From IMG/VR virus record IMGVR_UViG_3300033066_000592, positions 10,265 through 74,264 of that record: a stretch of DNA of 64,000 bases, one strand, 5' to 3'. Position 1 is the stretch's first letter. Every line of letters begins with the position of its first letter. The notes below the pieces were generated by a model, which did no database searches, had not been told where the DNA came from, and worked only from the letters and a program-made list of their open reading frames with translations. Source of the DNA: a virus (Duplodnaviria; Caudoviricetes). The position numbers and the translations under genes are program-made. This document shows positions 1-64,000 of this stretch, piece after piece.

Positions 1-363
1 TGGCGCGCGGACCACTTGAAAGAGTGCTGCGGCAAGATCGACTGTCCGCACATGGGCGGCATGATCGATTACACGCGGCTGTCTGAGTCTTGTGCTCATC
101 GTCTCGGCCTTGCAAAAAAGCTGATGACCAATCCGCCGACTGTCGAAGCTGTTCTGTGGACCGCGCATCCCGAAAGCGAGCGCCGCGCTGACGCGCTTCT
201 GCAAGCTCTGTACGAACAAGACGACTTGCCGTGCGGTCCTAACGGCGAGTTCACGCAGGATCTCTACGACAGCGTAGCTGAGATCGTGCTGTCAAATCCC
301 GGTGTTCTCGTTGATGGCAGCTTGGCTGTTCTACAAGACTGCATCGAAAGCGGAGATCGCTAG
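1..363 (+). CDS. hypothetical protein (frame open from window edge, probably 5'-truncated)
   Basis: Frame is open from base 1 to TAG at 361-363 and the next gene follows closely (366). No recognisable motif. Confidence 0.6.
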   Translation, partial: WRADHLKECCGKIDCPHMGGMIDYTRLSESCAHRLGLAKKLMTNPPTVEAVLWTAHPESERRADALLQALYEQDDLPCGPNGEFTQDLYDSVAEIVLSNPGVLVDGSLAVLQDCIESGDR

Positions 364-365
364 CT

Positions 366-635
366 ATGAAGATCGCGACTATCAAGACGGCCGCAGACAA
401 GAAGGCTCACGTCATCACGCGCAGCGGCAAACGCAAAGATCAAGGCGGCGCTGGCGTCATGTGGCGCTGCTCTTGCAGCAGGAAAAAAGCATGCGTGCGT
501 CTGCGCGATCTGGTCTACGGCCGCTTGTATACACAAGACGTGACGTTGTTTTCTGTAGGTGAACAACGGTTCTTCGATTACGTCACGAGTGACGGTGCTG
601 TTCGCGTTGTGCCAGCAGGACGGAGCGCAAAGTGA
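366..635 (+). CDS. hypothetical protein
   Basis: 89-aa ORF tightly packed between neighbours, with GTGA overlap to the next ORF. Confidence 0.6.
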   Translation: MKIATIKTAADKKAHVITRSGKRKDQGGAGVMWRCSCSRKKACVRLRDLVYGRLYTQDVTLFSVGEQRFFDYVTSDGAVRVVPAGRSAK

Positions 636-841
636 TGCTGACCTGGGATCTCGTTATGTATTGCGTGCAGAACGCTGACAGCAAGTACACGCGGCTGGAT
701 CTCATCGAACGTGAGTGGTGCTTCATCGCGCATGCTGCCAATTCGTTCTGTGCACGCTGTCTCAGTGCAGAGCGTGACTGGCTTGTTGCGTGCAGCGGTG
801 ATGCTGTCTACGCGACTGCTTTCTGTCCCATGACCTACTAA
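632..841 (+). CDS. small Cys-containing hypothetical protein
   Basis: 69-aa ORF coupled to the upstream stop; contains CxxC. Confidence 0.5.
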   Translation: MMLTWDLVMYCVQNADSKYTRLDLIEREWCFIAHAANSFCARCLSAERDWLVACSGDAVYATAFCPMTY

Positions 842-853
842 GAGGAGACGACG

Positions 854-1429
854 ATGCCTGATTGTTCCTGCAAAAAATGTCGCAGTGCCTGTGCAGCCGA
901 CGTCGGTAAACCTGGACGCTTTCTACCGGATGAGCTTGAGAAAGCGGCGGCGTTCAAGGGCTTGTCTGTGCAGGAGTTTTTCAATACGTACTGCGGTGTA
1001 GAAGGACCACTGCATGACCACGAAGACGTCTTCTTCTGGATCACGCCAGCTATCGTGACGATGCAGCCGGGCGCTGAGTATCCAGCCTATCCACGTGGTC
1101 AGTGCATCTTCTACAAAGACGACAAGTGTGAGATTCACATTGTGAAACCGTATGAGTGTCGCGAGACGCTGTGTTGTGCGGAGGATGACGTCTTGCTGTC
1201 CGAAAAACGGCAAGACGTACTTACGACCCACTGGAACTTGATCGAGCCGCAACGTCTCGTACGTAAGCTGCTCGGCCGTGCGCCAGCGCCATGGCCTATA
1301 ACAGAAACCGATTGGCAAAAGTTCCGGGCCTGGCGACGACTTCAATTAGAGGCGCAGCTCATGCATGAGCTGGAGAAAGCGTCTGTTCTGTTGGCGAACC
1401 ACTTGATGCAGAAAGCCGTTGAGTCATGA
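854..1429 (+). CDS. YkgJ-family cysteine-cluster (Zn/Fe-chelating) protein
   Basis: RBS GAGGAG. N-terminal CSCKKCRSAC, then CIFYKDDKCEIHIVKPYECR, which matches the YkgJ C-x-F...C-x-I-[HY]-xx-[KR]P-xx-CR pattern. Confidence 0.75.
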   Translation: MPDCSCKKCRSACAADVGKPGRFLPDELEKAAAFKGLSVQEFFNTYCGVEGPLHDHEDVFFWITPAIVTMQPGAEYPAYPRGQCIFYKDDKCEIHIVKPYECRETLCCAEDDVLLSEKRQDVLTTHWNLIEPQRLVRKLLGRAPAPWPITETDWQKFRAWRRLQLEAQLMHELEKASVLLANHLMQKAVES

Positions 1430-1752
1430 GTCACGAAGATCGCAAAGAACGGAAACATCTGCTACGCGACATCGGTGCGACTGTGAGCAAGGCTGTGAGC
1501 CTTGTGCTGCGGCGCGCACCTACACTTAATGAGCTTGAGATGATGTGCGAGGCGCTGCCTAGCGTGCTCACGAAAGACATCGTCAAGCACGCGCTTACGG
1601 CGCAAGCGCAGCAGTGCCTGCATCTCAACGTGCAGACCGCGCACGTAGGTGCCGAGATGGACTGTGTCTCGCTGCGCTGCGATGACTGCGGTGCCTGCAA
1701 AGTCGTCAAGCTCGCGCATTCTCGCGAAGACGAGTGGACCCTCAAACTCTAG
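1426..1752 (+). CDS. hypothetical protein with CxxC
   Basis: ATGA overlap with the upstream stop; 108 aa. Confidence 0.6.
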   Translation: MSHEDRKERKHLLRDIGATVSKAVSLVLRRAPTLNELEMMCEALPSVLTKDIVKHALTAQAQQCLHLNVQTAHVGAEMDCVSLRCDDCGACKVVKLAHSREDEWTLKL

Positions 1753-1765
1753 GAGACTCAAGCAC

Positions 1766-2203
1766 ATGAAGAAGCCCGCTGCGAAAGCTGTTCCGCTCAA
1801 AGGTCACAGCAAGCTCACGGTTGCCGCCAGCAAGCTCGTGCGCTTTCACACAGATGCCAACGGCAAGCCCATCAAGCCGTGCGACTGCAAGAAAACCTGT
1901 ATGCGCAAGGCGCGCTCTGTGCTGCACAACGTGCAGTTGGAGCCACATGAAAGCCCGCTCATTCAGATGCGCATTCGCCACGCGCAAGTCCATTGCCAGT
2001 GGGCGGCCTATCAGAACCAAGCGCTGGATTCCATGAACTGCGGTCACGTCATCTTCCTGGCATTCGGTGCAGGCTGTACGTACGAGAACGACGAAGCCCT
2101 GCCTGCGTACGCACCTGACGGCACGTACGGTCTTGGCTGGCGCTACAAGCACGTCGGCTACGTGAACCTGGAGACCGGCGACATCGAAGAAGACCTGAAG
2201 TAG
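1766..2203 (+). CDS. hypothetical protein
   Basis: RBS AGGAG at 1751-1755 places the start at ATG 1766 (MKKPAAK...), not the ORF-track start at 1649. Confidence 0.65.
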   Translation: MKKPAAKAVPLKGHSKLTVAASKLVRFHTDANGKPIKPCDCKKTCMRKARSVLHNVQLEPHESPLIQMRIRHAQVHCQWAAYQNQALDSMNCGHVIFLAFGAGCTYENDEALPAYAPDGTYGLGWRYKHVGYVNLETGDIEEDLK

Positions 2204-2253
2204 CTATCACGCACGTCACGCAGTACAACCCAGACAGAGGAGCTAGAACGCAC

Positions 2254-2745
2254 ATGACCAAGAACACGATTGCTACCAAGAAGCCCGCAGCCAAGAAGTC
2301 CAACACCAAGCCTGCTCAGAAGGCCGGTGGCAAAGGCACCAAGCCAGCGGCCAAGAAAGCCGCACCGAAGAAAAAGAAGGCCGCGGTCAGCAAGCCTGAG
2401 CCGTTCGTGCACAAGAGCACGGTCGAGAGCATCAACGAAGCCATCGCGAGCAACAAAGGCAAGATGCCGATGAAGCTGCTGCGCGTCATCATCGACAGCT
2501 ATCACGCGCATGCCGCTGACATGGTGGCGCAGCACGGCAGCTACAGCATGCGCGGTCTCGTGAAGCTCAAGGCAGCACACGTCAAGCCGCTGCCAAAGCG
2601 CGAAGGCAAGAAGCCTGGTACGAACGAGATCGTCATGCTGCCTGCGCGCAAGGAAGGCTACAAAGGCAAAGCCGTGGCGCTCGCAACGCTCAAAGAGGCA
2701 GCACTGAAGTACGCGAAGTCGCAAGGCTGCAAGGTGAGCAAGTAG
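2254..2745 (+). CDS. HU/IHF-family DNA-binding protein with Lys/Ala-rich (histone H1-like) N-terminal tail
   Basis: C-terminal GSYSMRGLVKLKAAHVKPLPKREGKKPGTNEIVMLPARK...LKEA matches the HU beta-arm pattern (G-x-NP-x-TGE-x-I-x-IPA). The first ~47 aa are KKPAAKK-type repeats. RBS GAGGAG. Confidence 0.75.
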   Translation: MTKNTIATKKPAAKKSNTKPAQKAGGKGTKPAAKKAAPKKKKAAVSKPEPFVHKSTVESINEAIASNKGKMPMKLLRVIIDSYHAHAADMVAQHGSYSMRGLVKLKAAHVKPLPKREGKKPGTNEIVMLPARKEGYKGKAVALATLKEAALKYAKSQGCKVSK

Positions 2746-2746
2746 C

Positions 2747-3157
2747 GTGCAGACGTTCTTGCCGTACGCGAGCTTTGAGCGTTGTGCGCGTGTGCTTGAC
2801 AATCGGCGCCTGCACAATCAAGTCAACGAGGCGCTTATCATCTATCGCACGCTGACAGGCTATTACGGCGAGGACGGCGGCTGGCCGAATCACGCCGCCG
2901 TGCGCATGTGGCGCACCTACACAGGTGCGCTGCTCTTGTACCGCAACGCGATGATTCGCGAGTGCCGACGTCGCGGTCTCGGTACAAGCGCAGCACTCGC
3001 ACCGGTACGAACGGATGTGCGCCTGCCGCGCTGGCTGCACTCACGCAAGCTGCATGCCTCGCACCGTTCGCAGCTACTGCACAAAGACCACGCGCGTTAC
3101 AAACGCTTCGGTTGGCACGAACGCCCAGGAGCGCTGCCGTATCACTGGCCCGCGTAG
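2747..3157 (+). CDS. pyrimidine-dimer DNA glycosylase / endonuclease V-like protein (MSMEG_6728-type)
   Basis: MQTFLPY start, then RRLxxQxxE, GWPNHAAVRMW, HASHRSQLLHKD and LPYHWP motifs. GTG start. Confidence 0.85.
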   Translation: MQTFLPYASFERCARVLDNRRLHNQVNEALIIYRTLTGYYGEDGGWPNHAAVRMWRTYTGALLLYRNAMIRECRRRGLGTSAALAPVRTDVRLPRWLHSRKLHASHRSQLLHKDHARYKRFGWHERPGALPYHWPA

Positions 3158-3218
3158 AAGTAGAACACTCGCCTTGGGGGGCGTTTACCTATTCAAGTTC
3201 AGCAAGAGGAGTTCACTG

Positions 3219-4127
3219 ATGAGCAAGAAAGCAGCAGTAGAGAAAAAGATCGCGCGACGCCTGTACAAGAAAGGCGATCACGTACGCGGAAAAGATCACA
3301 AGCTAGACGGTCTTGTGGCGGAAGATGAAAACCCAGATCGCACGACAGGTCTTGTCAGTGTGTGGTGGCCAGGCGACACGCCAGAGGTGTGCTTGCACAC
3401 AACGCTTCAGCTCTGTACAGAAGCATCGCCGGAAAGCATCAAGGCCGTGGAAGAGGTCACAAAGTTCGAGCATGACGCAAAGCTCGTATGGACACATTTT
3501 CAGGCAACCTGGATGCCTACGCTGCATCGGAATGTCATCAGCACGGAGTTCAGCAACAAGCCCAAACCAACACTATACCAAGCGGCAATGATGCCTGATC
3601 CGGCAGGTCACGACGTTCAGGGCGGCGTGGATTTCAGTAGAGGTAAAAGCTGGTCCGCACAGCGGCTCATACCTGAAGACGTGCTGTATGCGGCCGTGCT
3701 TGAGAAGGACCAGCCTGCACGTGAAGGCTCGCACGTGCTTGTCTCACCTACCGAAGTCGTTCCGGCTGAAGAGTACAATCGCAGTCACGGTCTCGTGATC
3801 AAAGACAGCCTGATGCGCAGTCACGCACCGGCAGACAAGCCGCTCACGGCTACGCTCGCGCAGCGTGGCATTCAACTGCCCGGCCAGCAGCGCATGATTC
3901 GCGGTGACAAGCATCTTGGTCATCGCATGCACGACTATCACGACAACATGAGCGATCCGGTCTATCAAGTCGGCTCGTACTTCTTTGCAGAGCGGCCGGT
4001 GCCTGAAGAATGGGCACGCCGCGCGCTGTCTTCTCTGCACGCCTTCTACAAGGCGCATCGTACGGAGCACCTGCGCCGCGTCATCACGGATCTAGAGACT
4101 GCACTAGCAGGAGGAATCGCATCATGA
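3219..4127 (+). CDS. hypothetical protein
   Basis: RBS GAGGAG before ATG 3219 (MSKKAAVEKK...); 302 aa with no recognised motif. Confidence 0.7.
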   Translation: MSKKAAVEKKIARRLYKKGDHVRGKDHKLDGLVAEDENPDRTTGLVSVWWPGDTPEVCLHTTLQLCTEASPESIKAVEEVTKFEHDAKLVWTHFQATWMPTLHRNVISTEFSNKPKPTLYQAAMMPDPAGHDVQGGVDFSRGKSWSAQRLIPEDVLYAAVLEKDQPAREGSHVLVSPTEVVPAEEYNRSHGLVIKDSLMRSHAPADKPLTATLAQRGIQLPGQQRMIRGDKHLGHRMHDYHDNMSDPVYQVGSYFFAERPVPEEWARRALSSLHAFYKAHRTEHLRRVITDLETALAGGIAS

Positions 4128-4423
4128 GCAAGCGTCACGTGAAGTACAGAATCGTGCTTGAGTTCAACAGCACGCTGTACGACAGAGCAACAGGCGATGA
4201 GCCCTTTAGCAAGCTCATGCGCTTGCAGCGATTGGACGCTTTGCGTGCCGAGCTGATCGATGGCCTTGACGGCTCGGAGTCTATGAAAGCGCCCGAGTTC
4301 ATGAAGATCATCGAAGTCGTGAACTGTGACGACCTGCTTGAGCGTCATGCTGATGGCACGCCCTGTCACAAGCGCAAGGGCTGCGACCGCACGCACTACG
4401 TACCGAAGCATCCGCCTCTGTAG
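4124..4423 (+). CDS. hypothetical protein
   Basis: RBS GGAGG and ATGA overlap; starts MSKRHVKY and ends in a C-x5-C-x3-H motif. Confidence 0.6.
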   Translation: MSKRHVKYRIVLEFNSTLYDRATGDEPFSKLMRLQRLDALRAELIDGLDGSESMKAPEFMKIIEVVNCDDLLERHADGTPCHKRKGCDRTHYVPKHPPL

Positions 4424-4690
4424 TCCACATCACACACGCCTACCTAGACCGTCCTGGTCACGCTACACAATCCCCCACGCACAAGCACACGACCACGTTG
4501 ACGAAATCGGCACCCACGCGCTGCACAGGCGGCGCCTCTCAGAGAGACCGAGAAGGGGCCTCTCGAATACTGCGGGAGAGAAAAAACAGTGAGTAGCACT
4601 CCGACACTTTTTTACCCGTACGCGCCGCTTTTTTTGTTGCTGCATGTACGTGCTACCATTACGTGTATCTTGCACACCCGAGGCTCGCCA

Positions 4691-4960
4691 ATGAATCAAG
4701 TACGCTTGCGTCTGTCACTTCTCGCTTGTCTGTTTTTGACGAGCTGTCCTGACGGCGTTGACGACGTCATCGACACGCTCACCGGCCTAACGACAGGCGA
4801 AAAGACCATCCACTCGTGCGGCTGCGACTACTACAAGCAGCACAAGCAGTATTGGAATATGACCGCCTGCAATCGCAGCAGCGGCAACTATGGCGTTCGT
4901 GCCACGCTTCCTGCCGCTCAGCATATGTGCTGCGCTAGCTGTCGGCTCATCTGCTTCTAG
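4691..4960 (+). CDS. putative small Cys-rich lipoprotein
   Basis: MNQVRLRLSLLACLFLTSC has a basic N-region, hydrophobic core and lipobox LTSC; several Cys follow. Confidence 0.5.
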   Translation: MNQVRLRLSLLACLFLTSCPDGVDDVIDTLTGLTTGEKTIHSCGCDYYKQHKQYWNMTACNRSSGNYGVRATLPAAQHMCCASCRLICF

Positions 4961-5146
4961 CCGCTGTTATTTTTTTTGACTTTCATCCTCGCTATGCCCA
5001 AGAATCCGAGTTCCTTAGGCGCGGATTTCTTGCGACAGCAAGGATGACGTGTTTGGTCTGGCCTGACCGATGTTGTCAGGCGGCGCGGAGGGCATCTAAA
5101 CCGCGCCGCCTGGCTTTTCCGCCCGCTTCCTGCTACGCCCTCCTGT

Positions 5147-5806
5147 ATGAAAATCCTCCGACTCGCTCCTCTCTTCCTGCTCATCTCCTCGTGCTTCTTC
5201 GACCTAGCCGGCTTGCAAAGCGGCAATAAAGTGCCTGACGCAGCTGCGTCAGCTGTCGACATGCACAGCAGTACTGTCGTCACGACGTATGATCTGACTA
5301 CGTCTGTCGATTTGCTGCCTGCGCAAGATCCGCCTGTTGCCGCAGCTGGCTGCTCGTCTGGCCTCGGCTATCCTGTCTACGTCGGCGCTGTGCAGCTGTA
5401 TGCGTGTCCTGGCATCTTTGATGCTGGCAAAGCCGCGTCTCTCTGCGCCAGCGGCTACACGATCGCAACAGCCGTCACGCCGAACTGTACGTTCGCTGTC
5501 ACGCAGACGTACAAGACGTACGGTTTTTTCACTGCGAACGTGCTCTACGCCAACATTGGCGCCGATGCCGCAGCGCCTGTATGCCAGTGGCAGAACCAGT
5601 CGGCCGTAGATCGCGGCATCGGCGGCTGCGGCAATGCCGCGAACGTGCTTACGACGCCAGCAGGCTGTGGCAGCACCGATCGCACGATGCCTTGCTCTGC
5701 TGCTGCATCGAGTTTCAGCTGTCCGACGACGAGTCGCGGTGATGGCGACTTCGCTGCTGGCTTGTCCAACACGGATCCGCGTAGCGGCGTGCTCTGCTAT
5801 CGCTGA
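5147..5806 (+). CDS. putative Cys-rich lipoprotein / secreted protein
   Basis: MKILRLAPLFLLISSC has a lipobox; about 10 further Cys in an extracellular-like domain. Confidence 0.7.
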   Translation: MKILRLAPLFLLISSCFFDLAGLQSGNKVPDAAASAVDMHSSTVVTTYDLTTSVDLLPAQDPPVAAAGCSSGLGYPVYVGAVQLYACPGIFDAGKAASLCASGYTIATAVTPNCTFAVTQTYKTYGFFTANVLYANIGADAAAPVCQWQNQSAVDRGIGGCGNAANVLTTPAGCGSTDRTMPCSAAASSFSCPTTSRGDGDFAAGLSNTDPRSGVLCYR

Positions 5807-5846
5807 AAAAAAGAAAAGCCGCACACGGAATGATCTGTGTGCGGCT
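5806..5846 (-). terminator. intrinsic terminator for the minus-strand operon (8319->5886)
   Basis: 12-bp stem AGCCGCACACGG (5817-5828) / CTGTGTGCGGCT (5835-5846) with one G-U pair, next to an A-tract (5806-5817) that reads as a U-tract on the minus strand. Lies between convergent genes. Confidence 0.8.
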
Positions 5847-5885
5847 CCAGCTCAACACCCTTCGCAGCGCAAAGCGTAGCAGACG

Positions 5886-6839
5886 CTACGGCACCGTCGC
5901 AAGCTCCTGAACGACAAAGCTCAGCTCGACTTCGGCACCGACGCCTGCATGCACGGCGTTGTCGAAGCCGAGATTCGCCGTGCTCGCGGCGTCATGTTGC
6001 ACGCTGCCGTTGGCGCCTGCCGTGTTGGTCGTCACAGCGAGAGCCGCGAGAATGCCAGTCGCATTTGCGCCGACAAGCGGCAGCGCGTTGAGCGCGATAC
6101 GCGCTTCCAGCGCCGTCATCGCTGCCAGATTCGCAGCGTCGCCCGTGCCTGTATACGTACCGACGCCCGGCAAGCCTAGCGAGGTCGGCACGCCAGCGTC
6201 CGAGAAGGCGACGAATTGCACTGAGCTGCCTGTGCCAAACGTACCGCTGGCGTAGTCGATCTCGCTGCCGCCGGAAGCCACAGGCGCGAAGTTCGGAATC
6301 GCCGCGGCGATCAGCGTCGCGAGCACGGCGGCGCGCGTGGTGTCGCCGACGCCGAATGTCACCATGACAGGCGCTCCACCGTTGACAGCGATCGTCACGC
6401 TCTTGCCGTTGAGGCCCGCATAGGTGGCGCCGACACTGACCTTGTGACCGGCTGTACCTGCCCAGGTCTTGGTCTGCACGGCTCCGCCATCGATCTTGAA
6501 CTTCGTTGTCTGACCTGGCGTGATGTTGAAAGGACCCGTACCGCCGATGGCAGCTCCGATGGTCTGCGTGGCGTCCGTGTTGTTGGCTTGCAGCACGGCG
6601 ACTTCGAACGTGCCCAGCTCAGGCAGCTTGCGCGCCTGAACCTTGACGCCGTTCGATGTGCTCCAGTCGTTCACGCTCGCTTGTACGACGTAGTTGTTGT
6701 GCATGATGCCGAGCTTGACGACGGCTCGCGCAATGGCGTGGAACGTACCCAGATGCAGCTGCGGATTGAATCGGCTGCGCCACGGAAACGGTGCGCTGCG
6801 GCTGCCGGCATCGGCCGGCTCGACGAGAACTGCGGTCAT
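5886..6839 (-). CDS. putative virion surface/decoration protein related to the tail-sheath insertion
   Basis: RBS AGGAG before ATG 6839 (MTAVLVEP...). Gly/Ala/Thr-rich beta repeats; shares LGFDNAVHAG and xNGGAxxxxTF motifs with the sheath at 41651. Confidence 0.7.
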   Translation of the reverse strand: MTAVLVEPADAGSRSAPFPWRSRFNPQLHLGTFHAIARAVVKLGIMHNNYVVQASVNDWSTSNGVKVQARKLPELGTFEVAVLQANNTDATQTIGAAIGGTGPFNITPGQTTKFKIDGGAVQTKTWAGTAGHKVSVGATYAGLNGKSVTIAVNGGAPVMVTFGVGDTTRAAVLATLIAAAIPNFAPVASGGSEIDYASGTFGTGSSVQFVAFSDAGVPTSLGLPGVGTYTGTGDAANLAAMTALEARIALNALPLVGANATGILAALAVTTNTAGANGSVQHDAASTANLGFDNAVHAGVGAEVELSFVVQELATVP

Positions 6840-6919
6840 GTGCTTTCTCCTGTGCTCGTGAATCAGCGCCGTTCGCCACCGTGGCGTCGTGCGCCTATTG
6901 CGCCGCACAGGCTAGCACG

Positions 6920-7207
6920 TCAACGATCGAGTGGCGTGACTCCTGGATCAGGCTCACCGTAATCGACGAGATAGAAGCGCTCGCTATGAGCCTGCGCCTC
7001 ACAGTGACCTGTGTTTGGATTGCAGCGGGCAGGCAGCTTGCAGCCGCCTGGACACTCTTTAACAGGCATGACGCCACCGTCGTACGTCTGCACAGGTGGC
7101 GTGTGCTCGTAACGACGGCTGACAACCTGTCGATCACGTGTGAAGTAAACGAACAGCAGCAGCGCCAGGAGCATCGCCGTGGTCTGTATGAAGTCGCGCC
7201 AGCTCAT
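6920..7207 (-). CDS. small membrane-anchored protein
   Basis: N-terminal hydrophobic segment (MLLALLLFVYF) and a C-terminal CPGGCKLPARCNPNTGHC motif. Confidence 0.55.
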   Translation of the reverse strand: MSWRDFIQTTAMLLALLLFVYFTRDRQVVSRRYEHTPPVQTYDGGVMPVKECPGGCKLPARCNPNTGHCEAQAHSERFYLVDYGEPDPGVTPLDR

Positions 7208-7515
7208 GGCTTGATCTCCGAGATGGGCGGCTTGCTGATAGGCACTGCTGTCGGCTCTGCTGTTGGCGCAGATGGTGTAGCTGGCACGGCAGGATCTTTG
7301 CGACGCAGTGCTTCGAGAGCGATGTCGCGGTTCGTGTCGATCAGACGCAGAATCACGCGCTCTGCGGAGGCGTCTTTCTGCTTGGGCATCTTTCGTCTGA
7401 CGATGAGCGTAGCTACAACGACAAACACAACGGCGCCAACGCCCGATATGCCTTTGAGAGACGTTGCCGTCTCGACCATCTCAGGTATGCCCGCGTCGGC
7501 TATTCGCATCCACAT
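7204..7515 (-). CDS. single-pass membrane protein
   Basis: One strong TM segment (GVGAVVFVVVATLIV) followed by RRK; start probably ATG 7515. Confidence 0.55.
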   Translation of the reverse strand: MWMRIADAGIPEMVETATSLKGISGVGAVVFVVVATLIVRRKMPKQKDASAERVILRLIDTNRDIALEALRRKDPAVPATPSAPTAEPTAVPISKPPISEIKP

Positions 7516-7533
7516 GGACGCGGACCCTATCAA

Positions 7534-8319
7534 CTACCAGCTACCTATGACAAGCGACTCTACGTCGGGTAGGTTTTTTGGCACGTGCAGACGGGCCAAC
7601 GCACGACCCAGCCAGAGCGTGTTGACGTTCTGTCGTAGCAAGTCGACTACGGCTGGACTGGTGCTGTTCATGATGTCTGCGTCATCGGCGGATAAGACGC
7701 CACAGAGGTCGTAGAAGTCGCGTAAAAGCACGTTGGCTGTTGCCGGTCCGATGCCGCGAACGCCTGGCACTTGATCGTGCTTACCGACGAAAGCGAGGTA
7801 GTCTGCATACCGTGATGGTGGAAAGCTGTAGGTCAGTGCGAAGTTGCCGAGGTTGAATTCGGACTTACCGTCGGTGATGCTCGTAACCTTGCTCACGGCT
7901 GCATAGAGATCATGATCGCCGGTCACGACGAGAACGCGATTGAAATTCACAGCTTCAGCTCGTCGAGCAAGACCGAATAACACGTCGTCAGCTTCCACGC
8001 CATCAGCGTCGACAACTGTAAAACCAAGCTTGTGTACAGCTGTGCGTGCTTTTTTCAGCTCACCGACGAAGGCTGGGGTCTTCGCGTCACGAAGGGCTTT
8101 ATAGCCTTCGCCGTCGGTGAGTGGTTTTAGACGCTGTAGGATGTTGCGGCGATAGTCTCGACTGGAAGCGGTGTCAAAAACGACGGCACCGTGCGTGAAG
8201 TCTCGACGGAAGCGAAGAACATTTCGGATGACATAGTTTGCACCGCCCACCGACGGTACGGCGCATCCCCGATGTAGGAGGTTGTATCCGTCGAGAAGCA
8301 CTAGCGATTTTTGGCTCAC
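7534..8319 (-). CDS. 5'-3' exonuclease / flap endonuclease (PolI N-terminal / T4 RNase H family)
   Basis: VLLDGYNLLHR, VVFD, YKxxR, VEADDV, VTGDHDL and the helix-3-turn-helix motif VPGVRGIGPATA. Confidence 0.92.
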   Translation of the reverse strand: MSQKSLVLLDGYNLLHRGCAVPSVGGANYVIRNVLRFRRDFTHGAVVFDTASSRDYRRNILQRLKPLTDGEGYKALRDAKTPAFVGELKKARTAVHKLGFTVVDADGVEADDVLFGLARRAEAVNFNRVLVVTGDHDLYAAVSKVTSITDGKSEFNLGNFALTYSFPPSRYADYLAFVGKHDQVPGVRGIGPATANVLLRDFYDLCGVLSADDADIMNSTSPAVVDLLRQNVNTLWLGRALARLHVPKNLPDVESLVIGSW

Positions 8320-8325
8320 CGGCCT

Positions 8326-8331
8326 ATCGTA
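8326..8331 (-). promoter_or_regulatory. putative -10 element (TACGAT) 6 nt upstream of GTG 8319
   Basis: Minus strand reads GCGC-TACGAT-AGGCCG-GTG, with no Shine-Dalgarno sequence. Confidence 0.45.
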
Positions 8332-8688
8332 GCGCAGGTGTTTTTCAGTCTGTAGTTAAAACTGGTGTAGCGAAACGGTGATTACTGCGACCTTGCATTT
8401 ACATGTGTCTTGAGCAAGTACACATGATACCTAAAAGATGCAGGTCGAGCATGTACAGCACAAATTCAGGATTTTATGTGCCAAGATTCATGACGCATTT
8501 TTCGCGTGTGCTTGTAACAAGTGTTGCATTTACGTATCGACATTACTTGCTTGATGTACAGCGAGTTTGCCGAAGGTATTGGGGTTGTAAGCGGAGAATA
8601 CCGGGTCCTATGGCTCGGTGCGCACGCCTGGGCCCGCGTAGGCTGGCCCGTCGCTGTTCACGTAGGCACTAACAGGTAAAGAGGCTAC

Positions 8689-9369
8689 ATGCTTGACGTA
8701 CCTAATGAAGTTAGAACAGCGCTGCTGATTGCGCTGGAAGGTCCCGATGGTTGCGGAAAAACCGCGCTGAGTTTTCATCTTGCGGAATCTCTGAAAACTC
8801 AACAGCCCTGTTCCGTGGTTTCGTTTCCAGGTCGCGGCACACGTCTGGGCGAATTCGTGCGTAGTAGCTACGCTGCTGAGGCAGCTGAAACGCTGTGCAC
8901 CGACGAGGCGCGGCTGTACTTGTTTGCAGCTGACGCCGTGAATGCCTGCGACGGTGTTACGAGAGAGCTTGCACAGGGTCACACTGTGCTGCTCGACAGG
9001 CATCCGTTGCTGTCGGCGCTGGCTTATCAGGCCGAGCATCACGCCGTGAGTCGCATCACAGCCGTGCTGGATCAAGCTGCACAGGCGCTATATCCAGACC
9101 TCGTGTTGCTGATTCACACCGACGCAGCGGAGTGCATGCGTCGTCGGAATCAAGATCACACACGACAGCGTGACAGCTACACGCCCACCGACGTGGCGCA
9201 AACCGAGCAGCTGTACCAGCGTTACTACGCGGCATTGACGCTCGTGAATTACAACGCCGTCGTCGTCGATGGCAATCAGAGTCCTGTCGATTTGCGTCGG
9301 CAATGCCTGCGGGAGATTGCGCGCGTAGCCGACGCGAAGCGGAAAATTCTGCTTGCAGCTACGAGCTAA
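8689..9369 (+). CDS. tmk: thymidylate kinase
   Basis: P-loop LIALEGPDGCGKT, then LLDRH...SALAYQ and PDLVLL motifs. Confidence 0.92.
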   Translation: MLDVPNEVRTALLIALEGPDGCGKTALSFHLAESLKTQQPCSVVSFPGRGTRLGEFVRSSYAAEAAETLCTDEARLYLFAADAVNACDGVTRELAQGHTVLLDRHPLLSALAYQAEHHAVSRITAVLDQAAQALYPDLVLLIHTDAAECMRRRNQDHTRQRDSYTPTDVAQTEQLYQRYYAALTLVNYNAVVVDGNQSPVDLRRQCLREIARVADAKRKILLAATS

Positions 9370-9450
9370 CGCGACTAGCTTATTTGCATTCACGGCACTG
9401 CGGGTCGCTGACCTGTCAAGCCAAAAGAACCCTCAGCGCAGGAGACACAC

Positions 9451-9630
9451 ATGGCCAAGCTCGTTGCATCGGCAGGCGTCAGCCCCAAGTCCAAAGCCAA
9501 GAAAGGCGCAGCCAAGAAGACCGCCGCCGTTGCCAAGAAGGCGACCAAGGCCAAGAAGAAAAAGAAGGGCGGCGGTGGTGGTGGTGGCGGCGGCAAGGGC
9601 AAGGGCTCGACTGGCGGTCGCCTGCTGTAG
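9451..9630 (+). CDS. 59-aa Lys/Ala/Gly-rich histone H1-like mini-protein (absent from the ORF track)
   Basis: RBS AGGAG, ATG 9451, TAG 9628-9630. Translation: MAKLVASAGVSPKSKAKKGAAKKTAAVAKKATKAKKKKKGGGGGGGGGKGKGSTGGRLL. Confidence 0.75.
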   Translation: MAKLVASAGVSPKSKAKKGAAKKTAAVAKKATKAKKKKKGGGGGGGGGKGKGSTGGRLL

Positions 9631-9638
9631 TTCTTGTC

Positions 9639-10160
9639 GTGCTGTCGCTGCTCGTCATCGACGGCTTCTCGTCTGAGTCTCCTGAGAGCGAGCTGGTCAC
9701 AAGTCTCGCTCGCCACAGTTCGAAATTTTCCTCTGACATTCTCCTCGTCACCAAACCGACCGACCAGATGCTCAAAAGGCGCTGGTCGGTCGTTTGGTTT
9801 TGTGGCCATGTGACTGTGCATCGAAAAGTGGGCACAGCCACTCTGGAGCAGCGACGAGGCCGAGGCTATCAGCCTCTTTGTGCTGCTTCGCTTGTCGCGC
9901 AAGCTCGCTGCTCACTGCTCGTGATGTCTGGCTGTTACACGAGCCGTCCTGAAGTCAGCGGTCACGTGCCTTATGCACATAACCTCGTCACGTATGATGG
10001 CAAGCTGTATCTGCATGACAGCCTGGTGTTTGCGTCGAGCTTCATGTGGCTTCTGCGTGAGAATGTATCGGCGCGTCGTGTCACAGCGCCTGTAGTGCGT
10101 TACGCATTTGGTGTAGCTAGTAAGGCCGCAGGTGATGGCTACCGACTGCGTTCGCGATAG
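9639..10160 (+). CDS. hypothetical protein
   Basis: In-frame GTG at 9639 just after the mini-protein stop; fills the gap to 10176. The ORF-track extension to 9303 overlaps real genes. Confidence 0.45.
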   Translation: MLSLLVIDGFSSESPESELVTSLARHSSKFSSDILLVTKPTDQMLKRRWSVVWFCGHVTVHRKVGTATLEQRRGRGYQPLCAASLVAQARCSLLVMSGCYTSRPEVSGHVPYAHNLVTYDGKLYLHDSLVFASSFMWLLRENVSARRVTAPVVRYAFGVASKAAGDGYRLRSR

Positions 10161-10169
10161 TGCTACGCT
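10161..10169 (+). promoter_or_regulatory. putative extended -10 element TGcTACGCT
   Basis: TG-n-TACGCT ends 6 nt before ATG 10176; no Shine-Dalgarno sequence. Confidence 0.45.
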
Positions 10170-10175
10170 TTCAGC

Positions 10176-11291
10176 ATGGAACAACCCCTTCTGAAGGTGC
10201 TGCAGGGCGGAGCCGGTCGTGAGCTTGCGACATGCCGTGGTAAAGATTATTGCTCCGACTGCACGTTGCACGTGAGCAAAGGCGGTCGGTGCGAAGGCTG
10301 CACGATTCGCAAGAAAAATACCCTCGGCGAGAATTTTGCATCCTGCTATCAGGAATGCGCCACGTGCGCTGGCTACAAGGTCCAGGTGCCTGCGATCTGT
10401 TGCCGCTCACCGATGAAGAAGCTCTATCTGGATTCCGTGACGCGCAGCCCTGGCGACTGGAATAATCCGAAGCTAGAGTTTCACGAGCGGCCTCCGATCA
10501 CGACGCACAAACAGCGTGCGGTGTTCTACATCACGTCAGGTGGCGTCAACACGATCGGTGACGTCACAGAACCAATCGTTGAACACGAGCTGGTTGCAAC
10601 GAACCTGAGCCGCGTCTGGTCAGGCAACGGCTTCTATGCGCGTAATCTCAAGCGGATTCTGCGGTTGCCGGCCGCCACCAAGCTGCTGCTGCTCACCATG
10701 ACGAAAGATGACCTGCTAGAGAACGCCTGGCGGCGTTATTTCTACGCAGATCCGGCCGAGTACGAGCGCGTCAAAGTCGACTACTGGATGCCTCTGTCCT
10801 TTTCGTCGTATCCGACGGAGGCGCACATGCATCAGTTGTATCAGCTCTACCGTACGCTCTACTGCACTGAGCAGAGCAGAGCCTGGTTCACGACGGGCGA
10901 CCATTTCCAAGAAGGGCTGCGCATTGACGACTTGTTTCTTAAGTGCGTCAAACGGGTGCAGAACGTCGTGTTCAACACGCAGTTCGTGAGTGACGAGACG
11001 TACAAGTTTCATCTGCGGTTGTTTCAGCATGCGCATGAAATCAGCCCAGCGCACGTGCCATTTTGGTTCGTCGGTCGCGCAGACCCGACGTTCATGCACA
11101 ACGTCAAGAAGGTCTGTGGCAAGGGCTCTCGTGTTTTGTTCTGGGTGTCCAGCAAGCCTCTGTACGTTGCCAGCATGGGCGCACGCCTAGACCTCAAGGG
11201 CAAAGCGAAACCGAGCACGTTGCCGAAGGTCGATCTTGTGCGCGAGAATTACGCCGTCTTCGAGAGGATGGTCAACGACTATGGACGCTAG
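10176..11291 (+). CDS. Cys-rich N-terminal domain plus DUF4417-like domain
   Basis: About 10 Cys in the first 80 aa. KDDLLENAW...MPLSFSSYPTEAHMHQLYQLYR resembles the DUF4417 pattern (DDxxFExxW...PDFSxY...QxxNxYR). Adjacent to a ParB-domain gene. Confidence 0.55.
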   Translation: MEQPLLKVLQGGAGRELATCRGKDYCSDCTLHVSKGGRCEGCTIRKKNTLGENFASCYQECATCAGYKVQVPAICCRSPMKKLYLDSVTRSPGDWNNPKLEFHERPPITTHKQRAVFYITSGGVNTIGDVTEPIVEHELVATNLSRVWSGNGFYARNLKRILRLPAATKLLLLTMTKDDLLENAWRRYFYADPAEYERVKVDYWMPLSFSSYPTEAHMHQLYQLYRTLYCTEQSRAWFTTGDHFQEGLRIDDLFLKCVKRVQNVVFNTQFVSDETYKFHLRLFQHAHEISPAHVPFWFVGRADPTFMHNVKKVCGKGSRVLFWVSSKPLYVASMGARLDLKGKAKPSTLPKVDLVRENYAVFERMVNDYGR

Positions 11292-12342
11292 CACTGGAAT
11301 CAAGCGCAGAAAAAAGAAGCCCTGCGCCGACTGTGGCAAGCCGTACAAGCGCAGCACAGGTTTCTGCTCACGCTGCTACAAGAAGTCCTGCGATGCACCG
11401 GACTTCAGCTCGGGCGGGGCTTGTGCTTGCGGCATCAGCAAGCCGAATCACAAGCCGCCGATGGCTACCGAGACGCTGCGCAGCATCGTCAGCGAAGGCC
11501 AAGCTTCGCGTGTGCCAATCGAGCAGGTCGTGCCGAATCGCTGGAATCCGAACACGATGCCAGAGGATCGCAAGGCGAAGCTATGGCTTGGCATGGTGCG
11601 CGTGCTCCAACAGCAAGCACAGGCCGGCGAGGCTGCACCACGGTTGCCCCCCATCATCGTCAGGCAGCTTCCACCTGGCCGAGAGCACAAGTACGAGATC
11701 ATTGACGGTGAGCAGCGCTGGAAGCTGCTTAAAGACAATCAGGATCACGAGCTGGTGCAGCGCTGTCTGCCTGGTGTCATCGACATCGTCGTGATCAACG
11801 TCGATGACACGACGGCGCGCTTGCTGACCTCCACGATGAACTGGCTGCATGGCGACGCTGACGCTGATCGTTATGTCGACATGCTCAGTGATATCTGGAA
11901 AGCCGGCATGACGACAGAGCAGATGTCCGAGCTGCTGCCTGAGAGCGCAGGCGAGCTCACGGCCATCGCCGAGAACTACGGCATCAAGATCGAGGAGGTC
12001 ACGATCGCGCAAGATGACCTCGACAAGTCGATTGCCAACGACACACGTGAGGACCTGCACGAGCTGAAGTTCAGCTGCTACGCGCAGCAGTCCGAAGTGA
12101 TCATGGGTGCCATCAGCCGTGTTGGCAGCCTGCTCACAGGCAAAAACGTGTTGGCGAGGGCCTTGGAGCTGATCTGTGCGGAGTCTCTAGGCACGCCTGT
12201 GGAGAGCTTCGCTGAGAAGATCAAGGAGCTGTATCCGCCTGAGCCTGAAAAGTCCAAGAAAAGGGGCAGCTTGAAAGAGAAGCTTGCCAAGAAGGCGAAG
12301 AAAAGTAGTCGCGCCAAAGCAGCCGAAAGTAATGCACCGTGA
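11281..12342 (+). CDS. ParB/Srx N-terminal-domain protein with a Zn-finger-like leader
   Basis: VPIEQVVPNRWNPNTM, LPPIIVR and YEIIDGEQRW ParB motifs; N-terminal CxxC...CxxC. An alternative start is at 11461. Confidence 0.85.
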   Translation: MDASTGIKRRKKKPCADCGKPYKRSTGFCSRCYKKSCDAPDFSSGGACACGISKPNHKPPMATETLRSIVSEGQASRVPIEQVVPNRWNPNTMPEDRKAKLWLGMVRVLQQQAQAGEAAPRLPPIIVRQLPPGREHKYEIIDGEQRWKLLKDNQDHELVQRCLPGVIDIVVINVDDTTARLLTSTMNWLHGDADADRYVDMLSDIWKAGMTTEQMSELLPESAGELTAIAENYGIKIEEVTIAQDDLDKSIANDTREDLHELKFSCYAQQSEVIMGAISRVGSLLTGKNVLARALELICAESLGTPVESFAEKIKELYPPEPEKSKKRGSLKEKLAKKAKKSSRAKAAESNAP

Positions 12343-12776
12343 GTTACGGTGAAGACCCGTCTTTCGATGCGTTCGAAGGCCCTTCAGACGACGCTATAGA
12401 GCTTGTCGGTCAGGCGCAGCTAGCTCACGTAAACGAGGCTGATAGGCAGCGACGCCTCTACACTGCTGAGATGCAGCGCTTGCGCGATGTAGAAGCCGCC
12501 GCCTTAAATGCCGGTGCGGCCGAGAAGTTTCTATGCATCGCTTGTCGACACGTCTTCAGTAGCGTCGCTGTGGGCCGCAAGAGTCCAGCCTGTGCACACT
12601 GCCGAAGTCCTCAAACAACGCCCACGATGCTCAGCTTCACGACATCGTCGGTACCGACAAGACCAGACGCTGCTGACGTGGATGTGCTACAAAAGCAGGG
12701 CACAAGCGAGGCCCCGACACATGCCGCTAACCGACAGCGTTCCGCCATCGAAGCACCCATCATCACAGAAGAATAG
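12339..12776 (+). CDS. hypothetical Zn-ribbon protein
   Basis: GTGA overlap; CIAC...CAHC pair. Confidence 0.6.
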   Translation: MSYGEDPSFDAFEGPSDDAIELVGQAQLAHVNEADRQRRLYTAEMQRLRDVEAAALNAGAAEKFLCIACRHVFSSVAVGRKSPACAHCRSPQTTPTMLSFTTSSVPTRPDAADVDVLQKQGTSEAPTHAANRQRSAIEAPIITEE

Positions 12777-12933
12777 CTCGTACCACTGCAACAGCTGTGG
12801 CCAGGATTTCGTGGCAGCGTCAGCAGATGCCTGTCCTGGCTGCATGTCGAAAGCTGTGCGCTACGATGGCGAAGCCTTCGCCACGATGACGCATTCGCAA
12901 GCGCCGTCGGACATCTTCAAGGGAGACTTCTGA
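12721..12933 (+). CDS. small Zn-ribbon protein
   Basis: CNSC...CPGC pair; the stop overlaps the next ATG (TGATG). Start uncertain. Confidence 0.45.
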   Translation: MPLTDSVPPSKHPSSQKNSSYHCNSCGQDFVAASADACPGCMSKAVRYDGEAFATMTHSQAPSDIFKGDF

Positions 12934-13385
12934 TGCCAGGCATGCGTCTCTATTTCGAGCTGTACACGCGCTGCTCGTCAGATCCAGATCAGCGGCAGTC
13001 TGTGCTCGGCCCGCGCCGCGACATCAACGAGGAGTACAGACTGACGCCGGCCAGCACAGGGCCTGGCCCTGGCTCGCTGTCGGTACCAGCAGGCGCTACG
13101 AACTGGCAGGTGCCCTTCGGCAGCGTCGTCAACGCGAGCTACTTGCTCATCGTGATGAAGGCGCCCGTCGAGTGTCGGATCGGGCCCAGCGGCCTTTACT
13201 TTCCTCTGAACGGGATTCCGGCTGACCTCAATGCATATCCGTACAGCGACGTCGTGAAGACGCCGCAGCCGGGCATCCTGTTTATCAGCACGACGTCGAT
13301 CCCTGCTGGCGGAATTTACTTCAACAATCTCGATCTGGTGAACGCAGCCCCTGGCGAAGTTCACTTGTTCGGAGAGGGACCGTAG
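12933..13385 (+). CDS. hypothetical protein, possibly virion structural
   Basis: Beta-rich Pro/Gly sequence immediately upstream of the head module. Confidence 0.6.
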   Translation: MPGMRLYFELYTRCSSDPDQRQSVLGPRRDINEEYRLTPASTGPGPGSLSVPAGATNWQVPFGSVVNASYLLIVMKAPVECRIGPSGLYFPLNGIPADLNAYPYSDVVKTPQPGILFISTTSIPAGGIYFNNLDLVNAAPGEVHLFGEGP

Positions 13386-13387
13386 CC

Positions 13388-14404
13388 ATGATCACGGATT
13401 ACAGACGGGTGCCTTTCGGCAATCCAAAATGCTCGCAGTGCCTGCACTACGCACCAGAGCGCAGCGCCTGTGAAATCGGGCAGCTACCTGACGTGTGCGG
13501 CGATGGCAGTCGGCCGGACCTCGGTTTTGCGCCGCTGCACTCGGACTCGCTCATGGTGGTGGGCATACCGCAGAGGCCGCGCATGCTCGAACCTGCGGCG
13601 CCTATCGCAGCAGCGGCAGTGCCCAGCCTGGGCATCGACCCACCGCAAGTCGTGGACATCGCTGCGGGTCCGTCTGCGTCGCTTGCGATGCTTTCGACGG
13701 AACAACAGTCCGTGAGCGCGACAGACTCCGACGAAGCCGTCAATGCGTCGATCGACGAAGTCTTCGAGCAGATCGGTCCAACGGATTTGAACGTCGTCGT
13801 TGGTGTCGTCACGCATGTCGGTTTCGACGGCGTGGCGCGGCCTGGCAACGGAAGCAATCTGCTGCGGTCAATCGCAAATGACGAGTCTCTGATCGTCAAC
13901 GTTGCGGCGCAGCTCTTGCCGCGAGCGCAGCATATGCACAAGTCGATGTGCCGTGAATGCTCTGTGGTTCGCATGAACCAGGGCTTTCATGATGGTCGGC
14001 TCGACGTGGCGCAGTTTGGGAAGCTCGTGAAAGCCCAGCTGAGCTATCGCCTGATGAAGGGCTACAACCTGTCGATGCTCGACAGCGTGCTGATGCGGCG
14101 ATTGCCGGGCTACGAGAACCTGATCAAGGGCGCTGGCTCCCATGCCAAGCGTACGGCGAGCGGCAGCGTGTCGGCGGCGTATCGAAAAAAGAACGCGACT
14201 CTGTCTGAGGGTCGCTTTCCGATCGGTGACAAAGACACTGCCGACAAGGCGCTGAAGCTGCGCGGTCATGCCAAGACCGCGCAGGAACGCAAGAAGATCG
14301 TACAGCGCGCGGCTCGCTACGTGCCTGACAAGGCCAAGGCCGCAGCAAAAGCCGATGGCTGGCTCCTGAACGCAGTGGGTCCGCGTCCGCCAGCTGGAGA
14401 GTGA
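13388..14404 (+). CDS. hypothetical head-associated protein (C-terminal DUF6582-like motif)
   Basis: Directly precedes the portal. C-terminal EGRFPIGDKDTADKALKLRGH resembles the small FPI-D motif seen in phage head proteins. Carries MHKS, LVKA, LMKG and LIKG motifs. Confidence 0.6.
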   Translation: MITDYRRVPFGNPKCSQCLHYAPERSACEIGQLPDVCGDGSRPDLGFAPLHSDSLMVVGIPQRPRMLEPAAPIAAAAVPSLGIDPPQVVDIAAGPSASLAMLSTEQQSVSATDSDEAVNASIDEVFEQIGPTDLNVVVGVVTHVGFDGVARPGNGSNLLRSIANDESLIVNVAAQLLPRAQHMHKSMCRECSVVRMNQGFHDGRLDVAQFGKLVKAQLSYRLMKGYNLSMLDSVLMRRLPGYENLIKGAGSHAKRTASGSVSAAYRKKNATLSEGRFPIGDKDTADKALKLRGHAKTAQERKKIVQRAARYVPDKAKAAAKADGWLLNAVGPRPPAGE

Positions 14405-14408
14405 TCGC

Positions 14409-16265
14409 ATGAATTCGGCGCAGCAGCAGAGCTGGCAAGAGCGCAGCAACCTAGATCCAGGTACAGCACAGCTTGTTGACGAACTGGCGATGGCCCTCGT
14501 CAACAAGCTGCATCCAGCGCAGCTGCGCAACCCTGAGTCGCCGCCTAGTGAGTCGGTGCTGGTCGATCCACAAGGGGAACCTCTGTCGAAGTCGTTCGAC
14601 GAGCCAAAAAGCTACTTCATCGATCCGAATGACATGCTGGGCGGGACGGGTATGAACTACGTCTACCCGCCCACGCAAGTCACGTACGAGACACTGCGCC
14701 TGCTGGCGGAGCGTGTGCCTGTTTGCTCGTGTGTGATTCTGACGCGTGTGAATCAGGTCGCGTCGTTCTGCCGAGCGCCGCGCAACAAGTATGACATCGG
14801 CTTCAAGGTGCGGCCGATCGGCAAGTTCGATGATCGCGAGCTGACACCGGCAGAGAAATCCAAGTCGGAGGACATTGAGACGTTCCTGCGTTGGACTGGC
14901 AACGAGTACAACGAAGGTCGCGATGACTTCCAGACGTTCGTGAAAAAGCTCGTCAGAGACCGCTTGTACTATGACCAGGCGTGCTTTGAGAAAGTCGCAT
15001 CACGTGACGGCGGCCTTGCCAGTTTTCATGCGATTCCGTCAGAGTCGATTCGCATCGCGATTCCGAAAAACGCGCAGGCGACACCTCCGACGGAGCACGA
15101 TGTACGCCACGACGTCAAGTACGTGCAGATCATCAACAGTCAGCCAATTCGCGACTACACGCATCGTGAGCTGGCTTTCCTGGTGGCTAACCCGCGCACG
15201 AATCTGCACGTCAACGGTTACGGATTCCCTGAGACAGAGATGATGCTGACCACGGCGATGGCGTTGCTGTGGGCAGAGGAGTGGAACCGCAACATCTTCA
15301 AGCAGGGCTCCACGCTCAAAGGCATCCTCAACGTCAAAGGCAGCTTCGCCAAGAACAAGTTCCTCGACCTGAAGCGAGAGTTTCAGACGAAGTTCACAGG
15401 CGTTCATAACGCGCACAAAAACGGCATCGTCAACGTCGACGAGCTTCAGTGGATTGCACTCCAGCTGAGCAATACGGAGATGGGCTTTCAGAGCTGGATC
15501 GAGTACCTGATCAAGCTCACTTGCGCGTTCTACCTCATCGACCCCGCCGAGGTGAATTTCGACCTGCGCGGTAGCTCCCAGCAGCAGCCGATCTTCATGT
15601 CTGGCAACGAAGCCCAGCAGAAGATCAGCCGTGATCGCGGCTTGTCGCCGTTGCTTCAGTACGTCGAAGACGCCATCAACAAGCACATCGTATGGCGTAT
15701 CGACCCACGCTATATGTTTGGGTTCGTCGGTCTCAACGCCAAGACGCAAGAGCAGGCGATCGAGCTGGCCAGCAAAGAGGTCAGTTCCAAGCTCACGCTC
15801 AATGAAGTACGCGCGCTGGACGATCTGCCACCTGTGAAGGGCGGCGACATCGTACTCAACGCGATCTACACAGGCCGCTTGGCTGCATTGGACCAGCAGC
15901 AGGCTGGCGGTGGCATGCCAGGAATGCCACCGGGCGCGGCACCAGGCATGCCTGGTCAACCTCAACCGCCACAGCCGGGTCAGCAGCAGCCTGGGAATCC
16001 TTACGACCAGCTACAGCCAGGCCCGCCGGCTGCCGAAGATAAGCAGGCCGGTGCAAACCTGAAAGCTGCGAGTCAAGGTAAAGATGAGTCGTCATCGAGT
16101 GGCGACTCATCTGTGCCTAAGAAGGTCCGGCGCGTGTTGATGCGCAACGATTGGGAAAACAGCTCTCTGTTCATGTCGCAGGACAAGCGCAGCGCAGCAG
16201 GCACAGACTTGGTGAAGTCTCTGTTTGGCCAGGATGCGACTGGCGATACGTACGACGAAGTCTAG
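14409..16265 (+). CDS. portal protein (SPO1/Twort-like HK97-family)
   Basis: VILTRVNQV, LYYDQACFEKV, YGFPETEM...WNRNIFKQGSTLKGILN and YLIDPAEVNF match this portal type. Pro/Gln-rich tail. Confidence 0.92.
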   Translation: MNSAQQQSWQERSNLDPGTAQLVDELAMALVNKLHPAQLRNPESPPSESVLVDPQGEPLSKSFDEPKSYFIDPNDMLGGTGMNYVYPPTQVTYETLRLLAERVPVCSCVILTRVNQVASFCRAPRNKYDIGFKVRPIGKFDDRELTPAEKSKSEDIETFLRWTGNEYNEGRDDFQTFVKKLVRDRLYYDQACFEKVASRDGGLASFHAIPSESIRIAIPKNAQATPPTEHDVRHDVKYVQIINSQPIRDYTHRELAFLVANPRTNLHVNGYGFPETEMMLTTAMALLWAEEWNRNIFKQGSTLKGILNVKGSFAKNKFLDLKREFQTKFTGVHNAHKNGIVNVDELQWIALQLSNTEMGFQSWIEYLIKLTCAFYLIDPAEVNFDLRGSSQQQPIFMSGNEAQQKISRDRGLSPLLQYVEDAINKHIVWRIDPRYMFGFVGLNAKTQEQAIELASKEVSSKLTLNEVRALDDLPPVKGGDIVLNAIYTGRLAALDQQQAGGGMPGMPPGAAPGMPGQPQPPQPGQQQPGNPYDQLQPGPPAAEDKQAGANLKAASQGKDESSSSGDSSVPKKVRRVLMRNDWENSSLFMSQDKRSAAGTDLVKSLFGQDATGDTYDEV

Positions 16266-16276
16266 GAGACACGACG

Positions 16277-19200
16277 ATGGTGATGGTAGCGATTAAGCCA
16301 CCGAGGCGCGTACGCAGATGGCTAGAGCGACTTGATGCGCCTGGCGCAGTGGATGCCGAGAGCTACCACGTCACGTTGTTGCACATCAAAGGCGCTGACC
16401 TGTCGAAAGCTGGCTTTGCCGCTCTGTGCGAAGCCGTCGCCACGACTTGTCGGACGCACAAGCACTTCGCAGCCAAGATCGGCGGCTTCGGTTATTTCCA
16501 GAACAGTCAGCCGAAGCCCTGTGTGTGGGCTTCTGTCGATTCTGTCGCTCTCACAGACGTGCGAAACAGCGTCCTTGCGCATCTCAAGGGCAGCGATGTC
16601 AAGGTCTCAGACGAGCACGGATTCACGCCGCACATGACGCTCGGTTACACAGAGCATGCGCGCAAGTGGAAGCCTGATCATGTGAAGCGCATGCCCGAGT
16701 GGACTGCGAAATCTCTGTACGTCGTGAAAGACGACGTCTGGACCCGCATGCCTCTGACAGAACCCGTGGACGATCGTATGCGTCTTGTGCCGACGTTTGA
16801 GTCAGGCTACCGCGACCTTGAAAAGCTATGGACCTGGCACAAGTCGCTCGTCGTCGTGAATGAATCCCTAGAGAAAGGCCGCAAGAAGGGCGGACAAAAC
16901 AAGACGCGCCGATACTTGCTGCGCATCGAGATGCCCGGTGGTTCACCGGGCAAGCCGAACTACCGCTACGTCTATCCAGATAAAGACGACGTCGTCAGCT
17001 TCGATCCAAAGACGGGCTTCAAACTCAAGCCAGGTCGCAGCATTGCCAAGATCGTCAACGAGAAGCTGTTCGGCGACTACGGCGTAGACTCGCGCACGGG
17101 CGATCCCTACGTGAAAGAGGGCCTGTTTTACGCATACGAGCCACGTGTCAGCACGTCGTACATGAAGCGCGCGTACGGTGAGCCGATTGCCACGGAGACG
17201 CTGAACAAGGTTCGGTTCTTCAAGTACAAGAAGGTTCACGGCTACACGGACGTCGACCTGGGCCCTGGCGTGGCCGCGTCAGGCTACCGGCTGCCACAGA
17301 AGCTGACGCAGCTTCAGATGACCGCTGACGAAGCGGCGGCGGCTCCGGGAAATCTCGCCGCAGAAGGCGCCGTCATCCTCAAACCAGAGGAGTTTGAAGA
17401 GAAGCGACCGTCGCCGTCTCACGACGTGGCACCTGTCGGCGAGAAGTCGATCGTCGTCGTACCAGAACAGACTCCTCTGTCGAAGTTGAACCTGGCTGAG
17501 CCGCTTCCTGACGACGTGGACCCGCTTCAGTACGCGGTGTCAGCAATCGAAGGCACGCGGCCTGGCCCTGGCAAAGCCGTTGTACGCCCGTTCAAGCAGT
17601 GGATGATCGACAAGTTCGGCAGCGAGTCAGGCTTGGTACAAGAGCTTGGCAATCGGCCGGCTACGACGTTGGTGACGCTCGGGCGTTTCAAGCCGACGCA
17701 GAAGAAAGTCCTCGCACGGCTCGAAGAAGAGTGGCGCGGCGTGATTCGGGGCATCGCCAAGCGTGCTGTGTCGGCGTATCGCGTGAGCAACGCATATCTT
17801 GCGGCCAAGGCATCAGATCAGGCCGCTGGCGTGCCGTACGAGAGTCAGAGTTCAGCAGCGCGCGGCTATATGCGTGAAGTCTTCAAAGAGGCCACGCAGC
17901 ACGGCAGTGAGCAGCTGCTGCGCCTCGCTCGCCAGTATGAGCCCACGGTTCATCACGATGATCGTTTCGACAAGTGGCTGTACGGCGCACTAGAGACGCA
18001 GATCGCGCGACACACCAAGCAAGAAGTCGAGCAGAGCAGCGGTGGCGGTGGAACGATCGAGCCGATCGTCAGCGGCGACATCGAAGAGGCCGCACGACGT
18101 ACAGCGCAGCAGGTTGACCTGCAGCCTGACGAAGCCTATGAGCTGAAAGAGGCTGGTCATGACCAGCTGTCAGGCGACGAACTGACGACGTTGTCGACTG
18201 TGACAGGCCCTGCGAAAGCGACACTGCTGCGCACGCTGCACTCGCCTGAGATGCCGCAAGCGTACAGACGAGTGCTGGCTGCGCGCCTGTGGCTCGATTC
18301 GCCTGAGTCAAGCGCCGCTGAGGAGCAGGCCATCGCCAAGCGGTCTGACAAAGGTGTGAAAGGGCCGCAGAGTTTCGAGCGCAACTACACAGGCAAGAAC
18401 GGTATCGCGTCGCGCTACAAGACGTGGATAGACCCAAAGACAGGCAAGCTTGTAGACGTGTCGAAGCTGAATCAGAGCCGACAAGCCGCCCTGTTGTCGA
18501 GCTGGTACGAAGCGGCTAAAGCGCATGTATTTCGGCAGCTGAGCGTACCGATGGCCGAGGCTCGCGCCACGATGCCAGACGTGCATCCGAGCGGCCTCTA
18601 TCAGAATCCGAAGCGTGTGCCGTTCACAGAGCAGCAGATCGCCGACAAGCTGCATTCAGTCGGCCATGGCACAGCTGAAGATGCCGCAGACTTGCTGGTG
18701 GACGCCGCGCTTGGTGGCGGTATGCGCGTGCTGACGCGCGAAGGCGCGATGGTCAAGCGTTGGCTGGAGCTAGAGACGAAGCTGGCGCGTGGCAATCGTC
18801 GACTGTTCTCAGAGCGCACGCAGCATCCGATTGCACAGGAGTCGCTGTCTGGGCCCGTGCCCGCACGTCCCGCGAAAATCGTCGTCATGCCTGAGAAGCC
18901 TGTGCTGGATAAGCACGGCGAGTGGCAGTCGCTACCTGTACATCCGACGCAGCGCTCAGCGCATCCGGCGATCGACTTCTTCTCGTCGACACCGAACCAG
19001 CAGCTTGCGCAACGGCTGGGCATCAATCTGCGACACATCAGTGGTCCAGAGACGGCCAGTGGTGTCTACGCGCATCAGAACGTCAGCATGGGCACCGCCG
19101 CGGAGCACACGCTTGCTGCTGCCAAGCTGGCACACGCGAAGCTGCTCAAGATGCAAGCACTCAAGCCTGCGCGTCTGCACGAAAAGCTAAAGCGCGCTCA

Positions 19201-20032
19201 GGCCGACGCAGATGCTCTAGACAAGCTAGGGTTGAGCCGCACGTCAGCAGGCATGACGTGGAACGAAGCCGGTCAGATCGGCAAGTTCTACAATGCTGTG
19301 CGTGCGCTGCACGCAGCTACGAACACGATCAAGCAAAAGCAGGCGAAGGTCCGTCTCGCCAAGAAGGCGTATCGCAAAGAGGCTGGCAAGGTCAGCATCG
19401 CGGCCAAGAATCCGTTCGACCGAAAGAAGGACAAGCTCGCGCATTCGGTCATGCGACATATCCTCGCTGTGAAACCGACGAGTACGCAGGAACTTGACCA
19501 GGCTGTGATGAACTGGATCGACGAGACGCACGACGTCGAGAGCAAGTCTGCACGGCGGACGTTTTTCAATGCCGTGAAAGAGCATCTACGCAACGAGAAA
19601 GCCGTCAGCAGTGGTGGCGACTTGGCGAAGCATGAAGCCGAGCTGAAGAGTCACGCGCCGACTGCACAGGAAATAGCAGCGCACAAGGCCGCAGCTGATC
19701 ACGCAGCGAAAGCTGGAGCTGCTCTTAGCGCCGTGAAAGTCGCAGGCAAACCGTTCGGTAAGGAAGTCGTGATGCGCTACATCAGCAGCAAGAATCCGGC
19801 TGAGGTTCATGACGAGGTGCGTGCTTCGCTTCAGAATCTTGCATCAAGCGTACATACCGACAAAGAGCTTGCCGAGTTCGAGCTGAACCGTCGCAAGACG
19901 GCCGGCAACACGCTCGTCAAGTCGATGGCTGAGGCTTCGTTCGAGAGCTTCGGTGCAGCGATCGATGCGTTTGATTTCGCGCTTACGATGACCGATTCTG
20001 CACGTATGGCTGCCGAAACGGTCGTGGTGTGA
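16277..20032 (+). CDS. 1251-aa multidomain protein: N-terminal 2H phosphoesterase, central sigma-70-like region, C-terminal shared helical module
   Basis: RBS AGGAG before ATG 16277. HVTL (16367) and HMTL (16631) 2H motifs; IRGIAKRA...QHGSEQLLRLARQYEP...RFDKW is sigma region-2-like; shared module at 19430-19606. Confidence 0.85.
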   Translation: MVMVAIKPPRRVRRWLERLDAPGAVDAESYHVTLLHIKGADLSKAGFAALCEAVATTCRTHKHFAAKIGGFGYFQNSQPKPCVWASVDSVALTDVRNSVLAHLKGSDVKVSDEHGFTPHMTLGYTEHARKWKPDHVKRMPEWTAKSLYVVKDDVWTRMPLTEPVDDRMRLVPTFESGYRDLEKLWTWHKSLVVVNESLEKGRKKGGQNKTRRYLLRIEMPGGSPGKPNYRYVYPDKDDVVSFDPKTGFKLKPGRSIAKIVNEKLFGDYGVDSRTGDPYVKEGLFYAYEPRVSTSYMKRAYGEPIATETLNKVRFFKYKKVHGYTDVDLGPGVAASGYRLPQKLTQLQMTADEAAAAPGNLAAEGAVILKPEEFEEKRPSPSHDVAPVGEKSIVVVPEQTPLSKLNLAEPLPDDVDPLQYAVSAIEGTRPGPGKAVVRPFKQWMIDKFGSESGLVQELGNRPATTLVTLGRFKPTQKKVLARLEEEWRGVIRGIAKRAVSAYRVSNAYLAAKASDQAAGVPYESQSSAARGYMREVFKEATQHGSEQLLRLARQYEPTVHHDDRFDKWLYGALETQIARHTKQEVEQSSGGGGTIEPIVSGDIEEAARRTAQQVDLQPDEAYELKEAGHDQLSGDELTTLSTVTGPAKATLLRTLHSPEMPQAYRRVLAARLWLDSPESSAAEEQAIAKRSDKGVKGPQSFERNYTGKNGIASRYKTWIDPKTGKLVDVSKLNQSRQAALLSSWYEAAKAHVFRQLSVPMAEARATMPDVHPSGLYQNPKRVPFTEQQIADKLHSVGHGTAEDAADLLVDAALGGGMRVLTREGAMVKRWLELETKLARGNRRLFSERTQHPIAQESLSGPVPARPAKIVVMPEKPVLDKHGEWQSLPVHPTQRSAHPAIDFFSSTPNQQLAQRLGINLRHISGPETASGVYAHQNVSMGTAAEHTLAAAKLAHAKLLKMQALKPARLHEKLKRAQADADALDKLGLSRTSAGMTWNEAGQIGKFYNAVRALHAATNTIKQKQAKVRLAKKAYRKEAGKVSIAAKNPFDRKKDKLAHSVMRHILAVKPTSTQELDQAVMNWIDETHDVESKSARRTFFNAVKEHLRNEKAVSSGGDLAKHEAELKSHAPTAQEIAAHKAAADHAAKAGAALSAVKVAGKPFGKEVVMRYISSKNPAEVHDEVRASLQNLASSVHTDKELAEFELNRRKTAGNTLVKSMAEASFESFGAAIDAFDFALTMTDSARMAAETVVV

Positions 20033-20033
20033 C

Positions 20034-22220
20034 GTGCATCTGCATTACGAGGACATCAGAGCTGACCTTGCGTACCTGAGCCCGTTTCCTGTGGAAGCGG
20101 CTAGCGTGCGCAAGGTCGTACAGGGTTATGAAGGCGTGTTGTACAGCGCCGGCCGTGCCTATATGTACACGCTGAACGGTCGGGGACTTCGCTTCGTAGG
20201 CGTGCCTGATGAAGCCGCAGACGACGCTGCGCGAGCGCACGATCTGTCGATGGACGCAGAGCGCGCGTTGTCGCTGGCCGAGAATCGTCGTGTGTCAGCG
20301 GCTGAGGCCAGCGAAGCCGTACAGATGAACGGCGCTACTGTCGGCCAGGTGCTGATCGTCAAGGCGAGTCCAGGCGCGCACCACGCAGGTTACATGCGGC
20401 GTGATCCACGCACAGGTAAGTTGGAGCAGGTGTCGCCGCTTGGTTACACGCCAGAGAAGCCACCGCCGCGCGAGACGAAGCATTATGCGGCAGTGAGCGT
20501 GAATGCGGATGTCGAGCTGGAGTCTGACGACGAGCTTGGGCATCAACTGCTCGCGCATCTCATCAAGCGACAGCCCAAGAATGAAAAGCAGCTTGCCGCC
20601 GCTGTCGAGAGCTTCGTTGACGACAGTTTCGACATCGAGAACGCAGCTGCTCGTAAGAAGTGGCTGAAAACGATTCACAGCTATCTGACGGAAAACGGAA
20701 TCACAGAGACGGCAGACGCCAATGACGAGGAAGCCGAAGGTGATGCCGAGCAGGATGCGTGGAGCAGTCGCAAGGCACAGGCAAAGCTTCAGATTCCTGT
20801 CACGTTCAAACCACGTGGCACCAAGCTGCTTGTGAATGGGCAGCCCGTCTCTGTATCGGCCGATGTCGAGCAGGCGTGCTATGCGTACGCCAAGCGCTTC
20901 CTCGTCAAGGGCGGTACCGTCAAAGACCAGGCGCGCTTCGTCAAGAACTTCGAGTCGAGCTTGCGCAAGCTCGGCGTGCCCAAAGGTGACATTGGCTATA
21001 AGCACTTCGTTGTTCAAGCGAAGAAAGACCTCGCGGCGCCTGTCAGCAAGAAGGGTCCGAAGGACGAGAGCCCGCAAGCACGGCCTGACCTGTACGTGAA
21101 GCAAGACGGCGTTATGACGCGCGTGATTGCTGCAACGCTTCCGACAGGTGGCTTCTACACGGGCAAGAAGGGCTACGGCACGTGGGTTCCTCCTGTACGT
21201 GAAGAAGACCTTGTGCTCAACGTGTCGCCAGGCGGAGCGCCAGCAGGTTGGCGTGGTAAGGTCATCAACGATCCGTCGAAAGATTTCTACCTGACATGGG
21301 AACACCCTGTCGCCAAGAAGCGCGGTTACGTCTACATGAGCCGCAAGCAGGCGGATCTGGAGAAGTTTTTTGCCTGCACAGTGCTCAGCAAGAAGTTGCA
21401 AGACATCTCCGACGATGTGTTCAAGGACATCACGAGCAAGAGCACACCGTCAGCCACCAAGGCCGCGGCGTTGTGCGTGATGCTCATAGATCAGCATCAC
21501 TTCCGTGTGGGCAACGAGACGTTCGCCAAGCAAGGCACGTACGGTGTTGCGTCGTTTCGTGCCAAGCACGTGAAGATCGACGGCACGAAGGTTACGTTTG
21601 AGTTCGTTGCCAAGAAGCAAGAGCCGTGGAAGCGCGAAGTCGACTTCGCTGGTATGCCGTCAGCTCTCGCATTCCTGAAGACGTGCATGAAGGGCAAGAA
21701 GCCTGACGATCGGCTCTGGTCTGGCACTGACTGGTCTGCATCGTCGAAAGACGTGAACGAATATCTGGCGCCGTACTCAGCTGATGGCGTCAAGATCACG
21801 GCGAAGTCATTGCGCACGTACCATGCGAATCGGCACATGACGGGCTACCTGCGCAAGCTGGAAGAGGCGCAGACGGCCTACAAGCTCACCGATGTCGAGG
21901 TGCGCAAGCTGTACAAGGGCGTCAAGCTCAAAGGCAAAGACGCCGCGCTGCTCACGCGCAAAGCCAAGAAAGACGGACCGAAGCTGTCGGACTTCTTGGG
22001 CTTCGTGCCGTATGTCGGCGCCAAGGGCAAGGGCAGCGCCATGACGGGCGTGCTGCCGTCTGTGGCAGCAAAGATGGGCCACACGACGGGTGCCTGCCGG
22101 AATAACTATATCGATCCTGTCGTGGTGACACGGTTCGCTGTACTGCACGGCTGGGACGATCGAACACCAAAAGAGCGCAAGTCTCGTGAAGACCTGCCAG
22201 GGTATGAGCCCGATGCGTGA
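20034..22220 (+). CDS. type IB DNA topoisomerase domain fused to a ~400-aa N-terminal extension
   Basis: FRVGNE, TYGVASFRAKHV, FVAKK, TAKSLRTY, KMGHT and CRNNYIDP together give the R-K-R-H-Y catalytic set of TopIB. Confidence 0.9.
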   Translation: MHLHYEDIRADLAYLSPFPVEAASVRKVVQGYEGVLYSAGRAYMYTLNGRGLRFVGVPDEAADDAARAHDLSMDAERALSLAENRRVSAAEASEAVQMNGATVGQVLIVKASPGAHHAGYMRRDPRTGKLEQVSPLGYTPEKPPPRETKHYAAVSVNADVELESDDELGHQLLAHLIKRQPKNEKQLAAAVESFVDDSFDIENAAARKKWLKTIHSYLTENGITETADANDEEAEGDAEQDAWSSRKAQAKLQIPVTFKPRGTKLLVNGQPVSVSADVEQACYAYAKRFLVKGGTVKDQARFVKNFESSLRKLGVPKGDIGYKHFVVQAKKDLAAPVSKKGPKDESPQARPDLYVKQDGVMTRVIAATLPTGGFYTGKKGYGTWVPPVREEDLVLNVSPGGAPAGWRGKVINDPSKDFYLTWEHPVAKKRGYVYMSRKQADLEKFFACTVLSKKLQDISDDVFKDITSKSTPSATKAAALCVMLIDQHHFRVGNETFAKQGTYGVASFRAKHVKIDGTKVTFEFVAKKQEPWKREVDFAGMPSALAFLKTCMKGKKPDDRLWSGTDWSASSKDVNEYLAPYSADGVKITAKSLRTYHANRHMTGYLRKLEEAQTAYKLTDVEVRKLYKGVKLKGKDAALLTRKAKKDGPKLSDFLGFVPYVGAKGKGSAMTGVLPSVAAKMGHTTGACRNNYIDPVVVTRFAVLHGWDDRTPKERKSREDLPGYEPDA

Positions 22221-23547
22221 CGACTACACGAAATATTTTCTGAGCCGCGTAGACGGCAGTGAAGACGCCTACAACGGCTACCTACAAGCGCCTGGTGACG
22301 ACTTGGTGTTTGTGGCCGAGCGGCACGGCCGAGAAGACGTCGTGACGAAATCGACGGTGCTGATGAAGGCCGAGAAGTATAAGGTGTTGGGAGTAGCATT
22401 TGGCTATGCGAAGCACATTTCCTATCAGCGTCTAGATCCCCGCACTGGAAAGATGGTGCAGGTGAAAGGCGGTCGTGATACGCCGATAGGAAAGACGTCG
22501 CTGACACCGCACCACTTCGACATTACGGTGCAGAAGAAGCATGGTCTCAGTGACGATGAGACGGCGATGGCCGTACTTCGCTACGTCGCGCAGAAGAAAG
22601 TCCGCACAGAAGGCGAGCTGCACGAGGCTGTGCAGGAGTTCGTGGAGAAAAATTACGACTCCGAAAGCTCAGAAGCTCGGGGCAAATGGGTGAGCACGAT
22701 TCTGAAAGCCCTGTTTCACCACAAGGCTGTACAGGTCACGCATCCAGGTGACGACATTGCGTACGGCAATATGCGCGTGCGTGATATGGCCATGGTGAGC
22801 CAGTGGGTACAGGGCTCCAACAACACCGTCGGTTCTGTCAGGCTCCGTGTCGGTGTTGCGAAACTGTTTAAGCAGGATATCGAGCGCGTCACGGAACGCG
22901 CTCGAAAGAATTCATCTGACAAGAAACGTTTTGAGCGCATGTTGGCTGACGCCAAGGCCGACAAAGACCTCGTCGCTTCTGTGGAGCGCGTAGCGGCGCT
23001 GTCACAGTCTGCTTACAAGGGTCAAAAGACGGTCGTGCTGCATCGCGCTATCAGCAAGGAACAAACAGCTGAGATTCGGAAACAGCTAAAGCTGAAGCCC
23101 GGTGTGACTGCACGTGGGAAGGTCATTACGATACCCGTCGATAACGTGACGTCGTTGTCAGAGAATGCTGCTGCGGCACATTCGGCGTTCGCCGGTTTTG
23201 ACGGCATGACTGTACGGGTCGAGGTACCCGTGTCTGCCATCGTGATGTCGTATCGGGCAATGCCGTCCACGATGTCGCTAAGCGGCGACACTGAGTGGGA
23301 GGTAGTTGTCGCTACGCCAGGTAAGCTTCATGCTACGATCGTAGCCGACAGATATCTTGGTGAGAATTCGTTACCGGAAGCTCCTATTAAATACCAAAAA
23401 TCTTCTTTACGGGCTTTGGCTGAAAAAGAACGTGCACGTTTTGAATCTAGGTACACAAAATTAAATCCCAAGCAGCACAGTATCTACAGCACCTATTGGA
23501 AAAAAACGCCTGCGGAATTCCTGCTCGAAGAAGATGTGTTTTCATGA
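22213..23547 (+). CDS. 444-aa protein with shared helical module and C-terminal ADP-ribosyltransferase-like domain
   Basis: VVLHRAI (R), VTSLSE (S-x-S) and TEWEVVV (E-x-E) follow the R-S-E clade ART pattern. Start at ATG 22213 overlapping the upstream stop. Confidence 0.65.
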   Translation: MRDDYTKYFLSRVDGSEDAYNGYLQAPGDDLVFVAERHGREDVVTKSTVLMKAEKYKVLGVAFGYAKHISYQRLDPRTGKMVQVKGGRDTPIGKTSLTPHHFDITVQKKHGLSDDETAMAVLRYVAQKKVRTEGELHEAVQEFVEKNYDSESSEARGKWVSTILKALFHHKAVQVTHPGDDIAYGNMRVRDMAMVSQWVQGSNNTVGSVRLRVGVAKLFKQDIERVTERARKNSSDKKRFERMLADAKADKDLVASVERVAALSQSAYKGQKTVVLHRAISKEQTAEIRKQLKLKPGVTARGKVITIPVDNVTSLSENAAAAHSAFAGFDGMTVRVEVPVSAIVMSYRAMPSTMSLSGDTEWEVVVATPGKLHATIVADRYLGENSLPEAPIKYQKSSLRALAEKERARFESRYTKLNPKQHSIYSTYWKKTPAEFLLEEDVFS

Positions 23548-24065
23548 AAACAAAGCCCATAGCGCTCACAGTAGACATCGACGCAAACGGTGGTAACGAA
23601 TGGCTGCACGAGATTCGTCGCAGGCGCGCGGCGCAACAGCGCATGCAGAAGGCGCTACCCCAACCGCAAGCCGAGAAGCCGGCCAAGCAGCTTGAGCCTG
23701 CGAACAAGCACCAGGGCACCAAGGCTGCGAAAGTCGCGGCCAAAGGCAGCGGTCGGCCTCGCTACACCTACCCGACCGAGAAGAAGTCGGCACAGGCTGT
23801 GGCAGCCAAGCAGGAAGCTGTGATGGTCGCACCTGATGGCGTCGATCCACAAGCATTTGCCACCAAGCTGGGCCTGTCCCTGTCGACGCTCAAAGGCACC
23901 GTACAGGAGTTTGTGAGCGAGCCGAAGATGGGTGGCCGTGAGGGCTTCGCCAAGTTCATGCGCAGCACCGTAGGTAAAGCGTTCATGACGCGCAACGGCG
24001 TGGGTGACGACTACTTCGGCAAGCTGTACGATGTGTTCACGAAACCCCCACAGCAGGAGAACTGA
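23544..24065 (+). CDS. hypothetical head-associated protein
   Basis: ATGA overlap; MQKA motif followed by a Lys/Pro-rich linker and GRPRYTYP. Confidence 0.65.
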   Translation: MKTKPIALTVDIDANGGNEWLHEIRRRRAAQQRMQKALPQPQAEKPAKQLEPANKHQGTKAAKVAAKGSGRPRYTYPTEKKSAQAVAAKQEAVMVAPDGVDPQAFATKLGLSLSTLKGTVQEFVSEPKMGGREGFAKFMRSTVGKAFMTRNGVGDDYFGKLYDVFTKPPQQEN

Positions 24066-24066
24066 G

Positions 24067-24579
24067 ATGCCGATGCAGACACCGACCATTGCAGAACGCA
24101 TGAGTGCCGCCCTTCACGACGATGACGATGCCATCGAAAAGGGCGGCGCCGACAAGCTGAAGGTGAACAAGGTGCCGTTTCCGCACAAGAAGCGCACGGG
24201 CCCCACAACGGTGCGGCCTGGCGGCAATGTGCCGAAGCACGGCAACACGCCGGCCCAGCTTAAGGGTAAGATCAAGAAAGGCGACGAGGCCGAAGGCGTC
24301 GATGAGACCGACGGCAGCGTGCTGACGCCGCCCGAAGGCGTTGTCGAGAAGGGCAAGGGCGCGTCCTGCAAGAGCTGCGGCAAGTATGGCGCGCTGTGCA
24401 AGTGTGAGGGCAGCATGCAAAAAGGCGAGGACACCGAAGACAAGCCGGCGCGTGTCGGAGCTTCGGATTTCGTCAAGAGCATGCACGGCATGACCGACGA
24501 TGACATCGCCCGCGCCGCGCAGTCCGGTATCCTCGGTCTTGGCGGCACGCCGGCCTCGCTGGGCTTCCCCTCCGCGTAG
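24067..24579 (+). CDS. low-complexity internal head protein candidate
   Basis: RBS AGGAG; strongly C/G-ending codons; repeated IEKG, VEKG, MQKG and FVKS motifs; CKSC...CKC. Confidence 0.7.
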   Translation: MPMQTPTIAERMSAALHDDDDAIEKGGADKLKVNKVPFPHKKRTGPTTVRPGGNVPKHGNTPAQLKGKIKKGDEAEGVDETDGSVLTPPEGVVEKGKGASCKSCGKYGALCKCEGSMQKGEDTEDKPARVGASDFVKSMHGMTDDDIARAAQSGILGLGGTPASLGFPSA

Positions 24580-24594
24580 TACCCCTCGCTTCTG

Positions 24595-24625
24595 TTGCCT
24601 AGAGCCGTTCTGGCTCGACTATACT
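24595..24625 (+). promoter_or_regulatory. possible internal sigma70-type promoter (TTGCCT-N19-TATACT)
   Basis: TATACT at 24620-24625 lies 10 nt before ATG 24636. The -35 spacing is long and there is no Shine-Dalgarno sequence. Confidence 0.35.
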
Positions 24626-24635
24626 GCCCCACATA

Positions 24636-27600
24636 ATGCTGACAGGCAAAACGGTGTCAGGCGGCAAGCTGCGCGTGCGCGTGCAGCCGCTGCCCTACGC
24701 GCATCTCCAGCAAGTGGCTGACGGTTTGACGCACGTGTTTACGACACGTATGCGAGAGCTGGAAGCCAAACTGAACGCGCGTCTCGCTCACACGGTAGAG
24801 CGTCTACAGCCAGCCGTGCTCATCGTGTCTGACGAACATCTGAGCAAAGCGGCTTCACCTAAGCAGAATGCATCTGGTCAAGCACGCGCGAAAGCCGGCG
24901 AGGGTCAGACGCGCACGTATCAGCGACCGCCAGGCGGTGTGAAGACGCCAGGCCAGCGCGGCGGCAAGTTCTACTACACGGCGACAGGCAAGCTTCGTTA
25001 CGGCGAGAAGCCGCAGCCGCAAGAACGTGAAGCCACGCACGAAGAGGTGCGCCAGCATTTTCAACACTTCCGGCCAACGCCATTCATGTCGAATTCTCGG
25101 GAGCACAAAGACCTGCTCCAGGCGATTCGTGATCTGAAGACCGGTGGCTTCGATGAGACAGATGACACGCTGCTCGGCTGGTGGGAGAAACACCAGAAGC
25201 AGTTCAACAAGCTATGGGGCCTGTCTGACGAGGATGTGGCCGGCGATCTGTCTGCGATCCAGCTACAAGACAACGACGGTCGAGAGCTGTCATATGAGCA
25301 GGCGGTTCATGAATTCCTGATGGATCAAGACTGGGGTGACGCCTCTGAAGCTGACGTAGAAGAGGCGCTGCGCGATGTCATGACGCGCTATCAGAATGCG
25401 CTACGTGACCCGGCCGTCATGAAGAAGGCCGAAGCCATCGCAGCGCAAGTGGACCAGCAGGTGTATGGCTGGTTCACGAACATGGAAGCGACAGCCGATC
25501 ACTATGACGGCCTGGCTGCGTCGCTGTCCGGTGATCCTGACGTCGCTGTTGCGAACATGACAGCGGCGCTTGGCGCTATGGAGCTGGTTTTCAAACCAGG
25601 CAAAGGCCAGAAAGCTGGCGATCTGACTGGTGCGATTGCGCCGAACAGCGGCTGGCTCGACGAAGGCGGATACCTATCGACGACAGGCGCCGATCGCGTA
25701 GCGAGTCTCAACGTCGGACAGCTTCTCGCTATCTACGCTGGCGCCAGGCTCAACGAGGCTTTCGATCCAGACACAGCGACCTACGACACGCTTCACGGTG
25801 GCAAAGGCCCGCAGTCAAAGCTGGCCGAAACTGTGCGCAAGCTCATCGCGCAGAAGCTGAAGCTGGACCCTGCGGGCGCGGTCATGACGACGGTGCTAGA
25901 TGGCGTTCACGCAACCATCGAGCGTCTGGCTACGACGTTCTCGAATGCCAACACAGGCCGTGACACGTCAGGTCTCGCCCGCAAGTTGCTCGACATGCCG
26001 AGCGACAAGCTCACCAAAGGTGGCGAGGGCGTTCAGAAGCTGATCGAGAAGGCGCAGAACTTCGAGCAGCTGAAGGCCGACGCGCTCAAGGCCCGTGAGG
26101 ACGAATCCTGGTCTGTGCCCGACACGATGCTCGAAGGCAACGTCGGCGGGAAGAAGATCAATCCGATCACAGGCAAACCGTTCGACCTGTTCAAGCACCA
26201 AAAACAAGCCATCAACTGGGCCAAGACTGTCAAGCGTGGGCTTCTTGCAGACGATGCCGGTATGGGCAAAACGGCCGAAGTGATTGGCATTTGCGAGTCG
26301 CTGAAGCAAGACGGCAAGATCAAGCGCGGCATCTTGTTCCTACCACCGTCGCTTCTTGCACAGTGGCCAAAAGAGATCATGAGCTTCGCGCCAGAGATGG
26401 CAAAAGGCGGGCGCATCCTGAACCTGTCTGGCCTGTCCCTGGAAGCTCGCAAGGCCGCGCTTCAGAGCGACATGGCCAAGAACGCCGAGTACATCCTCAT
26501 GAGCACGGGCTCACTTGCCTATGGCAAGTCCGAAGACGGCGAGGAGGATGGCGGTATGGATGAGGGCTTGGTGCAAGCTCTCGCGGATCTCGACGGCGCT
26601 GTGTTCATCGACGAAGTACATCAGGGCGGCTTCAAGACAGGTAGTCAGGGCGTCGCTGGTACGAAGGATTACAGACCGGGTAGTGTTAAGCATGAGATCA
26701 CGAAACGCATCATCGGTGAGCGTGATTACGCGTTTGGCATGACAGCTACACCATGTCCAAACAACCCGATGGACCTGTATCACTTGATAAACCTCTTTCA
26801 CCCAGGGTGTGTTGGGGATCAGGCTGAGTGGGAAGAGAAGTTGTCGGGCGTGAAGTGGGACGGCCATTCGTGGCGCATACCGCATCCTGAGAATGTGCAA
26901 GAGATTAACCGTCGTATTAAGCCGTTCGCGCTACACCGTTTGATCACGGACAAAGTTGTTGAAGAAGACATGGGCAAGCAACTCCCGCAGCTCACGTCTA
27001 ACGCGATAGACTTAGAGCCAGCGACGGCAAAGTGTCCCGTAACAGGTTGGAGTCAGCTTGATTACCTGCGACCTGGCGGTGTTTGCGATGCTTTGGCGCA
27101 GAAACGCTTAGAGATCATCAACGCGAAGCGTGAAAAAGCCGGAAAGCCTGTGTTGGAGGGTGTAGACGCAGAGACTACCGTGCGCATGATCCACATGGGC
27201 CTAGAGCGCCAGGCCGCTATCAGTCCAGAGCTGATAGATCCGCGCTACCGCGGTCCTGCCGCCAAGCTCGATCGCGTTGTTGCCGATGTCATCGCCCACT
27301 TCTCAGGCGGCGCTGGTCAGGAAGGCAAGCCGATCGTTCTGTTCGACAGCTTCCCTCGCAAGTCTTTTCCCGTCGTCAAGCGCAAGCTTGCGGAAGCCGG
27401 CATCGACGTGAGCGGCATCGGCGAGATCATGGGTGGCAAGTCAGCGCAAGAACGCGCTTTCATGCAGGATATGCTCAACGGTTATGAGCGTGTGAATCCT
27501 GCGACGAAAGAGAAGGAGTTCGTACCAGGTAAGCTCAAGGTGCTGCTCGTAGGTACGAAGGCTGGCGGCGCTGGTCTGAACCTACAAAAAGCGGCGAATC

Positions 27601-29018
27601 GCTCGATGTTTTTGAGCGAGCCGTGGGACCCCGCGAGCAAGCGCCAAGCACTTGGCCGCGTGTGGCGCACAGGGCAGAAGTCGCACTGTACCGCTGACAA
27701 CTACCGCATGATCGGTACCTACGATATGCGTGTGGAAAATAAGCTCGGCACCAAGCAGCTCATGACGACTGCTTTGCTGGGCGACGCTGACGTGGACTTC
27801 AATCAGAGTGCTGACGAGCACATCCAGCGTCTGACGGGCCGCGAACTTGGCGGCGAGAACATGAGCACCGAGCAGATGGCGGCTCTGTTGGCAAACGCTG
27901 GTAACTTCAGTATCGACGCCGATTCGCTGGGCGATGACTTCGATGACGTGAGCGAAGACTCGTTTGACGATTCTGAGTTCATGGACAAGAAGCTCAAGCG
28001 GTCAGAAGAAAAGAAGCTGGAGGCTGACCCAGCAAAGCGCGCCGCGCTTCAAAAGAAGGCGCCACAACTGGCCGAAGTCGTCGACATGAGTGCCGAGTCT
28101 GACAAGTGGCACGCAGAGGCGATGCGTCAGACGGCCAAACAGCGCTATGACATCGCGATGATGCAAGCGAAGGTCGCCGAGACGGCCGGTGACAAGCAGA
28201 TGGCCGACAAGGCACAGAAAGCAGCGGAGCGCGTTAAGGCAGCCTTTCCAGAAGCTTTCGGCGCTGTCGAGCGTAAAAAGCAGGAAGTCGACACGGACGA
28301 CCTGTTCGCCAAAAAGCAGCAAGCGAAAACCGAGTCGGTACAGCGTCAAGCGCAGACGGTAAACGAAGGCAAAGAGCCCACGCGCGGGGACATGAGCCTT
28401 GCTGCGGCCAACTATGTTGCGCGCAACAAAGATCACTTCAGTACCAAGCAGCGCAAGGCCGCGCAAGAAGTGATCACACAGGCAGAGCGCCTGGGCATCG
28501 ACAGTGATACGTGGCGACCTAACGAGGAGCGGCTTGACCGGCTCGCCAAGCACAAGGGCCAGATGCCCAAGATGGGCGACGTGCTCAAAGACCTCAAGCA
28601 GCGGTGGGCGGAACACAACTGGCTTGAAGCAAACGGTCACACGAAAGAAGCAAAGGCCGCACGCAAAGAGATCGATCAGCAGCATGGCTGGCTGCCTGAA
28701 GAGTTCGATGACGTGGCGTCTCAGCAGCAGCAAGAGATGGCGCACAAAGGCATTGGCGTGAAGCCGAAGAAGCCGGAAGGCTTTGTGGCACCTACGGCGT
28801 TTCCGGCCAAAAACCCCTTCAAGAAAAAAGAAGACCCTCTCGCTTACGACGCGATGGAACACCTGCTTGCGAAGCAGCCCAAGACGTATGACGATACGCA
28901 GGCAGCGCTACTCCAGCACGTCAAGAAGACGATGAAGGGCACACCCGAAGCGCTTAACAAGTTCGCCACGCAGGTGCACAAGTACCTGATCAAGAACAAG
29001 GGTTTGACCTATGGATGA
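24636..29018 (+). CDS. 1460-aa SNF2-family ATPase/helicase with long N- and C-terminal extensions
   Basis: LLADDAGMGKT, PPSLLAQWPKEI, IDEVH, MTATPCPNN, GTKAGGAGLNLQKA and QALGRVWRTGQ are SNF2 motifs I-VI. Shared module at 28833-29006. Confidence 0.92.
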   Translation: MLTGKTVSGGKLRVRVQPLPYAHLQQVADGLTHVFTTRMRELEAKLNARLAHTVERLQPAVLIVSDEHLSKAASPKQNASGQARAKAGEGQTRTYQRPPGGVKTPGQRGGKFYYTATGKLRYGEKPQPQEREATHEEVRQHFQHFRPTPFMSNSREHKDLLQAIRDLKTGGFDETDDTLLGWWEKHQKQFNKLWGLSDEDVAGDLSAIQLQDNDGRELSYEQAVHEFLMDQDWGDASEADVEEALRDVMTRYQNALRDPAVMKKAEAIAAQVDQQVYGWFTNMEATADHYDGLAASLSGDPDVAVANMTAALGAMELVFKPGKGQKAGDLTGAIAPNSGWLDEGGYLSTTGADRVASLNVGQLLAIYAGARLNEAFDPDTATYDTLHGGKGPQSKLAETVRKLIAQKLKLDPAGAVMTTVLDGVHATIERLATTFSNANTGRDTSGLARKLLDMPSDKLTKGGEGVQKLIEKAQNFEQLKADALKAREDESWSVPDTMLEGNVGGKKINPITGKPFDLFKHQKQAINWAKTVKRGLLADDAGMGKTAEVIGICESLKQDGKIKRGILFLPPSLLAQWPKEIMSFAPEMAKGGRILNLSGLSLEARKAALQSDMAKNAEYILMSTGSLAYGKSEDGEEDGGMDEGLVQALADLDGAVFIDEVHQGGFKTGSQGVAGTKDYRPGSVKHEITKRIIGERDYAFGMTATPCPNNPMDLYHLINLFHPGCVGDQAEWEEKLSGVKWDGHSWRIPHPENVQEINRRIKPFALHRLITDKVVEEDMGKQLPQLTSNAIDLEPATAKCPVTGWSQLDYLRPGGVCDALAQKRLEIINAKREKAGKPVLEGVDAETTVRMIHMGLERQAAISPELIDPRYRGPAAKLDRVVADVIAHFSGGAGQEGKPIVLFDSFPRKSFPVVKRKLAEAGIDVSGIGEIMGGKSAQERAFMQDMLNGYERVNPATKEKEFVPGKLKVLLVGTKAGGAGLNLQKAANRSMFLSEPWDPASKRQALGRVWRTGQKSHCTADNYRMIGTYDMRVENKLGTKQLMTTALLGDADVDFNQSADEHIQRLTGRELGGENMSTEQMAALLANAGNFSIDADSLGDDFDDVSEDSFDDSEFMDKKLKRSEEKKLEADPAKRAALQKKAPQLAEVVDMSAESDKWHAEAMRQTAKQRYDIAMMQAKVAETAGDKQMADKAQKAAERVKAAFPEAFGAVERKKQEVDTDDLFAKKQQAKTESVQRQAQTVNEGKEPTRGDMSLAAANYVARNKDHFSTKQRKAAQEVITQAERLGIDSDTWRPNEERLDRLAKHKGQMPKMGDVLKDLKQRWAEHNWLEANGHTKEAKAARKEIDQQHGWLPEEFDDVASQQQQEMAHKGIGVKPKKPEGFVAPTAFPAKNPFKKKEDPLAYDAMEHLLAKQPKTYDDTQAALLQHVKKTMKGTPEALNKFATQVHKYLIKNKGLTYG

Positions 29019-29409
29019 TCACGCGATTTTCGAACTCGTGCGCGCTGACGGTAAGAAGCGCGCACGAGTGACGACACCGAAAGACACGCTGCGCGTGCAC
29101 GACGCCGACGAGCTTCGTGCACAGCTTGATCACTACAGCAAGGCCAATGGTGTGACGTTCCTACGTCACGTGGTCGTTGACTCGCAGCAGGCACGTCTTC
29201 AGTACGTCAAGTACCTGCGACCGGCTTTGCGCTACTACTGCAAAAAGTTTGGCGTACAAGTGCCCGACTGGCTCAAGGCCGATACAGCTTTCTCAACGCT
29301 GTCCGCACACGAGCAGCACACGCTGTTCGGTGAAACGGTCAAGTTTCCTGTGCGTGAATTCGCAGAGGTGAACACGTCTGGTTCGAAGCAAGGAAAGATC
29401 GCGTCATGA
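29011..29409 (+). CDS. hypothetical protein
   Basis: 132 aa, coupled to neighbours on both sides. Confidence 0.65.
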   Translation: MDDHAIFELVRADGKKRARVTTPKDTLRVHDADELRAQLDHYSKANGVTFLRHVVVDSQQARLQYVKYLRPALRYYCKKFGVQVPDWLKADTAFSTLSAHEQHTLFGETVKFPVREFAEVNTSGSKQGKIAS

Positions 29410-30110
29410 GCGCCGGCCTTTTGGACCTGACAGTGCTGACGCGCGAGGTCGACGTAGAGTTCACGGCGTTCCTCTACGAACTTTTTGGGTCGGCCGTTGT
29501 CGACGCGGAAAGCGCCATGATCGCTCGGACTACCTTGCACAAGAAGTCCGAGCGCGTCGGTATGCAGCTGTTGGCTGAGGCGAATAGCAGTCGACCTACG
29601 CAGCGGTTAGCTCGTGAGCGGCTGGTTCTGCGGGCGCAGGCACTTCGTGACGACGTGCAGCGTGGCTTGACGCAGGCGTGGCTGTCTGCCGATGGCCAGC
29701 CGGTCGAGGCTCGCGTGGAATTTATGCGTCGCGAAATCGTGCCTCGTCTTGTGATGGACGCTGTGCGTGCATGGGTTCGCGTCGGCACGGCAGAGGTCTG
29801 GACGCTCTACCAGGAAGCGCGAGCACAGGAAATCGTCGATAGTACGGGCTTGCCTGATCCGTATGTGCACAAGATAGGTGCCGAAGACTGCTGTGAGTTC
29901 TGCGTGCATCTGTACGGCTCCGAGGGCAAATACAAGACGTACCGGCTGAGCGAACTGCGTGGGAACGGCACGAATGCGGGCCGCGAGCCTCGGCAGGAGG
30001 TTCTAGAGGGCAAGGTTGTGCCTGAACAGCATCGTGACTGGTTGCCTGTGCTGGGCTCTACGCACGGCTGGTGCAACTGTGCGTTGCAGGCGGCGGGAGC
30101 ACCTACGTGA
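29406..30110 (+). CDS. MuF/SPP1-gp7-like minor head morphogenesis protein
   Basis: DCCEFCVHLY...LSELRGNGTNAGR...WLPVLGSTHGWCNCAL corresponds to the CxxC...HPxCRC signature; located in the head module. Confidence 0.75.
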   Translation: MSAGLLDLTVLTREVDVEFTAFLYELFGSAVVDAESAMIARTTLHKKSERVGMQLLAEANSSRPTQRLARERLVLRAQALRDDVQRGLTQAWLSADGQPVEARVEFMRREIVPRLVMDAVRAWVRVGTAEVWTLYQEARAQEIVDSTGLPDPYVHKIGAEDCCEFCVHLYGSEGKYKTYRLSELRGNGTNAGREPRQEVLEGKVVPEQHRDWLPVLGSTHGWCNCALQAAGAPT

Positions 30111-30961
30111 GCGAGTCACCGTTTGCACGTGTGGTTCTGCACCAGAAACCTACAAAGCTGGAAACGCCAGATTCTGGCCGCACAGGCTTGGTGCGCATTG
30201 CGACGTACGAGGGCGGCACCAAAGCTGTGGTCCGTGTGCAGAGTCACGAGCTTGAAGGTAAGCGCACCAAGGGCTTCACCAAGCAAGACGGGCTGCCTGT
30301 GAAATCACAGCCCGTCAAAGACGCGGCCTACTACGCACTGGCGAAGCTGTTGCGTTGCGACGACATCGTGCCCGAAACGTTGCTGAAGATTACGCGACGC
30401 GGCAACGACGTTTCATACCAACGATTCGAGCGAGCACTGACACTGCGTGACCTAGAGCCGGCTTTACACAAGCTGGAAAAGGGCAGCGACGAGTGGCGTG
30501 CTGCGGCGGCACAAGCCATGAAAGTCGTCTCTGACGAAGACTGGCTCAAGGCAGCGCTGCTCGGCCTTGTTGCGGCTGACCGAGACAGGCATCTCAAGAA
30601 CTTTGGCGTGCGTGTCTTGGTTGAAGGAAACCGCATCGTCTATAGGCTCGTGCTGTGGGACAACGGCGTTTGTCTCGGACAAGCATTCAAGAAGTATCGC
30701 AGCGTCGTGCATGAGATCCTGCATGCTCGCAAACTGGTGTTCGGTGACGTCTTGGCGCGCGTAGACGACATACGTGCTGACGACGTGACAGACTTACTGG
30801 TTACGAACCGCATCCACCCGACGGAAGCACAGCAAGCCGGCAAGCGGCTTGACTTCGTGCGCCGATACCCCCACCGGATGCCTTGGAACATACTCACAGG
30901 CATGCCCGGCTATCCTGCCTATCGAAATTTCTTCAGAGGCGGGGTAGATTGGCGGGGATGA
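30107..30961 (+). CDS. PI3K/PI4K/HipA-like kinase-fold protein
   Basis: DAAYYALAKLLRCDDIVPET, ADRDRHLKN (DRH-x-x-N catalytic loop) and LVLWDNG (DxG). GTG start at 30107 overlaps the upstream TGA. Confidence 0.75.
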   Translation: MSESPFARVVLHQKPTKLETPDSGRTGLVRIATYEGGTKAVVRVQSHELEGKRTKGFTKQDGLPVKSQPVKDAAYYALAKLLRCDDIVPETLLKITRRGNDVSYQRFERALTLRDLEPALHKLEKGSDEWRAAAAQAMKVVSDEDWLKAALLGLVAADRDRHLKNFGVRVLVEGNRIVYRLVLWDNGVCLGQAFKKYRSVVHEILHARKLVFGDVLARVDDIRADDVTDLLVTNRIHPTEAQQAGKRLDFVRRYPHRMPWNILTGMPGYPAYRNFFRGGVDWRG

Positions 30962-31746
30962 GTACAGCACACGAGGTACAGCGTCTTCTTGAGGAGGACG
31001 AATTTTCGCTGTGGGTTCCGCCTACCGCGACGTCAGGCTTTACGCTCCTGTCGAAAGCTGGCGAAGTTCCTGCTGACGATGCCCCGCGCATCATTCACGG
31101 CTTCTGCACGACAGAGCACGAAGACCGGCAACAGGAAATCGTGATCGCCAAGGGCCTGGACTTCGCACCGTTCATCAAGCATGGCTGGTTCAACGACAAT
31201 CACTCGCCACGAACGGCCGACGTGTTGGGCTGGCCTATCGAAGCTCGTCTCTACGAAGACAAAGGCTGGTACACGAAAGGCCAGCTTCTGAAGGGCAAAA
31301 AAGCCGCTGACGACGTATGGGAACTGGCTGTCGCCCTTTTCAAGAGTGGTAGCCCTCGACGCCTGGGCTTTTCGATCGAAGGCAAAGCGACGTTGCGCAA
31401 TGCAGCAAATCGCATTGTCAAAGGCGTTGTGCGTCATGTCGCCATCACGCGCGATCCTGTGAACCCGAACTGTCAGCTCGACGTGCTGTGCAAGGCTTTC
31501 GCGCCGTCGGAAGAAATCGAGCGCGCCTACACGATCAGCAAGGCCGCGATGATCGGCCATCAACATCCCGTTATGCACGGTCACGCAGCTCTTGTGCCTG
31601 CAAACTTGGAAGCTGCACGTATCATCCGACGAAAACAAAAACGTTTGTCGAAGGCAGACGTAGAACATCTCGTACGTCAAGAGATGCAAATGTCCGACGC
31701 CTCCGTGATGCGCGTCGTGGACTGGATCATGTCGCAACAACAGTGA
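30958..31746 (+). CDS. prohead (capsid maturation) protease
   Basis: IIHGFCTTEHEDRQQEIV, GWFNDNH, LGFSIEG and VAITRDPVNP match the HK97/herpes-fold protease (His and Ser motifs). Confidence 0.9.
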   Translation: MSTAHEVQRLLEEDEFSLWVPPTATSGFTLLSKAGEVPADDAPRIIHGFCTTEHEDRQQEIVIAKGLDFAPFIKHGWFNDNHSPRTADVLGWPIEARLYEDKGWYTKGQLLKGKKAADDVWELAVALFKSGSPRRLGFSIEGKATLRNAANRIVKGVVRHVAITRDPVNPNCQLDVLCKAFAPSEEIERAYTISKAAMIGHQHPVMHGHAALVPANLEAARIIRRKQKRLSKADVEHLVRQEMQMSDASVMRVVDWIMSQQQ

Positions 31747-31753
31747 GGACCAG

Positions 31754-32125
31754 ATGAACAAGGCACCGACGCAGACCACTCGCCGTATCAACCTGACCGA
31801 TCCCCAGATCAAGCTGTTTCAGCTGGCGAGCGGTCAGAGTTTTACGATCCCGGAATCGATCGACATCCCTCCGATGCCGAACAACCTGATGGCTGCGGCC
31901 ACCAGTCGGCGCGCCACTGGCGGTGAGATTTTTGGCTTCACCGATGACCAGGGCGTCATCGAGCCGCATCGGGATTTCGGCCTCGTGCTGAAGCCTGGCG
32001 ATCGGCTGGTGCACGGTGCCATCGGCGCGGTGGCCGCGAACACTTCGATCCTGTACGTCAACGACGTCGAAGTGCTGCGAATCACGTGCAGCGACATCAG
32101 CGTGGTGCTCGGCTTCTACAGCTAG
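31754..32125 (+). CDS. hypothetical head-module protein
   Basis: RBS GAGG; high-expression-type codons; lies between protease and scaffold. Confidence 0.7.
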   Translation: MNKAPTQTTRRINLTDPQIKLFQLASGQSFTIPESIDIPPMPNNLMAAATSRRATGGEIFGFTDDQGVIEPHRDFGLVLKPGDRLVHGAIGAVAANTSILYVNDVEVLRITCSDISVVLGFYS

Positions 32126-32174
32126 GCGCTGTCGTTTCACATCACCGAACGCTGAAAAGCACTGGAGCTTCAAG

Positions 32175-33140
32175 ATGGGTAAGAAAGCAGTTTCAGACGA
32201 GACGGTTACGGCAGCGCTGGCACAGCTGCGATCCAAGATCGCCAAGAGCCAAGGCGGCGATGCCCTGGCGAGCGCCGATACGGAGGGTGGGCTGTCCTCC
32301 GAAGGTGAAGACATGAGCAAGCTGGGCAAAGGCAAGGCCGGCAAGGTCGCCAAAGGCAAGAAGCCACCGATGAAGAAGATGTATTCGGAGTCGGATAAAG
32401 ATCCCGACGAGTCGTCTGACGATGACGAATCGAGTGACGACGAGTCTTCGCCCGCAGCGCCGCCTGTCAAGAAGGGCATGCCGGAGTCTGACGAGTCGTC
32501 CGACGAAGAGTCATCCGACGACGAGGAGTCTTCGCCTGCGCCGACCGTCAACAAGAGCAAGAAGCGCGTTCGCAAGTCGCTCGTCGATCGCGTCGAGGAC
32601 GACACGGATTTGCGCAAGGGCTTCGCCGCCAATGCGTTCCTGAAGTCGATGACGGAACGCCTGTCGGACACCGTCGAAGACTATCGCGACGAGCTGCGCA
32701 AGTCGTACGGCGAGCTGTCCGAGCAGGTCGATGGTCTGGGCGAGAACTTCGCGGGCATGCACGAGAACATCAGCGCTCTGGCGGCCGACAACGCGCGACT
32801 GAAGAAGGGCATGGATGTGCTTGCGGAGGGCCTGACTGAGGCGCTGTCGCTGCTCGAACGCATTGCCAAGGCGCCTACGAGCAGCGGTCCACGCAGCGTT
32901 CTGCGCAAAGGGGATGTCGTGGAGCCGTCGCGGCTCAATGACGGCGGTGATGATTCGCTGAACCCCGCGCAGCACAGCAATCTCGTCAAGTCGTACCTGC
33001 TAGAGAAGATCGAGAAGGGCGAAGTGGCCAGCACGGTCATGGCTGCCTGGGAGCAGATGGGCAACGTCGAGTATTTGCCCTCGAATGTCATGAACAAGAT
33101 GCTGGCCGATTTCCAGGCCGGCTGGAAGCCCAAGGCGTAA
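32175..33140 (+). CDS. scaffolding protein
   Basis: Directly upstream of the capsid gene; acidic S/D/E repeats and coiled-coil; many hydrophobic-x-K-[SAG] motifs (IAKS, VRKS, LRKG, FLKS, LRKS, LVKS). RBS GGAG before ATG 32175. Confidence 0.75.
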   Translation: MGKKAVSDETVTAALAQLRSKIAKSQGGDALASADTEGGLSSEGEDMSKLGKGKAGKVAKGKKPPMKKMYSESDKDPDESSDDDESSDDESSPAAPPVKKGMPESDESSDEESSDDEESSPAPTVNKSKKRVRKSLVDRVEDDTDLRKGFAANAFLKSMTERLSDTVEDYRDELRKSYGELSEQVDGLGENFAGMHENISALAADNARLKKGMDVLAEGLTEALSLLERIAKAPTSSGPRSVLRKGDVVEPSRLNDGGDDSLNPAQHSNLVKSYLLEKIEKGEVASTVMAAWEQMGNVEYLPSNVMNKMLADFQAGWKPKA

Positions 33141-33149
33141 GCCGCCGCT

Positions 33150-33172
33150 GAGGCAGCTATCTCGGCTGCCTC
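33150..33172 (+). other. RNA hairpin between scaffold and capsid genes
   Basis: Perfect 8-bp stem GAGGCAGC / GCTGCCTC with a 7-nt loop and no U-tract. A processing or stabilising role is inference. Confidence 0.5.
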
Positions 33173-33204
33173 TCAACGCAAACCAGGAACAAGGAACAGA
33201 GAGT

Positions 33205-34680
33205 ATGTACGATAACGGAAACCTGTCAGAACTTGCCGGCGGCGGCGCGTCCTTTGGCGTCGGTCTGCCAGAGAACTACTTCGGCGCCGGTTTCGGTGGT
33301 GCGACCGAGAGCGAGATCCGCAAGGCGCTCACGATCGGCACGCAGCATCCGGCCGTCAGTGGCGGCATGACGCTCACGAGTCAGTCCCTGGAAGGGACCA
33401 TGCGCGTCACGACGCTCAACATGAGCCACATCAAGTTCTACAAGAAGCTGTCGCGGCTCGGCGCCGACAACACGGTGCTGGAGTACAACCTGCAAGACAG
33501 CTACGGCCAGACCCGCGCCGGAGCCTTCACCAAGGAAGGCGAGCTGCCGCAGCAGCAGGATGCCGCGTATCGCCGCGCGCTCGCGCAAGTCAAGTACCTG
33601 GGCACGCAGCGTGGCGTCAGCCATCCGATGACGGTCGTGAAGTCGGCCTTCGGCAACGTCATCGCGCTGGAAACGACCAACGGCGTCATCTATCTGATGT
33701 ACCAGCTGGAAAAGGCCCTGTTCAAAGGCGACAGCACGATCGTGCCCGAGTCCTTCGACGGCATCTTCCAGCAGATCGTGCAGCATCCTGTTGCGCGTCG
33801 CCGGAACATCATCGACCTGCGCAACGGCGTCGTCACGCAAGACATCATCGAGCAGGCGTCGAACATCATCGTCTCTGCACTGGGCGAGCCGACGGATCTC
33901 GTGTTCTCGCCGAAAGCGCATTCGGACTACAGCCGCCAGTTCTACCCGATCCAGCGTGCGGGCCTGCCGATCGCGACTTCGCAGGGTACCGTCGGCTTCG
34001 TGGTGCAAGAGACGCTGACCACGGGCGGTATGATCAAGCTGGAGAACAACCTGTTCCTGCGGCCTGGCGAAATCGGTTCACTGAGCGAAGGCGACACCGA
34101 CAAGGCGCCGCCGAGCGTAGCCAGTTCGCCGAAGGCCCCGCTGCCTCCGACGATCGCGCTGGCCGCCGCCGTGGGCATCGGCAGCAAGTTCAGTGCTGCC
34201 GATGTCGGCACCTATCGCATCCGTGTGTCGGCCAAGAACCGCTTCGGCGAAAGCGCCGCGTCGTCGTCGTCGTCGGTCCTTGTGGCTGCTGCCGGTGACG
34301 GCATCCAGATCACCATCACGGATGGCGGTGGTCTCGGAGATCAGACGACGACGGGCTTCATCATCTATCGCAGCGCCGATCCGAATGCCATCGCCGGTAC
34401 CGAAGAGGTCATGGTCGAAGTGCCGCGTACGCCTGGCGCGACCACGATCACGATCGACGCCAACGATGACATCCCTGGCACGAGCAAGGCGCTGATGTAC
34501 AACGCCTCGCTGCAGGTGATGTCGTGGCGTCAGCTGCTGCCGATGATGAAGGTCGCGCTGGCCACCACGGCGCCTTCGGTGCAGTGGATGCAGCTGCTGT
34601 ACGGTACGCCCATCGTGTACCAGCCCACCAAGGTCGTGCTGCTACGCAACATCCGTGATCGTCAAGCGCTGCTGTCGTAG
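33205..34680 (+). CDS. major capsid protein (SPO1/Twort-like) with Ig/Fn3-like insertion
   Basis: QSLEGTMRVTT...IKFYKKL...TVLEY...FTKEGELP...QVKYLGTQRGVS matches this capsid type. Insertion GTYRIRVSAKNRFGES; IRKA motif near residue 40. Confidence 0.92.
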   Translation: MYDNGNLSELAGGGASFGVGLPENYFGAGFGGATESEIRKALTIGTQHPAVSGGMTLTSQSLEGTMRVTTLNMSHIKFYKKLSRLGADNTVLEYNLQDSYGQTRAGAFTKEGELPQQQDAAYRRALAQVKYLGTQRGVSHPMTVVKSAFGNVIALETTNGVIYLMYQLEKALFKGDSTIVPESFDGIFQQIVQHPVARRRNIIDLRNGVVTQDIIEQASNIIVSALGEPTDLVFSPKAHSDYSRQFYPIQRAGLPIATSQGTVGFVVQETLTTGGMIKLENNLFLRPGEIGSLSEGDTDKAPPSVASSPKAPLPPTIALAAAVGIGSKFSAADVGTYRIRVSAKNRFGESAASSSSSVLVAAAGDGIQITITDGGGLGDQTTTGFIIYRSADPNAIAGTEEVMVEVPRTPGATTITIDANDDIPGTSKALMYNASLQVMSWRQLLPMMKVALATTAPSVQWMQLLYGTPIVYQPTKVVLLRNIRDRQALLS

Positions 34681-34787
34681 TACCGCCTCAGCGTTCTGCT
34701 GATTCCTTCCTACAAATCACGTAAGTATCGCGCTGCTGTGTAGTACGCTTTTGCGAGCGCACTATCAACAGCGCGAAAGGATTACTC

Positions 34788-35444
34788 ATGAACCCGCAAC
34801 AGGTCGTCACCGGACAGGACATCGTGCAGGTGCAGCTCAATGCGCGAGCTGACGCCACAGGCAAGCCTCACTTGGCGAATACGTCGCTCAGCACGACGTG
34901 GGGCGTTTTGCAGTTCGACAAAGATGGTCGCTCGGTGGCCAAGCTGCCCACAACGGCGCTGCCCATGCTGGCGAAGTACAACATCGACTTCAGCCATACG
35001 GTCGATCCTGATCTGGCCGCAGAGCAGAACGTCAAGGCGCCCACGGGCCCTGTCGATCACAAGAAGCTGCTGTTCCTGCTGGAGCAGCGTCACGGTGAGC
35101 TTGCCAACGAGCACGATGATGCACTGCGCGCGATCGAGTCCCAGCGACGTCAGCTCGACGAGTATCGGCGCGAACACCAACCACTGCACGAGCGTCTGCA
35201 AGTGGCTGAGAGCCGCATCCGTGAGTTGACGGACGACTTGGAGCTGCAACGCGGTCGTGCTGAAAACGCCGAGAAGTTGCTCGGCGAAGCTGCAACGCTG
35301 CGTGATCAGGCCAAGCAACTTCTTGGTGAGCTGGAAGCTGTGAAGGCGTCATTGGCCGCTGCCAACGAGCAGCTTGAAGCCTTGCGCACTGCTGAGACGC
35401 CGCGCAGCCCTGAGACGCCGTCGACCAAGCGCAAAGACCGCTAA
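34788..35444 (+). CDS. coiled-coil hypothetical protein
   Basis: RBS AAGGA; heptad-rich C-terminal half. Confidence 0.7.
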   Translation: MNPQQVVTGQDIVQVQLNARADATGKPHLANTSLSTTWGVLQFDKDGRSVAKLPTTALPMLAKYNIDFSHTVDPDLAAEQNVKAPTGPVDHKKLLFLLEQRHGELANEHDDALRAIESQRRQLDEYRREHQPLHERLQVAESRIRELTDDLELQRGRAENAEKLLGEAATLRDQAKQLLGELEAVKASLAAANEQLEALRTAETPRSPETPSTKRKDR

Positions 35445-35474
35445 GCCTGGCTTCCGATAGGCCACGCTGCTATC

Positions 35475-36266
35475 GTGGCTCTCGTGCTTCCTCGACCCTT
35501 CTATGTAGACATCAGCGACTTCACCGCTGCCTACCTCAAGAAAAACTATCTCATCGGCTTCAAGTTCGTCGACGGAAATGGCGTCGAACTTGAAGACAGT
35601 GTGTACGAGCACTGGCTTTCAGTCGCTGTTGCGATGCTTGAAACCAAGCTGAGTATCGCGATCTGGCCTGTGGATGTCATAGACGAGAAGCACGAATACT
35701 ACGTTGAGGACTACGTCAACTACGCGTTCGTGCCACTTGAGAAATGGCCCGTGCGCGATGTCACAGAAGTGTCGATTCACTACGCGCCAGATAAGAAGAT
35801 CCTGGTCTATCCGCATGAGTGGTTGCGCATTCATAAGTCAGCCGGACAGCTGCAGCTAATACCCACGCTTTCGCAGTCAGCACCTTTGTCGATCGTTGGG
35901 TTTCAGAGTTCATGGGTGCCCTTCATCCTGAACATCTACAGCAACAAATTTCCACAATACTGGTACGTCAGTTACAGCGCAGGGTTTGACAACAAGATCC
36001 CGGCAGATGTTGCTGACGCAATCTTCAAACTCGCTGTCACGGATATGTACATCCTGATGGGCGTAACGGCTGTGCCGATTGGTGTTGCGTCTGAGTCTGT
36101 GTCTGTGGACGGTCTCAGTCAGAGCCGCAGCTACAATGAACCGTTCAAGGCTGTTCTCGACAGATATAACAAAAGCTTGTATGGCACGCCTGGTAATCCA
36201 AATGATCCAGGTATCATCGCTAACCTCGTCGCCAAGTACAAAGGCGTCATGATCGAATCGCTGTAG
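35475..36266 (+). CDS. head-tail adaptor / neck protein
   Basis: Position after the capsid gene; GVASESVSVDGLSQS and 'AVAMLETKLSI' are adaptor-like. True start may be GTG 35484. Confidence 0.75.
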   Translation: MALVLPRPFYVDISDFTAAYLKKNYLIGFKFVDGNGVELEDSVYEHWLSVAVAMLETKLSIAIWPVDVIDEKHEYYVEDYVNYAFVPLEKWPVRDVTEVSIHYAPDKKILVYPHEWLRIHKSAGQLQLIPTLSQSAPLSIVGFQSSWVPFILNIYSNKFPQYWYVSYSAGFDNKIPADVADAIFKLAVTDMYILMGVTAVPIGVASESVSVDGLSQSRSYNEPFKAVLDRYNKSLYGTPGNPNDPGIIANLVAKYKGVMIESL

Positions 36267-36278
36267 GAGAGAGCTTGC

Positions 36279-36587
36279 ATGAATACGCAAGGTGAAAGCA
36301 GCACAGGTGTTTTGAACCTAGCCAGTACAGGTGAGTTGCAAGTGGTTGACGTACAGACCGTGACGCGCGGTGACGCCACATTCGCGCGCAACCTACAGCT
36401 GTACAACTTCGGTCCTGACCCGATAGAGGTAGCGTTCGGCAACGGTGAGCTGAGTGCATTCGTACCTGTCGCCATAAGCCAGCCTTTCGGCACGGACGGT
36501 CCTATCACAAAATTCGCGTTGCGCGCTGCTCCTGCATCTGTAGGTGCGCGGGTCTCCTATAGCTTGCGAAATGCAGGTGGTAAGTGA
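36279..36587 (+). CDS. small virion-type hypothetical protein
   Basis: RBS AGGAG; beta-rich 102 aa. Confidence 0.6.
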   Translation: MNTQGESSTGVLNLASTGELQVVDVQTVTRGDATFARNLQLYNFGPDPIEVAFGNGELSAFVPVAISQPFGTDGPITKFALRAAPASVGARVSYSLRNAGGK

Positions 36588-36985
36588 CTGGTTGGGGATC
36601 TGGGGCAGGTCCTGCCGGTCCTGCCGGTCCTGCCGGTCCTGCTTACGAAACGGTGGCATCGGACACCGCCGCTAGTGCTGGCGACGTAGCGCGGCGGGTG
36701 CCAGGAGGTCACATCGAAAAAGCCACAGGCGGCGCTGCAGGCGATGGCGAAGGCTGCGTTGGTATGTATGGTGCAAACGTAATTGGAGGCGCAAGCGCCA
36801 CGCTTTACCGTACCGGGTCGCGCTGCCCGGTCGCGGGGCTACCTGTTGGCGAACTCTGGCGCAGCAACACAGGCACAGCGGTGCAGTATTCGTCGATTGT
36901 GTTCGGGGAGTACACCAACCGGATCGGGTACTCCGATGGTGCTGGCGTCGATGTGAACATTGGACCCGAGGAGCAAAAGCCATGA
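36584..36985 (+). CDS. small fibre/decoration-type protein with short collagen-like repeat
   Basis: GTGA overlap; GAGPAGPAGPAGPA near the N-terminus. Confidence 0.6.
   Translation: MTGWGSGAGPAGPAGPAGPAYETVASDTAASAGDVARRVPGGHIEKATGGAAGDGEGCVGMYGANVIGGASATLYRTGSRCPVAGLPVGELWRSNTGTAVQYSSIVFGEYTNRIGYSDGAGVDVNIGPEEQKP
36608..36643 (+). repeat. 9-bp tandem repeat (GGTCCTGCC x3 plus GGTCCTGCT), coding Gly-Pro-Ala
   Basis: Read directly from the sequence. Confidence 0.9.
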
Positions 36986-38727
36986 AACGTCTATCAGCCT
37001 ATCTGTGCTTTGCGCTGGCCGTGCTGCTTGCCGCACCGGCGCACGCGTACAAGCCGCAGTGCAAAGACGCCTCTGGGCGCCTGATTCAATGCACTGGCAA
37101 CCTAGACAACACGCAGGCACCGACCTCGATCGCTGCCTCGACACTGACCGGTGCTGTCGGCGTGCCGAATGGCGGCACCGGCGCAACGTCGATGACGGCA
37201 CACGGCGCAGTTGTCGTGGACGGTTCGGGCACAGCACTGCAGGCGACAAATGCGCCAACAACGGCCGGCCAGCATCTCATGTGGGACGGCGCGCAGTGGC
37301 TGCCCGGTATTCAGACAGGGACGGTCTACTACTTCCGCCGGGACGCTTCGGACATTGGCGGCGGCTATGAGCAGATCACGCAGACGCCGCAGACGGGCGC
37401 GGAAAAGACCGCATCGACGACGCTAAACAATGCGTCAGGAACGGTGGTGTTTGACCGATACGCCACCAATGTAGGCGAGCCGGGTCTAACGCAGTTGCTA
37501 GCGGGAACCTGGGAATTTGACATTTACGCCCAGGTATCATCCACGGCGGGCGGTAACTCAACTAACGTCGTGATCCAAGTCTACCAACGCACGACTGGCG
37601 GCACAGAGACGCTGTTGTTTAGCACAACAAGCCCTGCGCTAGACAGCACAAGCCCAAAGCTGTATTCGTGGCTGTACACGCAGGCCGCCGACATTGCGCT
37701 GGCTATCACAGATCGATTAGTAGTTAAGGTTGCGGCGACCAATAGCAGCGTAACAAATCGCACGGTTACGTTCTACTATGAGGGCACATCGCGTTACTCT
37801 CATTTCCATCCGCCGTTTTTATCGCTGATTGACGGTGGTTCGCTGGTGACGGTCGGCGGAACCCAGACAATCACAGGCGCTAAGACGTTTAGCGTCGCGC
37901 CGATCATGTCCGGCGCAAACATCACCGCAGCGACGGTGCCAGCGGCGAAGCTCAGCGGCGGCACGTTGGGTCGTCTGCTGTACGATGACGGCACCGGCGG
38001 CGCATGGCTTGGCGTTGGTACGTCGGGCTATCTGCTGCAGTCCGCGGCACCTGGCTTTGCGCCGGTGTGGTCCAACACCATCAGCGGAATCACAATCCCA
38101 GCTGATCTCAACACGATCACCAACCTGACCACCGCATCGCTCGCCCCGGCCTTCGTGCTGGGCGCTGCCAACGGCGGCACGGGGCAGTCGACTTACACCG
38201 CTGGGCAGACACTGTATGCGACCGGAGCCACCACGCTCGCAAAGCTCAGTATCGGCGCGGCCAACACGGTCTACACCAGCACGGGCAGTGCGCCAAGCTG
38301 GGCGGCCCTGCCCACGGCGTCGAGTGGGTCCGCTGTGCTTGGTGCGGCCTTTCCGCTGACGACGACGGATGTTTATCAAGACACTGGCTTAAACGCGTCA
38401 CTGCCAAGCGCTGGCACGTATCAGATAACGGCACAGGTCAAAGCTACGCTGCTGGCAACAACCGGAGCCCCTTATGCGGTGTGTCGTCTCTACAACGTCA
38501 CAGCGGGAGCCGCCGTGACAAACACAGAATTGTTTGTCGCATTTGCTCCTGCCGCCGGCACATATGGGATTAACACCGCAACTGGGATTTATGTTGTTAC
38601 CATCGGATCGGCTGCGACGGTGCGGCTAGACTGCGCGCGAAGACAAGCCACCGTCTGGTCACAGGCTGAGATTAGCAGCGACCCAGACGGCAAAACTCTG
38701 ATCACTTGGGTCAAGTGGGCGTCATGA
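36982..38727 (+). CDS. fibre-like protein with an N-terminal Sec signal peptide
   Basis: MKRLSAYLCFALAVLLAAPAHA|YK signal; phage-fibre repeats (VPNGGTGATS, AANGGTGQSTYTAGQTLYATG); C-terminal beta-sandwich. Confidence 0.75.
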   Translation: MKRLSAYLCFALAVLLAAPAHAYKPQCKDASGRLIQCTGNLDNTQAPTSIAASTLTGAVGVPNGGTGATSMTAHGAVVVDGSGTALQATNAPTTAGQHLMWDGAQWLPGIQTGTVYYFRRDASDIGGGYEQITQTPQTGAEKTASTTLNNASGTVVFDRYATNVGEPGLTQLLAGTWEFDIYAQVSSTAGGNSTNVVIQVYQRTTGGTETLLFSTTSPALDSTSPKLYSWLYTQAADIALAITDRLVVKVAATNSSVTNRTVTFYYEGTSRYSHFHPPFLSLIDGGSLVTVGGTQTITGAKTFSVAPIMSGANITAATVPAAKLSGGTLGRLLYDDGTGGAWLGVGTSGYLLQSAAPGFAPVWSNTISGITIPADLNTITNLTTASLAPAFVLGAANGGTGQSTYTAGQTLYATGATTLAKLSIGAANTVYTSTGSAPSWAALPTASSGSAVLGAAFPLTTTDVYQDTGLNASLPSAGTYQITAQVKATLLATTGAPYAVCRLYNVTAGAAVTNTELFVAFAPAAGTYGINTATGIYVVTIGSAATVRLDCARRQATVWSQAEISSDPDGKTLITWVKWAS

Positions 38728-39302
38728 TGCGCGCGCTTGTGTTTGCGGCCTTTTGCCTGGCTTGCGGTCCAATGCCCGGCGTGTCGCGTCCGGCATCAAA
38801 GCAGGCCGAGCGTACGCCTGCTGCTTGGCCCGATCCGGTGCCGTACTGCCAGCGACCTGCGCCGATGCCGTCTTGTGCCAACGGCTGCCCAGAAGCAAGC
38901 GACTGCATCGAAGGTCAGTGTGTGCCCGTTTGGGAGGCAGATGGTGAGCATCGTTGCATTCCGGCAGATCGGCCCGTCGTTCTATGCCAAGGCAACACCG
39001 CACACCATGGTGTCTTTGTCGACGGTCGACAGGTCCGCTACTTATCAGTGTTGATACCGGCTGCGGTGTCGGTTCTTGGTCGTGCGGCGTGGCGTGTCTA
39101 CGACGCAAGCCCGGATTTGCGTCCGCGTGCCTGGCTGGATAGCGTTAGTCAGAGCTATTGGTTCTCGTTGGTGCTTGATTGCGACAAGAACATTCCCCGC
39201 TACGAGCGTGCCGATTTGCTGTCCTCACCCGAAGCCGCAAACTGGTCTATCTATCTACTAGTTTTTGACGGTGGCGGCGGTCCTCGTGAGGTGATTCCGT
39301 GA
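38724..39302 (+). CDS. putative Cys-rich lipoprotein
   Basis: ATGA overlap; MMRALVFAAFCLAC lipobox; CANGCPEASDCIEGQC motif. Confidence 0.6.
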   Translation: MMRALVFAAFCLACGPMPGVSRPASKQAERTPAAWPDPVPYCQRPAPMPSCANGCPEASDCIEGQCVPVWEADGEHRCIPADRPVVLCQGNTAHHGVFVDGRQVRYLSVLIPAAVSVLGRAAWRVYDASPDLRPRAWLDSVSQSYWFSLVLDCDKNIPRYERADLLSSPEAANWSIYLLVFDGGGGPREVIP

Positions 39303-39377
39303 TCAAGATACCCTCGCCTCTGGCGGTTGGTTGCGTGTCGTTTTAGTTCGGGTACATCAACGCTAGGAAGTGATTGA

Positions 39378-40220
39378 ATGCCTATCGTCGTCGGTATGGG
39401 ACCTTTGTTGGGTGGTCCTAAATACACAGGCACACCGTCACCCAAAGGCACGTGGGCGAAAGTGTGGGACGATTTCGACGTTCCATTTGCACGTGACGGT
39501 TTTGCACGACTTATCAGTGCGCACGGAACAGACGTACTGTGGGAGAAGTCTGTTCCATGTCCAAAGCTGTCACCTGTCGATAAACGCCATCATCACGACT
39601 TCGCGTGTCGTGTCTGCGACGGTTTTGGTCGCATTTACATCGATCCCCAAGCGGCCCCGATGCTGATACAGGCGATTGATTTGCACCAACAGTACAGCGC
39701 GCAGTCTCGCGTGGATTCAGGTACAGCACGCGTCACAGCGATGCCTGAATTTCGGCTTAGTGAAGGTGATCGACTGACACTTGTGACAGCTATCGACCGT
39801 TTTGAAGAAAAGGTTCTGCGCTCACGCACGTCTGACACCGACGATGCGAAGTACCCGATCGTTGCGACGATCGTGTACGACAGTTCGCCTGGTGCATTCA
39901 ACGTGTCTTGGGTAGACCGTACCGGTGTGCTCAAGACGTACGTGCAAGGCGTAGATTTCCAGATCACAGTGTCTGGACGAATCAGATGGCTGAATCTGGC
40001 AGGACAACCTGATGCAGATTCGTTCTACAGCGTGGCCTACCACTACCATCCGCGCTACATCGTCATTCCAGACTTGCTGCATCAAGTTCGGATGCAGCCA
40101 GTGAAAGGCCGCGCCTGGGAATTTCCAGTACAGGTCATGGCTAAGTACGAATATCTCATGCGAGACGAGAGCCGCGATGCGCCTGTCAGTCCGGTGCCAG
40201 ATCCCGTCATCCGTAAGTGA
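39378..40220 (+). CDS. head-closure / neck protein
   Basis: VLWEKSVPCP...CRVCDGFGRIY motif, typical of SPO1-like neck proteins; position before the tail genes. Confidence 0.75.
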   Translation: MPIVVGMGPLLGGPKYTGTPSPKGTWAKVWDDFDVPFARDGFARLISAHGTDVLWEKSVPCPKLSPVDKRHHHDFACRVCDGFGRIYIDPQAAPMLIQAIDLHQQYSAQSRVDSGTARVTAMPEFRLSEGDRLTLVTAIDRFEEKVLRSRTSDTDDAKYPIVATIVYDSSPGAFNVSWVDRTGVLKTYVQGVDFQITVSGRIRWLNLAGQPDADSFYSVAYHYHPRYIVIPDLLHQVRMQPVKGRAWEFPVQVMAKYEYLMRDESRDAPVSPVPDPVIRK

Positions 40221-40224
40221 CGCC

Positions 40225-40698
40225 GTGTTTGTGAAAGTGCAGCGCGATATCACAGCGCTTCTGCCTGGCATACGCGCTTCTATGGCGGCGGCTCTTATGG
40301 AGGCTGTGAAGCTCGAAGCGAGAAGTCAGCTTCACAGCACGTACGATGCGTACGTAGCTGGTTTACCTGTGCAAACTACAGACGATGGCGAGCATGTCAC
40401 CGTTCGTTTGCAGGGCGCTCTGCCTGAGATGCTAGAGCGCGGCTTTGCGGCATTCGACATGAAGCCGGGCCTGCTTAAAGGCGCCAAGACGTCGAAGACA
40501 GGCAAGGCGTATCGCAACGTACAGCTAGGCAAAACAGGTCAATTCCGGCGGGTGTCAGAGAAAAGCGCAGCCGCGTCGTGGCGACATCCGGGCTATCCTG
40601 GTCTTCACCTGTTTGAAGTTGTGCCGCCACGCATCGAAGAACATCTACGCAAGGTGGTGGCACGTGATCTCGCCGCGAAAGGTTACGTGATCAAGTGA
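40225..40698 (+). CDS. neck / tail-completion protein
   Basis: LERGFAAFDMKPGLL...FRRVSEKS...SWRHPG pattern; start uncertain (GTG 40225). Confidence 0.65.
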   Translation: MFVKVQRDITALLPGIRASMAAALMEAVKLEARSQLHSTYDAYVAGLPVQTTDDGEHVTVRLQGALPEMLERGFAAFDMKPGLLKGAKTSKTGKAYRNVQLGKTGQFRRVSEKSAAASWRHPGYPGLHLFEVVPPRIEEHLRKVVARDLAAKGYVIK

Positions 40699-41393
40699 GA
40701 ACGCTAGACGGAGAAGATCCAGCCCGAAACTATGCGGAGCCTGCTACAGAGGCGCTTGGTTCGCGTTGCCATGACGTGTTGCTACGTGACCTGCTGGAGT
40801 GGGCACTCGCCAACGTGGCGCGCAATGTGCGTACGCCTGAAGACGTGCTACCTGAGCTGTTCAAGACGCACCCAGAGCACGTCATCTCGCAGATGCAGGA
40901 CTACATGCAGCAGCATCGGAACATTCCGATCAACCTGCACTGGCCCCGCGAAGACGCCAGCTTGCCGTTTGTCGCCGTGGTGCTCAGCACGAACAGCAAC
41001 GACGAAGTGCAGTCACTAGGCAACGAGGTCGGCACGAATCGACGTGACATGCAGTCGATTTACCAAGTCGGCGAAGACGTTCGTATCGACTTGTATGTCA
41101 CGACGCTGGACCCCAACTTCACGATCCTGCTGGCTGAGCTGATCAAGCGCATCATGTGGGTCAACTCTGTGGCACTTGAGGGCTATCACGCCATGCGTGG
41201 CATGACTCTCAGCATGCAGGATGTGCGTCACTCGATTGAGTACCTACCCAAGTTCTGTTATACGAGGGTCGTAATGGTTAAATTTGGCACCGACTTCCAG
41301 TGGTCCCACGATGAGCGGGTCTTGCGAGCCGTGTGCGTGGACTTCTTGTCGCGCGGCGTCTACGTCAAGCGAGACGGAACGGTGGCACCATGA
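40695..41393 (+). CDS. tail terminator-like protein
   Basis: Position two genes before the sheath; beta-rich fold-compatible sequence; GTGA overlap. Confidence 0.6.
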   Translation: MRTLDGEDPARNYAEPATEALGSRCHDVLLRDLLEWALANVARNVRTPEDVLPELFKTHPEHVISQMQDYMQQHRNIPINLHWPREDASLPFVAVVLSTNSNDEVQSLGNEVGTNRRDMQSIYQVGEDVRIDLYVTTLDPNFTILLAELIKRIMWVNSVALEGYHAMRGMTLSMQDVRHSIEYLPKFCYTRVVMVKFGTDFQWSHDERVLRAVCVDFLSRGVYVKRDGTVAP

Positions 41394-41623
41394 AAGAGTA
41401 CAAAGGCCAGACGCATTTTCCTGTACGAGCACATGCCGCAGTGTTGGCGATCAACGAACGGCGCGCTCGCTACGAACAGGAAGACGGCGCCATACCGCTC
41501 ACCACGTATCTGGTGAGCGTCGGCGTGAAAACGCAGACCGAAATTGACATGCGAATCGCTCATGCCAAGGGCGTGCAGCGTGCGACGCCCAAAGCATGGG
41601 CTGACATCTTCTCCGACTTCTAA
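41390..41623 (+). CDS. small hypothetical protein preceding the sheath
   Basis: ATGA overlap; 77 aa. Confidence 0.6.
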   Translation: MKEYKGQTHFPVRAHAAVLAINERRARYEQEDGAIPLTTYLVSVGVKTQTEIDMRIAHAKGVQRATPKAWADIFSDF

Positions 41624-41650
41624 CGGCGAGACGCCTAGAGAGGCTACGAC

Positions 41651-44368
41651 ATGAGCAGGCAGGTCATCTTCCACGGCGCAGTTCTGACGCGGCCAGGCGC
41701 GGCCACGTTCGTTGACGCCTCGGCTTTTGCCGATTTCTTTCTGGCGGGCCTAGGCATCGTCGCAATCATCGGTCTGGCCGATGGTGGTGAGCCGGGCGTC
41801 GTCAAAACGTTCCGCACGCCAAAGGCTGTGCAGGACTACTACCGCCAGGGCGACATCCCTGAGTGTGCGGCGATCGTCTCGGACCCGAGCAACGACAACC
41901 GTATTCAGCAAGGGGCGTCACTGCTCGTCTGCGTCAAGACGAACAACAGCACCAAGTCGACGCTGACGAAGGGCCCGTTTACCTTCTCGTCGCTCGACTG
42001 GGGAGCGCATACGAACAACATCCAGCTCGCGTTTTCGAATCCGAGTGGCGGTGATGATCGCGTGCTGAGCATCAACTCGCTCGATCCGCTTGGCGGCACC
42101 ATTCAGGAGGTGAGTCCTCCGCTGGGCCTCACCGGCAAGATGACGCTTCAGTATCTGGGCCTGGCCGGCGACGCACTGCTCTCGATTACGGCGACGCAGC
42201 TCACGCTGACTACAGTGGCATCGAGCGGCAAGCTGTATACGGGTGATGCTCCTTTCAACCTGGCGCCGAATGACACGGTCATCGTCTCGATCGACGGCGG
42301 CGTGGATCAGACGTTTACGTTTCTGGCCACCGCGGGTACGACCGACAGCGCGGTTCAGCCGTACACGCTCGCCAACGGCGAAACGCTGCTGGTGTCTGTG
42401 AACGGTGATTCGCCGCAGACGTTCACGTTCAACGCGACGGCTGGCTACTACCAAGGCTCGGCAGGCACGTTCGCTGCACTCAATGGCACGACGTTGGCTG
42501 TGAAAGTCAACGGCGGTGCGGCTCAGACCACGACGTTCACGGCTGGTGCTGTGGACGCCGTGACGGCTGCCGCGGAGATTCTGGCCGCGACCACAGGCGT
42601 GGCTGTCGGTGTGTTCAACGGACAGATTCGCGTTACGTCGCTGCGCGAAGGCACCAGCTCCAGCATCGAAATCACAGCGACAAACGTGGCGGCTGGCTTC
42701 CCTGCGCTAGGCTTGGGCGTGGCCGGCACAGGCGATTTCTCGGACATCGCGAATGCGACGGCTGCCGAAGTGCAGACGAAGATCGCAGCGACGCTCGTGA
42801 ACGCCACGGCAAGCGTCGCTGCCTTGAAGGTACGGCTGACGTCGTTGCGTCAGGGACTGTCATCCACGGTGCAAGTGACGGGCGGTACCGCGCGCATTCC
42901 GCTCGGCTTCGACAACGCCGTGCACGCGGGCACCGGTAACGTGCAGAACATCGACGCCGTGACGGCCAACGAGGTGAAGACTATCGTGGCGCCGGCTGGC
43001 GGCGTCAGCACTGTCGTGCCCAGCGCCACGGTATCCGGCGCATTTCGCGTGGAGCTGCGATCGGCTACGGCCGGTGCCAGTTCGTCGATCAAGATTCAGC
43101 CGTTGTCGACCGCTGACACCGCGTTGAGTCTCGACAACGTCACGCACAGTGGCCTTGACGCCGTGCCTGGCGACAACATCACGGTGCTGTTCTCGGCCGT
43201 GCCTGACATGGCGAGTCTCGCGCACGTCATCAACGTCACGGGCAAGTACATGCTGACGCCGCTCGTGGGCAGCCCTGGGCTTTGGGACAACACATACTTC
43301 GATGCCATCACGAACGTCTCGACGATCGGCGGCGTTGAAGTTTTTGCGCGTAACTGGGATGTGCTCGACTGGGTCTCGCAGACCAGCCAGCTCGTGTCTG
43401 TGGACTTGACGAAAGGTCAGACGGGACCGGCTGCCACGTGGGCTCTGACCGCAATGGCTGGCGGTACGCGCGGCATCGCAACGAACGCCAGTTACATGGC
43501 TGCGCTCGCCAAGCTCACGACGATCACCAAGAATCAAGTCGTCGTGATGGCCCCGACCGATGGCATTCCGCCTGACACGTACACGCGCGAAGCTGTGCTG
43601 GCCGGCTCTGTGTCGCACGTACGGCAACAGAGCGGTGTCGCTGGCAAGAACGAGTGCCAGCTGTGGTTCGGCTTTGCAGGCAGCAAGTCGGACCTCATCT
43701 CGACGGCCAACCTCTACAGCAGCGAGCACCTGTGCCTCTTGGGTCAAGAGGTGCGGCGTCAGCGCGTGCTCGATGGCAACGTCGTGTGGCACGCAGCCTG
43801 GTCCAGCGCTGCGATCTGTGCAGGCATGCGCGCTGGCGCTCCACCAGCTACGCCGCTCACGTGGAAGTATGTGAACGCACTCGGTGTGCGGCCCGTCGAC
43901 AGTTCGTGGAGCGACGAGAACAGCTCGGACATCTCGGACTTCAACCTGAACGGTGTGATGTGCCTGACGCCCGTGCAGGCCGGCATTCGCATCGAGAAGG
44001 GCATCACGACCTACACACGCACGAACAACGCAGCCTTTGAGTCTGAGGTCATCGTGCAAGGCTGGAAGCGCATGGCGCGCGGCCTGCGCACGACGCTCGA
44101 AGACACGTTCATCGGTGAGAGCGCCAGCGCGCGGCGCATCTCGGCTGTGCCGAGCACCGTGACTGCCGTGATGCAGCAGTACAAGGAAGAGGGCGAGATC
44201 ACGGACAGCGTCGAAAACGGCGTGCAGGTCAACGCCTTCCACGACATCAACGTGCGTGGCTCTGGCGACATCGTGGAAGTTGACGTCACGATTCACCAGC
44301 CTGATGGCATCAACTTCATCCTGGGCACGATCTTCACGCGACCGGCATCGTTCGCGGCCACGGCGTAA
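41651..44368 (+). CDS. contractile tail sheath protein with large repeat insertion
   Basis: N-terminal TRPGAATFVD...IIGLADGGEP; C-terminal PLTWK, GIRIEKGITTY and RTTLEDTFIG sheath motifs; about 310-aa Ala/Thr/Gly-rich insertion. Confidence 0.92.
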   Translation: MSRQVIFHGAVLTRPGAATFVDASAFADFFLAGLGIVAIIGLADGGEPGVVKTFRTPKAVQDYYRQGDIPECAAIVSDPSNDNRIQQGASLLVCVKTNNSTKSTLTKGPFTFSSLDWGAHTNNIQLAFSNPSGGDDRVLSINSLDPLGGTIQEVSPPLGLTGKMTLQYLGLAGDALLSITATQLTLTTVASSGKLYTGDAPFNLAPNDTVIVSIDGGVDQTFTFLATAGTTDSAVQPYTLANGETLLVSVNGDSPQTFTFNATAGYYQGSAGTFAALNGTTLAVKVNGGAAQTTTFTAGAVDAVTAAAEILAATTGVAVGVFNGQIRVTSLREGTSSSIEITATNVAAGFPALGLGVAGTGDFSDIANATAAEVQTKIAATLVNATASVAALKVRLTSLRQGLSSTVQVTGGTARIPLGFDNAVHAGTGNVQNIDAVTANEVKTIVAPAGGVSTVVPSATVSGAFRVELRSATAGASSSIKIQPLSTADTALSLDNVTHSGLDAVPGDNITVLFSAVPDMASLAHVINVTGKYMLTPLVGSPGLWDNTYFDAITNVSTIGGVEVFARNWDVLDWVSQTSQLVSVDLTKGQTGPAATWALTAMAGGTRGIATNASYMAALAKLTTITKNQVVVMAPTDGIPPDTYTREAVLAGSVSHVRQQSGVAGKNECQLWFGFAGSKSDLISTANLYSSEHLCLLGQEVRRQRVLDGNVVWHAAWSSAAICAGMRAGAPPATPLTWKYVNALGVRPVDSSWSDENSSDISDFNLNGVMCLTPVQAGIRIEKGITTYTRTNNAAFESEVIVQGWKRMARGLRTTLEDTFIGESASARRISAVPSTVTAVMQQYKEEGEITDSVENGVQVNAFHDINVRGSGDIVEVDVTIHQPDGINFILGTIFTRPASFAATA

Positions 44369-44395
44369 TCAACCCGCTCTGAGAGGAACAGCATC

Positions 44396-44866
44396 ATGGC
44401 GAACAGAAGCACACAAGTTATCTCAGGCGCGCGTCTTGGCTTTCTCTTCAACGGCAAGATCGTCGCCTACGCCAACGAAGTCAGCGGCGGTGAAGAGATC
44501 CGGCATGACGAAATCGACGTGCTCGATGACATCGTCGTCAAAGAGCACGTGCCTGTGGCATATCGCGTCAGCTTGAGCGCCGTCATTTGGCGCACGGTGG
44601 CTGACGGACCTGCAACGACGGAGGCGCCTGGCTCTCTGAAGGAGATGAACCTCTTTCCGAAAGTCGAGAACATTCTCCGCACGGTCGGTTTGCCAGCCAT
44701 CCTGGTCGACAGCATCACAGGCAAGACGATTGCGATGTTCGAGAACGTCAAGGCCAGCGGCAATCGCTGGAGCGTGCCCGCCAAGGGCACCGTTCGGCAG
44801 AACGTCGAGTTCGTCGCACGTCGTCAGCGCGACGAGTCCGAAGTGAAGCCGGTACGCACACCGTAG
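44396..44866 (+). CDS. tail tube protein
   Basis: Follows the sheath; 156 aa; VISGAR...VAYANEVSGGEE beta pattern. Confidence 0.85.
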   Translation: MANRSTQVISGARLGFLFNGKIVAYANEVSGGEEIRHDEIDVLDDIVVKEHVPVAYRVSLSAVIWRTVADGPATTEAPGSLKEMNLFPKVENILRTVGLPAILVDSITGKTIAMFENVKASGNRWSVPAKGTVRQNVEFVARRQRDESEVKPVRTP

Positions 44867-44905
44867 CGTCAGGTGGTACCATCTGGTCACGAGGAGACAG
44901 ACCAG

Positions 44906-45355
44906 ATGGACCCCAAAGACCAGCAGCCTGCCCAGCCTTCCGAGAATCCTCCCAGTATCCTTGACCTGAAGCTTGACGATCCCCGTCTACCGAAGACGGC
45001 GGAGCTGCCGTTCAAGCAAGCCTTCGTCGTCAACGTCGACATCGAAGAACCGGACACGACGCCTCCATACGAGCCGGTGGTGCGTAATTACAACGGCGTT
45101 TTCATCGTCAAGCGCATGACGATCGAGGAGCTGGCGCAGGTCGAGGTCCGGCGTACGGCCCTGACAGGCGGCATGATGCTGTCGCAGTCGATCGACATGG
45201 TGGCCGAACAGATCACGTACCTGGAAGGCTGCTTGGTGGTCTGGCCCGCCTGGTGGCGTCCGCGCACGATGCACTCAGCTAAGCTCATCAACATCGTGTG
45301 GCAGAAGGTGCGTGCTTTGCACGCCAACTTTCGAGTCCGAGTGCTGGGGGAGTGA
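44906..45355 (+). CDS. tail assembly chaperone (gpG-like)
   Basis: RBS GAGGAG before ATG 44906; lies between tube and tape measure. Confidence 0.75.
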   Translation: MDPKDQQPAQPSENPPSILDLKLDDPRLPKTAELPFKQAFVVNVDIEEPDTTPPYEPVVRNYNGVFIVKRMTIEELAQVEVRRTALTGGMMLSQSIDMVAEQITYLEGCLVVWPAWWRPRTMHSAKLINIVWQKVRALHANFRVRVLGE

Positions 45356-45764
45356 CAACCACGGCACACGTCTGCGTGAGGCTGCGTACGCGCGAAACAA
45401 GCTGAACCCGTTGGCACGCTGGTGGTGCGATAAGTACCGGCTGCCACCTAACGATCCACGTCTGACGAGCCTCACGCCAGAGGAACTGGCTATCCAGTTC
45501 TACCAGGACTTGGTAGAGCAGGACGTGAGCAACGTGCTACCGCCAGACACAGATCACGGCAAGGTGCGCGTACGCAGCGCCGATCCGATCGCAGATAAGT
45601 GGGACAAGCAGCTTGTCGAAACGGGCGAAATCGACATCACGCAGGATCTAGACGAAGAAGACGCCGCCGCTTTCGAAGCTTTTGCAGCACGTATGGCAGC
45701 CAAGCAAGCGCCTATGCAGATGCCCGCTCTGCCTGCTGACATGAACGACGACACGCCGATGTGA
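45342..45764 (+). CDS. tail assembly chaperone extension (gpT-like), probably reached by frameshift
   Basis: Overlapping +1 frame with no ATG or RBS near its start; GGGGG at 45346-45350 just before the upstream stop. Confidence 0.6.
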   Translation, partial: CWGSDNHGTRLREAAYARNKLNPLARWWCDKYRLPPNDPRLTSLTPEELAIQFYQDLVEQDVSNVLPPDTDHGKVRVRSADPIADKWDKQLVETGEIDITQDLDEEDAAAFEAFAARMAAKQAPMQMPALPADMNDDTPM

Positions 45765-45769
45765 GGACC

Positions 45770-48052
45770 ATGGAACCGATCGAGCTACAGCTTGGTTTCG
45801 ACCTAGAGAAGCTACGCGCTGACTCCAAGACGGCCGGCAAAGTGATCCAAGATGGCGTGGCCGGTGAAGCCGCAGCCTCTTCGAGCACGGCCAAGAGCAC
45901 AGACCCGCTGCTGCGCATGTCTGCGAGTGCAGAGGCGTTGCGGCGTGAGCTGCTGGGTGTAGGCAAGCTTCTCGACGACAACGAAAAGCGCTACGGCAAC
46001 ACGCTCAAGCTGCTTGAACGGCAACGCGACGCTGCAAAAGAGCTGTTCGCCGCCACCAAGGGCGAATCCGGTGGTGTCGGCGGTGGTGGATCGGGCGGCA
46101 CTGGTAGCGGTTCGGGCGGTGGAAAGCGCGAGAGCAGCATGCTGAGTCACGCACGAGGCATGCAACTCGTGCATGCCCTGCAGCAGGTCGAACAGATGGC
46201 GATGCACGGCTTCTCAGAGTCAAGCATCTTGCGTGGCGTGGGCAGCATGCTGTCTACGCTCGGACCTGCCGGAATGATCGGCGGCATGATCTTCAACACG
46301 GCTGCGGCGGGTCGTGAGCTGGAAGTCGGTGAAGGCCGAACGCGGCTTGAGATGTACAGGCGCGGCGGCAATGCAGCGCGTCAGACCTACCATGACCTGA
46401 CGTCGGGTGCGATGGCTGGCTCAGAATTCACAGGCTGGCAGAAAGGTTCGCCGCAAGACCTGGGCCTGACGAATCCTGAGATGGCGCGCATTGTTCAAGG
46501 TCTCATGCGTGCACAGGGCAACCTGAGCAACACGTGGGACGTCACCAAGCTCCAAGCGGGGTATGGCGCTGGCGATGAAGCCACGAAGTTTCTAGGCGCG
46601 CTGTCGAGCCAAGGCCAGCAGGGCAGCCGACGAGAAATCGCGCAGGTCATCGGCCTCTACTTAGCGCAAGGGCTAGATCGCGGCCACTTCGGACAGAGCT
46701 TCGATTTCATGACACGCGCCGTGGCGAGCGCCGTCACGGGCGTCGTCAACGTGAGCGAGCTTGCACGCACCGCGCAGTTCATCGGTGCAGCAGGCGACCG
46801 TTTTAAAGGTGACACGGCATCCGGCCATACGATGCTATCGGCCTTGGAAGGTATGGCTGGTGGTCGCACGGGCGCAGCCAGCAGGTATTTTGCGCTGCGT
46901 GCAGCGGGCCTGGGCTCTGGCGCGAATTACTGGCAAGCCAGTCTGGCTGTGTCGCGCGGTCTGAACATGGCCGGTGGCGTGACGACTCGACAGACGATCG
47001 GTGCGTACCTGCAAGAAGCACCGGACATCGAGTCAGCATGGCGTGCAGGAAACCGCGCCTACGCTGCGAACCGTTTGGCAATGCTCAGTGGTCAGACGCC
47101 AGCGATGGCTGAAGACATGCTGCAAGCGTACTTCGCTGGCGGCGGCTCTGAAGATGTGACTGCTGGCCGTGAGAGCAAGATCAACGCCGCCATCGATCAA
47201 GCGCGCGTACCGGAAGCTGATCGGACGCACGCAGACGATGAGAATCGCAAGCAGTGGCTTCTCAACAGAGAGGCGTATTACAGAGACCGCTCGCGCGGTG
47301 CACGGCAGAGCCGTGGCAGCGACTATCTAGAAGGCGAGCACGATATCAAGTCGACGGAACAGTTCGAGTCGTTGTACGGACGCTCCAACTATGGTCAGCC
47401 CCGTTCCAACGTGATTGAAAACGGCGAGTACAAGCCGGGCCAGCGCACGCACGATGCACAGGATATGTACTTTCCGCCTGGCTCGCCCGTGTACCTGGCC
47501 GTGGCTGGCGTTGTCACAGGCATCGGCCAAGCGATGAAAGACAGCCGCTACGGCTGGTACGTCGAAGTGACAGACGAGCAGGGCCGTGTCTACAGGTACG
47601 TGCATCTGGCGGAGAAGCCACCTTGCGCTGTGGGCGACAGCCTGGCCGCAGGTACGCCGCTTGGCCGCACGATGCCAAATGCCTTTCCAGGCGGTGACAA
47701 GAGCCACCTGCATATGAGCGTGCGCGACCGTGCCGGTCGTGCTTTGAGCCCATACAGCGCGATCGGCATCAAGGGCCTGAACACGCTCGTGAACGGCTTG
47801 AAGTACAAAGCTGGTGATGGCGAGTCTACAGCGCCTGTGGGTAACACAGAGAACGGTGTCTCTGTAGACGACATGCCTGGCGGCGTGCCGTCAGAAGACT
47901 ACACAGGAGGACCAGTTAGCGCGCTCGGTCGTGGTCGCAGCAACGTGACGTTCGATGTGCATGTACACGATCATCGTGTCAGCGTGACACAGCGTGCCTC
48001 TCGCGAAAGCAGTGGCAACGGTGTGGCGCTTGCACGACAGGGGCTTGGCTGA
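45770..48052 (+). CDS. tape measure protein with C-terminal M23 peptidase domain
   Basis: Ala/Gly-rich helical body; HDAQD (HxxxD), YVHL and SHLH (HxH) M23 motifs near the C-terminus. Confidence 0.8.
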   Translation: MEPIELQLGFDLEKLRADSKTAGKVIQDGVAGEAAASSSTAKSTDPLLRMSASAEALRRELLGVGKLLDDNEKRYGNTLKLLERQRDAAKELFAATKGESGGVGGGGSGGTGSGSGGGKRESSMLSHARGMQLVHALQQVEQMAMHGFSESSILRGVGSMLSTLGPAGMIGGMIFNTAAAGRELEVGEGRTRLEMYRRGGNAARQTYHDLTSGAMAGSEFTGWQKGSPQDLGLTNPEMARIVQGLMRAQGNLSNTWDVTKLQAGYGAGDEATKFLGALSSQGQQGSRREIAQVIGLYLAQGLDRGHFGQSFDFMTRAVASAVTGVVNVSELARTAQFIGAAGDRFKGDTASGHTMLSALEGMAGGRTGAASRYFALRAAGLGSGANYWQASLAVSRGLNMAGGVTTRQTIGAYLQEAPDIESAWRAGNRAYAANRLAMLSGQTPAMAEDMLQAYFAGGGSEDVTAGRESKINAAIDQARVPEADRTHADDENRKQWLLNREAYYRDRSRGARQSRGSDYLEGEHDIKSTEQFESLYGRSNYGQPRSNVIENGEYKPGQRTHDAQDMYFPPGSPVYLAVAGVVTGIGQAMKDSRYGWYVEVTDEQGRVYRYVHLAEKPPCAVGDSLAAGTPLGRTMPNAFPGGDKSHLHMSVRDRAGRALSPYSAIGIKGLNTLVNGLKYKAGDGESTAPVGNTENGVSVDDMPGGVPSEDYTGGPVSALGRGRSNVTFDVHVHDHRVSVTQRASRESSGNGVALARQGLG

Positions 48053-49740
48053 TGTCCGTCACGCGCTCTCGCGAAACGTGTCATGTCTACTGGATCTCGC
48101 GATCCGACTCCCGGCTATCGTCAGACGCGCTGCTCACGGCTGTCGGCGATTTGCGCTACCTCGTCACGCGCACAGGCGGCAGCGCCAGCGGCTTTTTGAC
48201 GGACGAAGCTGGCGTAAGCGATGTCGTGTCGTCGAGCTGGACAAAGGACACGCGCACGCCAGCTGGCGTGTGGTCCATGAGTTTGGTTCCGAATAAGGAC
48301 TACGCGAACCTCATTCGTGCTGGCGATCTACTCATTCCGATCTGCGGATACCGATACGCTGACGACGCGAAGCGCACGCTCATCACAGTGCTTGTCGTCG
48401 ACAGCGTGCATGAAGACAGCACGCTTACAGGCACAGGTGCGATTGAGCCTATCGTGCAAGTGACAGCGCGCGATCTTGGCAAGGTTCCGCAAGAGACGTC
48501 GCTGGTGCTTGATCCTGCGTTTGCCGCCAGTGCTGTGACGGCCGACAACTTCTTCAACGCACAGCTGTTCGGTCGGCTCAAAGGCATCTACGGCGGAAGT
48601 CCTGTGCAGATCGTGATGACAATCTTCGACATCCTGTACAACTCCGCCGTGACGGGTAGTGGCCTTGTTCAAGAGCAGTGGCGCCTGTCGAGCAGTGCGA
48701 AAGCGGGCGTGTCGCTCATGAATCTGCTCGACCTCAAGAGTCATGTGCAGGCACCGATGTTCGGCTACTGGGTTCCAAACACGCTGGGCCTGGCTGAGGC
48801 CGGCAATGCCTGGCAGCTCATGAAGTCAATGAGCAATCCGATCGTCAACGAGTTCTTTGTCGACGTACGTGACTTGGTGAAGGGCTACGACAATCACTTG
48901 CGGCACACAGAAGACGTCGCCAGTGCTTATCTACCGGCTGGCGACGTTCGTGCACAGCGAACACAGCGTGACGCCGTCGCGAATAACTTCAATCCGCCAC
49001 GATCGTCTTCCAAGGAGTTGGCCGAGTTGGCACGGCTCAGCCAGCATCGCGTGTCCCTGTCGCTCGTGTTTCGGCAGATGCCCTACGACACGGCGACGTT
49101 TGAAGCGCTACCTGAGCACGTCGTAACAGAGGCTGAGCTGTTGTCAGCTGCGAGTATGTCGCGTAGCGACAGCGAAGTTTACAACCTGTTCCGCGTGCGC
49201 ACGCCATCGCTTCCGCAGATCGAGCAGGAACTCGTCTTCGGTCTGAAAGTGAACGAAGAGTCGATCCGGCGTTTCGGTATCAGGCGCTATGAGGGCGAGA
49301 CGCTGTACCCGCTTGCAGATGAGGGCCTTTCCAACGCATACAAAGACGGCAAGCTGTCTACGCCTCCTGGCATCTCGCAGGTGGCCTTTGACTACTACGT
49401 GGGCCTCGTTTCGACGTGGTTCGCGTACAACCAAGAGCTGTACGCGATGCCGCTGCACATCCGATACCGACCTGATATCCGTGTCGGCAACACGTTGCGC
49501 TTCGTGCGCACCGTACGTATCAAGGGCAAGCCCGCTTTTGAGCAGACGCTGAAGTTCTACATCGAAGGCGTGAAGCATAACTTCCAAGCGCAGCCCGGTG
49601 GCTCTAGCACGACACTCACGCTCGTGCGTGGCGTCGTGCAAGATAGGAAACGGCCAGAGGCCAACCTGTACTTCACAGGCAAAGGGCCTTCGCTGAAACG
49701 AGATCCGTACAAGACGATCCGAAACGTGGTGGGCGCATGA
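48052..49740 (+). CDS. baseplate hub protein
   Basis: Follows the tape measure; SSSWTKD...GVWSMSL, NEFFVD and YIEGVKHNF...STTLTLVRG hub-type pattern. Confidence 0.75.
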   Translation: MSVTRSRETCHVYWISRSDSRLSSDALLTAVGDLRYLVTRTGGSASGFLTDEAGVSDVVSSSWTKDTRTPAGVWSMSLVPNKDYANLIRAGDLLIPICGYRYADDAKRTLITVLVVDSVHEDSTLTGTGAIEPIVQVTARDLGKVPQETSLVLDPAFAASAVTADNFFNAQLFGRLKGIYGGSPVQIVMTIFDILYNSAVTGSGLVQEQWRLSSSAKAGVSLMNLLDLKSHVQAPMFGYWVPNTLGLAEAGNAWQLMKSMSNPIVNEFFVDVRDLVKGYDNHLRHTEDVASAYLPAGDVRAQRTQRDAVANNFNPPRSSSKELAELARLSQHRVSLSLVFRQMPYDTATFEALPEHVVTEAELLSAASMSRSDSEVYNLFRVRTPSLPQIEQELVFGLKVNEESIRRFGIRRYEGETLYPLADEGLSNAYKDGKLSTPPGISQVAFDYYVGLVSTWFAYNQELYAMPLHIRYRPDIRVGNTLRFVRTVRIKGKPAFEQTLKFYIEGVKHNFQAQPGGSSTTLTLVRGVVQDRKRPEANLYFTGKGPSLKRDPYKTIRNVVGA

Positions 49741-50603
49741 CAAGAGACTACGACGGAAGGCCCAGACAGGCCGGCGCTGATTCGCACACGCTGCACGGCC
49801 GTTACAACAACTATTCCGTGGTCGGCATGCGCGAAGGCGTCGTCATTCGTGTGCTGTACGTTGACGATCAGGACAACCGCAACAAGGCTGCGGTCGAGTA
49901 CGTCGTACGTGACATCGGCACACAGAAAGAATTTCGCTGCGTACAGCTTCTACCTACGTCTGGGCAGGATGACGGCGACGACACGGTCCTGCGTGCAGCT
50001 GGCGCTACGAACACGAAAGGCCAGCTCACGAGCTACACCGCAGCGAAGGATACTGACGGCGACCATGTTCACTTCATGTGCGTGGAAGGCAGCATCGACG
50101 TCGGTGTGATTCTAGGCGTGAAACGACATCGGCAAGCACGCTACGGCGCAAAGCGCGCTGACGGCCGGCGCCGTCTCGTCAGGAATGCTGGTACGAATGT
50201 CGAGCTACACGCTGACGGCGGTTTTACGATCACGCGCGACAAAGACACGACACGCCTGAACATCGACAAAAACGGCAACATCGCGCTAGAGCACAAGAAG
50301 GGCGCGAAGCTCATCATCGACGCAGACGGTCAAGTCACACTCGACGCTGCCGCTGGTCAGAAAGTCATACTGCAAGACGGCACGCTCGGTGTAGCGCGAC
50401 TCACCGACACGGTGGACGAGAGCGGCGCCTTGGTGGCGTGGGACAAAGCGCTCATCGCGTTTTACACGCAGGTGATCAAAAACGAAGGCATCCTTGCGTC
50501 GGCCTTCTCGACGCTCGGCATCACGCCGTCAACGCCGCCTGGACCCATACCACAGACTGTCGGTGTGATAAGTTCCGCCAGCAAGAAAATCACGGGTGGT
50601 TAG
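49737..50603 (+). CDS. baseplate central spike (gpV/gp5-like)
   Basis: N-terminal OB-fold-like region (GVVIRVLY...VEYVV) followed by beta-strand repeats (LNIDKNGNIALE, LIIDADGQVTLD). Confidence 0.75.
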   Translation: MTRDYDGRPRQAGADSHTLHGRYNNYSVVGMREGVVIRVLYVDDQDNRNKAAVEYVVRDIGTQKEFRCVQLLPTSGQDDGDDTVLRAAGATNTKGQLTSYTAAKDTDGDHVHFMCVEGSIDVGVILGVKRHRQARYGAKRADGRRRLVRNAGTNVELHADGGFTITRDKDTTRLNIDKNGNIALEHKKGAKLIIDADGQVTLDAAAGQKVILQDGTLGVARLTDTVDESGALVAWDKALIAFYTQVIKNEGILASAFSTLGITPSTPPGPIPQTVGVISSASKKITGG

Positions 50604-50611
50604 GCTTACCG

Positions 50612-52582
50612 ATGGCGACGAGCACACAGCAACATCCCAGCGAGGACAACTGGCAACGCTCAGACCTCAAGTATGGCTTCTTCCTAGAGATCAAGCCGAA
50701 CGAGAATCTGCGTGACGTGCAGGCAGACTCTCGCTACATCGAGCTGTTTCTCAGCCCCGATCGGCATGTGGTATCAGAGCCTGCTGCGACGGCAATCAAG
50801 CCCACGCAGGCAGGTTCTTTCGTGTCGAGCAACGGCTGGTTCGTGATCAAGCATGATCTGAGCGGGCAGACAGGCATGCAGCCAGGTAACGGCGTGTCCG
50901 GCCAGGCCGCGTTTTGGCAGTTCGCCAACTTGTATCGGCTTTGGAAAGACCGCACTCGCGCGAACCAGTATGCCGTGATGCACTGGTTCGCCATCAAAGA
51001 GGACGAGTTCTGGGTCATCGAGATCGAGACTTTCCGTCTCACGAGAACCAGCAAATCGCCCATCCAGTATCGCTACGATTTGTCGTTCACAGCTGTAGAG
51101 CCGTCGGTTCGCTTTGCGCAACGCACAGCCGCGGCTGTCGACGTCACACCGACAGTCATCGTGAAAGACACGCGCTCGACGTTAACTGAGCTGACCGACG
51201 TGCTTGATAGAGGCCGCACGGTGCTGCCGTTGGTGGCGGGGCAGCTCCGCAACGCTTACCAGCTGGCGCTCAACAGTGCAGGTGTCGTCGTGTCGACGCT
51301 GTCAGACCTGGAAGACTCGGCAAAGGCCATCACGACTGACCTCGTCATCAATCTGCTGCGACAGACCAGCTCGTTTTTCAGTGGCGTCTTCACAGTGTTG
51401 TCACGTGTCAAGAGCTTGCCCGAAGAGGTCGAGTTCGAGGTGAACCGCTGCGCTGTTGAAGCTTCCGTACTCACGGACGTGCTGCTCGCGTTTCACGAGC
51501 TGGAGTCATCGCAGTTTGGCTTATCAGGCATAGACGGCAGCGTGCGCACGAGCGGCGCCGGCTTAGATTCGTTCCGGCCTATCGACGCGAACCAGCAAGA
51601 GGATCTGGTCTTCCAGGTGCCAGCTGATAGCGTCGGTCGTGCTGTCGCCGAAGATTTCATCGCACAGGTGCCTGACATCGAACGGTACCTGGCCGCCAAG
51701 ATGCTCAAGAGCGTCAAGGTGCGCGACGGTCAGGCAATCGAAGACGTGGCCTTGGAGCATCTTGGCAGCGTACATGCGGCGATCGTGCTCATCACGGTGA
51801 ACGATCTGACGTATCCGTACATCGCACCGGATGCCGCCAACAAGCCGCCAGGTACCGTCGCGTGGGGCGAAGACCTGTACGTGCCTGTTTTGGTGGAGCC
51901 CGATCGCGTTGGCACTGATGGCCGCGCGACCGCGATCCTGCATGAGAACCGTGTCGGCACGTTGACTGCGTCTACAACACTGACGCTGACCGACGCCAAC
52001 GCCAAATTTCCACCGGACCTGCTCGTCGGTTACACCGTGCAGATCGGCCCAACTCTACGCATCGTCGTGGCGAATACGGCTACGACGTTGACCGTGAATC
52101 GCGCGTACCCGTTTGCGCCACTTCCAGGCACGACATACACCGTGACGTATCGCGAGTTCACGTTGCAAAAGCAGGACTCACGCGAAGTGCTCACTTACGG
52201 CAAAGATGCACTCGTGCGTGAGGTGCACGTTGGTGCAGGAACCGAGGCGTATTTCGACACTGTGATCGGACCGAACAACGACCTGCAGCTCGTGTACGGC
52301 TACGCGAATTTCGATCAAGCGATGACAGTCATGCTCAACACGGAGCAAGGCAGCTACAAGCTACATCCGACGTATGGTCTGAACATGCCTGTGGGCCTGT
52401 CGATCAGTCAGAACAAGTCAGAGCTGTTCGTGTTCGATGCGAGACGATCGCTTTCTCGGAACACGAAAGTTGATTCTGTACCGCGCATCGACGTGCAGTC
52501 AGCCGGTGACGTCCTGAAAGCCGACTTCTATATCAAGCCGATCGCGGAAGGCCGCGCCCGGCTGTTTCGGAGAGCCAGCTAA
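50612..52582 (+). CDS. baseplate protein: tube-initiator-like N-terminus, LysM-like domain, C-terminal gp25-like domain
   Basis: IEIETFRLTRTSKSPIQYRYDLSF; VKVRDGQAIEDVALEHLG (LysM-like); FDQAMTVMLNTEQGSYKLHPTYG (gp25-like). Start ATG 50612. Confidence 0.7.
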   Translation: MATSTQQHPSEDNWQRSDLKYGFFLEIKPNENLRDVQADSRYIELFLSPDRHVVSEPAATAIKPTQAGSFVSSNGWFVIKHDLSGQTGMQPGNGVSGQAAFWQFANLYRLWKDRTRANQYAVMHWFAIKEDEFWVIEIETFRLTRTSKSPIQYRYDLSFTAVEPSVRFAQRTAAAVDVTPTVIVKDTRSTLTELTDVLDRGRTVLPLVAGQLRNAYQLALNSAGVVVSTLSDLEDSAKAITTDLVINLLRQTSSFFSGVFTVLSRVKSLPEEVEFEVNRCAVEASVLTDVLLAFHELESSQFGLSGIDGSVRTSGAGLDSFRPIDANQQEDLVFQVPADSVGRAVAEDFIAQVPDIERYLAAKMLKSVKVRDGQAIEDVALEHLGSVHAAIVLITVNDLTYPYIAPDAANKPPGTVAWGEDLYVPVLVEPDRVGTDGRATAILHENRVGTLTASTTLTLTDANAKFPPDLLVGYTVQIGPTLRIVVANTATTLTVNRAYPFAPLPGTTYTVTYREFTLQKQDSREVLTYGKDALVREVHVGAGTEAYFDTVIGPNNDLQLVYGYANFDQAMTVMLNTEQGSYKLHPTYGLNMPVGLSISQNKSELFVFDARRSLSRNTKVDSVPRIDVQSAGDVLKADFYIKPIAEGRARLFRRAS

Positions 52583-54714
52583 TGCCGCCAACAACCGCCT
52601 ATCGGCCGAAGTCCTATCCAACGATTCTGAGTGACATGCTGCGCCGGCTGAAGAAAGCCCTTGGCGTCGCAACCTACTCAGAGGTAGGCGGTATCCTGCT
52701 CACGATGCTGGAAACCACCAGCTTCTCTGTGGCAGAGGTGCACATCCGAATCAAGACGCTGCTCGATCTGTTTAGCATCTGGCGCTGTCGTGGTCGCGAC
52801 CTTGACGAACGTGCACGTGATTTCGGTTCGGATCAGCTCGATCAGATGAAGCGGCGCAAGGCGCGACAGGCAACAGCACCCTTGGTTGTCGCTGATGGTC
52901 AGCTTCCTGCCACGAGCTTGTTGGCTGCCGATGTGCTGGCCGGCGCCACGGTCTTTCAGGTGCAGCCCGGTGATGGCGCACTGTTTCCGTTAGGTGGCAG
53001 CGTCGTGCTAGAGCGCGGCACCGCTCGCGCGGAGACTGTCGTATTTGTGCGCGTCGGTGACGTGTTCAACGTCATACCCGTGCCAGGCGGGCCGACAGGG
53101 CTTCTGTATGCGCACAACGCTGCGACTCTTCTCAATTTCATCTCGACAAAAAGCTATATCGCGGCGCCCGTCGTGACTGGTGGCCTGACGATCCTCCTCG
53201 CGTCAGGCACTGGTACGGCGTGGCCCGCGTCCGGTGCCGTCGTCATTGACCGTGAATCGGTGCTGCGCGAGCTGCTGCCGTTCACACGTACCGGCGACAT
53301 GCTGACACTTGGCTTGCCGCTGGCAAACAACCATGCGGCAGGAGCGTCGCTATACCTGTCGACTGCTGGCGTAGATCGCCAGGTGCCTGTCAACACAGGC
53401 GTGTTTGCGCGAGCCACCACGGTCAATGCACAGGTGAATTTCCGAACGAAAGCAGCTGGCACGCTGCTCGATGGCGACCTCACAACTGGTCTCATACAGG
53501 CGGAGTCGGAAGACGTCGGCGCTGATACGAATGTCGGTAGCAACACGCTGACAAGCTGGCTCGACAGACCGTTCCCCACAGCCGTCGTGTACAACCCAGT
53601 CGCGGCAACGCGCGGTCGCAATGAAGAGGAAGACGACGACTACAAGGATCGGCTCTGGTCGTTCATCTTGTCGCTCAGCCGCAGCACGCCGCTCGCTATC
53701 GAGACGCTGGTGCAGGGTCTAGAAGATCCTGAGACGGGCCTTGTCGTCGACTTTGCGCAAGTCGTAGAGCCCGTAGCGCCCGGTTTATCGATTCTGTACA
53801 TCAATGACGGTACGCCGACGTTTACGCTCACTTTCGCCAAGCGTTCAGGCCGTGAGGTGCTGATCAACGATGCACTGACAGGTGACAAGTTCGCCAAGCT
53901 CAACGCGGCACCGCCGTTTGCAGTACAGGCGCAGCCAGCGGCTCAGCGTACGCCGCGGCTCTATCGCAGTGATTTCGGTGGTGTGACGACGTCAGTGGGC
54001 GTCAACTACGTCGAAGACACAAACTTGTCACTCGTCGTGAACAGCCAAATCGGCAAGTACGTCAAGACCGTCGATGGTCAGTTCTACGTCGTGACGTCCA
54101 ACACGGCGATTCGTCTCAACGTGAATGCCGCAGGCGCGACACCTGCCCTGGGTCCTTACGCGGTTTTCGACTTCACGTTTGATCCGCTTGTGCCTGGCGT
54201 GCAGCTCACAGATCCAGGCATCGGCTACGTCTTTAACGAGTCGACAGGCGACATCGAGCTTGTGGGCCCGTTGACCGTGCATGATGGCCTTGTCGCAGTT
54301 GACGACAACGCGGTAGCAGTCGGCGCGTACACCTACAGCACAGGTCTAGGTGCGTACGTGCAGCGTATCGTTAATGGCGATCGTACCGACAAGCAGCTCT
54401 ATCCAGGCATTCGCGCGTGTGGCACCAAAGTTCTGGTGGTCGCGGCCAGCATCATCTCGCCAGGCTTCACCGTGCAGGTGATTCCGCGGCCGAACTTCAG
54501 CGTGACGGAACTGGCGCCGCTGGTTGCGCAAGTCGTGCAGTCCTACGTGAATTCGACGCTTATCGGTGGCGAAGTCATCCTGGCACAGCTCATCGCGTTG
54601 ATCATTGCGATACCTGGTGTGGCTGACGCCTACGTGCTAGCGCCGGCTGCCAACAGTCGTGCTGGTGCTGGTCAACTTCAGCGCATCGTGGGCGCCAACG
54701 TGCAGGTGAACTGA
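52582..54714 (+). CDS. baseplate J-like wedge protein with insertions
   Basis: GRDLDERARDFG, AESEDVGADTNVG, GRNEEEDDDYKDRL...STPLAIE and a C-terminal 'LIGGEVILAQL' J-type pattern. Confidence 0.85.
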   Translation: MPPTTAYRPKSYPTILSDMLRRLKKALGVATYSEVGGILLTMLETTSFSVAEVHIRIKTLLDLFSIWRCRGRDLDERARDFGSDQLDQMKRRKARQATAPLVVADGQLPATSLLAADVLAGATVFQVQPGDGALFPLGGSVVLERGTARAETVVFVRVGDVFNVIPVPGGPTGLLYAHNAATLLNFISTKSYIAAPVVTGGLTILLASGTGTAWPASGAVVIDRESVLRELLPFTRTGDMLTLGLPLANNHAAGASLYLSTAGVDRQVPVNTGVFARATTVNAQVNFRTKAAGTLLDGDLTTGLIQAESEDVGADTNVGSNTLTSWLDRPFPTAVVYNPVAATRGRNEEEDDDYKDRLWSFILSLSRSTPLAIETLVQGLEDPETGLVVDFAQVVEPVAPGLSILYINDGTPTFTLTFAKRSGREVLINDALTGDKFAKLNAAPPFAVQAQPAAQRTPRLYRSDFGGVTTSVGVNYVEDTNLSLVVNSQIGKYVKTVDGQFYVVTSNTAIRLNVNAAGATPALGPYAVFDFTFDPLVPGVQLTDPGIGYVFNESTGDIELVGPLTVHDGLVAVDDNAVAVGAYTYSTGLGAYVQRIVNGDRTDKQLYPGIRACGTKVLVVAASIISPGFTVQVIPRPNFSVTELAPLVAQVVQSYVNSTLIGGEVILAQLIALIIAIPGVADAYVLAPAANSRAGAGQLQRIVGANVQVN

Positions 54715-54715
54715 C

Positions 54716-55633
54716 ATGGCGCTTCCCGGCAACAAGACAACAGACATTCTGCGGAGCCTACCGCCGCGCCTGCTCAAGACGCCTGCGAGTACGAATGCCA
54801 AAATCCTGTCGGCCATCGGCGACACGGTCAACGACCTTGCCGGTGCGCTCGATCCTGCTGTCGAATACACGGCGTTTGAGCAGGCACGTCTGTCGATGCT
54901 GCTGCGTTACGCCGAAGGTTCGTACCTGGATCGTATCGGCGCTAACTACGGCATCGCACGGCATCCGCTGCTCGGCACGAACGACGATCTGTATCGGCAG
55001 CTCATAGGTCTGTTGGCGTGGCTGCCGAAGGCGACAAACTTCTGTGTGCAGACTTTGCTGGAGATCCTGCTTGGTACACAGGCGAGCCTCGTGCTTGCTG
55101 GCAAGCGGCCATGGCGAATCTATGAGTTCACGAACGTCATCGTGATCGAGGTTCCATACGAGCTGACGCGCCTGTCAAACGAGGTTGCGAGTTACCTGCA
55201 CGGCATCTCAGGCATCGGCAGCAGTGACCCTACGTTGCCTCTCAATGCGTTCAACGTCTTTGACAGGAACTTGCCACAGGATGACTGGCAAGCGAGCGTA
55301 GCTGGTCTCACGCTGTCGCTGTTCGTAGCTGGCGTGTGGACGAATTATGTTGCGACGACTCTCACGTACGTGGCCGTGCCCAGCACGTCAGTTATCGGCA
55401 CGACAACGCCTGTACCGGCTGGCTACGTCGGCGTTCCGTTCTATCTCATCACTAAAGGCTACCGCGGTGACTTTCTGTCGCCGTCACACACAGAGCGCTC
55501 CGATACCAGCACAACGCCACCGCACCAAGACCGTGTGTACTTGAGTGGCGATGGTGCACTCGAAGTTTTCAAGTTCTACATGCTGCGGATCGTGCGTGCT
55601 TCAGGCATCGTTGTCCGCTACGAGAGGATCTGA
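54716..55633 (+). CDS. baseplate wedge protein (gpI-like)
   Basis: AEGSYLDRIGANYGIAR...DDLYRQLI pattern; follows the J-like gene. Confidence 0.75.
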   Translation: MALPGNKTTDILRSLPPRLLKTPASTNAKILSAIGDTVNDLAGALDPAVEYTAFEQARLSMLLRYAEGSYLDRIGANYGIARHPLLGTNDDLYRQLIGLLAWLPKATNFCVQTLLEILLGTQASLVLAGKRPWRIYEFTNVIVIEVPYELTRLSNEVASYLHGISGIGSSDPTLPLNAFNVFDRNLPQDDWQASVAGLTLSLFVAGVWTNYVATTLTYVAVPSTSVIGTTTPVPAGYVGVPFYLITKGYRGDFLSPSHTERSDTSTTPPHQDRVYLSGDGALEVFKFYMLRIVRASGIVVRYERI

Positions 55634-55635
55634 CT

Positions 55636-58563
55636 ATGGCTACCGGAGACACGACACCCCGCAAGAGAGCCCGCTTTGCTTCGAACCAGCGTCTAGATCA
55701 ACCTGACGCGGAAGACCTCAGCCGTGGGCCTCGTGACGAAACGGGCCTCGTGGCCAAGAGCGTGACGTCGAAAGCCGTAGCGACCGCCGGGGCACCTGTC
55801 GGTTTCATTTTCGGAGGCGGTTCAGTGACGGCGAATCCGATCGCCATCAACGACGGCAAGGTGCGCTTGAACGCGGAGTTGTTCGTTGCGCTGGACGCCG
55901 ATGGCAATTTGCTCGTGAAGCCGGACGCCACGACGATTGACGCCACCATTCCGCCAGGTGGTGCCGACTATCAGGTCTACGCTTACGAGGCTGAGGTTGA
56001 TACGACCAGCGCCGTGCGGCAGTTCATCACGTCGGTTGCGCCCTACACGGAAGTGTCGCAGGTGACGGCGACGCGGCTGACCACGCAAGTCGGTCTGCAC
56101 GTGCGTGTCGGTGGTCTCGGTTCGATCGTGTCAGAAGACGCTATCGGCAGCGCAAACCGCGCGCTGGTGTTTCTCGGCATCGCTTCGAACCTGCTGGGCA
56201 CCGTGACATTTGATCCGTCAGCACAGGTCAATCGCCTAGGCTCTACTGTCGGTCCATTCACGCCGCCGGCAAACGGCTACTCAGCAGGCAGCATGAGAAC
56301 GCTGACGGAGCAGCTGGCGGCTCTGCTGTACATGGCGAGCCGTGATCGCTGGAAGGGGGCACGTGCACAGAATCTGCCATATCTCACGCTGAACGCCTCC
56401 AACAACCACGGCGCCTACAGCGAACCGCCATACGGCCTCGACTATGCGGGTCGGGCTGTGCTCGCCTACATCACGATCGGTGACGGCGTCACGTGCTTCG
56501 GTGATTTTGACCTATCGGGCTACGCCAGCGGGGATCTGTGTTTGCAAGCTGCGATTAATGCACTGCCGATATTCGGCGGTACGATCCTGCTCAAGTGCAA
56601 CACGCGCGTCACGTTTGCTGGCGACGTGACGGTGCCTCTCGGCAAAGACGTCGCGATTCTAGGCGATGACGGCAGCCGCGCGCAGCTTGTGACGAGCGCC
56701 TTCAAGATCAAGTTCGCGGCGACAGGCAGCCGTCTTGTGCTGCGCAACCTTCGCCTCGTCATTGAGAGCACGGCAATCGCACCACGGGACGGTACACTGC
56801 TCATCGACCGCTGCAATCTGAGCGCAGGCGCCGCTGTCTCGGTTGCCATGATCAAGCCTGACGCCGCGTCTGCGGCTCTGAGCGGTATTCGCATCGTGAA
56901 CAGCTCTTTCGTTGGCCAGGCTGTCATGGATTCGTCGACGACGGTGGCGTTTTTGGATGGCGGCGGAAAGCCGGCTTTCAACATCATCGTGGACAACTGC
57001 ACGTTTCGTCTCATCGAGCGCACGCAGTGCATGGTATCGCTCACCGATGTGCGGCAAGACGTGCGATTCACCAGTTGTAGCTTCTTCTTTGACGACGACA
57101 TCATACCGGCTGCCACGGGTGCTGGTTTGGTGCTTAGTTCCACGGACAACACTTTCGCGACGTGGGGTCGCGAGGTGTCTGGCTGCAGTTTCAGTGGCAC
57201 CAAGACCACGCTAGGTACGGCCGCACTGCGTGGAATTGCACTCGGTAAGCTGAGCAATCTTCTTGTCGCAGGTTGCAGCTTTCGCAAGACGTCGAACGCC
57301 ATTGAAGTTGTGAATCCAAACGGTACGGGCCATGCACGTATCAGTGCTTGTTCGTTCTTGGACACAGGACTCGTTGTGTCCGGTGCGGCTCACGACTGGA
57401 TTGGTTCTACGTTCGAGGGCTGTGAGTTCGCACACACAGATTTACAGTTCACGTGTGCGCTCGTACAGGATCTGCGGTTCACAGACTGCACGTTCGACAA
57501 GAGTTTCGCCGGAAGCATCATTGTCTGGTTCAACGTGACGACGGGCCTACGTGAGGTCAGTTTCAGCAAATGCAAGTTCTACCAGAACACAGACGAATCG
57601 CTGTCCGGCGCACTCAGGATTGCTACGCCAACAGGTGCCACAGGCGTTTTGCTTGGCGTCACCGTGAGTGACTGTGAATTCATCGGTGGTGGCTCTACAA
57701 CGACGGACAACGCGATCTTTGGTCTGAGTCTCGAAACATACGCGATGGAAGGCGTGCGGCTGCGCAACAACCATTTCTACGACATACAGAACGTGGCCTA
57801 TACAGGCGGTGCAAATGACGGCGCCGCTGGTGGCTTTCGTGTCGTGGAGATACGGGCCTTTCGCGTAAACGGGCTCATGATTGAAGGCAACGTTTTCAAC
57901 AGAATCGGTTCCAACGAATCGTCGGCAGGTGGCGTGCTTGCGATGGGTCGTTGCCTTGCCTTCAAACCGCATATCAACGCCACGCTCACAGGCGCGTGGC
58001 AAGGCGTTAGTATCGTCGGCAACGTCTTCGGTGACGACGGCAGTATCGCGACACCATGGACCGTCGATCAGGCCAAGATCATCTGCGGTGATTGGCGGTT
58101 CGCGAACAACCAGTGTCGCTATCAATATCCCGCCGTGCTGAGTTACCCGTTCACGGCTGACATGCCAATCGACTTCGCGAATTCACTAGGCGTTACGAAC
58201 GGCGCGATCGTCTTCTCGGACAACTACTTCCGGCCTGTGAACAACACAGGAGCGCCAGTCAATCGCGACATCATCCGAATCGCAGATGCGGCAGGTAACG
58301 GTGGCCGTCTAGAGAAGATGACGTTTTCGCATAACGAGTTCGACTTGTATCCGTTCGACCACGGATACACACTCGGTCGTGGCATCTTGAACAAAGACAC
58401 CAACGTCATCTCGTCGATCTTCATCGGCAACAGTGCGACACCTGGCGACAAGATGCGCACCAACGGCATTGACACAGCCAACGTCACAGGTGAATCCGCA
58501 CCGACACCGCCTGGTCCTGCGACGGCGTGGACTCTCAATGTCGGCCTCAAGAGCCATACATAA
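55636..58563 (+). CDS. tail fibre/tailspike with right-handed beta-helix (depolymerase-like) domain
   Basis: Last tail gene; N-terminal baseplate-binding region; LQAAINALPIFGGTILL then repeats such as IVNSSF, IVDNCTF, VSGCSF, ISACSF, VSDCEF and IEGNVF. Confidence 0.8.
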   Translation: MATGDTTPRKRARFASNQRLDQPDAEDLSRGPRDETGLVAKSVTSKAVATAGAPVGFIFGGGSVTANPIAINDGKVRLNAELFVALDADGNLLVKPDATTIDATIPPGGADYQVYAYEAEVDTTSAVRQFITSVAPYTEVSQVTATRLTTQVGLHVRVGGLGSIVSEDAIGSANRALVFLGIASNLLGTVTFDPSAQVNRLGSTVGPFTPPANGYSAGSMRTLTEQLAALLYMASRDRWKGARAQNLPYLTLNASNNHGAYSEPPYGLDYAGRAVLAYITIGDGVTCFGDFDLSGYASGDLCLQAAINALPIFGGTILLKCNTRVTFAGDVTVPLGKDVAILGDDGSRAQLVTSAFKIKFAATGSRLVLRNLRLVIESTAIAPRDGTLLIDRCNLSAGAAVSVAMIKPDAASAALSGIRIVNSSFVGQAVMDSSTTVAFLDGGGKPAFNIIVDNCTFRLIERTQCMVSLTDVRQDVRFTSCSFFFDDDIIPAATGAGLVLSSTDNTFATWGREVSGCSFSGTKTTLGTAALRGIALGKLSNLLVAGCSFRKTSNAIEVVNPNGTGHARISACSFLDTGLVVSGAAHDWIGSTFEGCEFAHTDLQFTCALVQDLRFTDCTFDKSFAGSIIVWFNVTTGLREVSFSKCKFYQNTDESLSGALRIATPTGATGVLLGVTVSDCEFIGGGSTTTDNAIFGLSLETYAMEGVRLRNNHFYDIQNVAYTGGANDGAAGGFRVVEIRAFRVNGLMIEGNVFNRIGSNESSAGGVLAMGRCLAFKPHINATLTGAWQGVSIVGNVFGDDGSIATPWTVDQAKIICGDWRFANNQCRYQYPAVLSYPFTADMPIDFANSLGVTNGAIVFSDNYFRPVNNTGAPVNRDIIRIADAAGNGGRLEKMTFSHNEFDLYPFDHGYTLGRGILNKDTNVISSIFIGNSATPGDKMRTNGIDTANVTGESAPTPPGPATAWTLNVGLKSHT

Positions 58564-58600
58564 ACGAAGCACGTAACAGCGACGAGACAGCGACGATAGT

Positions 58601-58630
58601 TTGACTCGCAGCGTCGAGAGCAGCTACGAT
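58601..58630 (+). promoter_or_regulatory. sigma70-type promoter TTGACT-N18-TACGAT
   Basis: -35 at 58601-58606 and -10 at 58625-58630, 10 nt before ATG 58641, at the tail/replication boundary. Confidence 0.6.
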
Positions 58631-58640
58631 CGTTGTCACG

Positions 58641-60095
58641 ATGCAGCGTTCTGTCGTCATTACACTTGAGACCCCTCTCCGAGCGCGTATAGACGGTCTG
58701 CGTGACTCGGAGAGCAAGCATCTGTACCAAGAGCTTTCGTATCAGGCAGTCGAAACACGCCACGTACACAAGCCTGGCGCTCGCTCCAAGTGGGACGGCC
58801 GAAAGCCTTTCTTCTACAAGCGTACACAGCGCTTCGCAGCTCCTCTTCTCAAGCGCGTCAAGCGTCTTCTCAAAGAAGCCTCGATCGCCTTCACAATCGT
58901 CGATCGGCGCAAGCCTGCACCGCAGCCGAACATACAGCTGCTGAAGCCAGACATGCTAGTCGGCATGCGCATGGACGGCGCTTATGCCTACCAGCTGCGC
59001 GCCGTGAGGAAGGCTGCAGAGTGTGGCATGGGCGTGCTCCGCATGGCGACGAACAGCGGCAAGTCAGCCATCGCGTGCGCGATCGTGAAGCTGTATCTCG
59101 GAAGCTGTGAGCACATCCTGTTTCTGACGCACAAGCAGAACCTGGCGCTCGACATTCGCAAGAGCTTCGCCGAACAGCTTGGCACGATCGAAGAGAACAT
59201 TGGCCTTGTCGGTATGGGCCGCTTCGACGTCAAGAAAGTCACGATCGCAATGGTGAACTCGCTGCTGCGCCGCAAAGGCAGCACGGCGCGTAACGCGAAG
59301 ATCAAACAGCTGCTGCGAGAGACCGACATGGTGATCGTTGACGAAGCGCACCATCTCAAGAGCAAGCTGCACGCGAAGCCTGTGAATGCTTGCGTGAATG
59401 CCGCCGTGCGCTTCGGTTTGTCCGGCTCGTATACGCCAGGTGGTGAGGGCCTGTGCGTTGAGGCAGCCGTCGGGCCTGTCATTTTCAAGAAGACAAACGC
59501 CGCTCTCGTCAAGCTCGGTGTGTCGGCGAAACCTGTCGTCGAGATGGTCGAGGTCTCAGAGCCAGAGGAGCTGAACGGCAGCTGGCCTGAAGTCTATCGG
59601 CTCGGCATCGTCGACAACGTGTACCGCAACAACTTGATCATCGCGGACTTGGCACAGTGCGCTGCGGCGAAGCGGCCTGCTGTTGTACTCGTGCGTGAGA
59701 AGCGCCATGGTCGGAACCTCAGCGATCAGCTGCGCGCTCGCAAGATTCCGCACAAGTTTCTCTACAGCACTGGCTTTCCTGGTGGTCTGCCGGCAATCAA
59801 GGGCTTCATGCGGTCGTTCGAGCAAGGCTACCTGCCTGTGCTTGTCGCGACGACTGGCCTGCTCGATGAAGGCGCGAACCTGCCAGCCTGCCGTGACCTG
59901 CTCATCGCCGATGGCATGAAGTCGCTGCGCTCAGTGCTACAGCGCGTCGGCCGTGCGCTTCGCAAAAAGAAAGGCACCGACAACACGGTGCGAATCGTCG
60001 ACTACGCCGATCTGACGAACGGTTGGCTGGCCGAGCACGCGCAGGAACGTCTGCGCATCTACACAGAAGAAGGCTTCGAGATACAGGAGAGGTGA
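58641..60095 (+). CDS. superfamily 2 DNA helicase (UvsW-like)
   Basis: AYQL, MATNSGKS, IVDEAHH, GLSGS, LDEGANLP and QRVGRALR motifs. Confidence 0.9.
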   Translation: MQRSVVITLETPLRARIDGLRDSESKHLYQELSYQAVETRHVHKPGARSKWDGRKPFFYKRTQRFAAPLLKRVKRLLKEASIAFTIVDRRKPAPQPNIQLLKPDMLVGMRMDGAYAYQLRAVRKAAECGMGVLRMATNSGKSAIACAIVKLYLGSCEHILFLTHKQNLALDIRKSFAEQLGTIEENIGLVGMGRFDVKKVTIAMVNSLLRRKGSTARNAKIKQLLRETDMVIVDEAHHLKSKLHAKPVNACVNAAVRFGLSGSYTPGGEGLCVEAAVGPVIFKKTNAALVKLGVSAKPVVEMVEVSEPEELNGSWPEVYRLGIVDNVYRNNLIIADLAQCAAAKRPAVVLVREKRHGRNLSDQLRARKIPHKFLYSTGFPGGLPAIKGFMRSFEQGYLPVLVATTGLLDEGANLPACRDLLIADGMKSLRSVLQRVGRALRKKKGTDNTVRIVDYADLTNGWLAEHAQERLRIYTEEGFEIQER

Positions 60096-60098
60096 ACC

Positions 60099-61133
60099 GT
60101 GAATCCCGTGAATATTCTGCGTCTGCTCAACGAGCAGGTTCCTGTTGCGCCACCGAAGCATCACGCCCTTTTTCTACACGAGGATGGTGTGCTGTACGTC
60201 ATGATTCATATCAGCAGCCGACGCTGGCTTGAGGTCCGTTTCGACGCTGAAGATCATGGCAAGACCGAAGAGGCCGTATTCGCCGAGATCATGGGGCTAG
60301 TCGAGACCGAGCGGCGCGTAGACGACAGCATGCCCACGGCACCGGAAATCCAGAAGACGCTCGGACAGATCGGCTACGAAGCGTACGCCGTTGCGACAGG
60401 CGGCAAGACCTGGGATGGCCGCGACATGCCGACATGGGCACAGGTGCTCGCAAGCGGTACGAAGGTCGCCGCGGCTTGGGAGTTCGCGGCGCAGGGAATC
60501 GCTCGCGAATCCACCGTACGGCTGCGCATGGCTCTCGAAAAGGCAGAAGACAAGAGCATTCCTGTGTTGATGCCTGTCGCAGAGATTGCGATGCCAGAAG
60601 GCGCGCAGGCGTATATCAAGACGCGAGCTGTCGGCTGTAGCGAGAAGCAGTATTTCCGCAAGAAGCCGATCGTGGTCTCAGCCTACCAGGCGCAAGCGAT
60701 GGTCGAAATCCCGACGCTTGAAGGCGTCATGACGGCGCAGCCTGGCGACTGGATCATCACAGGTGTCAACGGCGAGGTGTATCCATGCAAGCCGGACATC
60801 TTCGAGAAGACGTACGAGCCTGTGCCGTCAGAACCTCTGCGGGAACCACGGTCTGTCGCCGAAAGCGTGGCTCACGACAACGAAGCCCAACGCTTGTTTG
60901 AGAGCATCGAATACGTGTCGCCACCTTCCGACAAGCGGCAAGTGGCAGGTACTCGCGTCATCGAGACGCGCAGCGGTCCTGTGATCACGTCGGAAACACC
61001 TACGCAGTACGCGGCAGCACGGAATCTGTGTGCTGCCGCTGGTACCTGGCATGCTGATGACTGCCCCGGTTTCAGCGGTGCACCGTGTCTCCGCAAAGGG
61101 CTGCCAACCAAGACTGAAGGACCCGAGGCGTAG
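60099..61133 (+). CDS. multidomain hypothetical protein with a PGDYG-like domain
   Basis: [10 protein letters not shown]...[35 protein letters not shown] is a common phage domain. Confidence 0.7.
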
Positions 61134-61136
61134 GTC

Positions 61137-61673
61137 GTGTCGAAGACGTACAGTGAGCGCGCCAGCGAGGCGCGTGACAGGTACATCACGGAGCAGGGCG
61201 CGCGTCTTGTCTACAAGCTGTACATCAGCCTGCTCCGGGTTCGCGTTCACATGGGGGCCAAAATCAAGCTGCAACCGTACGATGAGCTGACGTACACGCA
61301 GCAACGGCACTTCAAGCGAGCGGCAACAGACGCACGCGCAGTAGAGGCAGAGCCTCGCTTGTACGTCGCCGCACAGTTCGCAGCTTTCGACAAGTTCGGT
61401 GGCGGTCGCAAGCGTCTGTTGCCACAGCCTAGCCAGATGTTCGGCATCGCAGCGCAGACGCGGTACCTTGAGACGATCAGTACGAAAGAGGCTGCTCACG
61501 AGCGTCTAAAGGCGAGCCGCAAGAGTCAGCATCGCGCGTTCTTTCGAGAGGAGCGCAAGCTCAAAGCGTGGTGCAAGAGTAAGAATATGACGCAGCAGGA
61601 AGTGCTGCTTACGTGCTCCGAAGAGTTCACGCCAGAGTTCTTGGAGCACAAAGGGGTGTCCGAATGTCTATGA
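61137..61673 (+). CDS. hypothetical protein
   Basis: GTG start; basic helical 178 aa within the replication operon. Confidence 0.65.
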   Translation: MSKTYSERASEARDRYITEQGARLVYKLYISLLRVRVHMGAKIKLQPYDELTYTQQRHFKRAATDARAVEAEPRLYVAAQFAAFDKFGGGRKRLLPQPSQMFGIAAQTRYLETISTKEAAHERLKASRKSQHRAFFREERKLKAWCKSKNMTQQEVLLTCSEEFTPEFLEHKGVSECL

Positions 61674-61816
61674 GCACAGTACCGCGTTTGTCGTTGGTGT
61701 CTGTGTCCGGTGTATCCTGGCAGTGGTATGCATGGACGTGGCCTCAGAAACGCTCAGTAGAGCATGCGCCAACTACGGAGAGTGCGATAAAGCGGCGTTT
61801 TGAGGTGGCCGGATGA
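61664..61816 (+). CDS. small hypothetical protein
   Basis: RBS-like AAGGGG before ATG 61664 (MSMSTVPR...); stop overlaps the next ATG. Confidence 0.4.
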   Translation: MSMSTVPRLSLVSVSGVSWQWYAWTWPQKRSVEHAPTTESAIKRRFEVAG

Positions 61817-61998
61817 AGCCGCCCATGGAAGTCGTGCCAAGTTCTGCGGTGCCAGCAGGTACCGCGTATCTTGTGGTGAAAAACGCGAAAGGTGACGTCG
61901 TTTTTACAGCCAAATTGACAAACTTCACCATTAAGACGCCGCGTATGTGCGCTGATAGTCCTGCCACAAAGCTCAACGTGGGAGACCTGACACCATGA
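61813..61998 (+). CDS. small hypothetical protein
   Basis: ATGA overlaps at both ends. Confidence 0.45.
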   Translation: MKPPMEVVPSSAVPAGTAYLVVKNAKGDVVFTAKLTNFTIKTPRMCADSPATKLNVGDLTP

Positions 61999-62588
61999 AC
62001 CGCGCAATCGCACAGCAGAGTCCTGATGGCAAGAAGCTGCACCGTGAAGACTGGTGCACGCCAGGCCCAATCATCCGTGGCTTCTACCATGCGTTTCGCG
62101 TGTACCAGATGGGCCTTGATCCTTGCTGGAATCCCAGCAGCCCCGTCATGGCTCGCACGAAGTGGCGCAAGAAAGCGCTCCAGCGGTCCTGGCGCGGTTA
62201 CGGTCCGGTGTTCGGAAACTTCCCCTACACACGTGGCAAGAACGGTCTGACGATCTGGATGCGCCATGCCTACGAGAACTTCAAGAATCTGCGTGAAGAC
62301 GACGAAGATGGTCTCGGCTTGCTGTTGCCAAGCAGCACTGACACCGAATGGTTTCACGACTACCTACTCAAGCTGCCTGATGTGACAGTCTGCTTTCTGC
62401 GCGGTCGCGTGCGGCACGTACATCCAGACACTGGCCGTCTCGGAGGCCTTGCGTCGTTCCCTTCGCTTGTTGCGCACTGTGGCCGTGGCGCTGACCGCTT
62501 TCGGTCCTGGTTCTGCAAGCGCGGTGCCTTGTGGATGCCGACAGAGCAGCTCGTCAAGTTTCCGCGTCGCCTCATCGTGTCGCCATGA
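61995..62588 (+). CDS. phage DNA N6-adenine methyltransferase (Dam-type family)
   Basis: EDWCTP, LDPC, SW...VFGNFPY (usually NPPY), LLLPSSTDTEWFHDY and FLRGRV motifs. Confidence 0.8.
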   Translation: MNRAIAQQSPDGKKLHREDWCTPGPIIRGFYHAFRVYQMGLDPCWNPSSPVMARTKWRKKALQRSWRGYGPVFGNFPYTRGKNGLTIWMRHAYENFKNLREDDEDGLGLLLPSSTDTEWFHDYLLKLPDVTVCFLRGRVRHVHPDTGRLGGLASFPSLVAHCGRGADRFRSWFCKRGALWMPTEQLVKFPRRLIVSP

Positions 62589-62824
62589 GCCGCGCCCTCG
62601 TAACGTTCACAAAAGATCGCCTGCACTTTCGACTTACGGTGCAGTACAACGCGAAGCTGGTCGCGCGTGTCCAAGAGGTCGCTTGGACCATAGAGATCCT
62701 GACAGCGCAGGGCACGTGGCGCGCTGCAACGGATCTAGATGTGCGCGCGTACGGCTCGCACGAAGCCGAAGCGTTCTCTGTGTTCGTGCAGCCGCGACCA
62801 GCTAACGTACAGGTGCTGGCATGA
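62585..62824 (+). CDS. hypothetical protein
   Basis: ATGA overlap; starts MSRALVTF. Confidence 0.55.
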   Translation: MSRALVTFTKDRLHFRLTVQYNAKLVARVQEVAWTIEILTAQGTWRAATDLDVRAYGSHEAEAFSVFVQPRPANVQVLA

Positions 62825-63000
62825 CACAGAGCACCGCCGGTTATGGTCGTACTCATGTTCGCACGATTTCTGACCGCGACGCAGCTCGCGCACTAGAGTC
62901 GCCGCAGCTAGTGCCCGTCGATCAAACGCCCGCTGTTGTGGTGGAAACAAGGCCAGTGCCAACGGCGATACCTCCTAGCGGACAGAGGACATCACGGTGA
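62821..63000 (+). CDS. 59-aa hypothetical protein (absent from the ORF track)
   Basis: ATGA overlap with the upstream stop and GTGA overlap with the helicase start; MTQSTAGYGR...QRTSR. Confidence 0.45.
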   Translation: MTQSTAGYGRTHVRTISDRDAARALESPQLVPVDQTPAVVVETRPVPTAIPPSGQRTSR

Positions 63001-64000
63001 TCAAGCGCAAGGGCAAACGCGCGAAGGGCTTGTTCGGCGGAACGCTGCCACCGAAGCGGCCGAAGTTCACGTACGACAGGAGCTTCCAGCTCCGGCTCGT
63101 ACGGCTCCTCTGGCAAGACCACAAGCTTGCCGCGGCTGTCGCTTCGTACTTGTCGCCAAAGCACTTCACGCTTGCGTCGTATGCGTACCTCGCCGAGGTC
63201 ATCCTTGAGTACGCCGCAGCGAACAATCACAGCATTCCGAAAGACACGCTGAAAGTCCGAGCAACGCACGCGCTGAAAGCTGGCCGTCTGCGCCAAGAGG
63301 TCTATGACCGCGTGCTGACCGTGCGCAAGACGATTGATCGGCCGGTGCCTGACCGCACGTTCATGCGGCAAGAAGTCGCGCGCTTCGTAGCGCATCAGAG
63401 TGCTCGCGAGATGATTCTTGGCTCGCTTGAACACCTGCACGATCCAAAGAAGATCGCCAAGCTCGTCAACAAGTTCCTCGCAGCTGAAGCAGCCGTCACG
63501 CGCGGTGGCACCGGCATCAGCTTGACGAAAGACATCGAGCGGCGCAGCGAGCGGCGCAAGAACTACGTCAAGAACGGTGTGCCGACTGGTCTGCGCGTTG
63601 ACGATCACATGAAGCCAGGCGGCGCTCCGCCAGGCTCTCTGTGCTGCGTCATGGCTGCGCCAGGCGCAGGCAAGTCGCAGACGCTCGTACACATCGCGCG
63701 CTCTGCGATTCTTGAGAGCGAGCGGCAAGAGCGAGTGCTCTACATCTCACTTGAGCTGAGCGAAGACTACATTGCTGACCGCTTTGACGCCGCGTTCTCA
63801 GGCGTGCAAGTCAGTGCGCTTGAAGACAAAGCCAAGACGGTTCGGCGTGCGATGGCAGAGCTGGAGCGAGAGCATCCAGACTGCCTGCGCATCAAAGAGT
63901 TCATCGACGAACCTGTAGGCGTTTCGCAGATCGAAGCGCACATCAGGCAGCTTGAGCGTGAAGGCTGGTATCCGACGCTCGTGATCGTCGATTACGCCGA
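62997..64000 (+). CDS. DnaB-like replicative helicase (3'-truncated; absent from the ORF track)
   Basis: Hand translation from GTG 62997 gives GVPTGLRVDD, VMAAPGAGKS (Walker A), VLYISLELS and LVIVDYA (Walker B) at the window edge. Confidence 0.9.
   Translation, partial: MIKRKGKRAKGLFGGTLPPKRPKFTYDRSFQLRLVRLLWQDHKLAAAVASYLSPKHFTLASYAYLAEVILEYAAANNHSIPKDTLKVRATHALKAGRLRQEVYDRVLTVRKTIDRPVPDRTFMRQEVARFVAHQSAREMILGSLEHLHDPKKIAKLVNKFLAAEAAVTRGGTGISLTKDIERRSERRKNYVKNGVPTGLRVDDHMKPGGAPPGSLCCVMAAPGAGKSQTLVHIARSAILESERQERVLYISLELSEDYIADRFDAAFSGVQVSALEDKAKTVRRAMAELEREHPDCLRIKEFIDEPVGVSQIEAHIRQLEREGWYPTLVIVDYA

Follow-up and report, generated by a model that had tools for sequence, protein, structure and literature searches.

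In an uncultured myovirus, we found nine genes between the portal and prohead protease genes whose order, encoded domains, shared elements, exchange of payloads among relatives and protease-site motif statistics point to a set of enzymes that are loaded into the capsid, processed by the prohead protease and injected, a reading to which we give a probability of roughly 65%. Capsid loading and injection are the most likely fate of these proteins since their leaders and protease-site motifs are shared. We infer packaging and ejection from position, analogy and sequence statistics, and the cleavage and every biochemical role described below are likewise predictions.

The window, a 64,000-nucleotide stretch of an IMG/VR phage contig, holds the nine tightly packed ORFs at 16277–30961 (+ strand, as for all features below), adjacent ORFs being −79 to +56 nt apart (negative values denote overlaps). 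They are bordered upstream by the portal protein (14409–16265; PF04860, E = 1.4e-19; phrog_12, E = 2.9e-48) and downstream by the prohead (head maturation) protease (30883–31746; phrog_1028, E = 8e-45), which is followed by a scaffold-like protein (32016–33140; phrog_15087, E = 3.4e-4) and the major capsid protein (MCP; 33205–34680; phrog_752, E = 2e-84); the head is SPO1-type. The ORF calls and the profile matches of the flanks bear out the original prediction that nine coupled ORFs fill the portal–protease slot, an interval of 14.6–14.7 kb in this phage. As a baseline for gene order we used a cultured relative, Bacillus phage Nachito (MCP 33% identical), in which the portal and protease genes are adjacent, 84 nt apart with zero genes between them. 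The genome is estimated at ∼118 kb (a 74-kb record at 63% completeness), and this is therefore not a jumbo phage.

Seven domains had been proposed for the cassette, and all seven survive our analysis: the 2H phosphoesterase, type IB topoisomerase (TopIB) and SNF2 ATPase are firm, while the sigma-like, ADP-ribosyltransferase (ART)-like, MuF-like and kinase assignments are made at the level of fold or motif, partly from low-confidence models. Protein A (1251 aa; 16277–20032) comprises a 2H domain, a large core with the sigma-like region, a shared module and a C-terminal tail. Its 2H domain (aa 9–140; 16301–16696) matches PF13563 (E = 1.8e-14), PF02834 (E = 1.3e-10) and TIGR02258 (E = 6e-12) and has both HxT motifs. 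Protein B (728 aa; 20034–22220) consists of a leader, a protease-site motif, a hairpin motif, the module and TopIB (PF01028, E = 1.4e-27; PDB ID: 6z01, E = 1e-24), with all five catalytic residues (R-K-R-H-Y) aligned; the best alignment of its N-terminal and core part is with 6z01, an enzyme of the long eukaryote/archaeal type, and the spacing of His and Tyr is that of the short bacterial/pox enzymes. Protein F (1460 aa; 24636–29018), retained in all close relatives, has an N-terminal region, the SNF2 ATPase (aa ∼480–1230; PF00176, E = 1.2e-14; PF00271; phrog_62, E = 2.4e-49) with motifs I, II and VI (GMGKT, DEVH and QxxGRxxR), and a C-terminal module. It matches phrog_62 and phrog_11801, which are large helicase/methylase families, and a domain profile search detected no methyltransferase domain in it.

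Protein C (453 aa; 22186–23547) carries a leader, LMK/A (the slash marking the predicted cut), the DPRTGK motif, the module and a putative ART-like domain (aa 277–400; 23014–23385). This domain displays the R (HRAI), S (TSLS) and ExE (EWE) motifs, and its low-confidence model matched only ADP-ribosyltransferase folds in VIA-align, at Z 4.2–5.6. A segment inserted in the relative P0002 is homologous to C (BLASTP E = 2e-32) and gives a weak PF07357 DRAT match. Protein H (234 aa; 29406–30110) is MuF-like by its Atlas structure, with a TM score of 0.64–0.70 to PF04233 clusters, including MuF+ART, MuF+InPase and portal+MuF forms, and it resembles the N-terminal part of an InPase protein of the relative G002. 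The MuF proteins are a portal-associated head protein family often fused to injected effectors (PMC5512222), and H counts in favour of the cargo reading. Protein I (296 aa; 30071–30961) appears to have a PI3/PI4-kinase-like (HipA-like) fold, with Atlas features of 0.96 to PF00454 (PI3/PI4-kinase) clusters, a HipA_C match at E = 0.01, and a DRHxxN loop and a WDNG motif that are conserved in the orthologue. The remaining proteins are smaller: D (189 aa; 23496–24065) is basic (pI 10) and weakly matches SigZ region 4 (E = 0.012); E (24004–24579; the longest ORF gives 191 aa, and the real start probably lies near 24067) is scaffold-like; and G (132 aa; 29011–29409) has the highest orthologue identity in the cassette (63% to that of G001 by BLASTP; 51–58% in alignment; 42–46% to L024–L026). 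Catalytic residues are intact in the 2H, TopIB, SNF2 and ART-like domains and in the kinase loop. The cassette proteins are also lysine-rich (8–10.6% K vs 2–3% in tail proteins), as is reported for T4 internal proteins that contact DNA through lysines (PMC3012670).

Protein A has only 5 homologues among 5.8e9 proteins, and its core is retained in L006, L008, L009, L010, L011 and L012. Its model at aa ∼456–594 (17642–18058; AF2, pLDDT ∼85) resembles sigma region 2: an exhaustive VIA-align search of 48,161 chains gave SigB sigma2 at Z 8.4 (rmsd 2.3 Å, 89 aligned) and many more sigma2 rows. A second candidate domain at aa ∼640–760 (18194–18556) resembles sigma region 4, matching SigL sigma4 (Z 6.5), SigD4 (6.0), SigE region 4 (5.9), SigR region 4 (5.8) and SigF (5.5, rmsd 1.7 Å) in VIA-align, and contains an RLWLD motif invariant in 6/6 homologues. 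Possible but doubtful is a reading in which the region is a generic helical arrangement and A is a structural or ejection protein (e.g. channel-forming or portal-plug) with no role in transcription. Pfam sigma models returned zero matches to aa 456–760 at E ≤ 10, hhalign against E. coli sigma factors gave P 0.012 at region 2.1–2.2 with a probability of 3.6%, the top Foldseek rows, all of them sigma factors, had E-values of 0.16 or worse, and VIA-align itself warns that Z below 8–13 is common for helical models. What argues for sigma-like domains is that two separate sub-domains match sigma2 and sigma4, respectively, in the correct order, that sigma domains account for the majority of the 37 best rows in the exhaustive search, and that the PDB sequence-profile matches of A outside 2H are, besides two noise-level rows, only sigma factors, located at core-binding region 2.1–2.2.

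The predicted prohead-protease site is the tetrapeptide [LIVMF]-x-K-[GSA]. Of 60 proteins in the window, only three are strongly enriched in it: the scaffold-like protein (14 copies vs 2.1 expected, z 8.7), the protease (8 vs 1.1) and protein E (5 vs 0.9–1.0; 7 vs 0.9 in the G001 orthologue). The enrichment recurs in both G001 and Nachito, and L024–L026 have similarly high counts. The motif occupies the same N-terminal column in 8/8 aligned MCPs, Nachito included, where the predicted maturation site here is IRK/A (MCP aa 38–41). In the cargo proteins it marks domain borders. The LEK/G site of A (aa 198–201; 16868–16879) lies between the 2H domain and the core, at a column that reads [LI]-x-K-[GSA] in 6/6 homologues and at which P0002 has its inserted ART-like unit, with the motif duplicated on its flanks. 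LVK/S (aa 1213–1216; 19913–19924) is also at a column with the motif in 6/6 homologues, and both sites are thus conserved among proteins 34–39% identical. Elsewhere, MQK/A (aa 50) of D marks the onset of similarity among D orthologues, and the motif brackets the InPase domain of G002. The motif is a degenerate tetrapeptide whose whole-protein frequency in A, B, C and F is no higher than chance, and single sites are therefore predictions. In A and F, copies fall below the shuffling expectation (A, 3 vs 5.6; G001 A orthologue, 2 vs 5.3), a trend within ∼1.6 SD that would fit protease exposure. Our literature search turned up no paper in which the cleavage specificity of an SPO1-type protease was determined experimentally.

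Three non-catalytic elements accompany the enzymes. The first is an N-terminal leader, 50–190 aa long in the cassette. That of B (aa 1–111; 20034–20366) ends in IVK/A and is homologous to the TopIB leaders of L009, L011 and L012 and to the NUDIX-ART leader of L008 (E = 1e-9 to 1e-19); the TopIB protein of L011 and the NUDIX-ART protein of L008, which are from different phages, have leaders with 54% identity (E = 5e-43). The second is a motif, H-x-x-Y-x-R-x-DPRTGK (aa 118–135 of B; 20385–20438), found directly after the protease-site motif and ahead of each payload. It recurs in C, where it is modelled as a β-hairpin, in the P0002 insert, in the TopIB proteins of L009 and L012 and, in two copies, in the NUDIX-ART protein of L008. 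The third is a helical module of ∼75 aa, detected by BLASTP and HMM in A (aa 1037–1122; 19385–19642), B (aa 151–240; 20484–20753), C (aa 109–198; 22510–22779) and at the extreme C-terminus of F (aa 1384–1460; 28785–29015). The copies are mutually similar (BLASTP E = 1e-14 to 9e-6), and exactly four matches occur in the whole 74-kb record, all in the cassette (E = 1.8e-33 to 6.6e-30), confirming that four of its proteins have one module in common. A search of 1.84e9 representative proteins yielded 16 carriers; one match, P0014, resembles low-complexity noise, and the other carriers scanned with Pfam comprise A-like, SNF2, TopIB and C proteins and a few small proteins of unknown origin. The orthologue of F in L012 has two copies, the module was not detected in L008, L024 or L025, and neither module nor leader was detected in the more distant G002. 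The AF2 model of the third copy has three helices (pLDDT ∼75) with weak winged-helix matches at Z 5.0–5.7, including kleisin N-domains. The module is probably not a loading tag, because it is retained on the predicted mature proteins and is weakly winged-helix-like; the leader, ending in a predicted protease site, is the better candidate for capsid targeting. Of the proposal that the cargo is loaded by shared tags, the conserved shared elements stand, with the leader, in place of the module, as the candidate tag.

About ten relatives retain genes in the portal–protease interval with exchanged payloads, which across them include TopIB, ART, NUDIX, 2H, SAM lyase, DdrB-ParB and InPase, while the leader, hairpin motif and module are kept; the synteny expected by the original prediction is thus observed. 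TopIB is present in L009, L011 and L012, and G001 and L010 are without B, C and the 2H domain. In P0002, whose A is 88% identical, a C-like ART unit is fused within A. L008 encodes a NUDIX-ART polyprotein; L024 and L025 have a leader-NUDIX-2H protein, to which L025 adds a D-like part and, separately, a SAM-lyase protein; G002 has DdrB-ParB and MuF-like-InPase proteins. Unlikely, in our view, is that these are ordinary intracellular replication, transcription and anti-defence enzymes, a large non-virion insertion in the head cluster with segments shared only through recent duplication and recombination. Unrelated inserted genes do occur in phage late operons, A, B, C and F overall lack motif enrichment, and the packaging reading draws on position, analogy and statistics. 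Against this, the interval is retained though the relatives' MCPs are only 35–49% identical and its content is shuffled, the motif sits at conserved columns and domain borders, a single leader is found on unrelated enzymes of different phages, a MuF-like gene lies within the block, and the motif counts of A and F are below shuffled (A, 3 vs 5.6; within ∼1.6 SD), a trend that would fit protease exposure.

The nature of the payloads bears on a further alternative, that the packaged proteins serve the mechanics of the phage's own DNA and play no part in taking over the host or countering its defences. In this view, TopIB would remove twist that arises as DNA is packaged or ejected, the genome would be pulled or organised by the SNF2 ATPase, and E and the leaders would form an inner core or scaffold, like the inner body of phiKZ-like phages. 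Duplex DNA is the substrate of TopIB and SNF2, the cassette encodes basic proteins rich in lysine, the motif is as frequent in E, and in a 436-aa and an 828-aa protein from L024 and L025, as it is in scaffolds, and the module is weakly like DNA-binding winged helices, kleisin N-domains included. We nevertheless consider it unlikely: ART, NUDIX, 2H (with a weak Acb1 match), SAM lyase, DdrB-ParB, InPase and kinase have no obvious mechanical role, TopIB is dispensable because it is absent from G001 and L010, and the variable payloads fit the catalogue of injected conflict effectors (PMC5512222).

The concept of injected cargo is already known from T4 proteins with a capsid-targeting sequence (CTS), polyvalent proteins, P1 Dar and SPN3US ejection proteins. 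Polyvalent proteins (Iyer, Burroughs, Anand, de Souza, Aravind 2017, PMC5512222) are multi-enzyme proteins with 2H, ART, SNF2, kinase, DdrB-ParB and InPase domains, encoded adjoining portal/MuF genes; their injection is predicted to serve against defence and to jump-start transcription. The cassette is like them in having disparate enzyme domains near portal/MuF, and its relatives carry PF18763 and PF18823, families from that work (PMC5512222); it differs in that the toolkit is for the most part spread over nine genes, with domains alternately fused and separate, and in its predicted processing by the prohead protease and not by a zincin-like peptidase domain. In T4, a conserved CTS on diverse internal proteins directs them into the scaffolding core, and the prohead protease cleaves it off before injection (PMC3012670). 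The common leader of unrelated enzymes here, ending in a predicted protease site, is comparable. The T4 CTS is short, about 10–19 aa, and gp21 cuts after glutamate, whereas the present leaders are 50–190 aa with a predicted cut after lysine and precede a hairpin motif that is conserved and a module that is retained; moreover, the genes here form one portal–protease block, with payloads that are large enzymes, unlike the mostly small internal proteins of T4. SPN3US, phiKZ and 201phi2-1 have many internal head proteins with N-terminal propeptides of 111–254 aa, removed by the prohead protease at a short motif, and phiKZ-like giant phages deliver a virion RNA polymerase with their DNA (PMC10052503). 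Long propeptides cut at a short motif and a delivered transcription machine would be shared features, but those phages inject a multisubunit RNA polymerase whereas the sigma-like candidate would use the host core enzyme, and the capsid lineage, the cleavage motif and the ∼118-kb, non-jumbo genome also differ.

P1 packages the large helicase-containing proteins DarB and DdrB in its head and injects them, aided by small head proteins (PMC9024508, PMC12810830, PMC5512222). The DdrB-ParB domain of G002 and the phrog_62 and phrog_11801 matches of F recall this system, from which F differs in having no detectable methyltransferase domain. To our knowledge, the dar genes are not located between portal and protease. 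With MuF (SPP1 gp7 family) effector fusions the cassette shares the MuF-like H, and G002 has the MuF-like+InPase form, but H is bare and the enzymes are separate, with leaders of their own. Poxviruses package TopIB in the particle, where it is available at the onset of early transcription; B would likewise be particle-borne, though in an unrelated virus realm and with an N-terminal/core part nearest 6z01 and bacterial/pox-type His-Tyr spacing. The claim that the combination is undescribed therefore goes too far: polyvalent and T4 CTS proteins had been described, while sigma and TopIB are missing from the 2017 catalogue (its text does not mention sigma, and topoisomerase appears only in a reference title; PMC5512222), and these two payloads look new.

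In the mechanism we propose, the cassette proteins would be made late, alongside the head proteins, and enter the prohead through their N-terminal leaders and the MuF-like H at the portal. The prohead protease would then trim them at [LIVMF]-x-K/[GSA] sites on leader and domain borders, freeing the 2H phosphoesterase from the sigma-like A core and removing the leaders of B, C, D and F. The cargo would exit the capsid together with the DNA and do its work at the very beginning of infection. A mature A core of ∼115 kDa and an F of up to 160 kDa would have to traverse the tail; large injected proteins have precedents in the N4 virion RNA polymerase and P1 DarB. The module, retained on mature enzymes, may be a domain for docking, or a DNA or protein anchor that keeps the cargo attached to the genome. 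The conserved set of sigma-like A core, SNF2 protein F and PI3/4-kinase-like protein I would most likely act on transcription start, DNA and host proteins, and the variable slots (TopIB, ART-like and 2H here; NUDIX, SAM lyase, DdrB-ParB and InPase in relatives) resemble counter-defence and DNA-topology functions.

The source contig of the window is 74,264 bp long, with a completeness of 63% as estimated by CheckV, and the G+C content of the window is ~59%. No close or near-identical DNA relative of the window was found among 50,697 phage records, and its major capsid protein is 32–34% identical to the major capsid proteins of SPO1-like Bacillus phages. The head module is encoded on the plus strand and begins with the portal gene (14409–16265), followed by nine ORFs, here called A to I (16277–30961, spaced from +56 to −79 nt), and the head maturation protease (30883–31746), so that portal and protease form the upstream and downstream borders of the cassette. 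One small ORF, a scaffold-like protein (32016–33140) and the major capsid protein (33205–34680) follow on the same strand, with the adaptor, sheath and other tail genes further downstream. In the cultured Bacillus phage Nachito, only 84 nt without any gene separate the portal from the protease, which marks the 14.6-kb block as a genuine feature particular to the window lineage. Gene order and domain searches confirmed the original prediction of a nine-ORF enzyme block between portal and prohead protease.

Two genes upstream of the head module were assigned by PHROGs, one thymidylate-kinase-like (8689–9369; phrog_761, E = 1.2e-25) and the other ParB-like (11236–12342; phrog_2159, E = 1.5e-12). 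The genome is tightly packed except for an ORF-free gap of ~690 bp (7715–8402), and no tRNA or Rfam family was found there or elsewhere within the window, nor was a large terminase recognised within it. The tail sheath (41651–44368) comprises 905 aa against a family profile of 489 positions (phrog_279, matched over 7–897), and must therefore carry large insertions.

Firm enzyme domains were found in A, B and F. The N-terminus of A is a 2H phosphoesterase (PF13563, 54.5 bits against a cut-off of 27) with the motifs YHVTL and PHMTL, which are mostly kept in domain-bearing homologues (in one row, Arg replaces the first His). B is a type IB topoisomerase, TopIB (PF01028, 97 bits against a cut-off of 23.7; PDB ID: 6z01, E = 1e-24), with a complete Arg-Lys-Arg-His-Tyr catalytic pentad in RVGNE, FVAKK, LRTYHA, GHT and NNYIDP, as aligned to 6z01, 2b9s and 2f4q. 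The core of B is nearest to the long archaeal/eukaryotic form seen in 6z01 (Thaumarchaeota/eukaryote-type), not the short bacterial/pox type, while its His-Tyr spacing is that of the short bacterial type. The TopIB domain (20787–22220) had a tblastn match in just one of the 50,697 phage records, a 485-kb uncultured phage (LR745208.1). F is an SNF2 ATPase (PF00176, 54.6 bits; PF00271, 28.7 bits) in which motifs I, II and VI are present as GMGKT, DEVH and QALGRVWR. Searches with its N-terminal region matched close orthologues only, and no methyltransferase family was detected in residues 1–480, even at E ≤ 10.

The assignments of C, H and I are weaker and draw on convergent evidence. C, which had no Pfam match above threshold, has a homologous segment (E = 2e-32) with a weak DRAT match in the related protein P0002, and the R, S and ExE motifs are present in C, aligned with this segment. 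The structure model of C is poor overall (pLDDT 43.9), and residues 277–400, also poorly modelled (pLDDT 50–70), matched ADP-ribosyltransferase (ART) folds only, with Z-scores of 4.2–5.6. Together, these observations suggest that C carries an ART-like domain. H likewise had no Pfam match above threshold, but its Atlas model (pLDDT 0.63) gave TM scores of 0.64–0.70 to several clusters in which 53–93% of members have PF04233. Clusters near H include MuF+ART, MuF+InPase and portal+MuF fusions, and the H gene lies within the head module, all of which is consistent with a MuF-like protein. I contains a DRHLKN loop and WDNG, both kept in its orthologue, has an Atlas feature score of 0.96 to PF00454 clusters, and matched HipA_C below threshold (16 bits against a cut-off of 30.5; E = 0.01), and is probably PI3/4-kinase-like. 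Pfam, PHROGs and NCBIfam gave no family for D, E or G, and sub-threshold matches only for C, H and I. The longest ORF for E (24004–24579) overlaps D by 62 nt and its orthologue alignment begins at residue 24, so the true start is probably the ATG near 24067, directly after the D stop.

The portal–protease interval is kept in ~10 contigs, across which the conserved set comprises the protease, the A core, and proteins D, E, F, G, H and I. Around this set, the payloads differ. TopIB is present in the window and in three relatives (L009, L011 and L012) and absent from two others (G001 and L010); the ART-like unit is encoded separately in the window and, in P0002, as a fusion within A; and the 2H domain belongs to A in the window and in L009, and follows a leader and a NUDIX domain in L024 and L025. 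Further variable payloads are NUDIX-ART (L008), a SAM-lyase protein (L025), and DdrB-ParB and MuF-like-InPase proteins (G002), while the first position downstream of the portal is occupied by differing small proteins in G001, L010, L008 and G002. Payload variation around shared elements is the outcome originally named as support for the cargo proposal. Scans of viral contigs found no relative with the TopIB query, and only G001 with the G query. In the 119-kb relative L008, the portal gene (4466–7732) encodes 1088 aa and has an intein (PF14890 Intein_splicing and PF14528 LAGLIDADG_3) inside the portal domain.

The first of the shared elements is a helical module of ~75 residues in A, B, C and F; a module common to four of the ORFs had been proposed originally. 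The module is real: the copies match pairwise by BLASTP with E values from 1e-14 to 9e-6, and a search of the whole record returned exactly four matches, all in the cassette. Its positions are the same in orthologues. Of 1.84e9 representative proteins, only 16 have the module, and the match in P0014 resembles low-complexity noise; the remaining carriers scanned with Pfam are A-like, SNF2, TopIB and C proteins and a few small proteins of unknown origin. In the model of C the module is a three-helix unit, for which winged-helix matches are weak. G was considered as a free-standing copy and rejected (hhalign P = 0.13).

The second shared element precedes the payloads, and consists of [LIVMF]-x-K-[AS] followed after 5–20 residues by a hairpin motif, H-x-x-Y-x-R-x-DPRTGK. 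This pair is present in B, C, the P0002 insert and the TopIB proteins of L009 and L012, occurs twice in the NUDIX-ART polyprotein of L008, and has a variant in two further proteins (P0015 and P0018). The leaders, the N-terminal parts before the predicted protease site, are 54% identical between the L011 TopIB and the L008 NUDIX-ART protein (E = 5e-43), and both resemble residues 5–133 of B. Judged by these alignments, one N-terminal leader is common to unrelated enzymes. Scanning metagenomes for the leader pattern produced 43 pattern matches, but comparison with C confirmed none of them.

The putative protease site itself was examined by counting [LIVMF]-x-K-[GSA] across all 60 proteins of the window, with shuffled sequences as the baseline. 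A clear excess is limited to three proteins, with 14 copies in the scaffold where 2.1 are expected (z = 8.7), 8 in the protease where 1.1 are expected (z = 7.5) and 5 in E where 1.0 is expected (z = 4.4); the same three proteins of G001 have 12, 6 and 7 copies, and counts are similarly high in the relatives L024–L026. Nachito (OP380492.1, 5467–8401) has 10 copies in its scaffold-like protein, nine in its protease, and LSKA at residue 26 of its major capsid protein, and in all eight major capsid proteins compared the motif falls at a single alignment column near the N-terminus. Six homologues of A, 34–39% identical, keep the motif at two columns, one of them the junction between 2H and the core. 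At this junction P0002 has a whole ART-like unit inserted, with a duplicate of the motif flanking it; the InPase domain of G002 is bracketed by the motif, and the resemblance of D to its orthologues starts at it. Copies in A are fewer than expected from shuffles (3 vs 5.6, and 2 vs 5.3 in the G001 orthologue), by only 1.1–1.6 SD. From these patterns we infer cleavage at the motif, by which the head protease would degrade the scaffold and itself, mature the capsid protein and trim cargo at its borders. As Nachito shows a window-like pattern, a cut after lysine is predicted for SPO1-type head proteases generally. For the window protease, sequence searches of the PDB gave nothing meaningful and Pfam offered no family, and a literature search returned no usable experimentally mapped cleavage site for any Herelleviridae head protease.

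Directly upstream of the portal, a 338-aa protein (13388–14404) with no family match has four protease-site motifs against 1.3 expected, and the G002 protein at the matching position has six (z = 3.9); the 338-aa protein may also be prohead-processed. In L025, one cassette protein of 828 aa (2761–5247) combines an S-adenosylmethionine lyase domain (PF23780, E = 2.6e-7) with 17 motif copies.

The core of A contains a sigma-like region. Outside 2H, a profile of the A family searched against the PDB matched sigma factors only, save two noise-level rows; the matches are sub-threshold (SigA, E = 0.13; FliA, E = 1) and lie at region 2.1–2.2. An hhalign comparison with an alignment of E. coli RpoD, RpoS, RpoH and FliA again picked out the region 2.1–2.2 stretch (P = 0.012, probability 3.6%). 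The Pfam sigma models PF04542, PF04545 and PF08281 had no match at E ≤ 10 anywhere in the record, and a phmmer search of the PDB with A was likewise empty. An AlphaFold model of residues 440–800 has a pLDDT of ~85 over its first 150 residues and of 50–76 in the sigma4 part. With this model, the top 50 Foldseek rows are all sigma factors, none significant. In an exhaustive VIA-align search of 48,161 chains, sigma domains occupy most of the top rows, with sigma2 first (SigB, Z = 8.4, r.m.s.d. = 2.3 Å, 89 aligned), and residues 640–760 match sigma4 domains (Z = 6.5 to 5.5), both at Z-scores in a range common for helical models. Sigma2 followed by sigma4, in the correct order, would be hard to get by chance, and we put true sigma homology of this region at roughly two in three. 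Two copies of DP[KR]TG[FK] in the core (residues 243 and 719; 16967–17080 and 18431–18475), kept in homologues, recall the DPRTGK of the hairpin motif.

A capsid-delivered sigma-like factor is moderately probable. The full scenario is unlikely, at about three chances in ten: the core of A would be a highly divergent sigma-70-family factor that is carried in the capsid, freed from 2H by the protease and injected, reprogramming the host RNA polymerase core before phage gene expression, with TopIB and SNF2 co-injected and preparing the template. If true, early transcription would have a third route, besides host-sigma promoters and injected virion RNA polymerases. Within the literature covered by a full-text search, no case of an injected or packaged phage sigma factor was found, which does not prove that there is none.

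The comparative evidence largely supports reading the cassette as a candidate capsid-cargo system, and this reading has several precedents. The internal proteins of T4 have diverse payloads, and their sole common part is a capsid-targeting sequence, CTS (PMC3012670). Like the CTS, the cassette clade has a conserved N-terminal element on unrelated payloads (TopIB, NUDIX-ART and B); since it has no sequence relation to the T4 CTS, the cassette leader is an analogue and not a homologue. In SPN3US, the head protease removes propeptides of 111–254 aa from ejection proteins, and these phages inject RNA polymerase (PMC10052503). P1 packages Dar proteins (PMC9024508, PMC12810830). DarB fuses an N6-adenine methyltransferase to a helicase, whereas F lacks a detectable methyltransferase. 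Injected polyvalent proteins, whose domains include 2H, ART, SNF2, kinase, DdrB-ParB and InPase and whose genes adjoin those for portal/MuF, were described by Iyer et al. 2017 (PMC5512222). Like these, polypeptides of the cassette clade combine at least two disparate effector domains next to the portal: A (2H and sigma-like core), P0002 (2H, ART-like and core), L008 (NUDIX and ART), L024 and L025 (NUDIX and 2H), and G002 (DdrB-ParB; MuF-like and InPase).

The claim that the combination is novel therefore stands in part. An injected-enzyme strategy is already established by T4, SPN3US, P1 and the polyvalent proteins, while the sigma-like factor and TopIB are payloads missing from the PMC5512222 catalogue. 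Also new here are the multi-gene form, split and reshuffled within a head module of SPO1 type, the specific leader, hairpin motif and module, and the ordinary head protease as the predicted processing enzyme.

If this reading holds, the clade shows a phage building and reshuffling an injected enzyme kit from simple parts, with an exchangeable payload joined to a leader, protease site, hairpin motif and anchor module. The predicted loading rules are explicit, and hence testable and reusable for directing foreign proteins into capsids, and the motif analysis yields a predicted cleavage specificity for head proteases of SPO1 type, cultured Herelleviridae included. The 2H, NUDIX, SAM lyase, ART, DdrB-ParB and InPase payloads point to counter-defence before gene expression, and a sigma-like factor and TopIB, if borne in the capsid, would represent novel kinds of cargo.

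Follow-up and report, generated by a model that had tools for sequence, protein, structure and literature searches.

In an uncultured 74-kb phage, four large proteins with otherwise unrelated enzymatic payloads carry copies of one small folded module, which is a real, previously undescribed domain family found in a small clade of such myophages, whose capsids are SPO1-like. The selection of large enzymes for packaging in the head and delivery with the DNA is understood in very few phages, with the short targeting peptide of T4 as the main example. Here, an anti-host-type enzyme set (2H, topoisomerase IB, ADP-ribosyltransferase (ART)-like and SNF2) is found in one cassette inside the head-assembly genes, each enzyme with this domain. 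The module is confined to the cassette, portable between positions and retained over long times, and its predicted fold is of a winged-helix-like class, to which it bears a modest resemblance. It is best read, tentatively and with somewhat less than even confidence, as a shared adaptor of virion cargo. The window analyzed is a stretch of 64,000 nucleotides, to which all coordinates refer.

Four copies of one module

All four peptides that the first-pass annotation had picked out lie where it placed them, in open reading frames (ORFs) of the + strand, but its module of ~55-60 aa was too short, the unit comprising about 70 residues. Two copies of a C-terminal type are preceded by K-N-P-F: copy 1 (19394..19606, +) lies in the 2H/LigT giant protein of 1251 aa, at residues 1040-1110 (residues 1082-1152 in the numbering of ORF 16151-20032), and copy 4 (28797..29015, +) makes up the last 73 residues (1388-1460) of the SNF2 helicase protein. 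The N-proximal type is represented by copy 2 (20493..20705, +), at about residues 154-224 of the topoisomerase IB protein (ORF 20034-22220), and by copy 3 (22519..22731, +), at residues 112-182 of the ART-like protein (ORF 22186-23547). The earlier division into two C-terminal and two N-proximal copies thus needs correction for copy 1, which lies 134 residues from the C-terminus, while copy 4 is indeed terminal. The KNPF noted before copies 1 and 4 is real; in relatives, all copies of the C-terminal type follow a conserved [KRES]-N-P-[FIV], and in the AlphaFold2 model it is part of the domain itself, forming its N-terminal strand.

The paralogous copies are 18-30% identical to one another. BLASTP gave 45.1 bits between copies 1 and 2, 39.7 between copies 1 and 4, and 65.9 (over 128 residues) between copies 2 and 3, with copies 2 and 4 as the sole weak pair (27.3 bits). 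Comparison by profile was significant for every copy: when HMMs made from three copies each were run against all six-frame ORFs (1,062) that the 74-kb genome contains, the copy left out was recovered at E 2.1e-14 (copy 1), 5.8e-14 (copy 2), 7e-11 (copy 3) and 4.2e-8 (copy 4), and the next-best ORF reached only E ~0.3, the onset of noise. The four stretches are copies of one homologous module, with similarity far above chance, and a profile search of the 74-kb genome found no fifth, giving a total of exactly four.

Other candidates were examined and set aside. A weaker echo (TVQEFVSE) suggested in the protein starting at 23544 was rejected, as hmmsearch with an 11-copy profile found no match to it at E<20 and an hhalign comparison with the alignment of its family returned a probability of 0.4% over 13 columns. 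The small cassette proteins (23544-24065 and 24067-24579) are without the module, likewise a predicted free 2H fragment. The C-terminal tail of the protease resembles a partial module by eye; it is absent from the E<20 match list and was dropped. Mimicry of the scaffold, in which the module would be a copy of the scaffold C-terminal domain, was rejected at an hhalign probability of 0.2%.

Host proteins, cassette and relatives

The cassette covers 14.7 kb between the portal and prohead-protease genes, bordered on the left by the portal (14409..16265, +; Pfam Phage_portal, E 1.4e-19; phrog_12, E 2.9e-48) and on the right by the prohead protease (30883-31746, +; phrog_1028, E 8e-45), the scaffold (32175-33140, +; phrog_15087, E 3.4e-4) and the major capsid protein (MCP; 33205-34680, +; phrog_752, E 2e-84). 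Every large cassette precursor bears the module. Host gene 1 (16277..20032, +) encodes the 1251-aa protein, whose N-terminal domain is a 2H/LigT phosphoesterase (Pfam 2_5_RNA_ligase2, E 1.9e-14); the database gene call begins at 16277, and P0007 is this 1251-aa form. Host gene 2 (20034..22220, +) encodes a 728-aa protein with a topoisomerase IB core at residues 437-615 (Pfam Topoisom_I, E 1.4e-27), and host gene 4 (24636..29018, +) a 1460-aa SNF2-family helicase (Pfam SNF2-rel_dom, ResIII and Helicase_C; phrog_62, E 2.4e-49). The product of host gene 3 (22186..23547, +; 444-453 aa) has an ADP-ribosyltransferase-like C-terminal half, suggested by a BLASTP match to the DRAT-bearing insert of P0015, the giant protein of a relative (E 3e-32), and by an atlas structure with TM 0.50-0.58 to DRAT and MuF-ART clusters. 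Its likely start is at 22213, relatives beginning at the MRD... position.

The portal-cargo-protease synteny is kept in two relatives (L003 and L004) with different cargo content, L004 being without the topoisomerase and ART genes. Those Herelleviridae whose capsid protein is nearest to that of this phage (32-34% identity) have the portal, protease, scaffold and MCP genes side by side, which indicates that the cassette is an insertion into the head module. Relatives also fuse domains in one chain, such as 2H and DRAT (P0015) or 2H and topoisomerase IB (P0016).

The description of the module as unrecognized stood up to searches by sequence against Pfam, PHROGs and PDB. In the full proteins no Pfam family covered it at E<=0.01, and the module alone, searched to E<=10, gave only noise (best E 0.033, unrelated families); no PHROGs profile match covered it, and the best result of a PDB profile search was NusB at E 0.042. 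The HMM search of proteins that had been suggested found it solely in a small number of related, uncultured phages, and there without exception within this cassette. Among 1.84 billion protein representatives there were just 10 matches at E<=1e-3, eight of which are proteins of the window, close relatives of these or cassette orthologues; the remaining two (P0011 and P0014) are tandem-repeat proteins with 5-7 partial matches each and were discarded as spurious. A second profile search gave 11 matches, all in the same clade. Module homologues come from metagenome assemblies only, and phage records contained no megablast match to the head region, hence no cultured relative was found. A portal-based search for related loci returned no viral contig, and the module alignment has no stretch that is conserved enough to serve as a query. 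The sequencing runs listed as containing the sequence are those of the source study and, with small shares, viral metagenomes, with no RNA run among them.

The module is also portable, as had been proposed, since it is found N-proximal, internal (P0016), C-terminal, in tandem (two modules in P0009, a helicase orthologue) or within an inserted ART cassette, the inserted unit of leader, module and ART in P0015 being bracketed by two cut-site-like motifs. In a tree of 17 module copies, the nearest non-close relative of a window copy tends to be its counterpart in another phage, which points to old duplications kept by selection. The tree does not resolve its deep branches (9 of 14 are open) and gives no order for the duplications.

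Leader, putative cut sites and predicted fold

Alignment revealed a hairpin-like leader upstream of copy 2, at a distance of ~20 residues (20376..20432, +; beta-hairpin predicted, with low confidence), and upstream of copy 3 (22408..22473, +). Just upstream of the topoisomerase-protein leader lies a strand with an h-x-K|[AGS] motif (20349..20369, +), a putative prohead-protease site; motifs of equivalent type are located at 16847-16879, 22354-22374 and 24816-24854, and the same class is present at the MCP N-terminus. Cleavage probably occurs at these motifs. Because the protease-site-like motif and the hairpin leader are both upstream of the module, the latter probably stays on the mature proteins. 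Leader and module differ in conservation: the topoisomerase-protein leader is 69% identical to that of the L003 orthologue and the module only 27%, and the copy 3 leader is near-identical to the leader of the P0015 insert (core 24 residues matching exactly), with strongly diverged modules. The enzyme cores are also better conserved than the module (61% vs 27% for the topoisomerase, 54-64% vs 26-42% for SNF2), which is among the faster-evolving parts of its proteins. The upstream leader and putative cut site, together with this fast evolution, weaken a simple 'packaging tag' reading; the cut-site motif and hairpin leader, better conserved and placed like known targeting peptides, may be the true loading signal.

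The three-helix structure suggested earlier agrees with the AlphaFold2 model, in which a compact domain is formed by a strand, three helices and a strand (pLDDT 84.9). In a 249-residue model, the module is predicted to fold independently between low-confidence linkers, copy 2 having helices at 167-179, 184-198 and 204-220 and a strand at 224-226 (pLDDT 70-81). In copy 4, the stop codon comes 6 residues past the strand that follows helix 3. Compared with 48,161 chains using VIA-align, winged-helix domains dominate the 50 matches listed at Z 4.4-6.0, a range that VIA-align itself describes as a common arrangement; many of them are DNA-binding (MecI, H1/H5, Fur family, MCM, ORC, Hel308). Foldseek with the module model found no match in PDB or BFVD at E<=1e-3. 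The module appears to share a three-helix core and flanking strands with the winged-helix domains of kleisin MukF/JetA (WHD), Hel308 (WH), linker histone H1/H5 and MecI (Z 5.1-6.0, rmsd 2.5-4.3 A over 59-68 residues). Unlike them, it has a near-neutral charge, no sequence similarity to them and no beta-hairpin wing after helix 3, where the model has a single short C-terminal strand pairing with the N-terminal one. The residues that are conserved seem to be structural ones, at helix caps and in the core, so that no conserved docking surface is evident.

A proposed shared cargo adaptor and its alternatives

If the module is an adaptor, each of the otherwise unrelated enzymes would bind through it one shared partner in the assembling head, for which the scaffold core, the inner capsid wall, the portal or another cargo protein are candidates. 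This binding to what is probably a protein partner would load the four enzymes and hold them together; the precursors would be cut at the h-x-K|[AGS] sites upstream of the hairpin leader, and the module would remain on the mature enzymes. The cassette proteins are probably virion cargo, judging from the genes around them and their payloads, and the match of 2H, ART and SNF2 to the payload set of phage-type polyvalent proteins supports capsid-carried cargo. The adaptor reading is also supported by the precedent in T4 of a shared targeting element on diverse internal proteins, and by other phages in which ART domains of similar structure to the P0003 payload are fused to MuF. Against it stand the module-less small cassette proteins, the fast divergence, the structural nature of the conserved sites and a fold class prone to DNA binding. 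As a loading and holding handle, the module would represent a second way of selecting cargo, different in structure from the first, and could serve in practice as a tag to bring foreign proteins into capsids. A more specific form, in which it would be a folded, position-independent head-loading and retention domain that docks any fused enzyme to an SPO1-like capsid, at its scaffold core or its inner wall, and acts with the protease-site-plus-hairpin leader, is doubtful at present; if true, the cassette would be a plug-and-play system for injected enzyme cargo.

The main rival, possible though on the unlikely side, is that the module is an accessory nucleic-acid-binding winged helix that tethers each enzyme to the DNA of the phage, packaged or incoming, or to that of the host once injected, and has no role in head loading, comparable to winged helices on helicases and replication proteins. 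The fold class makes such a role possible: winged-helix domains, many of them DNA-binding, lead the structure matches listed, protein-language-model neighbours weakly carry winged-helix families (0.82-0.87), the topoisomerase IB and SNF2 payloads act on nucleic acids, and the module is apparently retained on mature proteins. Helix 3 is positive in 10 of 11 aligned copies (net charge -1 to +4), but the domain core is near neutral in these copies (net -2 to +4, pI 6.1-9.8), the wing is missing and the Z scores are those of a common arrangement. Moreover, a generic DNA-binding domain should turn up in other contexts too, yet the module is confined to one cassette, and it is also on an ART-like enzyme, whose DRAT-type relatives modify proteins. 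If it does bind nucleic acid, it would be a lineage-specific means to keep injected enzymes on the incoming genome. On either the adaptor or the nucleic-acid reading, the cassette is a compact test case with clear predictions for the module, the hairpin leader and the candidate protease sites.

Two further proposals are less probable. The module could be a passive spacer, inherited by duplication of a unit of leader, module and payload with the payload then swapped, so that the copies would share ancestry and no common binding function. The P0015 insert and the P0016 fusion are clear cases of shuffling by cassette, and both the fast evolution and the structural look of the conserved positions fit this idea; it is nevertheless improbable, since fold and hydrophobic pattern are kept at 18-30% identity in every lineage and position, tandem included, and the tree, deep branches aside, points to selection. 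Quite improbable too is that the modules bind each other, or the hairpin leader by strand addition, giving a hetero-oligomeric cargo complex loaded or ejected as a unit. The presence of one copy per large precursor, and of tandem copies in one helicase, is consistent with this, as are the two edge strands (N-terminal h-x-h and C-terminal [GK]-A-V), the best-conserved segments outside the core, and the strand-adding RiPP recognition elements among the fold matches (Z 4.4-4.6). However, the fit to such peptide-binding domains does not exceed that to other winged helices, and the hairpin is not packed on the module in the 249-residue model, where its confidence is low.

Among known systems, phage-type polyvalent proteins are large, multidomain, head-region proteins combining 2H, ART, SNF2 and uncharacterized globular 'LPD' domains, for which packaging in the capsid, injection with the DNA and later processing into separate units are proposed (Iyer et al. 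2017, PMC5512222). The cassette proteins show the 2H, ART-like and SNF2 combination in a head context by which this class is recognized, but here the domains are spread over four genes, each bearing the same module. No match to LPD1-40 families, among those in the Pfam copy searched, was found in the cassette proteins or the module, and Pfam detected no zincin-like peptidase domain in the cassette proteins, so that processing here would rely on the prohead protease. A literature search on virion topoisomerase IB in phages returned nothing relevant.

In P1, DarB reportedly enters the head aided by partner proteins (Piya et al. 2017), and no module shared among P1 cargo proteins is known. DarB is an antirestriction protein and the archetype of methylase-SF2/SNF2 helicase polyvalent proteins (PMC5512222). 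Unlike DarB, the helicase protein here has no methylase domain detected by Pfam, and no DarA or Hdf homologues were recognized. A constant domain joined to varied effectors is also known from MuF polymorphic toxins, where variable effectors are attached to the MuF / SPP1 gp7 domain, which is common in phage DNA-packaging modules (Jamet et al. 2017, PMC5576092). The structural neighbours of the ART-like payload (453-aa protein, P0003) include a viral cluster with Phage_Mu_F on 99% and DRAT on 37% of its members, but none of the cassette proteins matched Phage_Mu_F (PF04233) at E<=0.01, and the module by itself did not match it even at E<=10. In contrast to MuF, the module is smaller, winged-helix-like and found on several proteins per genome, at either end.

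The capsid-targeting sequence (CTS) of T4 is a short (~10-residue) N-terminal peptide that is removed by the prohead protease. It is all that diverse internal proteins of T4 have in common (PMC3012670), and like the module it is one shared element on unrelated head-packaged anti-host proteins (IPI-III and Alt; PMC3012670; PMC5512222). Alt is an ADP-ribosyltransferase (PMC5512222), and the CTS genes and the cassette genes are alike part of a head-assembly programme. The module differs from the CTS in being a folded domain of ~70 residues, at N-proximal, internal and C-terminal positions, and in probably being retained; the closer analogue of the CTS in this phage is the cut-site motif with its hairpin leader.

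A shared domain in the head-gene cassette

The window covers bases 10265-74264 of one 74,264-bp contig and has the gene content of a tailed phage. Its + strand encodes the portal (14409-16265; Pfam Phage_portal, phrog_12), a head maturation protease (30883-31746; phrog_1028), a scaffold (~32175-33140; phrog_15087) and the major capsid protein (33205-34680; phrog_752). The capsid protein shares 32-34% identity with its counterparts in SPO1-like Herelleviridae. One such phage, Bacillus phage SP-10, has its portal, protease, scaffold and capsid genes directly consecutive, whereas in the window portal and protease are separated by 14.7 kb. This gap holds four large + strand genes (16277-20032, 20034-22220, 22186-23547 and 24636-29018), two small ones between the third and fourth (23544-24065 and 24067-24579, +), and three further uncharacterised genes ahead of the protease. 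By payload, the four large proteins are, in gene order, a giant protein bearing a 2H phosphoesterase domain, a topoisomerase IB, an ADP-ribosyltransferase (ART)-like enzyme of 453 aa and an SNF2 helicase. The small conserved protein at 24067-24579 lacks the module described below and has an invariant four-cysteine cluster (C-x-x-C ... C-x-C), which suggests a zinc ribbon. Immediately after the helicase, a 132-aa protein (29011-29409, +), whose start overlaps the helicase stop codon just beyond copy 4 of the module, is the best-conserved product of the region (54-61% identity to the related contigs L003 and L004, compared with 45-49% for helicase, portal and capsid protein).

Each large protein carries a copy of a real, new and portable domain, the module, which marks the large proteins of this head-gene cassette. 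The first-pass annotation had quoted four alignable peptides for it, and all are present on translation, within copies 1-4 at 19394-19606, 20493-20705, 22519-22731 and 28797-29015 (+). BLASTP among window proteins aligns them with 45.1 bits (copies 1 and 2), 39.7 bits (1 and 4) and 65.9 bits (2 and 3). The profile check proposed with them gave a concordant result: when three-copy HMMs were searched against all 1,062 six-frame ORFs of the genome, the left-out copy was retrieved at E values of 2.1e-14, 5.8e-14, 7e-11 and 4.2e-8, with the best unrelated ORF at about 0.3. From these scores, the similarity is not due to chance. No fifth copy was found in the genome, either among six-frame ORFs or with an 11-copy profile. 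The weaker echo (TVQEFVSE) proposed for the 23544 protein was not borne out, since the HMM search misses it and aligning the module profile with that of the 23544 family gives a probability of 0.4%. The module is helical as described, but its length of ~60 aa has to be extended to ~70 residues once relatives are aligned (11 copies). In this alignment, a short N-terminal segment is followed by a near-invariant Asp, three amphipathic helices and a closing [GK]-A-V segment; K-N-P-F falls in the N-terminal segment, where one hydrophobic position is conserved.

The three helices that had been predicted were also obtained with AlphaFold2 from the 11-copy alignment (mean pLDDT 84.9, pTM 0.72), at positions 14-26, 31-45 and 51-67, and positions 2 and 71 form single-residue strand bridges. 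The N-terminal part of the topoisomerase protein was also modelled, over 249 residues; this model is poor overall (pLDDT 58), yet the same three helices and strand appear in it at pLDDT 70-81 with low-confidence linkers on either side, so the module behaves as an independent domain. No significant Foldseek match to the module model was found in PDB or BFVD. Exhaustive structure alignment against 48,161 PDB representatives gave matches dominated, among those listed, by winged-helix domains (MukF/JetA kleisin, Hel308, MecI, H1/H5, MCM, ORC, the Fur family and RiPP recognition elements), at scores of only Z 4.4-6.0, a range rated by the tool as possibly mere common arrangement. Protein-language-model neighbours point weakly in the same direction. 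On these matches, the predicted fold is classed here as winged-helix-like, with the canonical wing absent. The charge of the core is near neutral, and conserved positions look like helix caps and hydrophobic core; the few conserved residues at the surface are two aromatic/His positions on helix 1 and the [GK]-A-V strand.

Distribution and mobility of the module

The module had been called unrecognised, and database searches agree: Pfam has no match to the whole proteins or to the module alone, and PHROGs and PDB sequences likewise give nothing. Searching 1.84 billion representative proteins with a profile of the module gave ten matches at E<=1e-3. Four of these are proteins of the window or close relatives of them, and four are orthologues in other uncultured phages (P0009 and P0010, SNF2; P0013, 2H giant; P0012, 314 aa); the remaining two were discarded as tandem-repeat junk. 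Against 5.8 billion clusters, the 11-copy profile gave 11 matches, every one from the same clade. The family is tiny, known from a few uncultured phages and no cultured host.

Three contigs supply genomic context. L001 is a relative at 78% identity. L003 (20 kb) encodes, in order, the giant protein, topoisomerase, two small genes, SNF2, three uncharacterised genes, protease and capsid protein, and L004 (15 kb) carries the portal, genes for 179-aa and 1043-aa proteins, two small genes and SNF2. Orthology mapping confirms a gene order common to window and relatives, with the topoisomerase and 453-aa genes absent from L004. The cargo set differs between relatives, and the module is retained on every large protein. 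Between protease and scaffold, L003 has a 311-aa gene (13355-14290 of that contig) homologous to a 340-aa gene of the window (5886-6908, -) and to an internal part of a 905-aa protein (41651-44368, +).

Portability, as originally proposed, is supported by the varied positions of the module. It is N-proximal, some 110-155 residues in from the N-terminus, in the topoisomerase protein and the 453-aa protein. The C-terminal placement described for two others holds for the helicase, where it is at the extreme C-terminus, and not for the giant protein, where it ends 134 residues short. The L003 helicase has two tandem copies, and in the L003 giant protein (P0016) the module is internal and followed by a further topoisomerase-IB-like domain. 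The latter (residues 1278-1455) is a second such catalytic domain, besides a separate 779-aa topoisomerase gene. P0015, closely related to the giant protein of the window, is ~350 residues longer. The extra part aligns with the 453-aa protein (E 3e-32) and comprises a hairpin leader, a copy of the module that has diverged, and a domain called DRAT by Pfam. Leader, module and ADP-ribosyltransferase therefore moved as a block.

Leaders and candidate cleavage sites

In the N-proximal proteins, a hairpin-like leader of roughly 20 residues (20376-20432 and 22408-22473, +) lies ~20 residues upstream of the module, with a core of an aromatic residue, Arg, then D-P-x-T-G-K. The giant protein, the 23544 protein and the helicase have looser variants, one of them of R-Y-x-Y-P type (16949-16978, 18413-18460, 23751-23774 and 24960-25004, +). 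Between window and L003 topoisomerase proteins, identity is 69% in the leader versus 27% in the module; the 453-aa protein and the P0015 insert have near-identical leaders (24 core residues exact) and strongly diverged modules.

Directly upstream of each leader is a hydrophobic strand ending h-x-K, then A/G/S (16847-16879, 20349-20369, 22354-22374 and 24816-24854, +). The motif is kept in orthologues, always upstream of the hairpin leader: at residues 108 (topoisomerase protein), 59 (453-aa protein), 10 (L004 1043-aa protein) and ~70 (each of the three helicase orthologues). In the giant protein it stands at residue 198 and divides the 2H domain from the remainder, and in P0015 it occurs at residues 198 and 526, one either side of the inserted unit. 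P0012 begins exactly where the topoisomerase protein would begin after an h-x-K cut. An h-x-K-A pattern is also conserved in the 23544 protein family (23643-23660) and lies ~40 residues into the capsid protein (near 33320). Judged from sequence, these motifs are probably cut by the prohead protease, in a polyprotein-like cargo system whose large proteins would be processed inside the prohead. Cut in this way, upstream of the module, the mature fragments would retain it.

Payloads and possible roles

The C-terminal half of the 453-aa protein (22750-23400, +) looks like an R-S-E type ADP-ribosyltransferase, because it aligns with the DRAT-bearing P0015 insert; by eye, Arg 287, S-x-S 323-325 and E-x-E 370-372 can be read as its motif residues. 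Its structural neighbours in ESM Atlas, which support the assignment, include DRAT and ADPrib_exo_Tox as well as a viral MuF-ART cluster (TM ~0.5, a lead only). 2H, ART and SNF2, three of the payload domains, count among those regarded as typical of phage-type polyvalent proteins; Iyer et al. (PMC5512222) argue that such proteins are carried in the capsid and delivered along with the DNA. A constant element on variable head-delivered effectors is of an already known kind (T4 CTS, MuF toxins, polyvalent proteins with LPDs). What is new is the module itself, together with the occurrence of a single folded winged-helix-like domain in the products of four consecutive genes, at either protein end.

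The module may act as a protein-docking or retention adaptor inside the head, a reading held tentatively and at somewhat less than even chances. It is restricted to the cassette within one clade, is present on every large precursor whatever the payload, and has been kept at 18-30% identity through apparently old duplications (on a weakly informative tree). It also takes the architectural place of MuF in MuF-effector fusions, and T4 offers a precedent, its varied internal proteins having only a targeting element in common. However, no conserved surface is evident and the module diverges faster than the enzyme cores, while the position of known targeting peptides is occupied by the better-conserved leader and putative cut site. 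The winged-helix fold class, moreover, often serves DNA binding, and a nucleic-acid-binding accessory domain is the next reading to be considered, though a somewhat less likely one. Assembly of cargo with cargo, or of module with leader, appears improbable, and so does a passive inherited spacer. Upstream of the portal, a ParB-like protein is encoded at 11236-12342 (+; phrog_2159, E 1.5e-12; Pfam ParB_N below its cutoff), and this domain is another type common beside virion genes in polyvalent-protein contexts.
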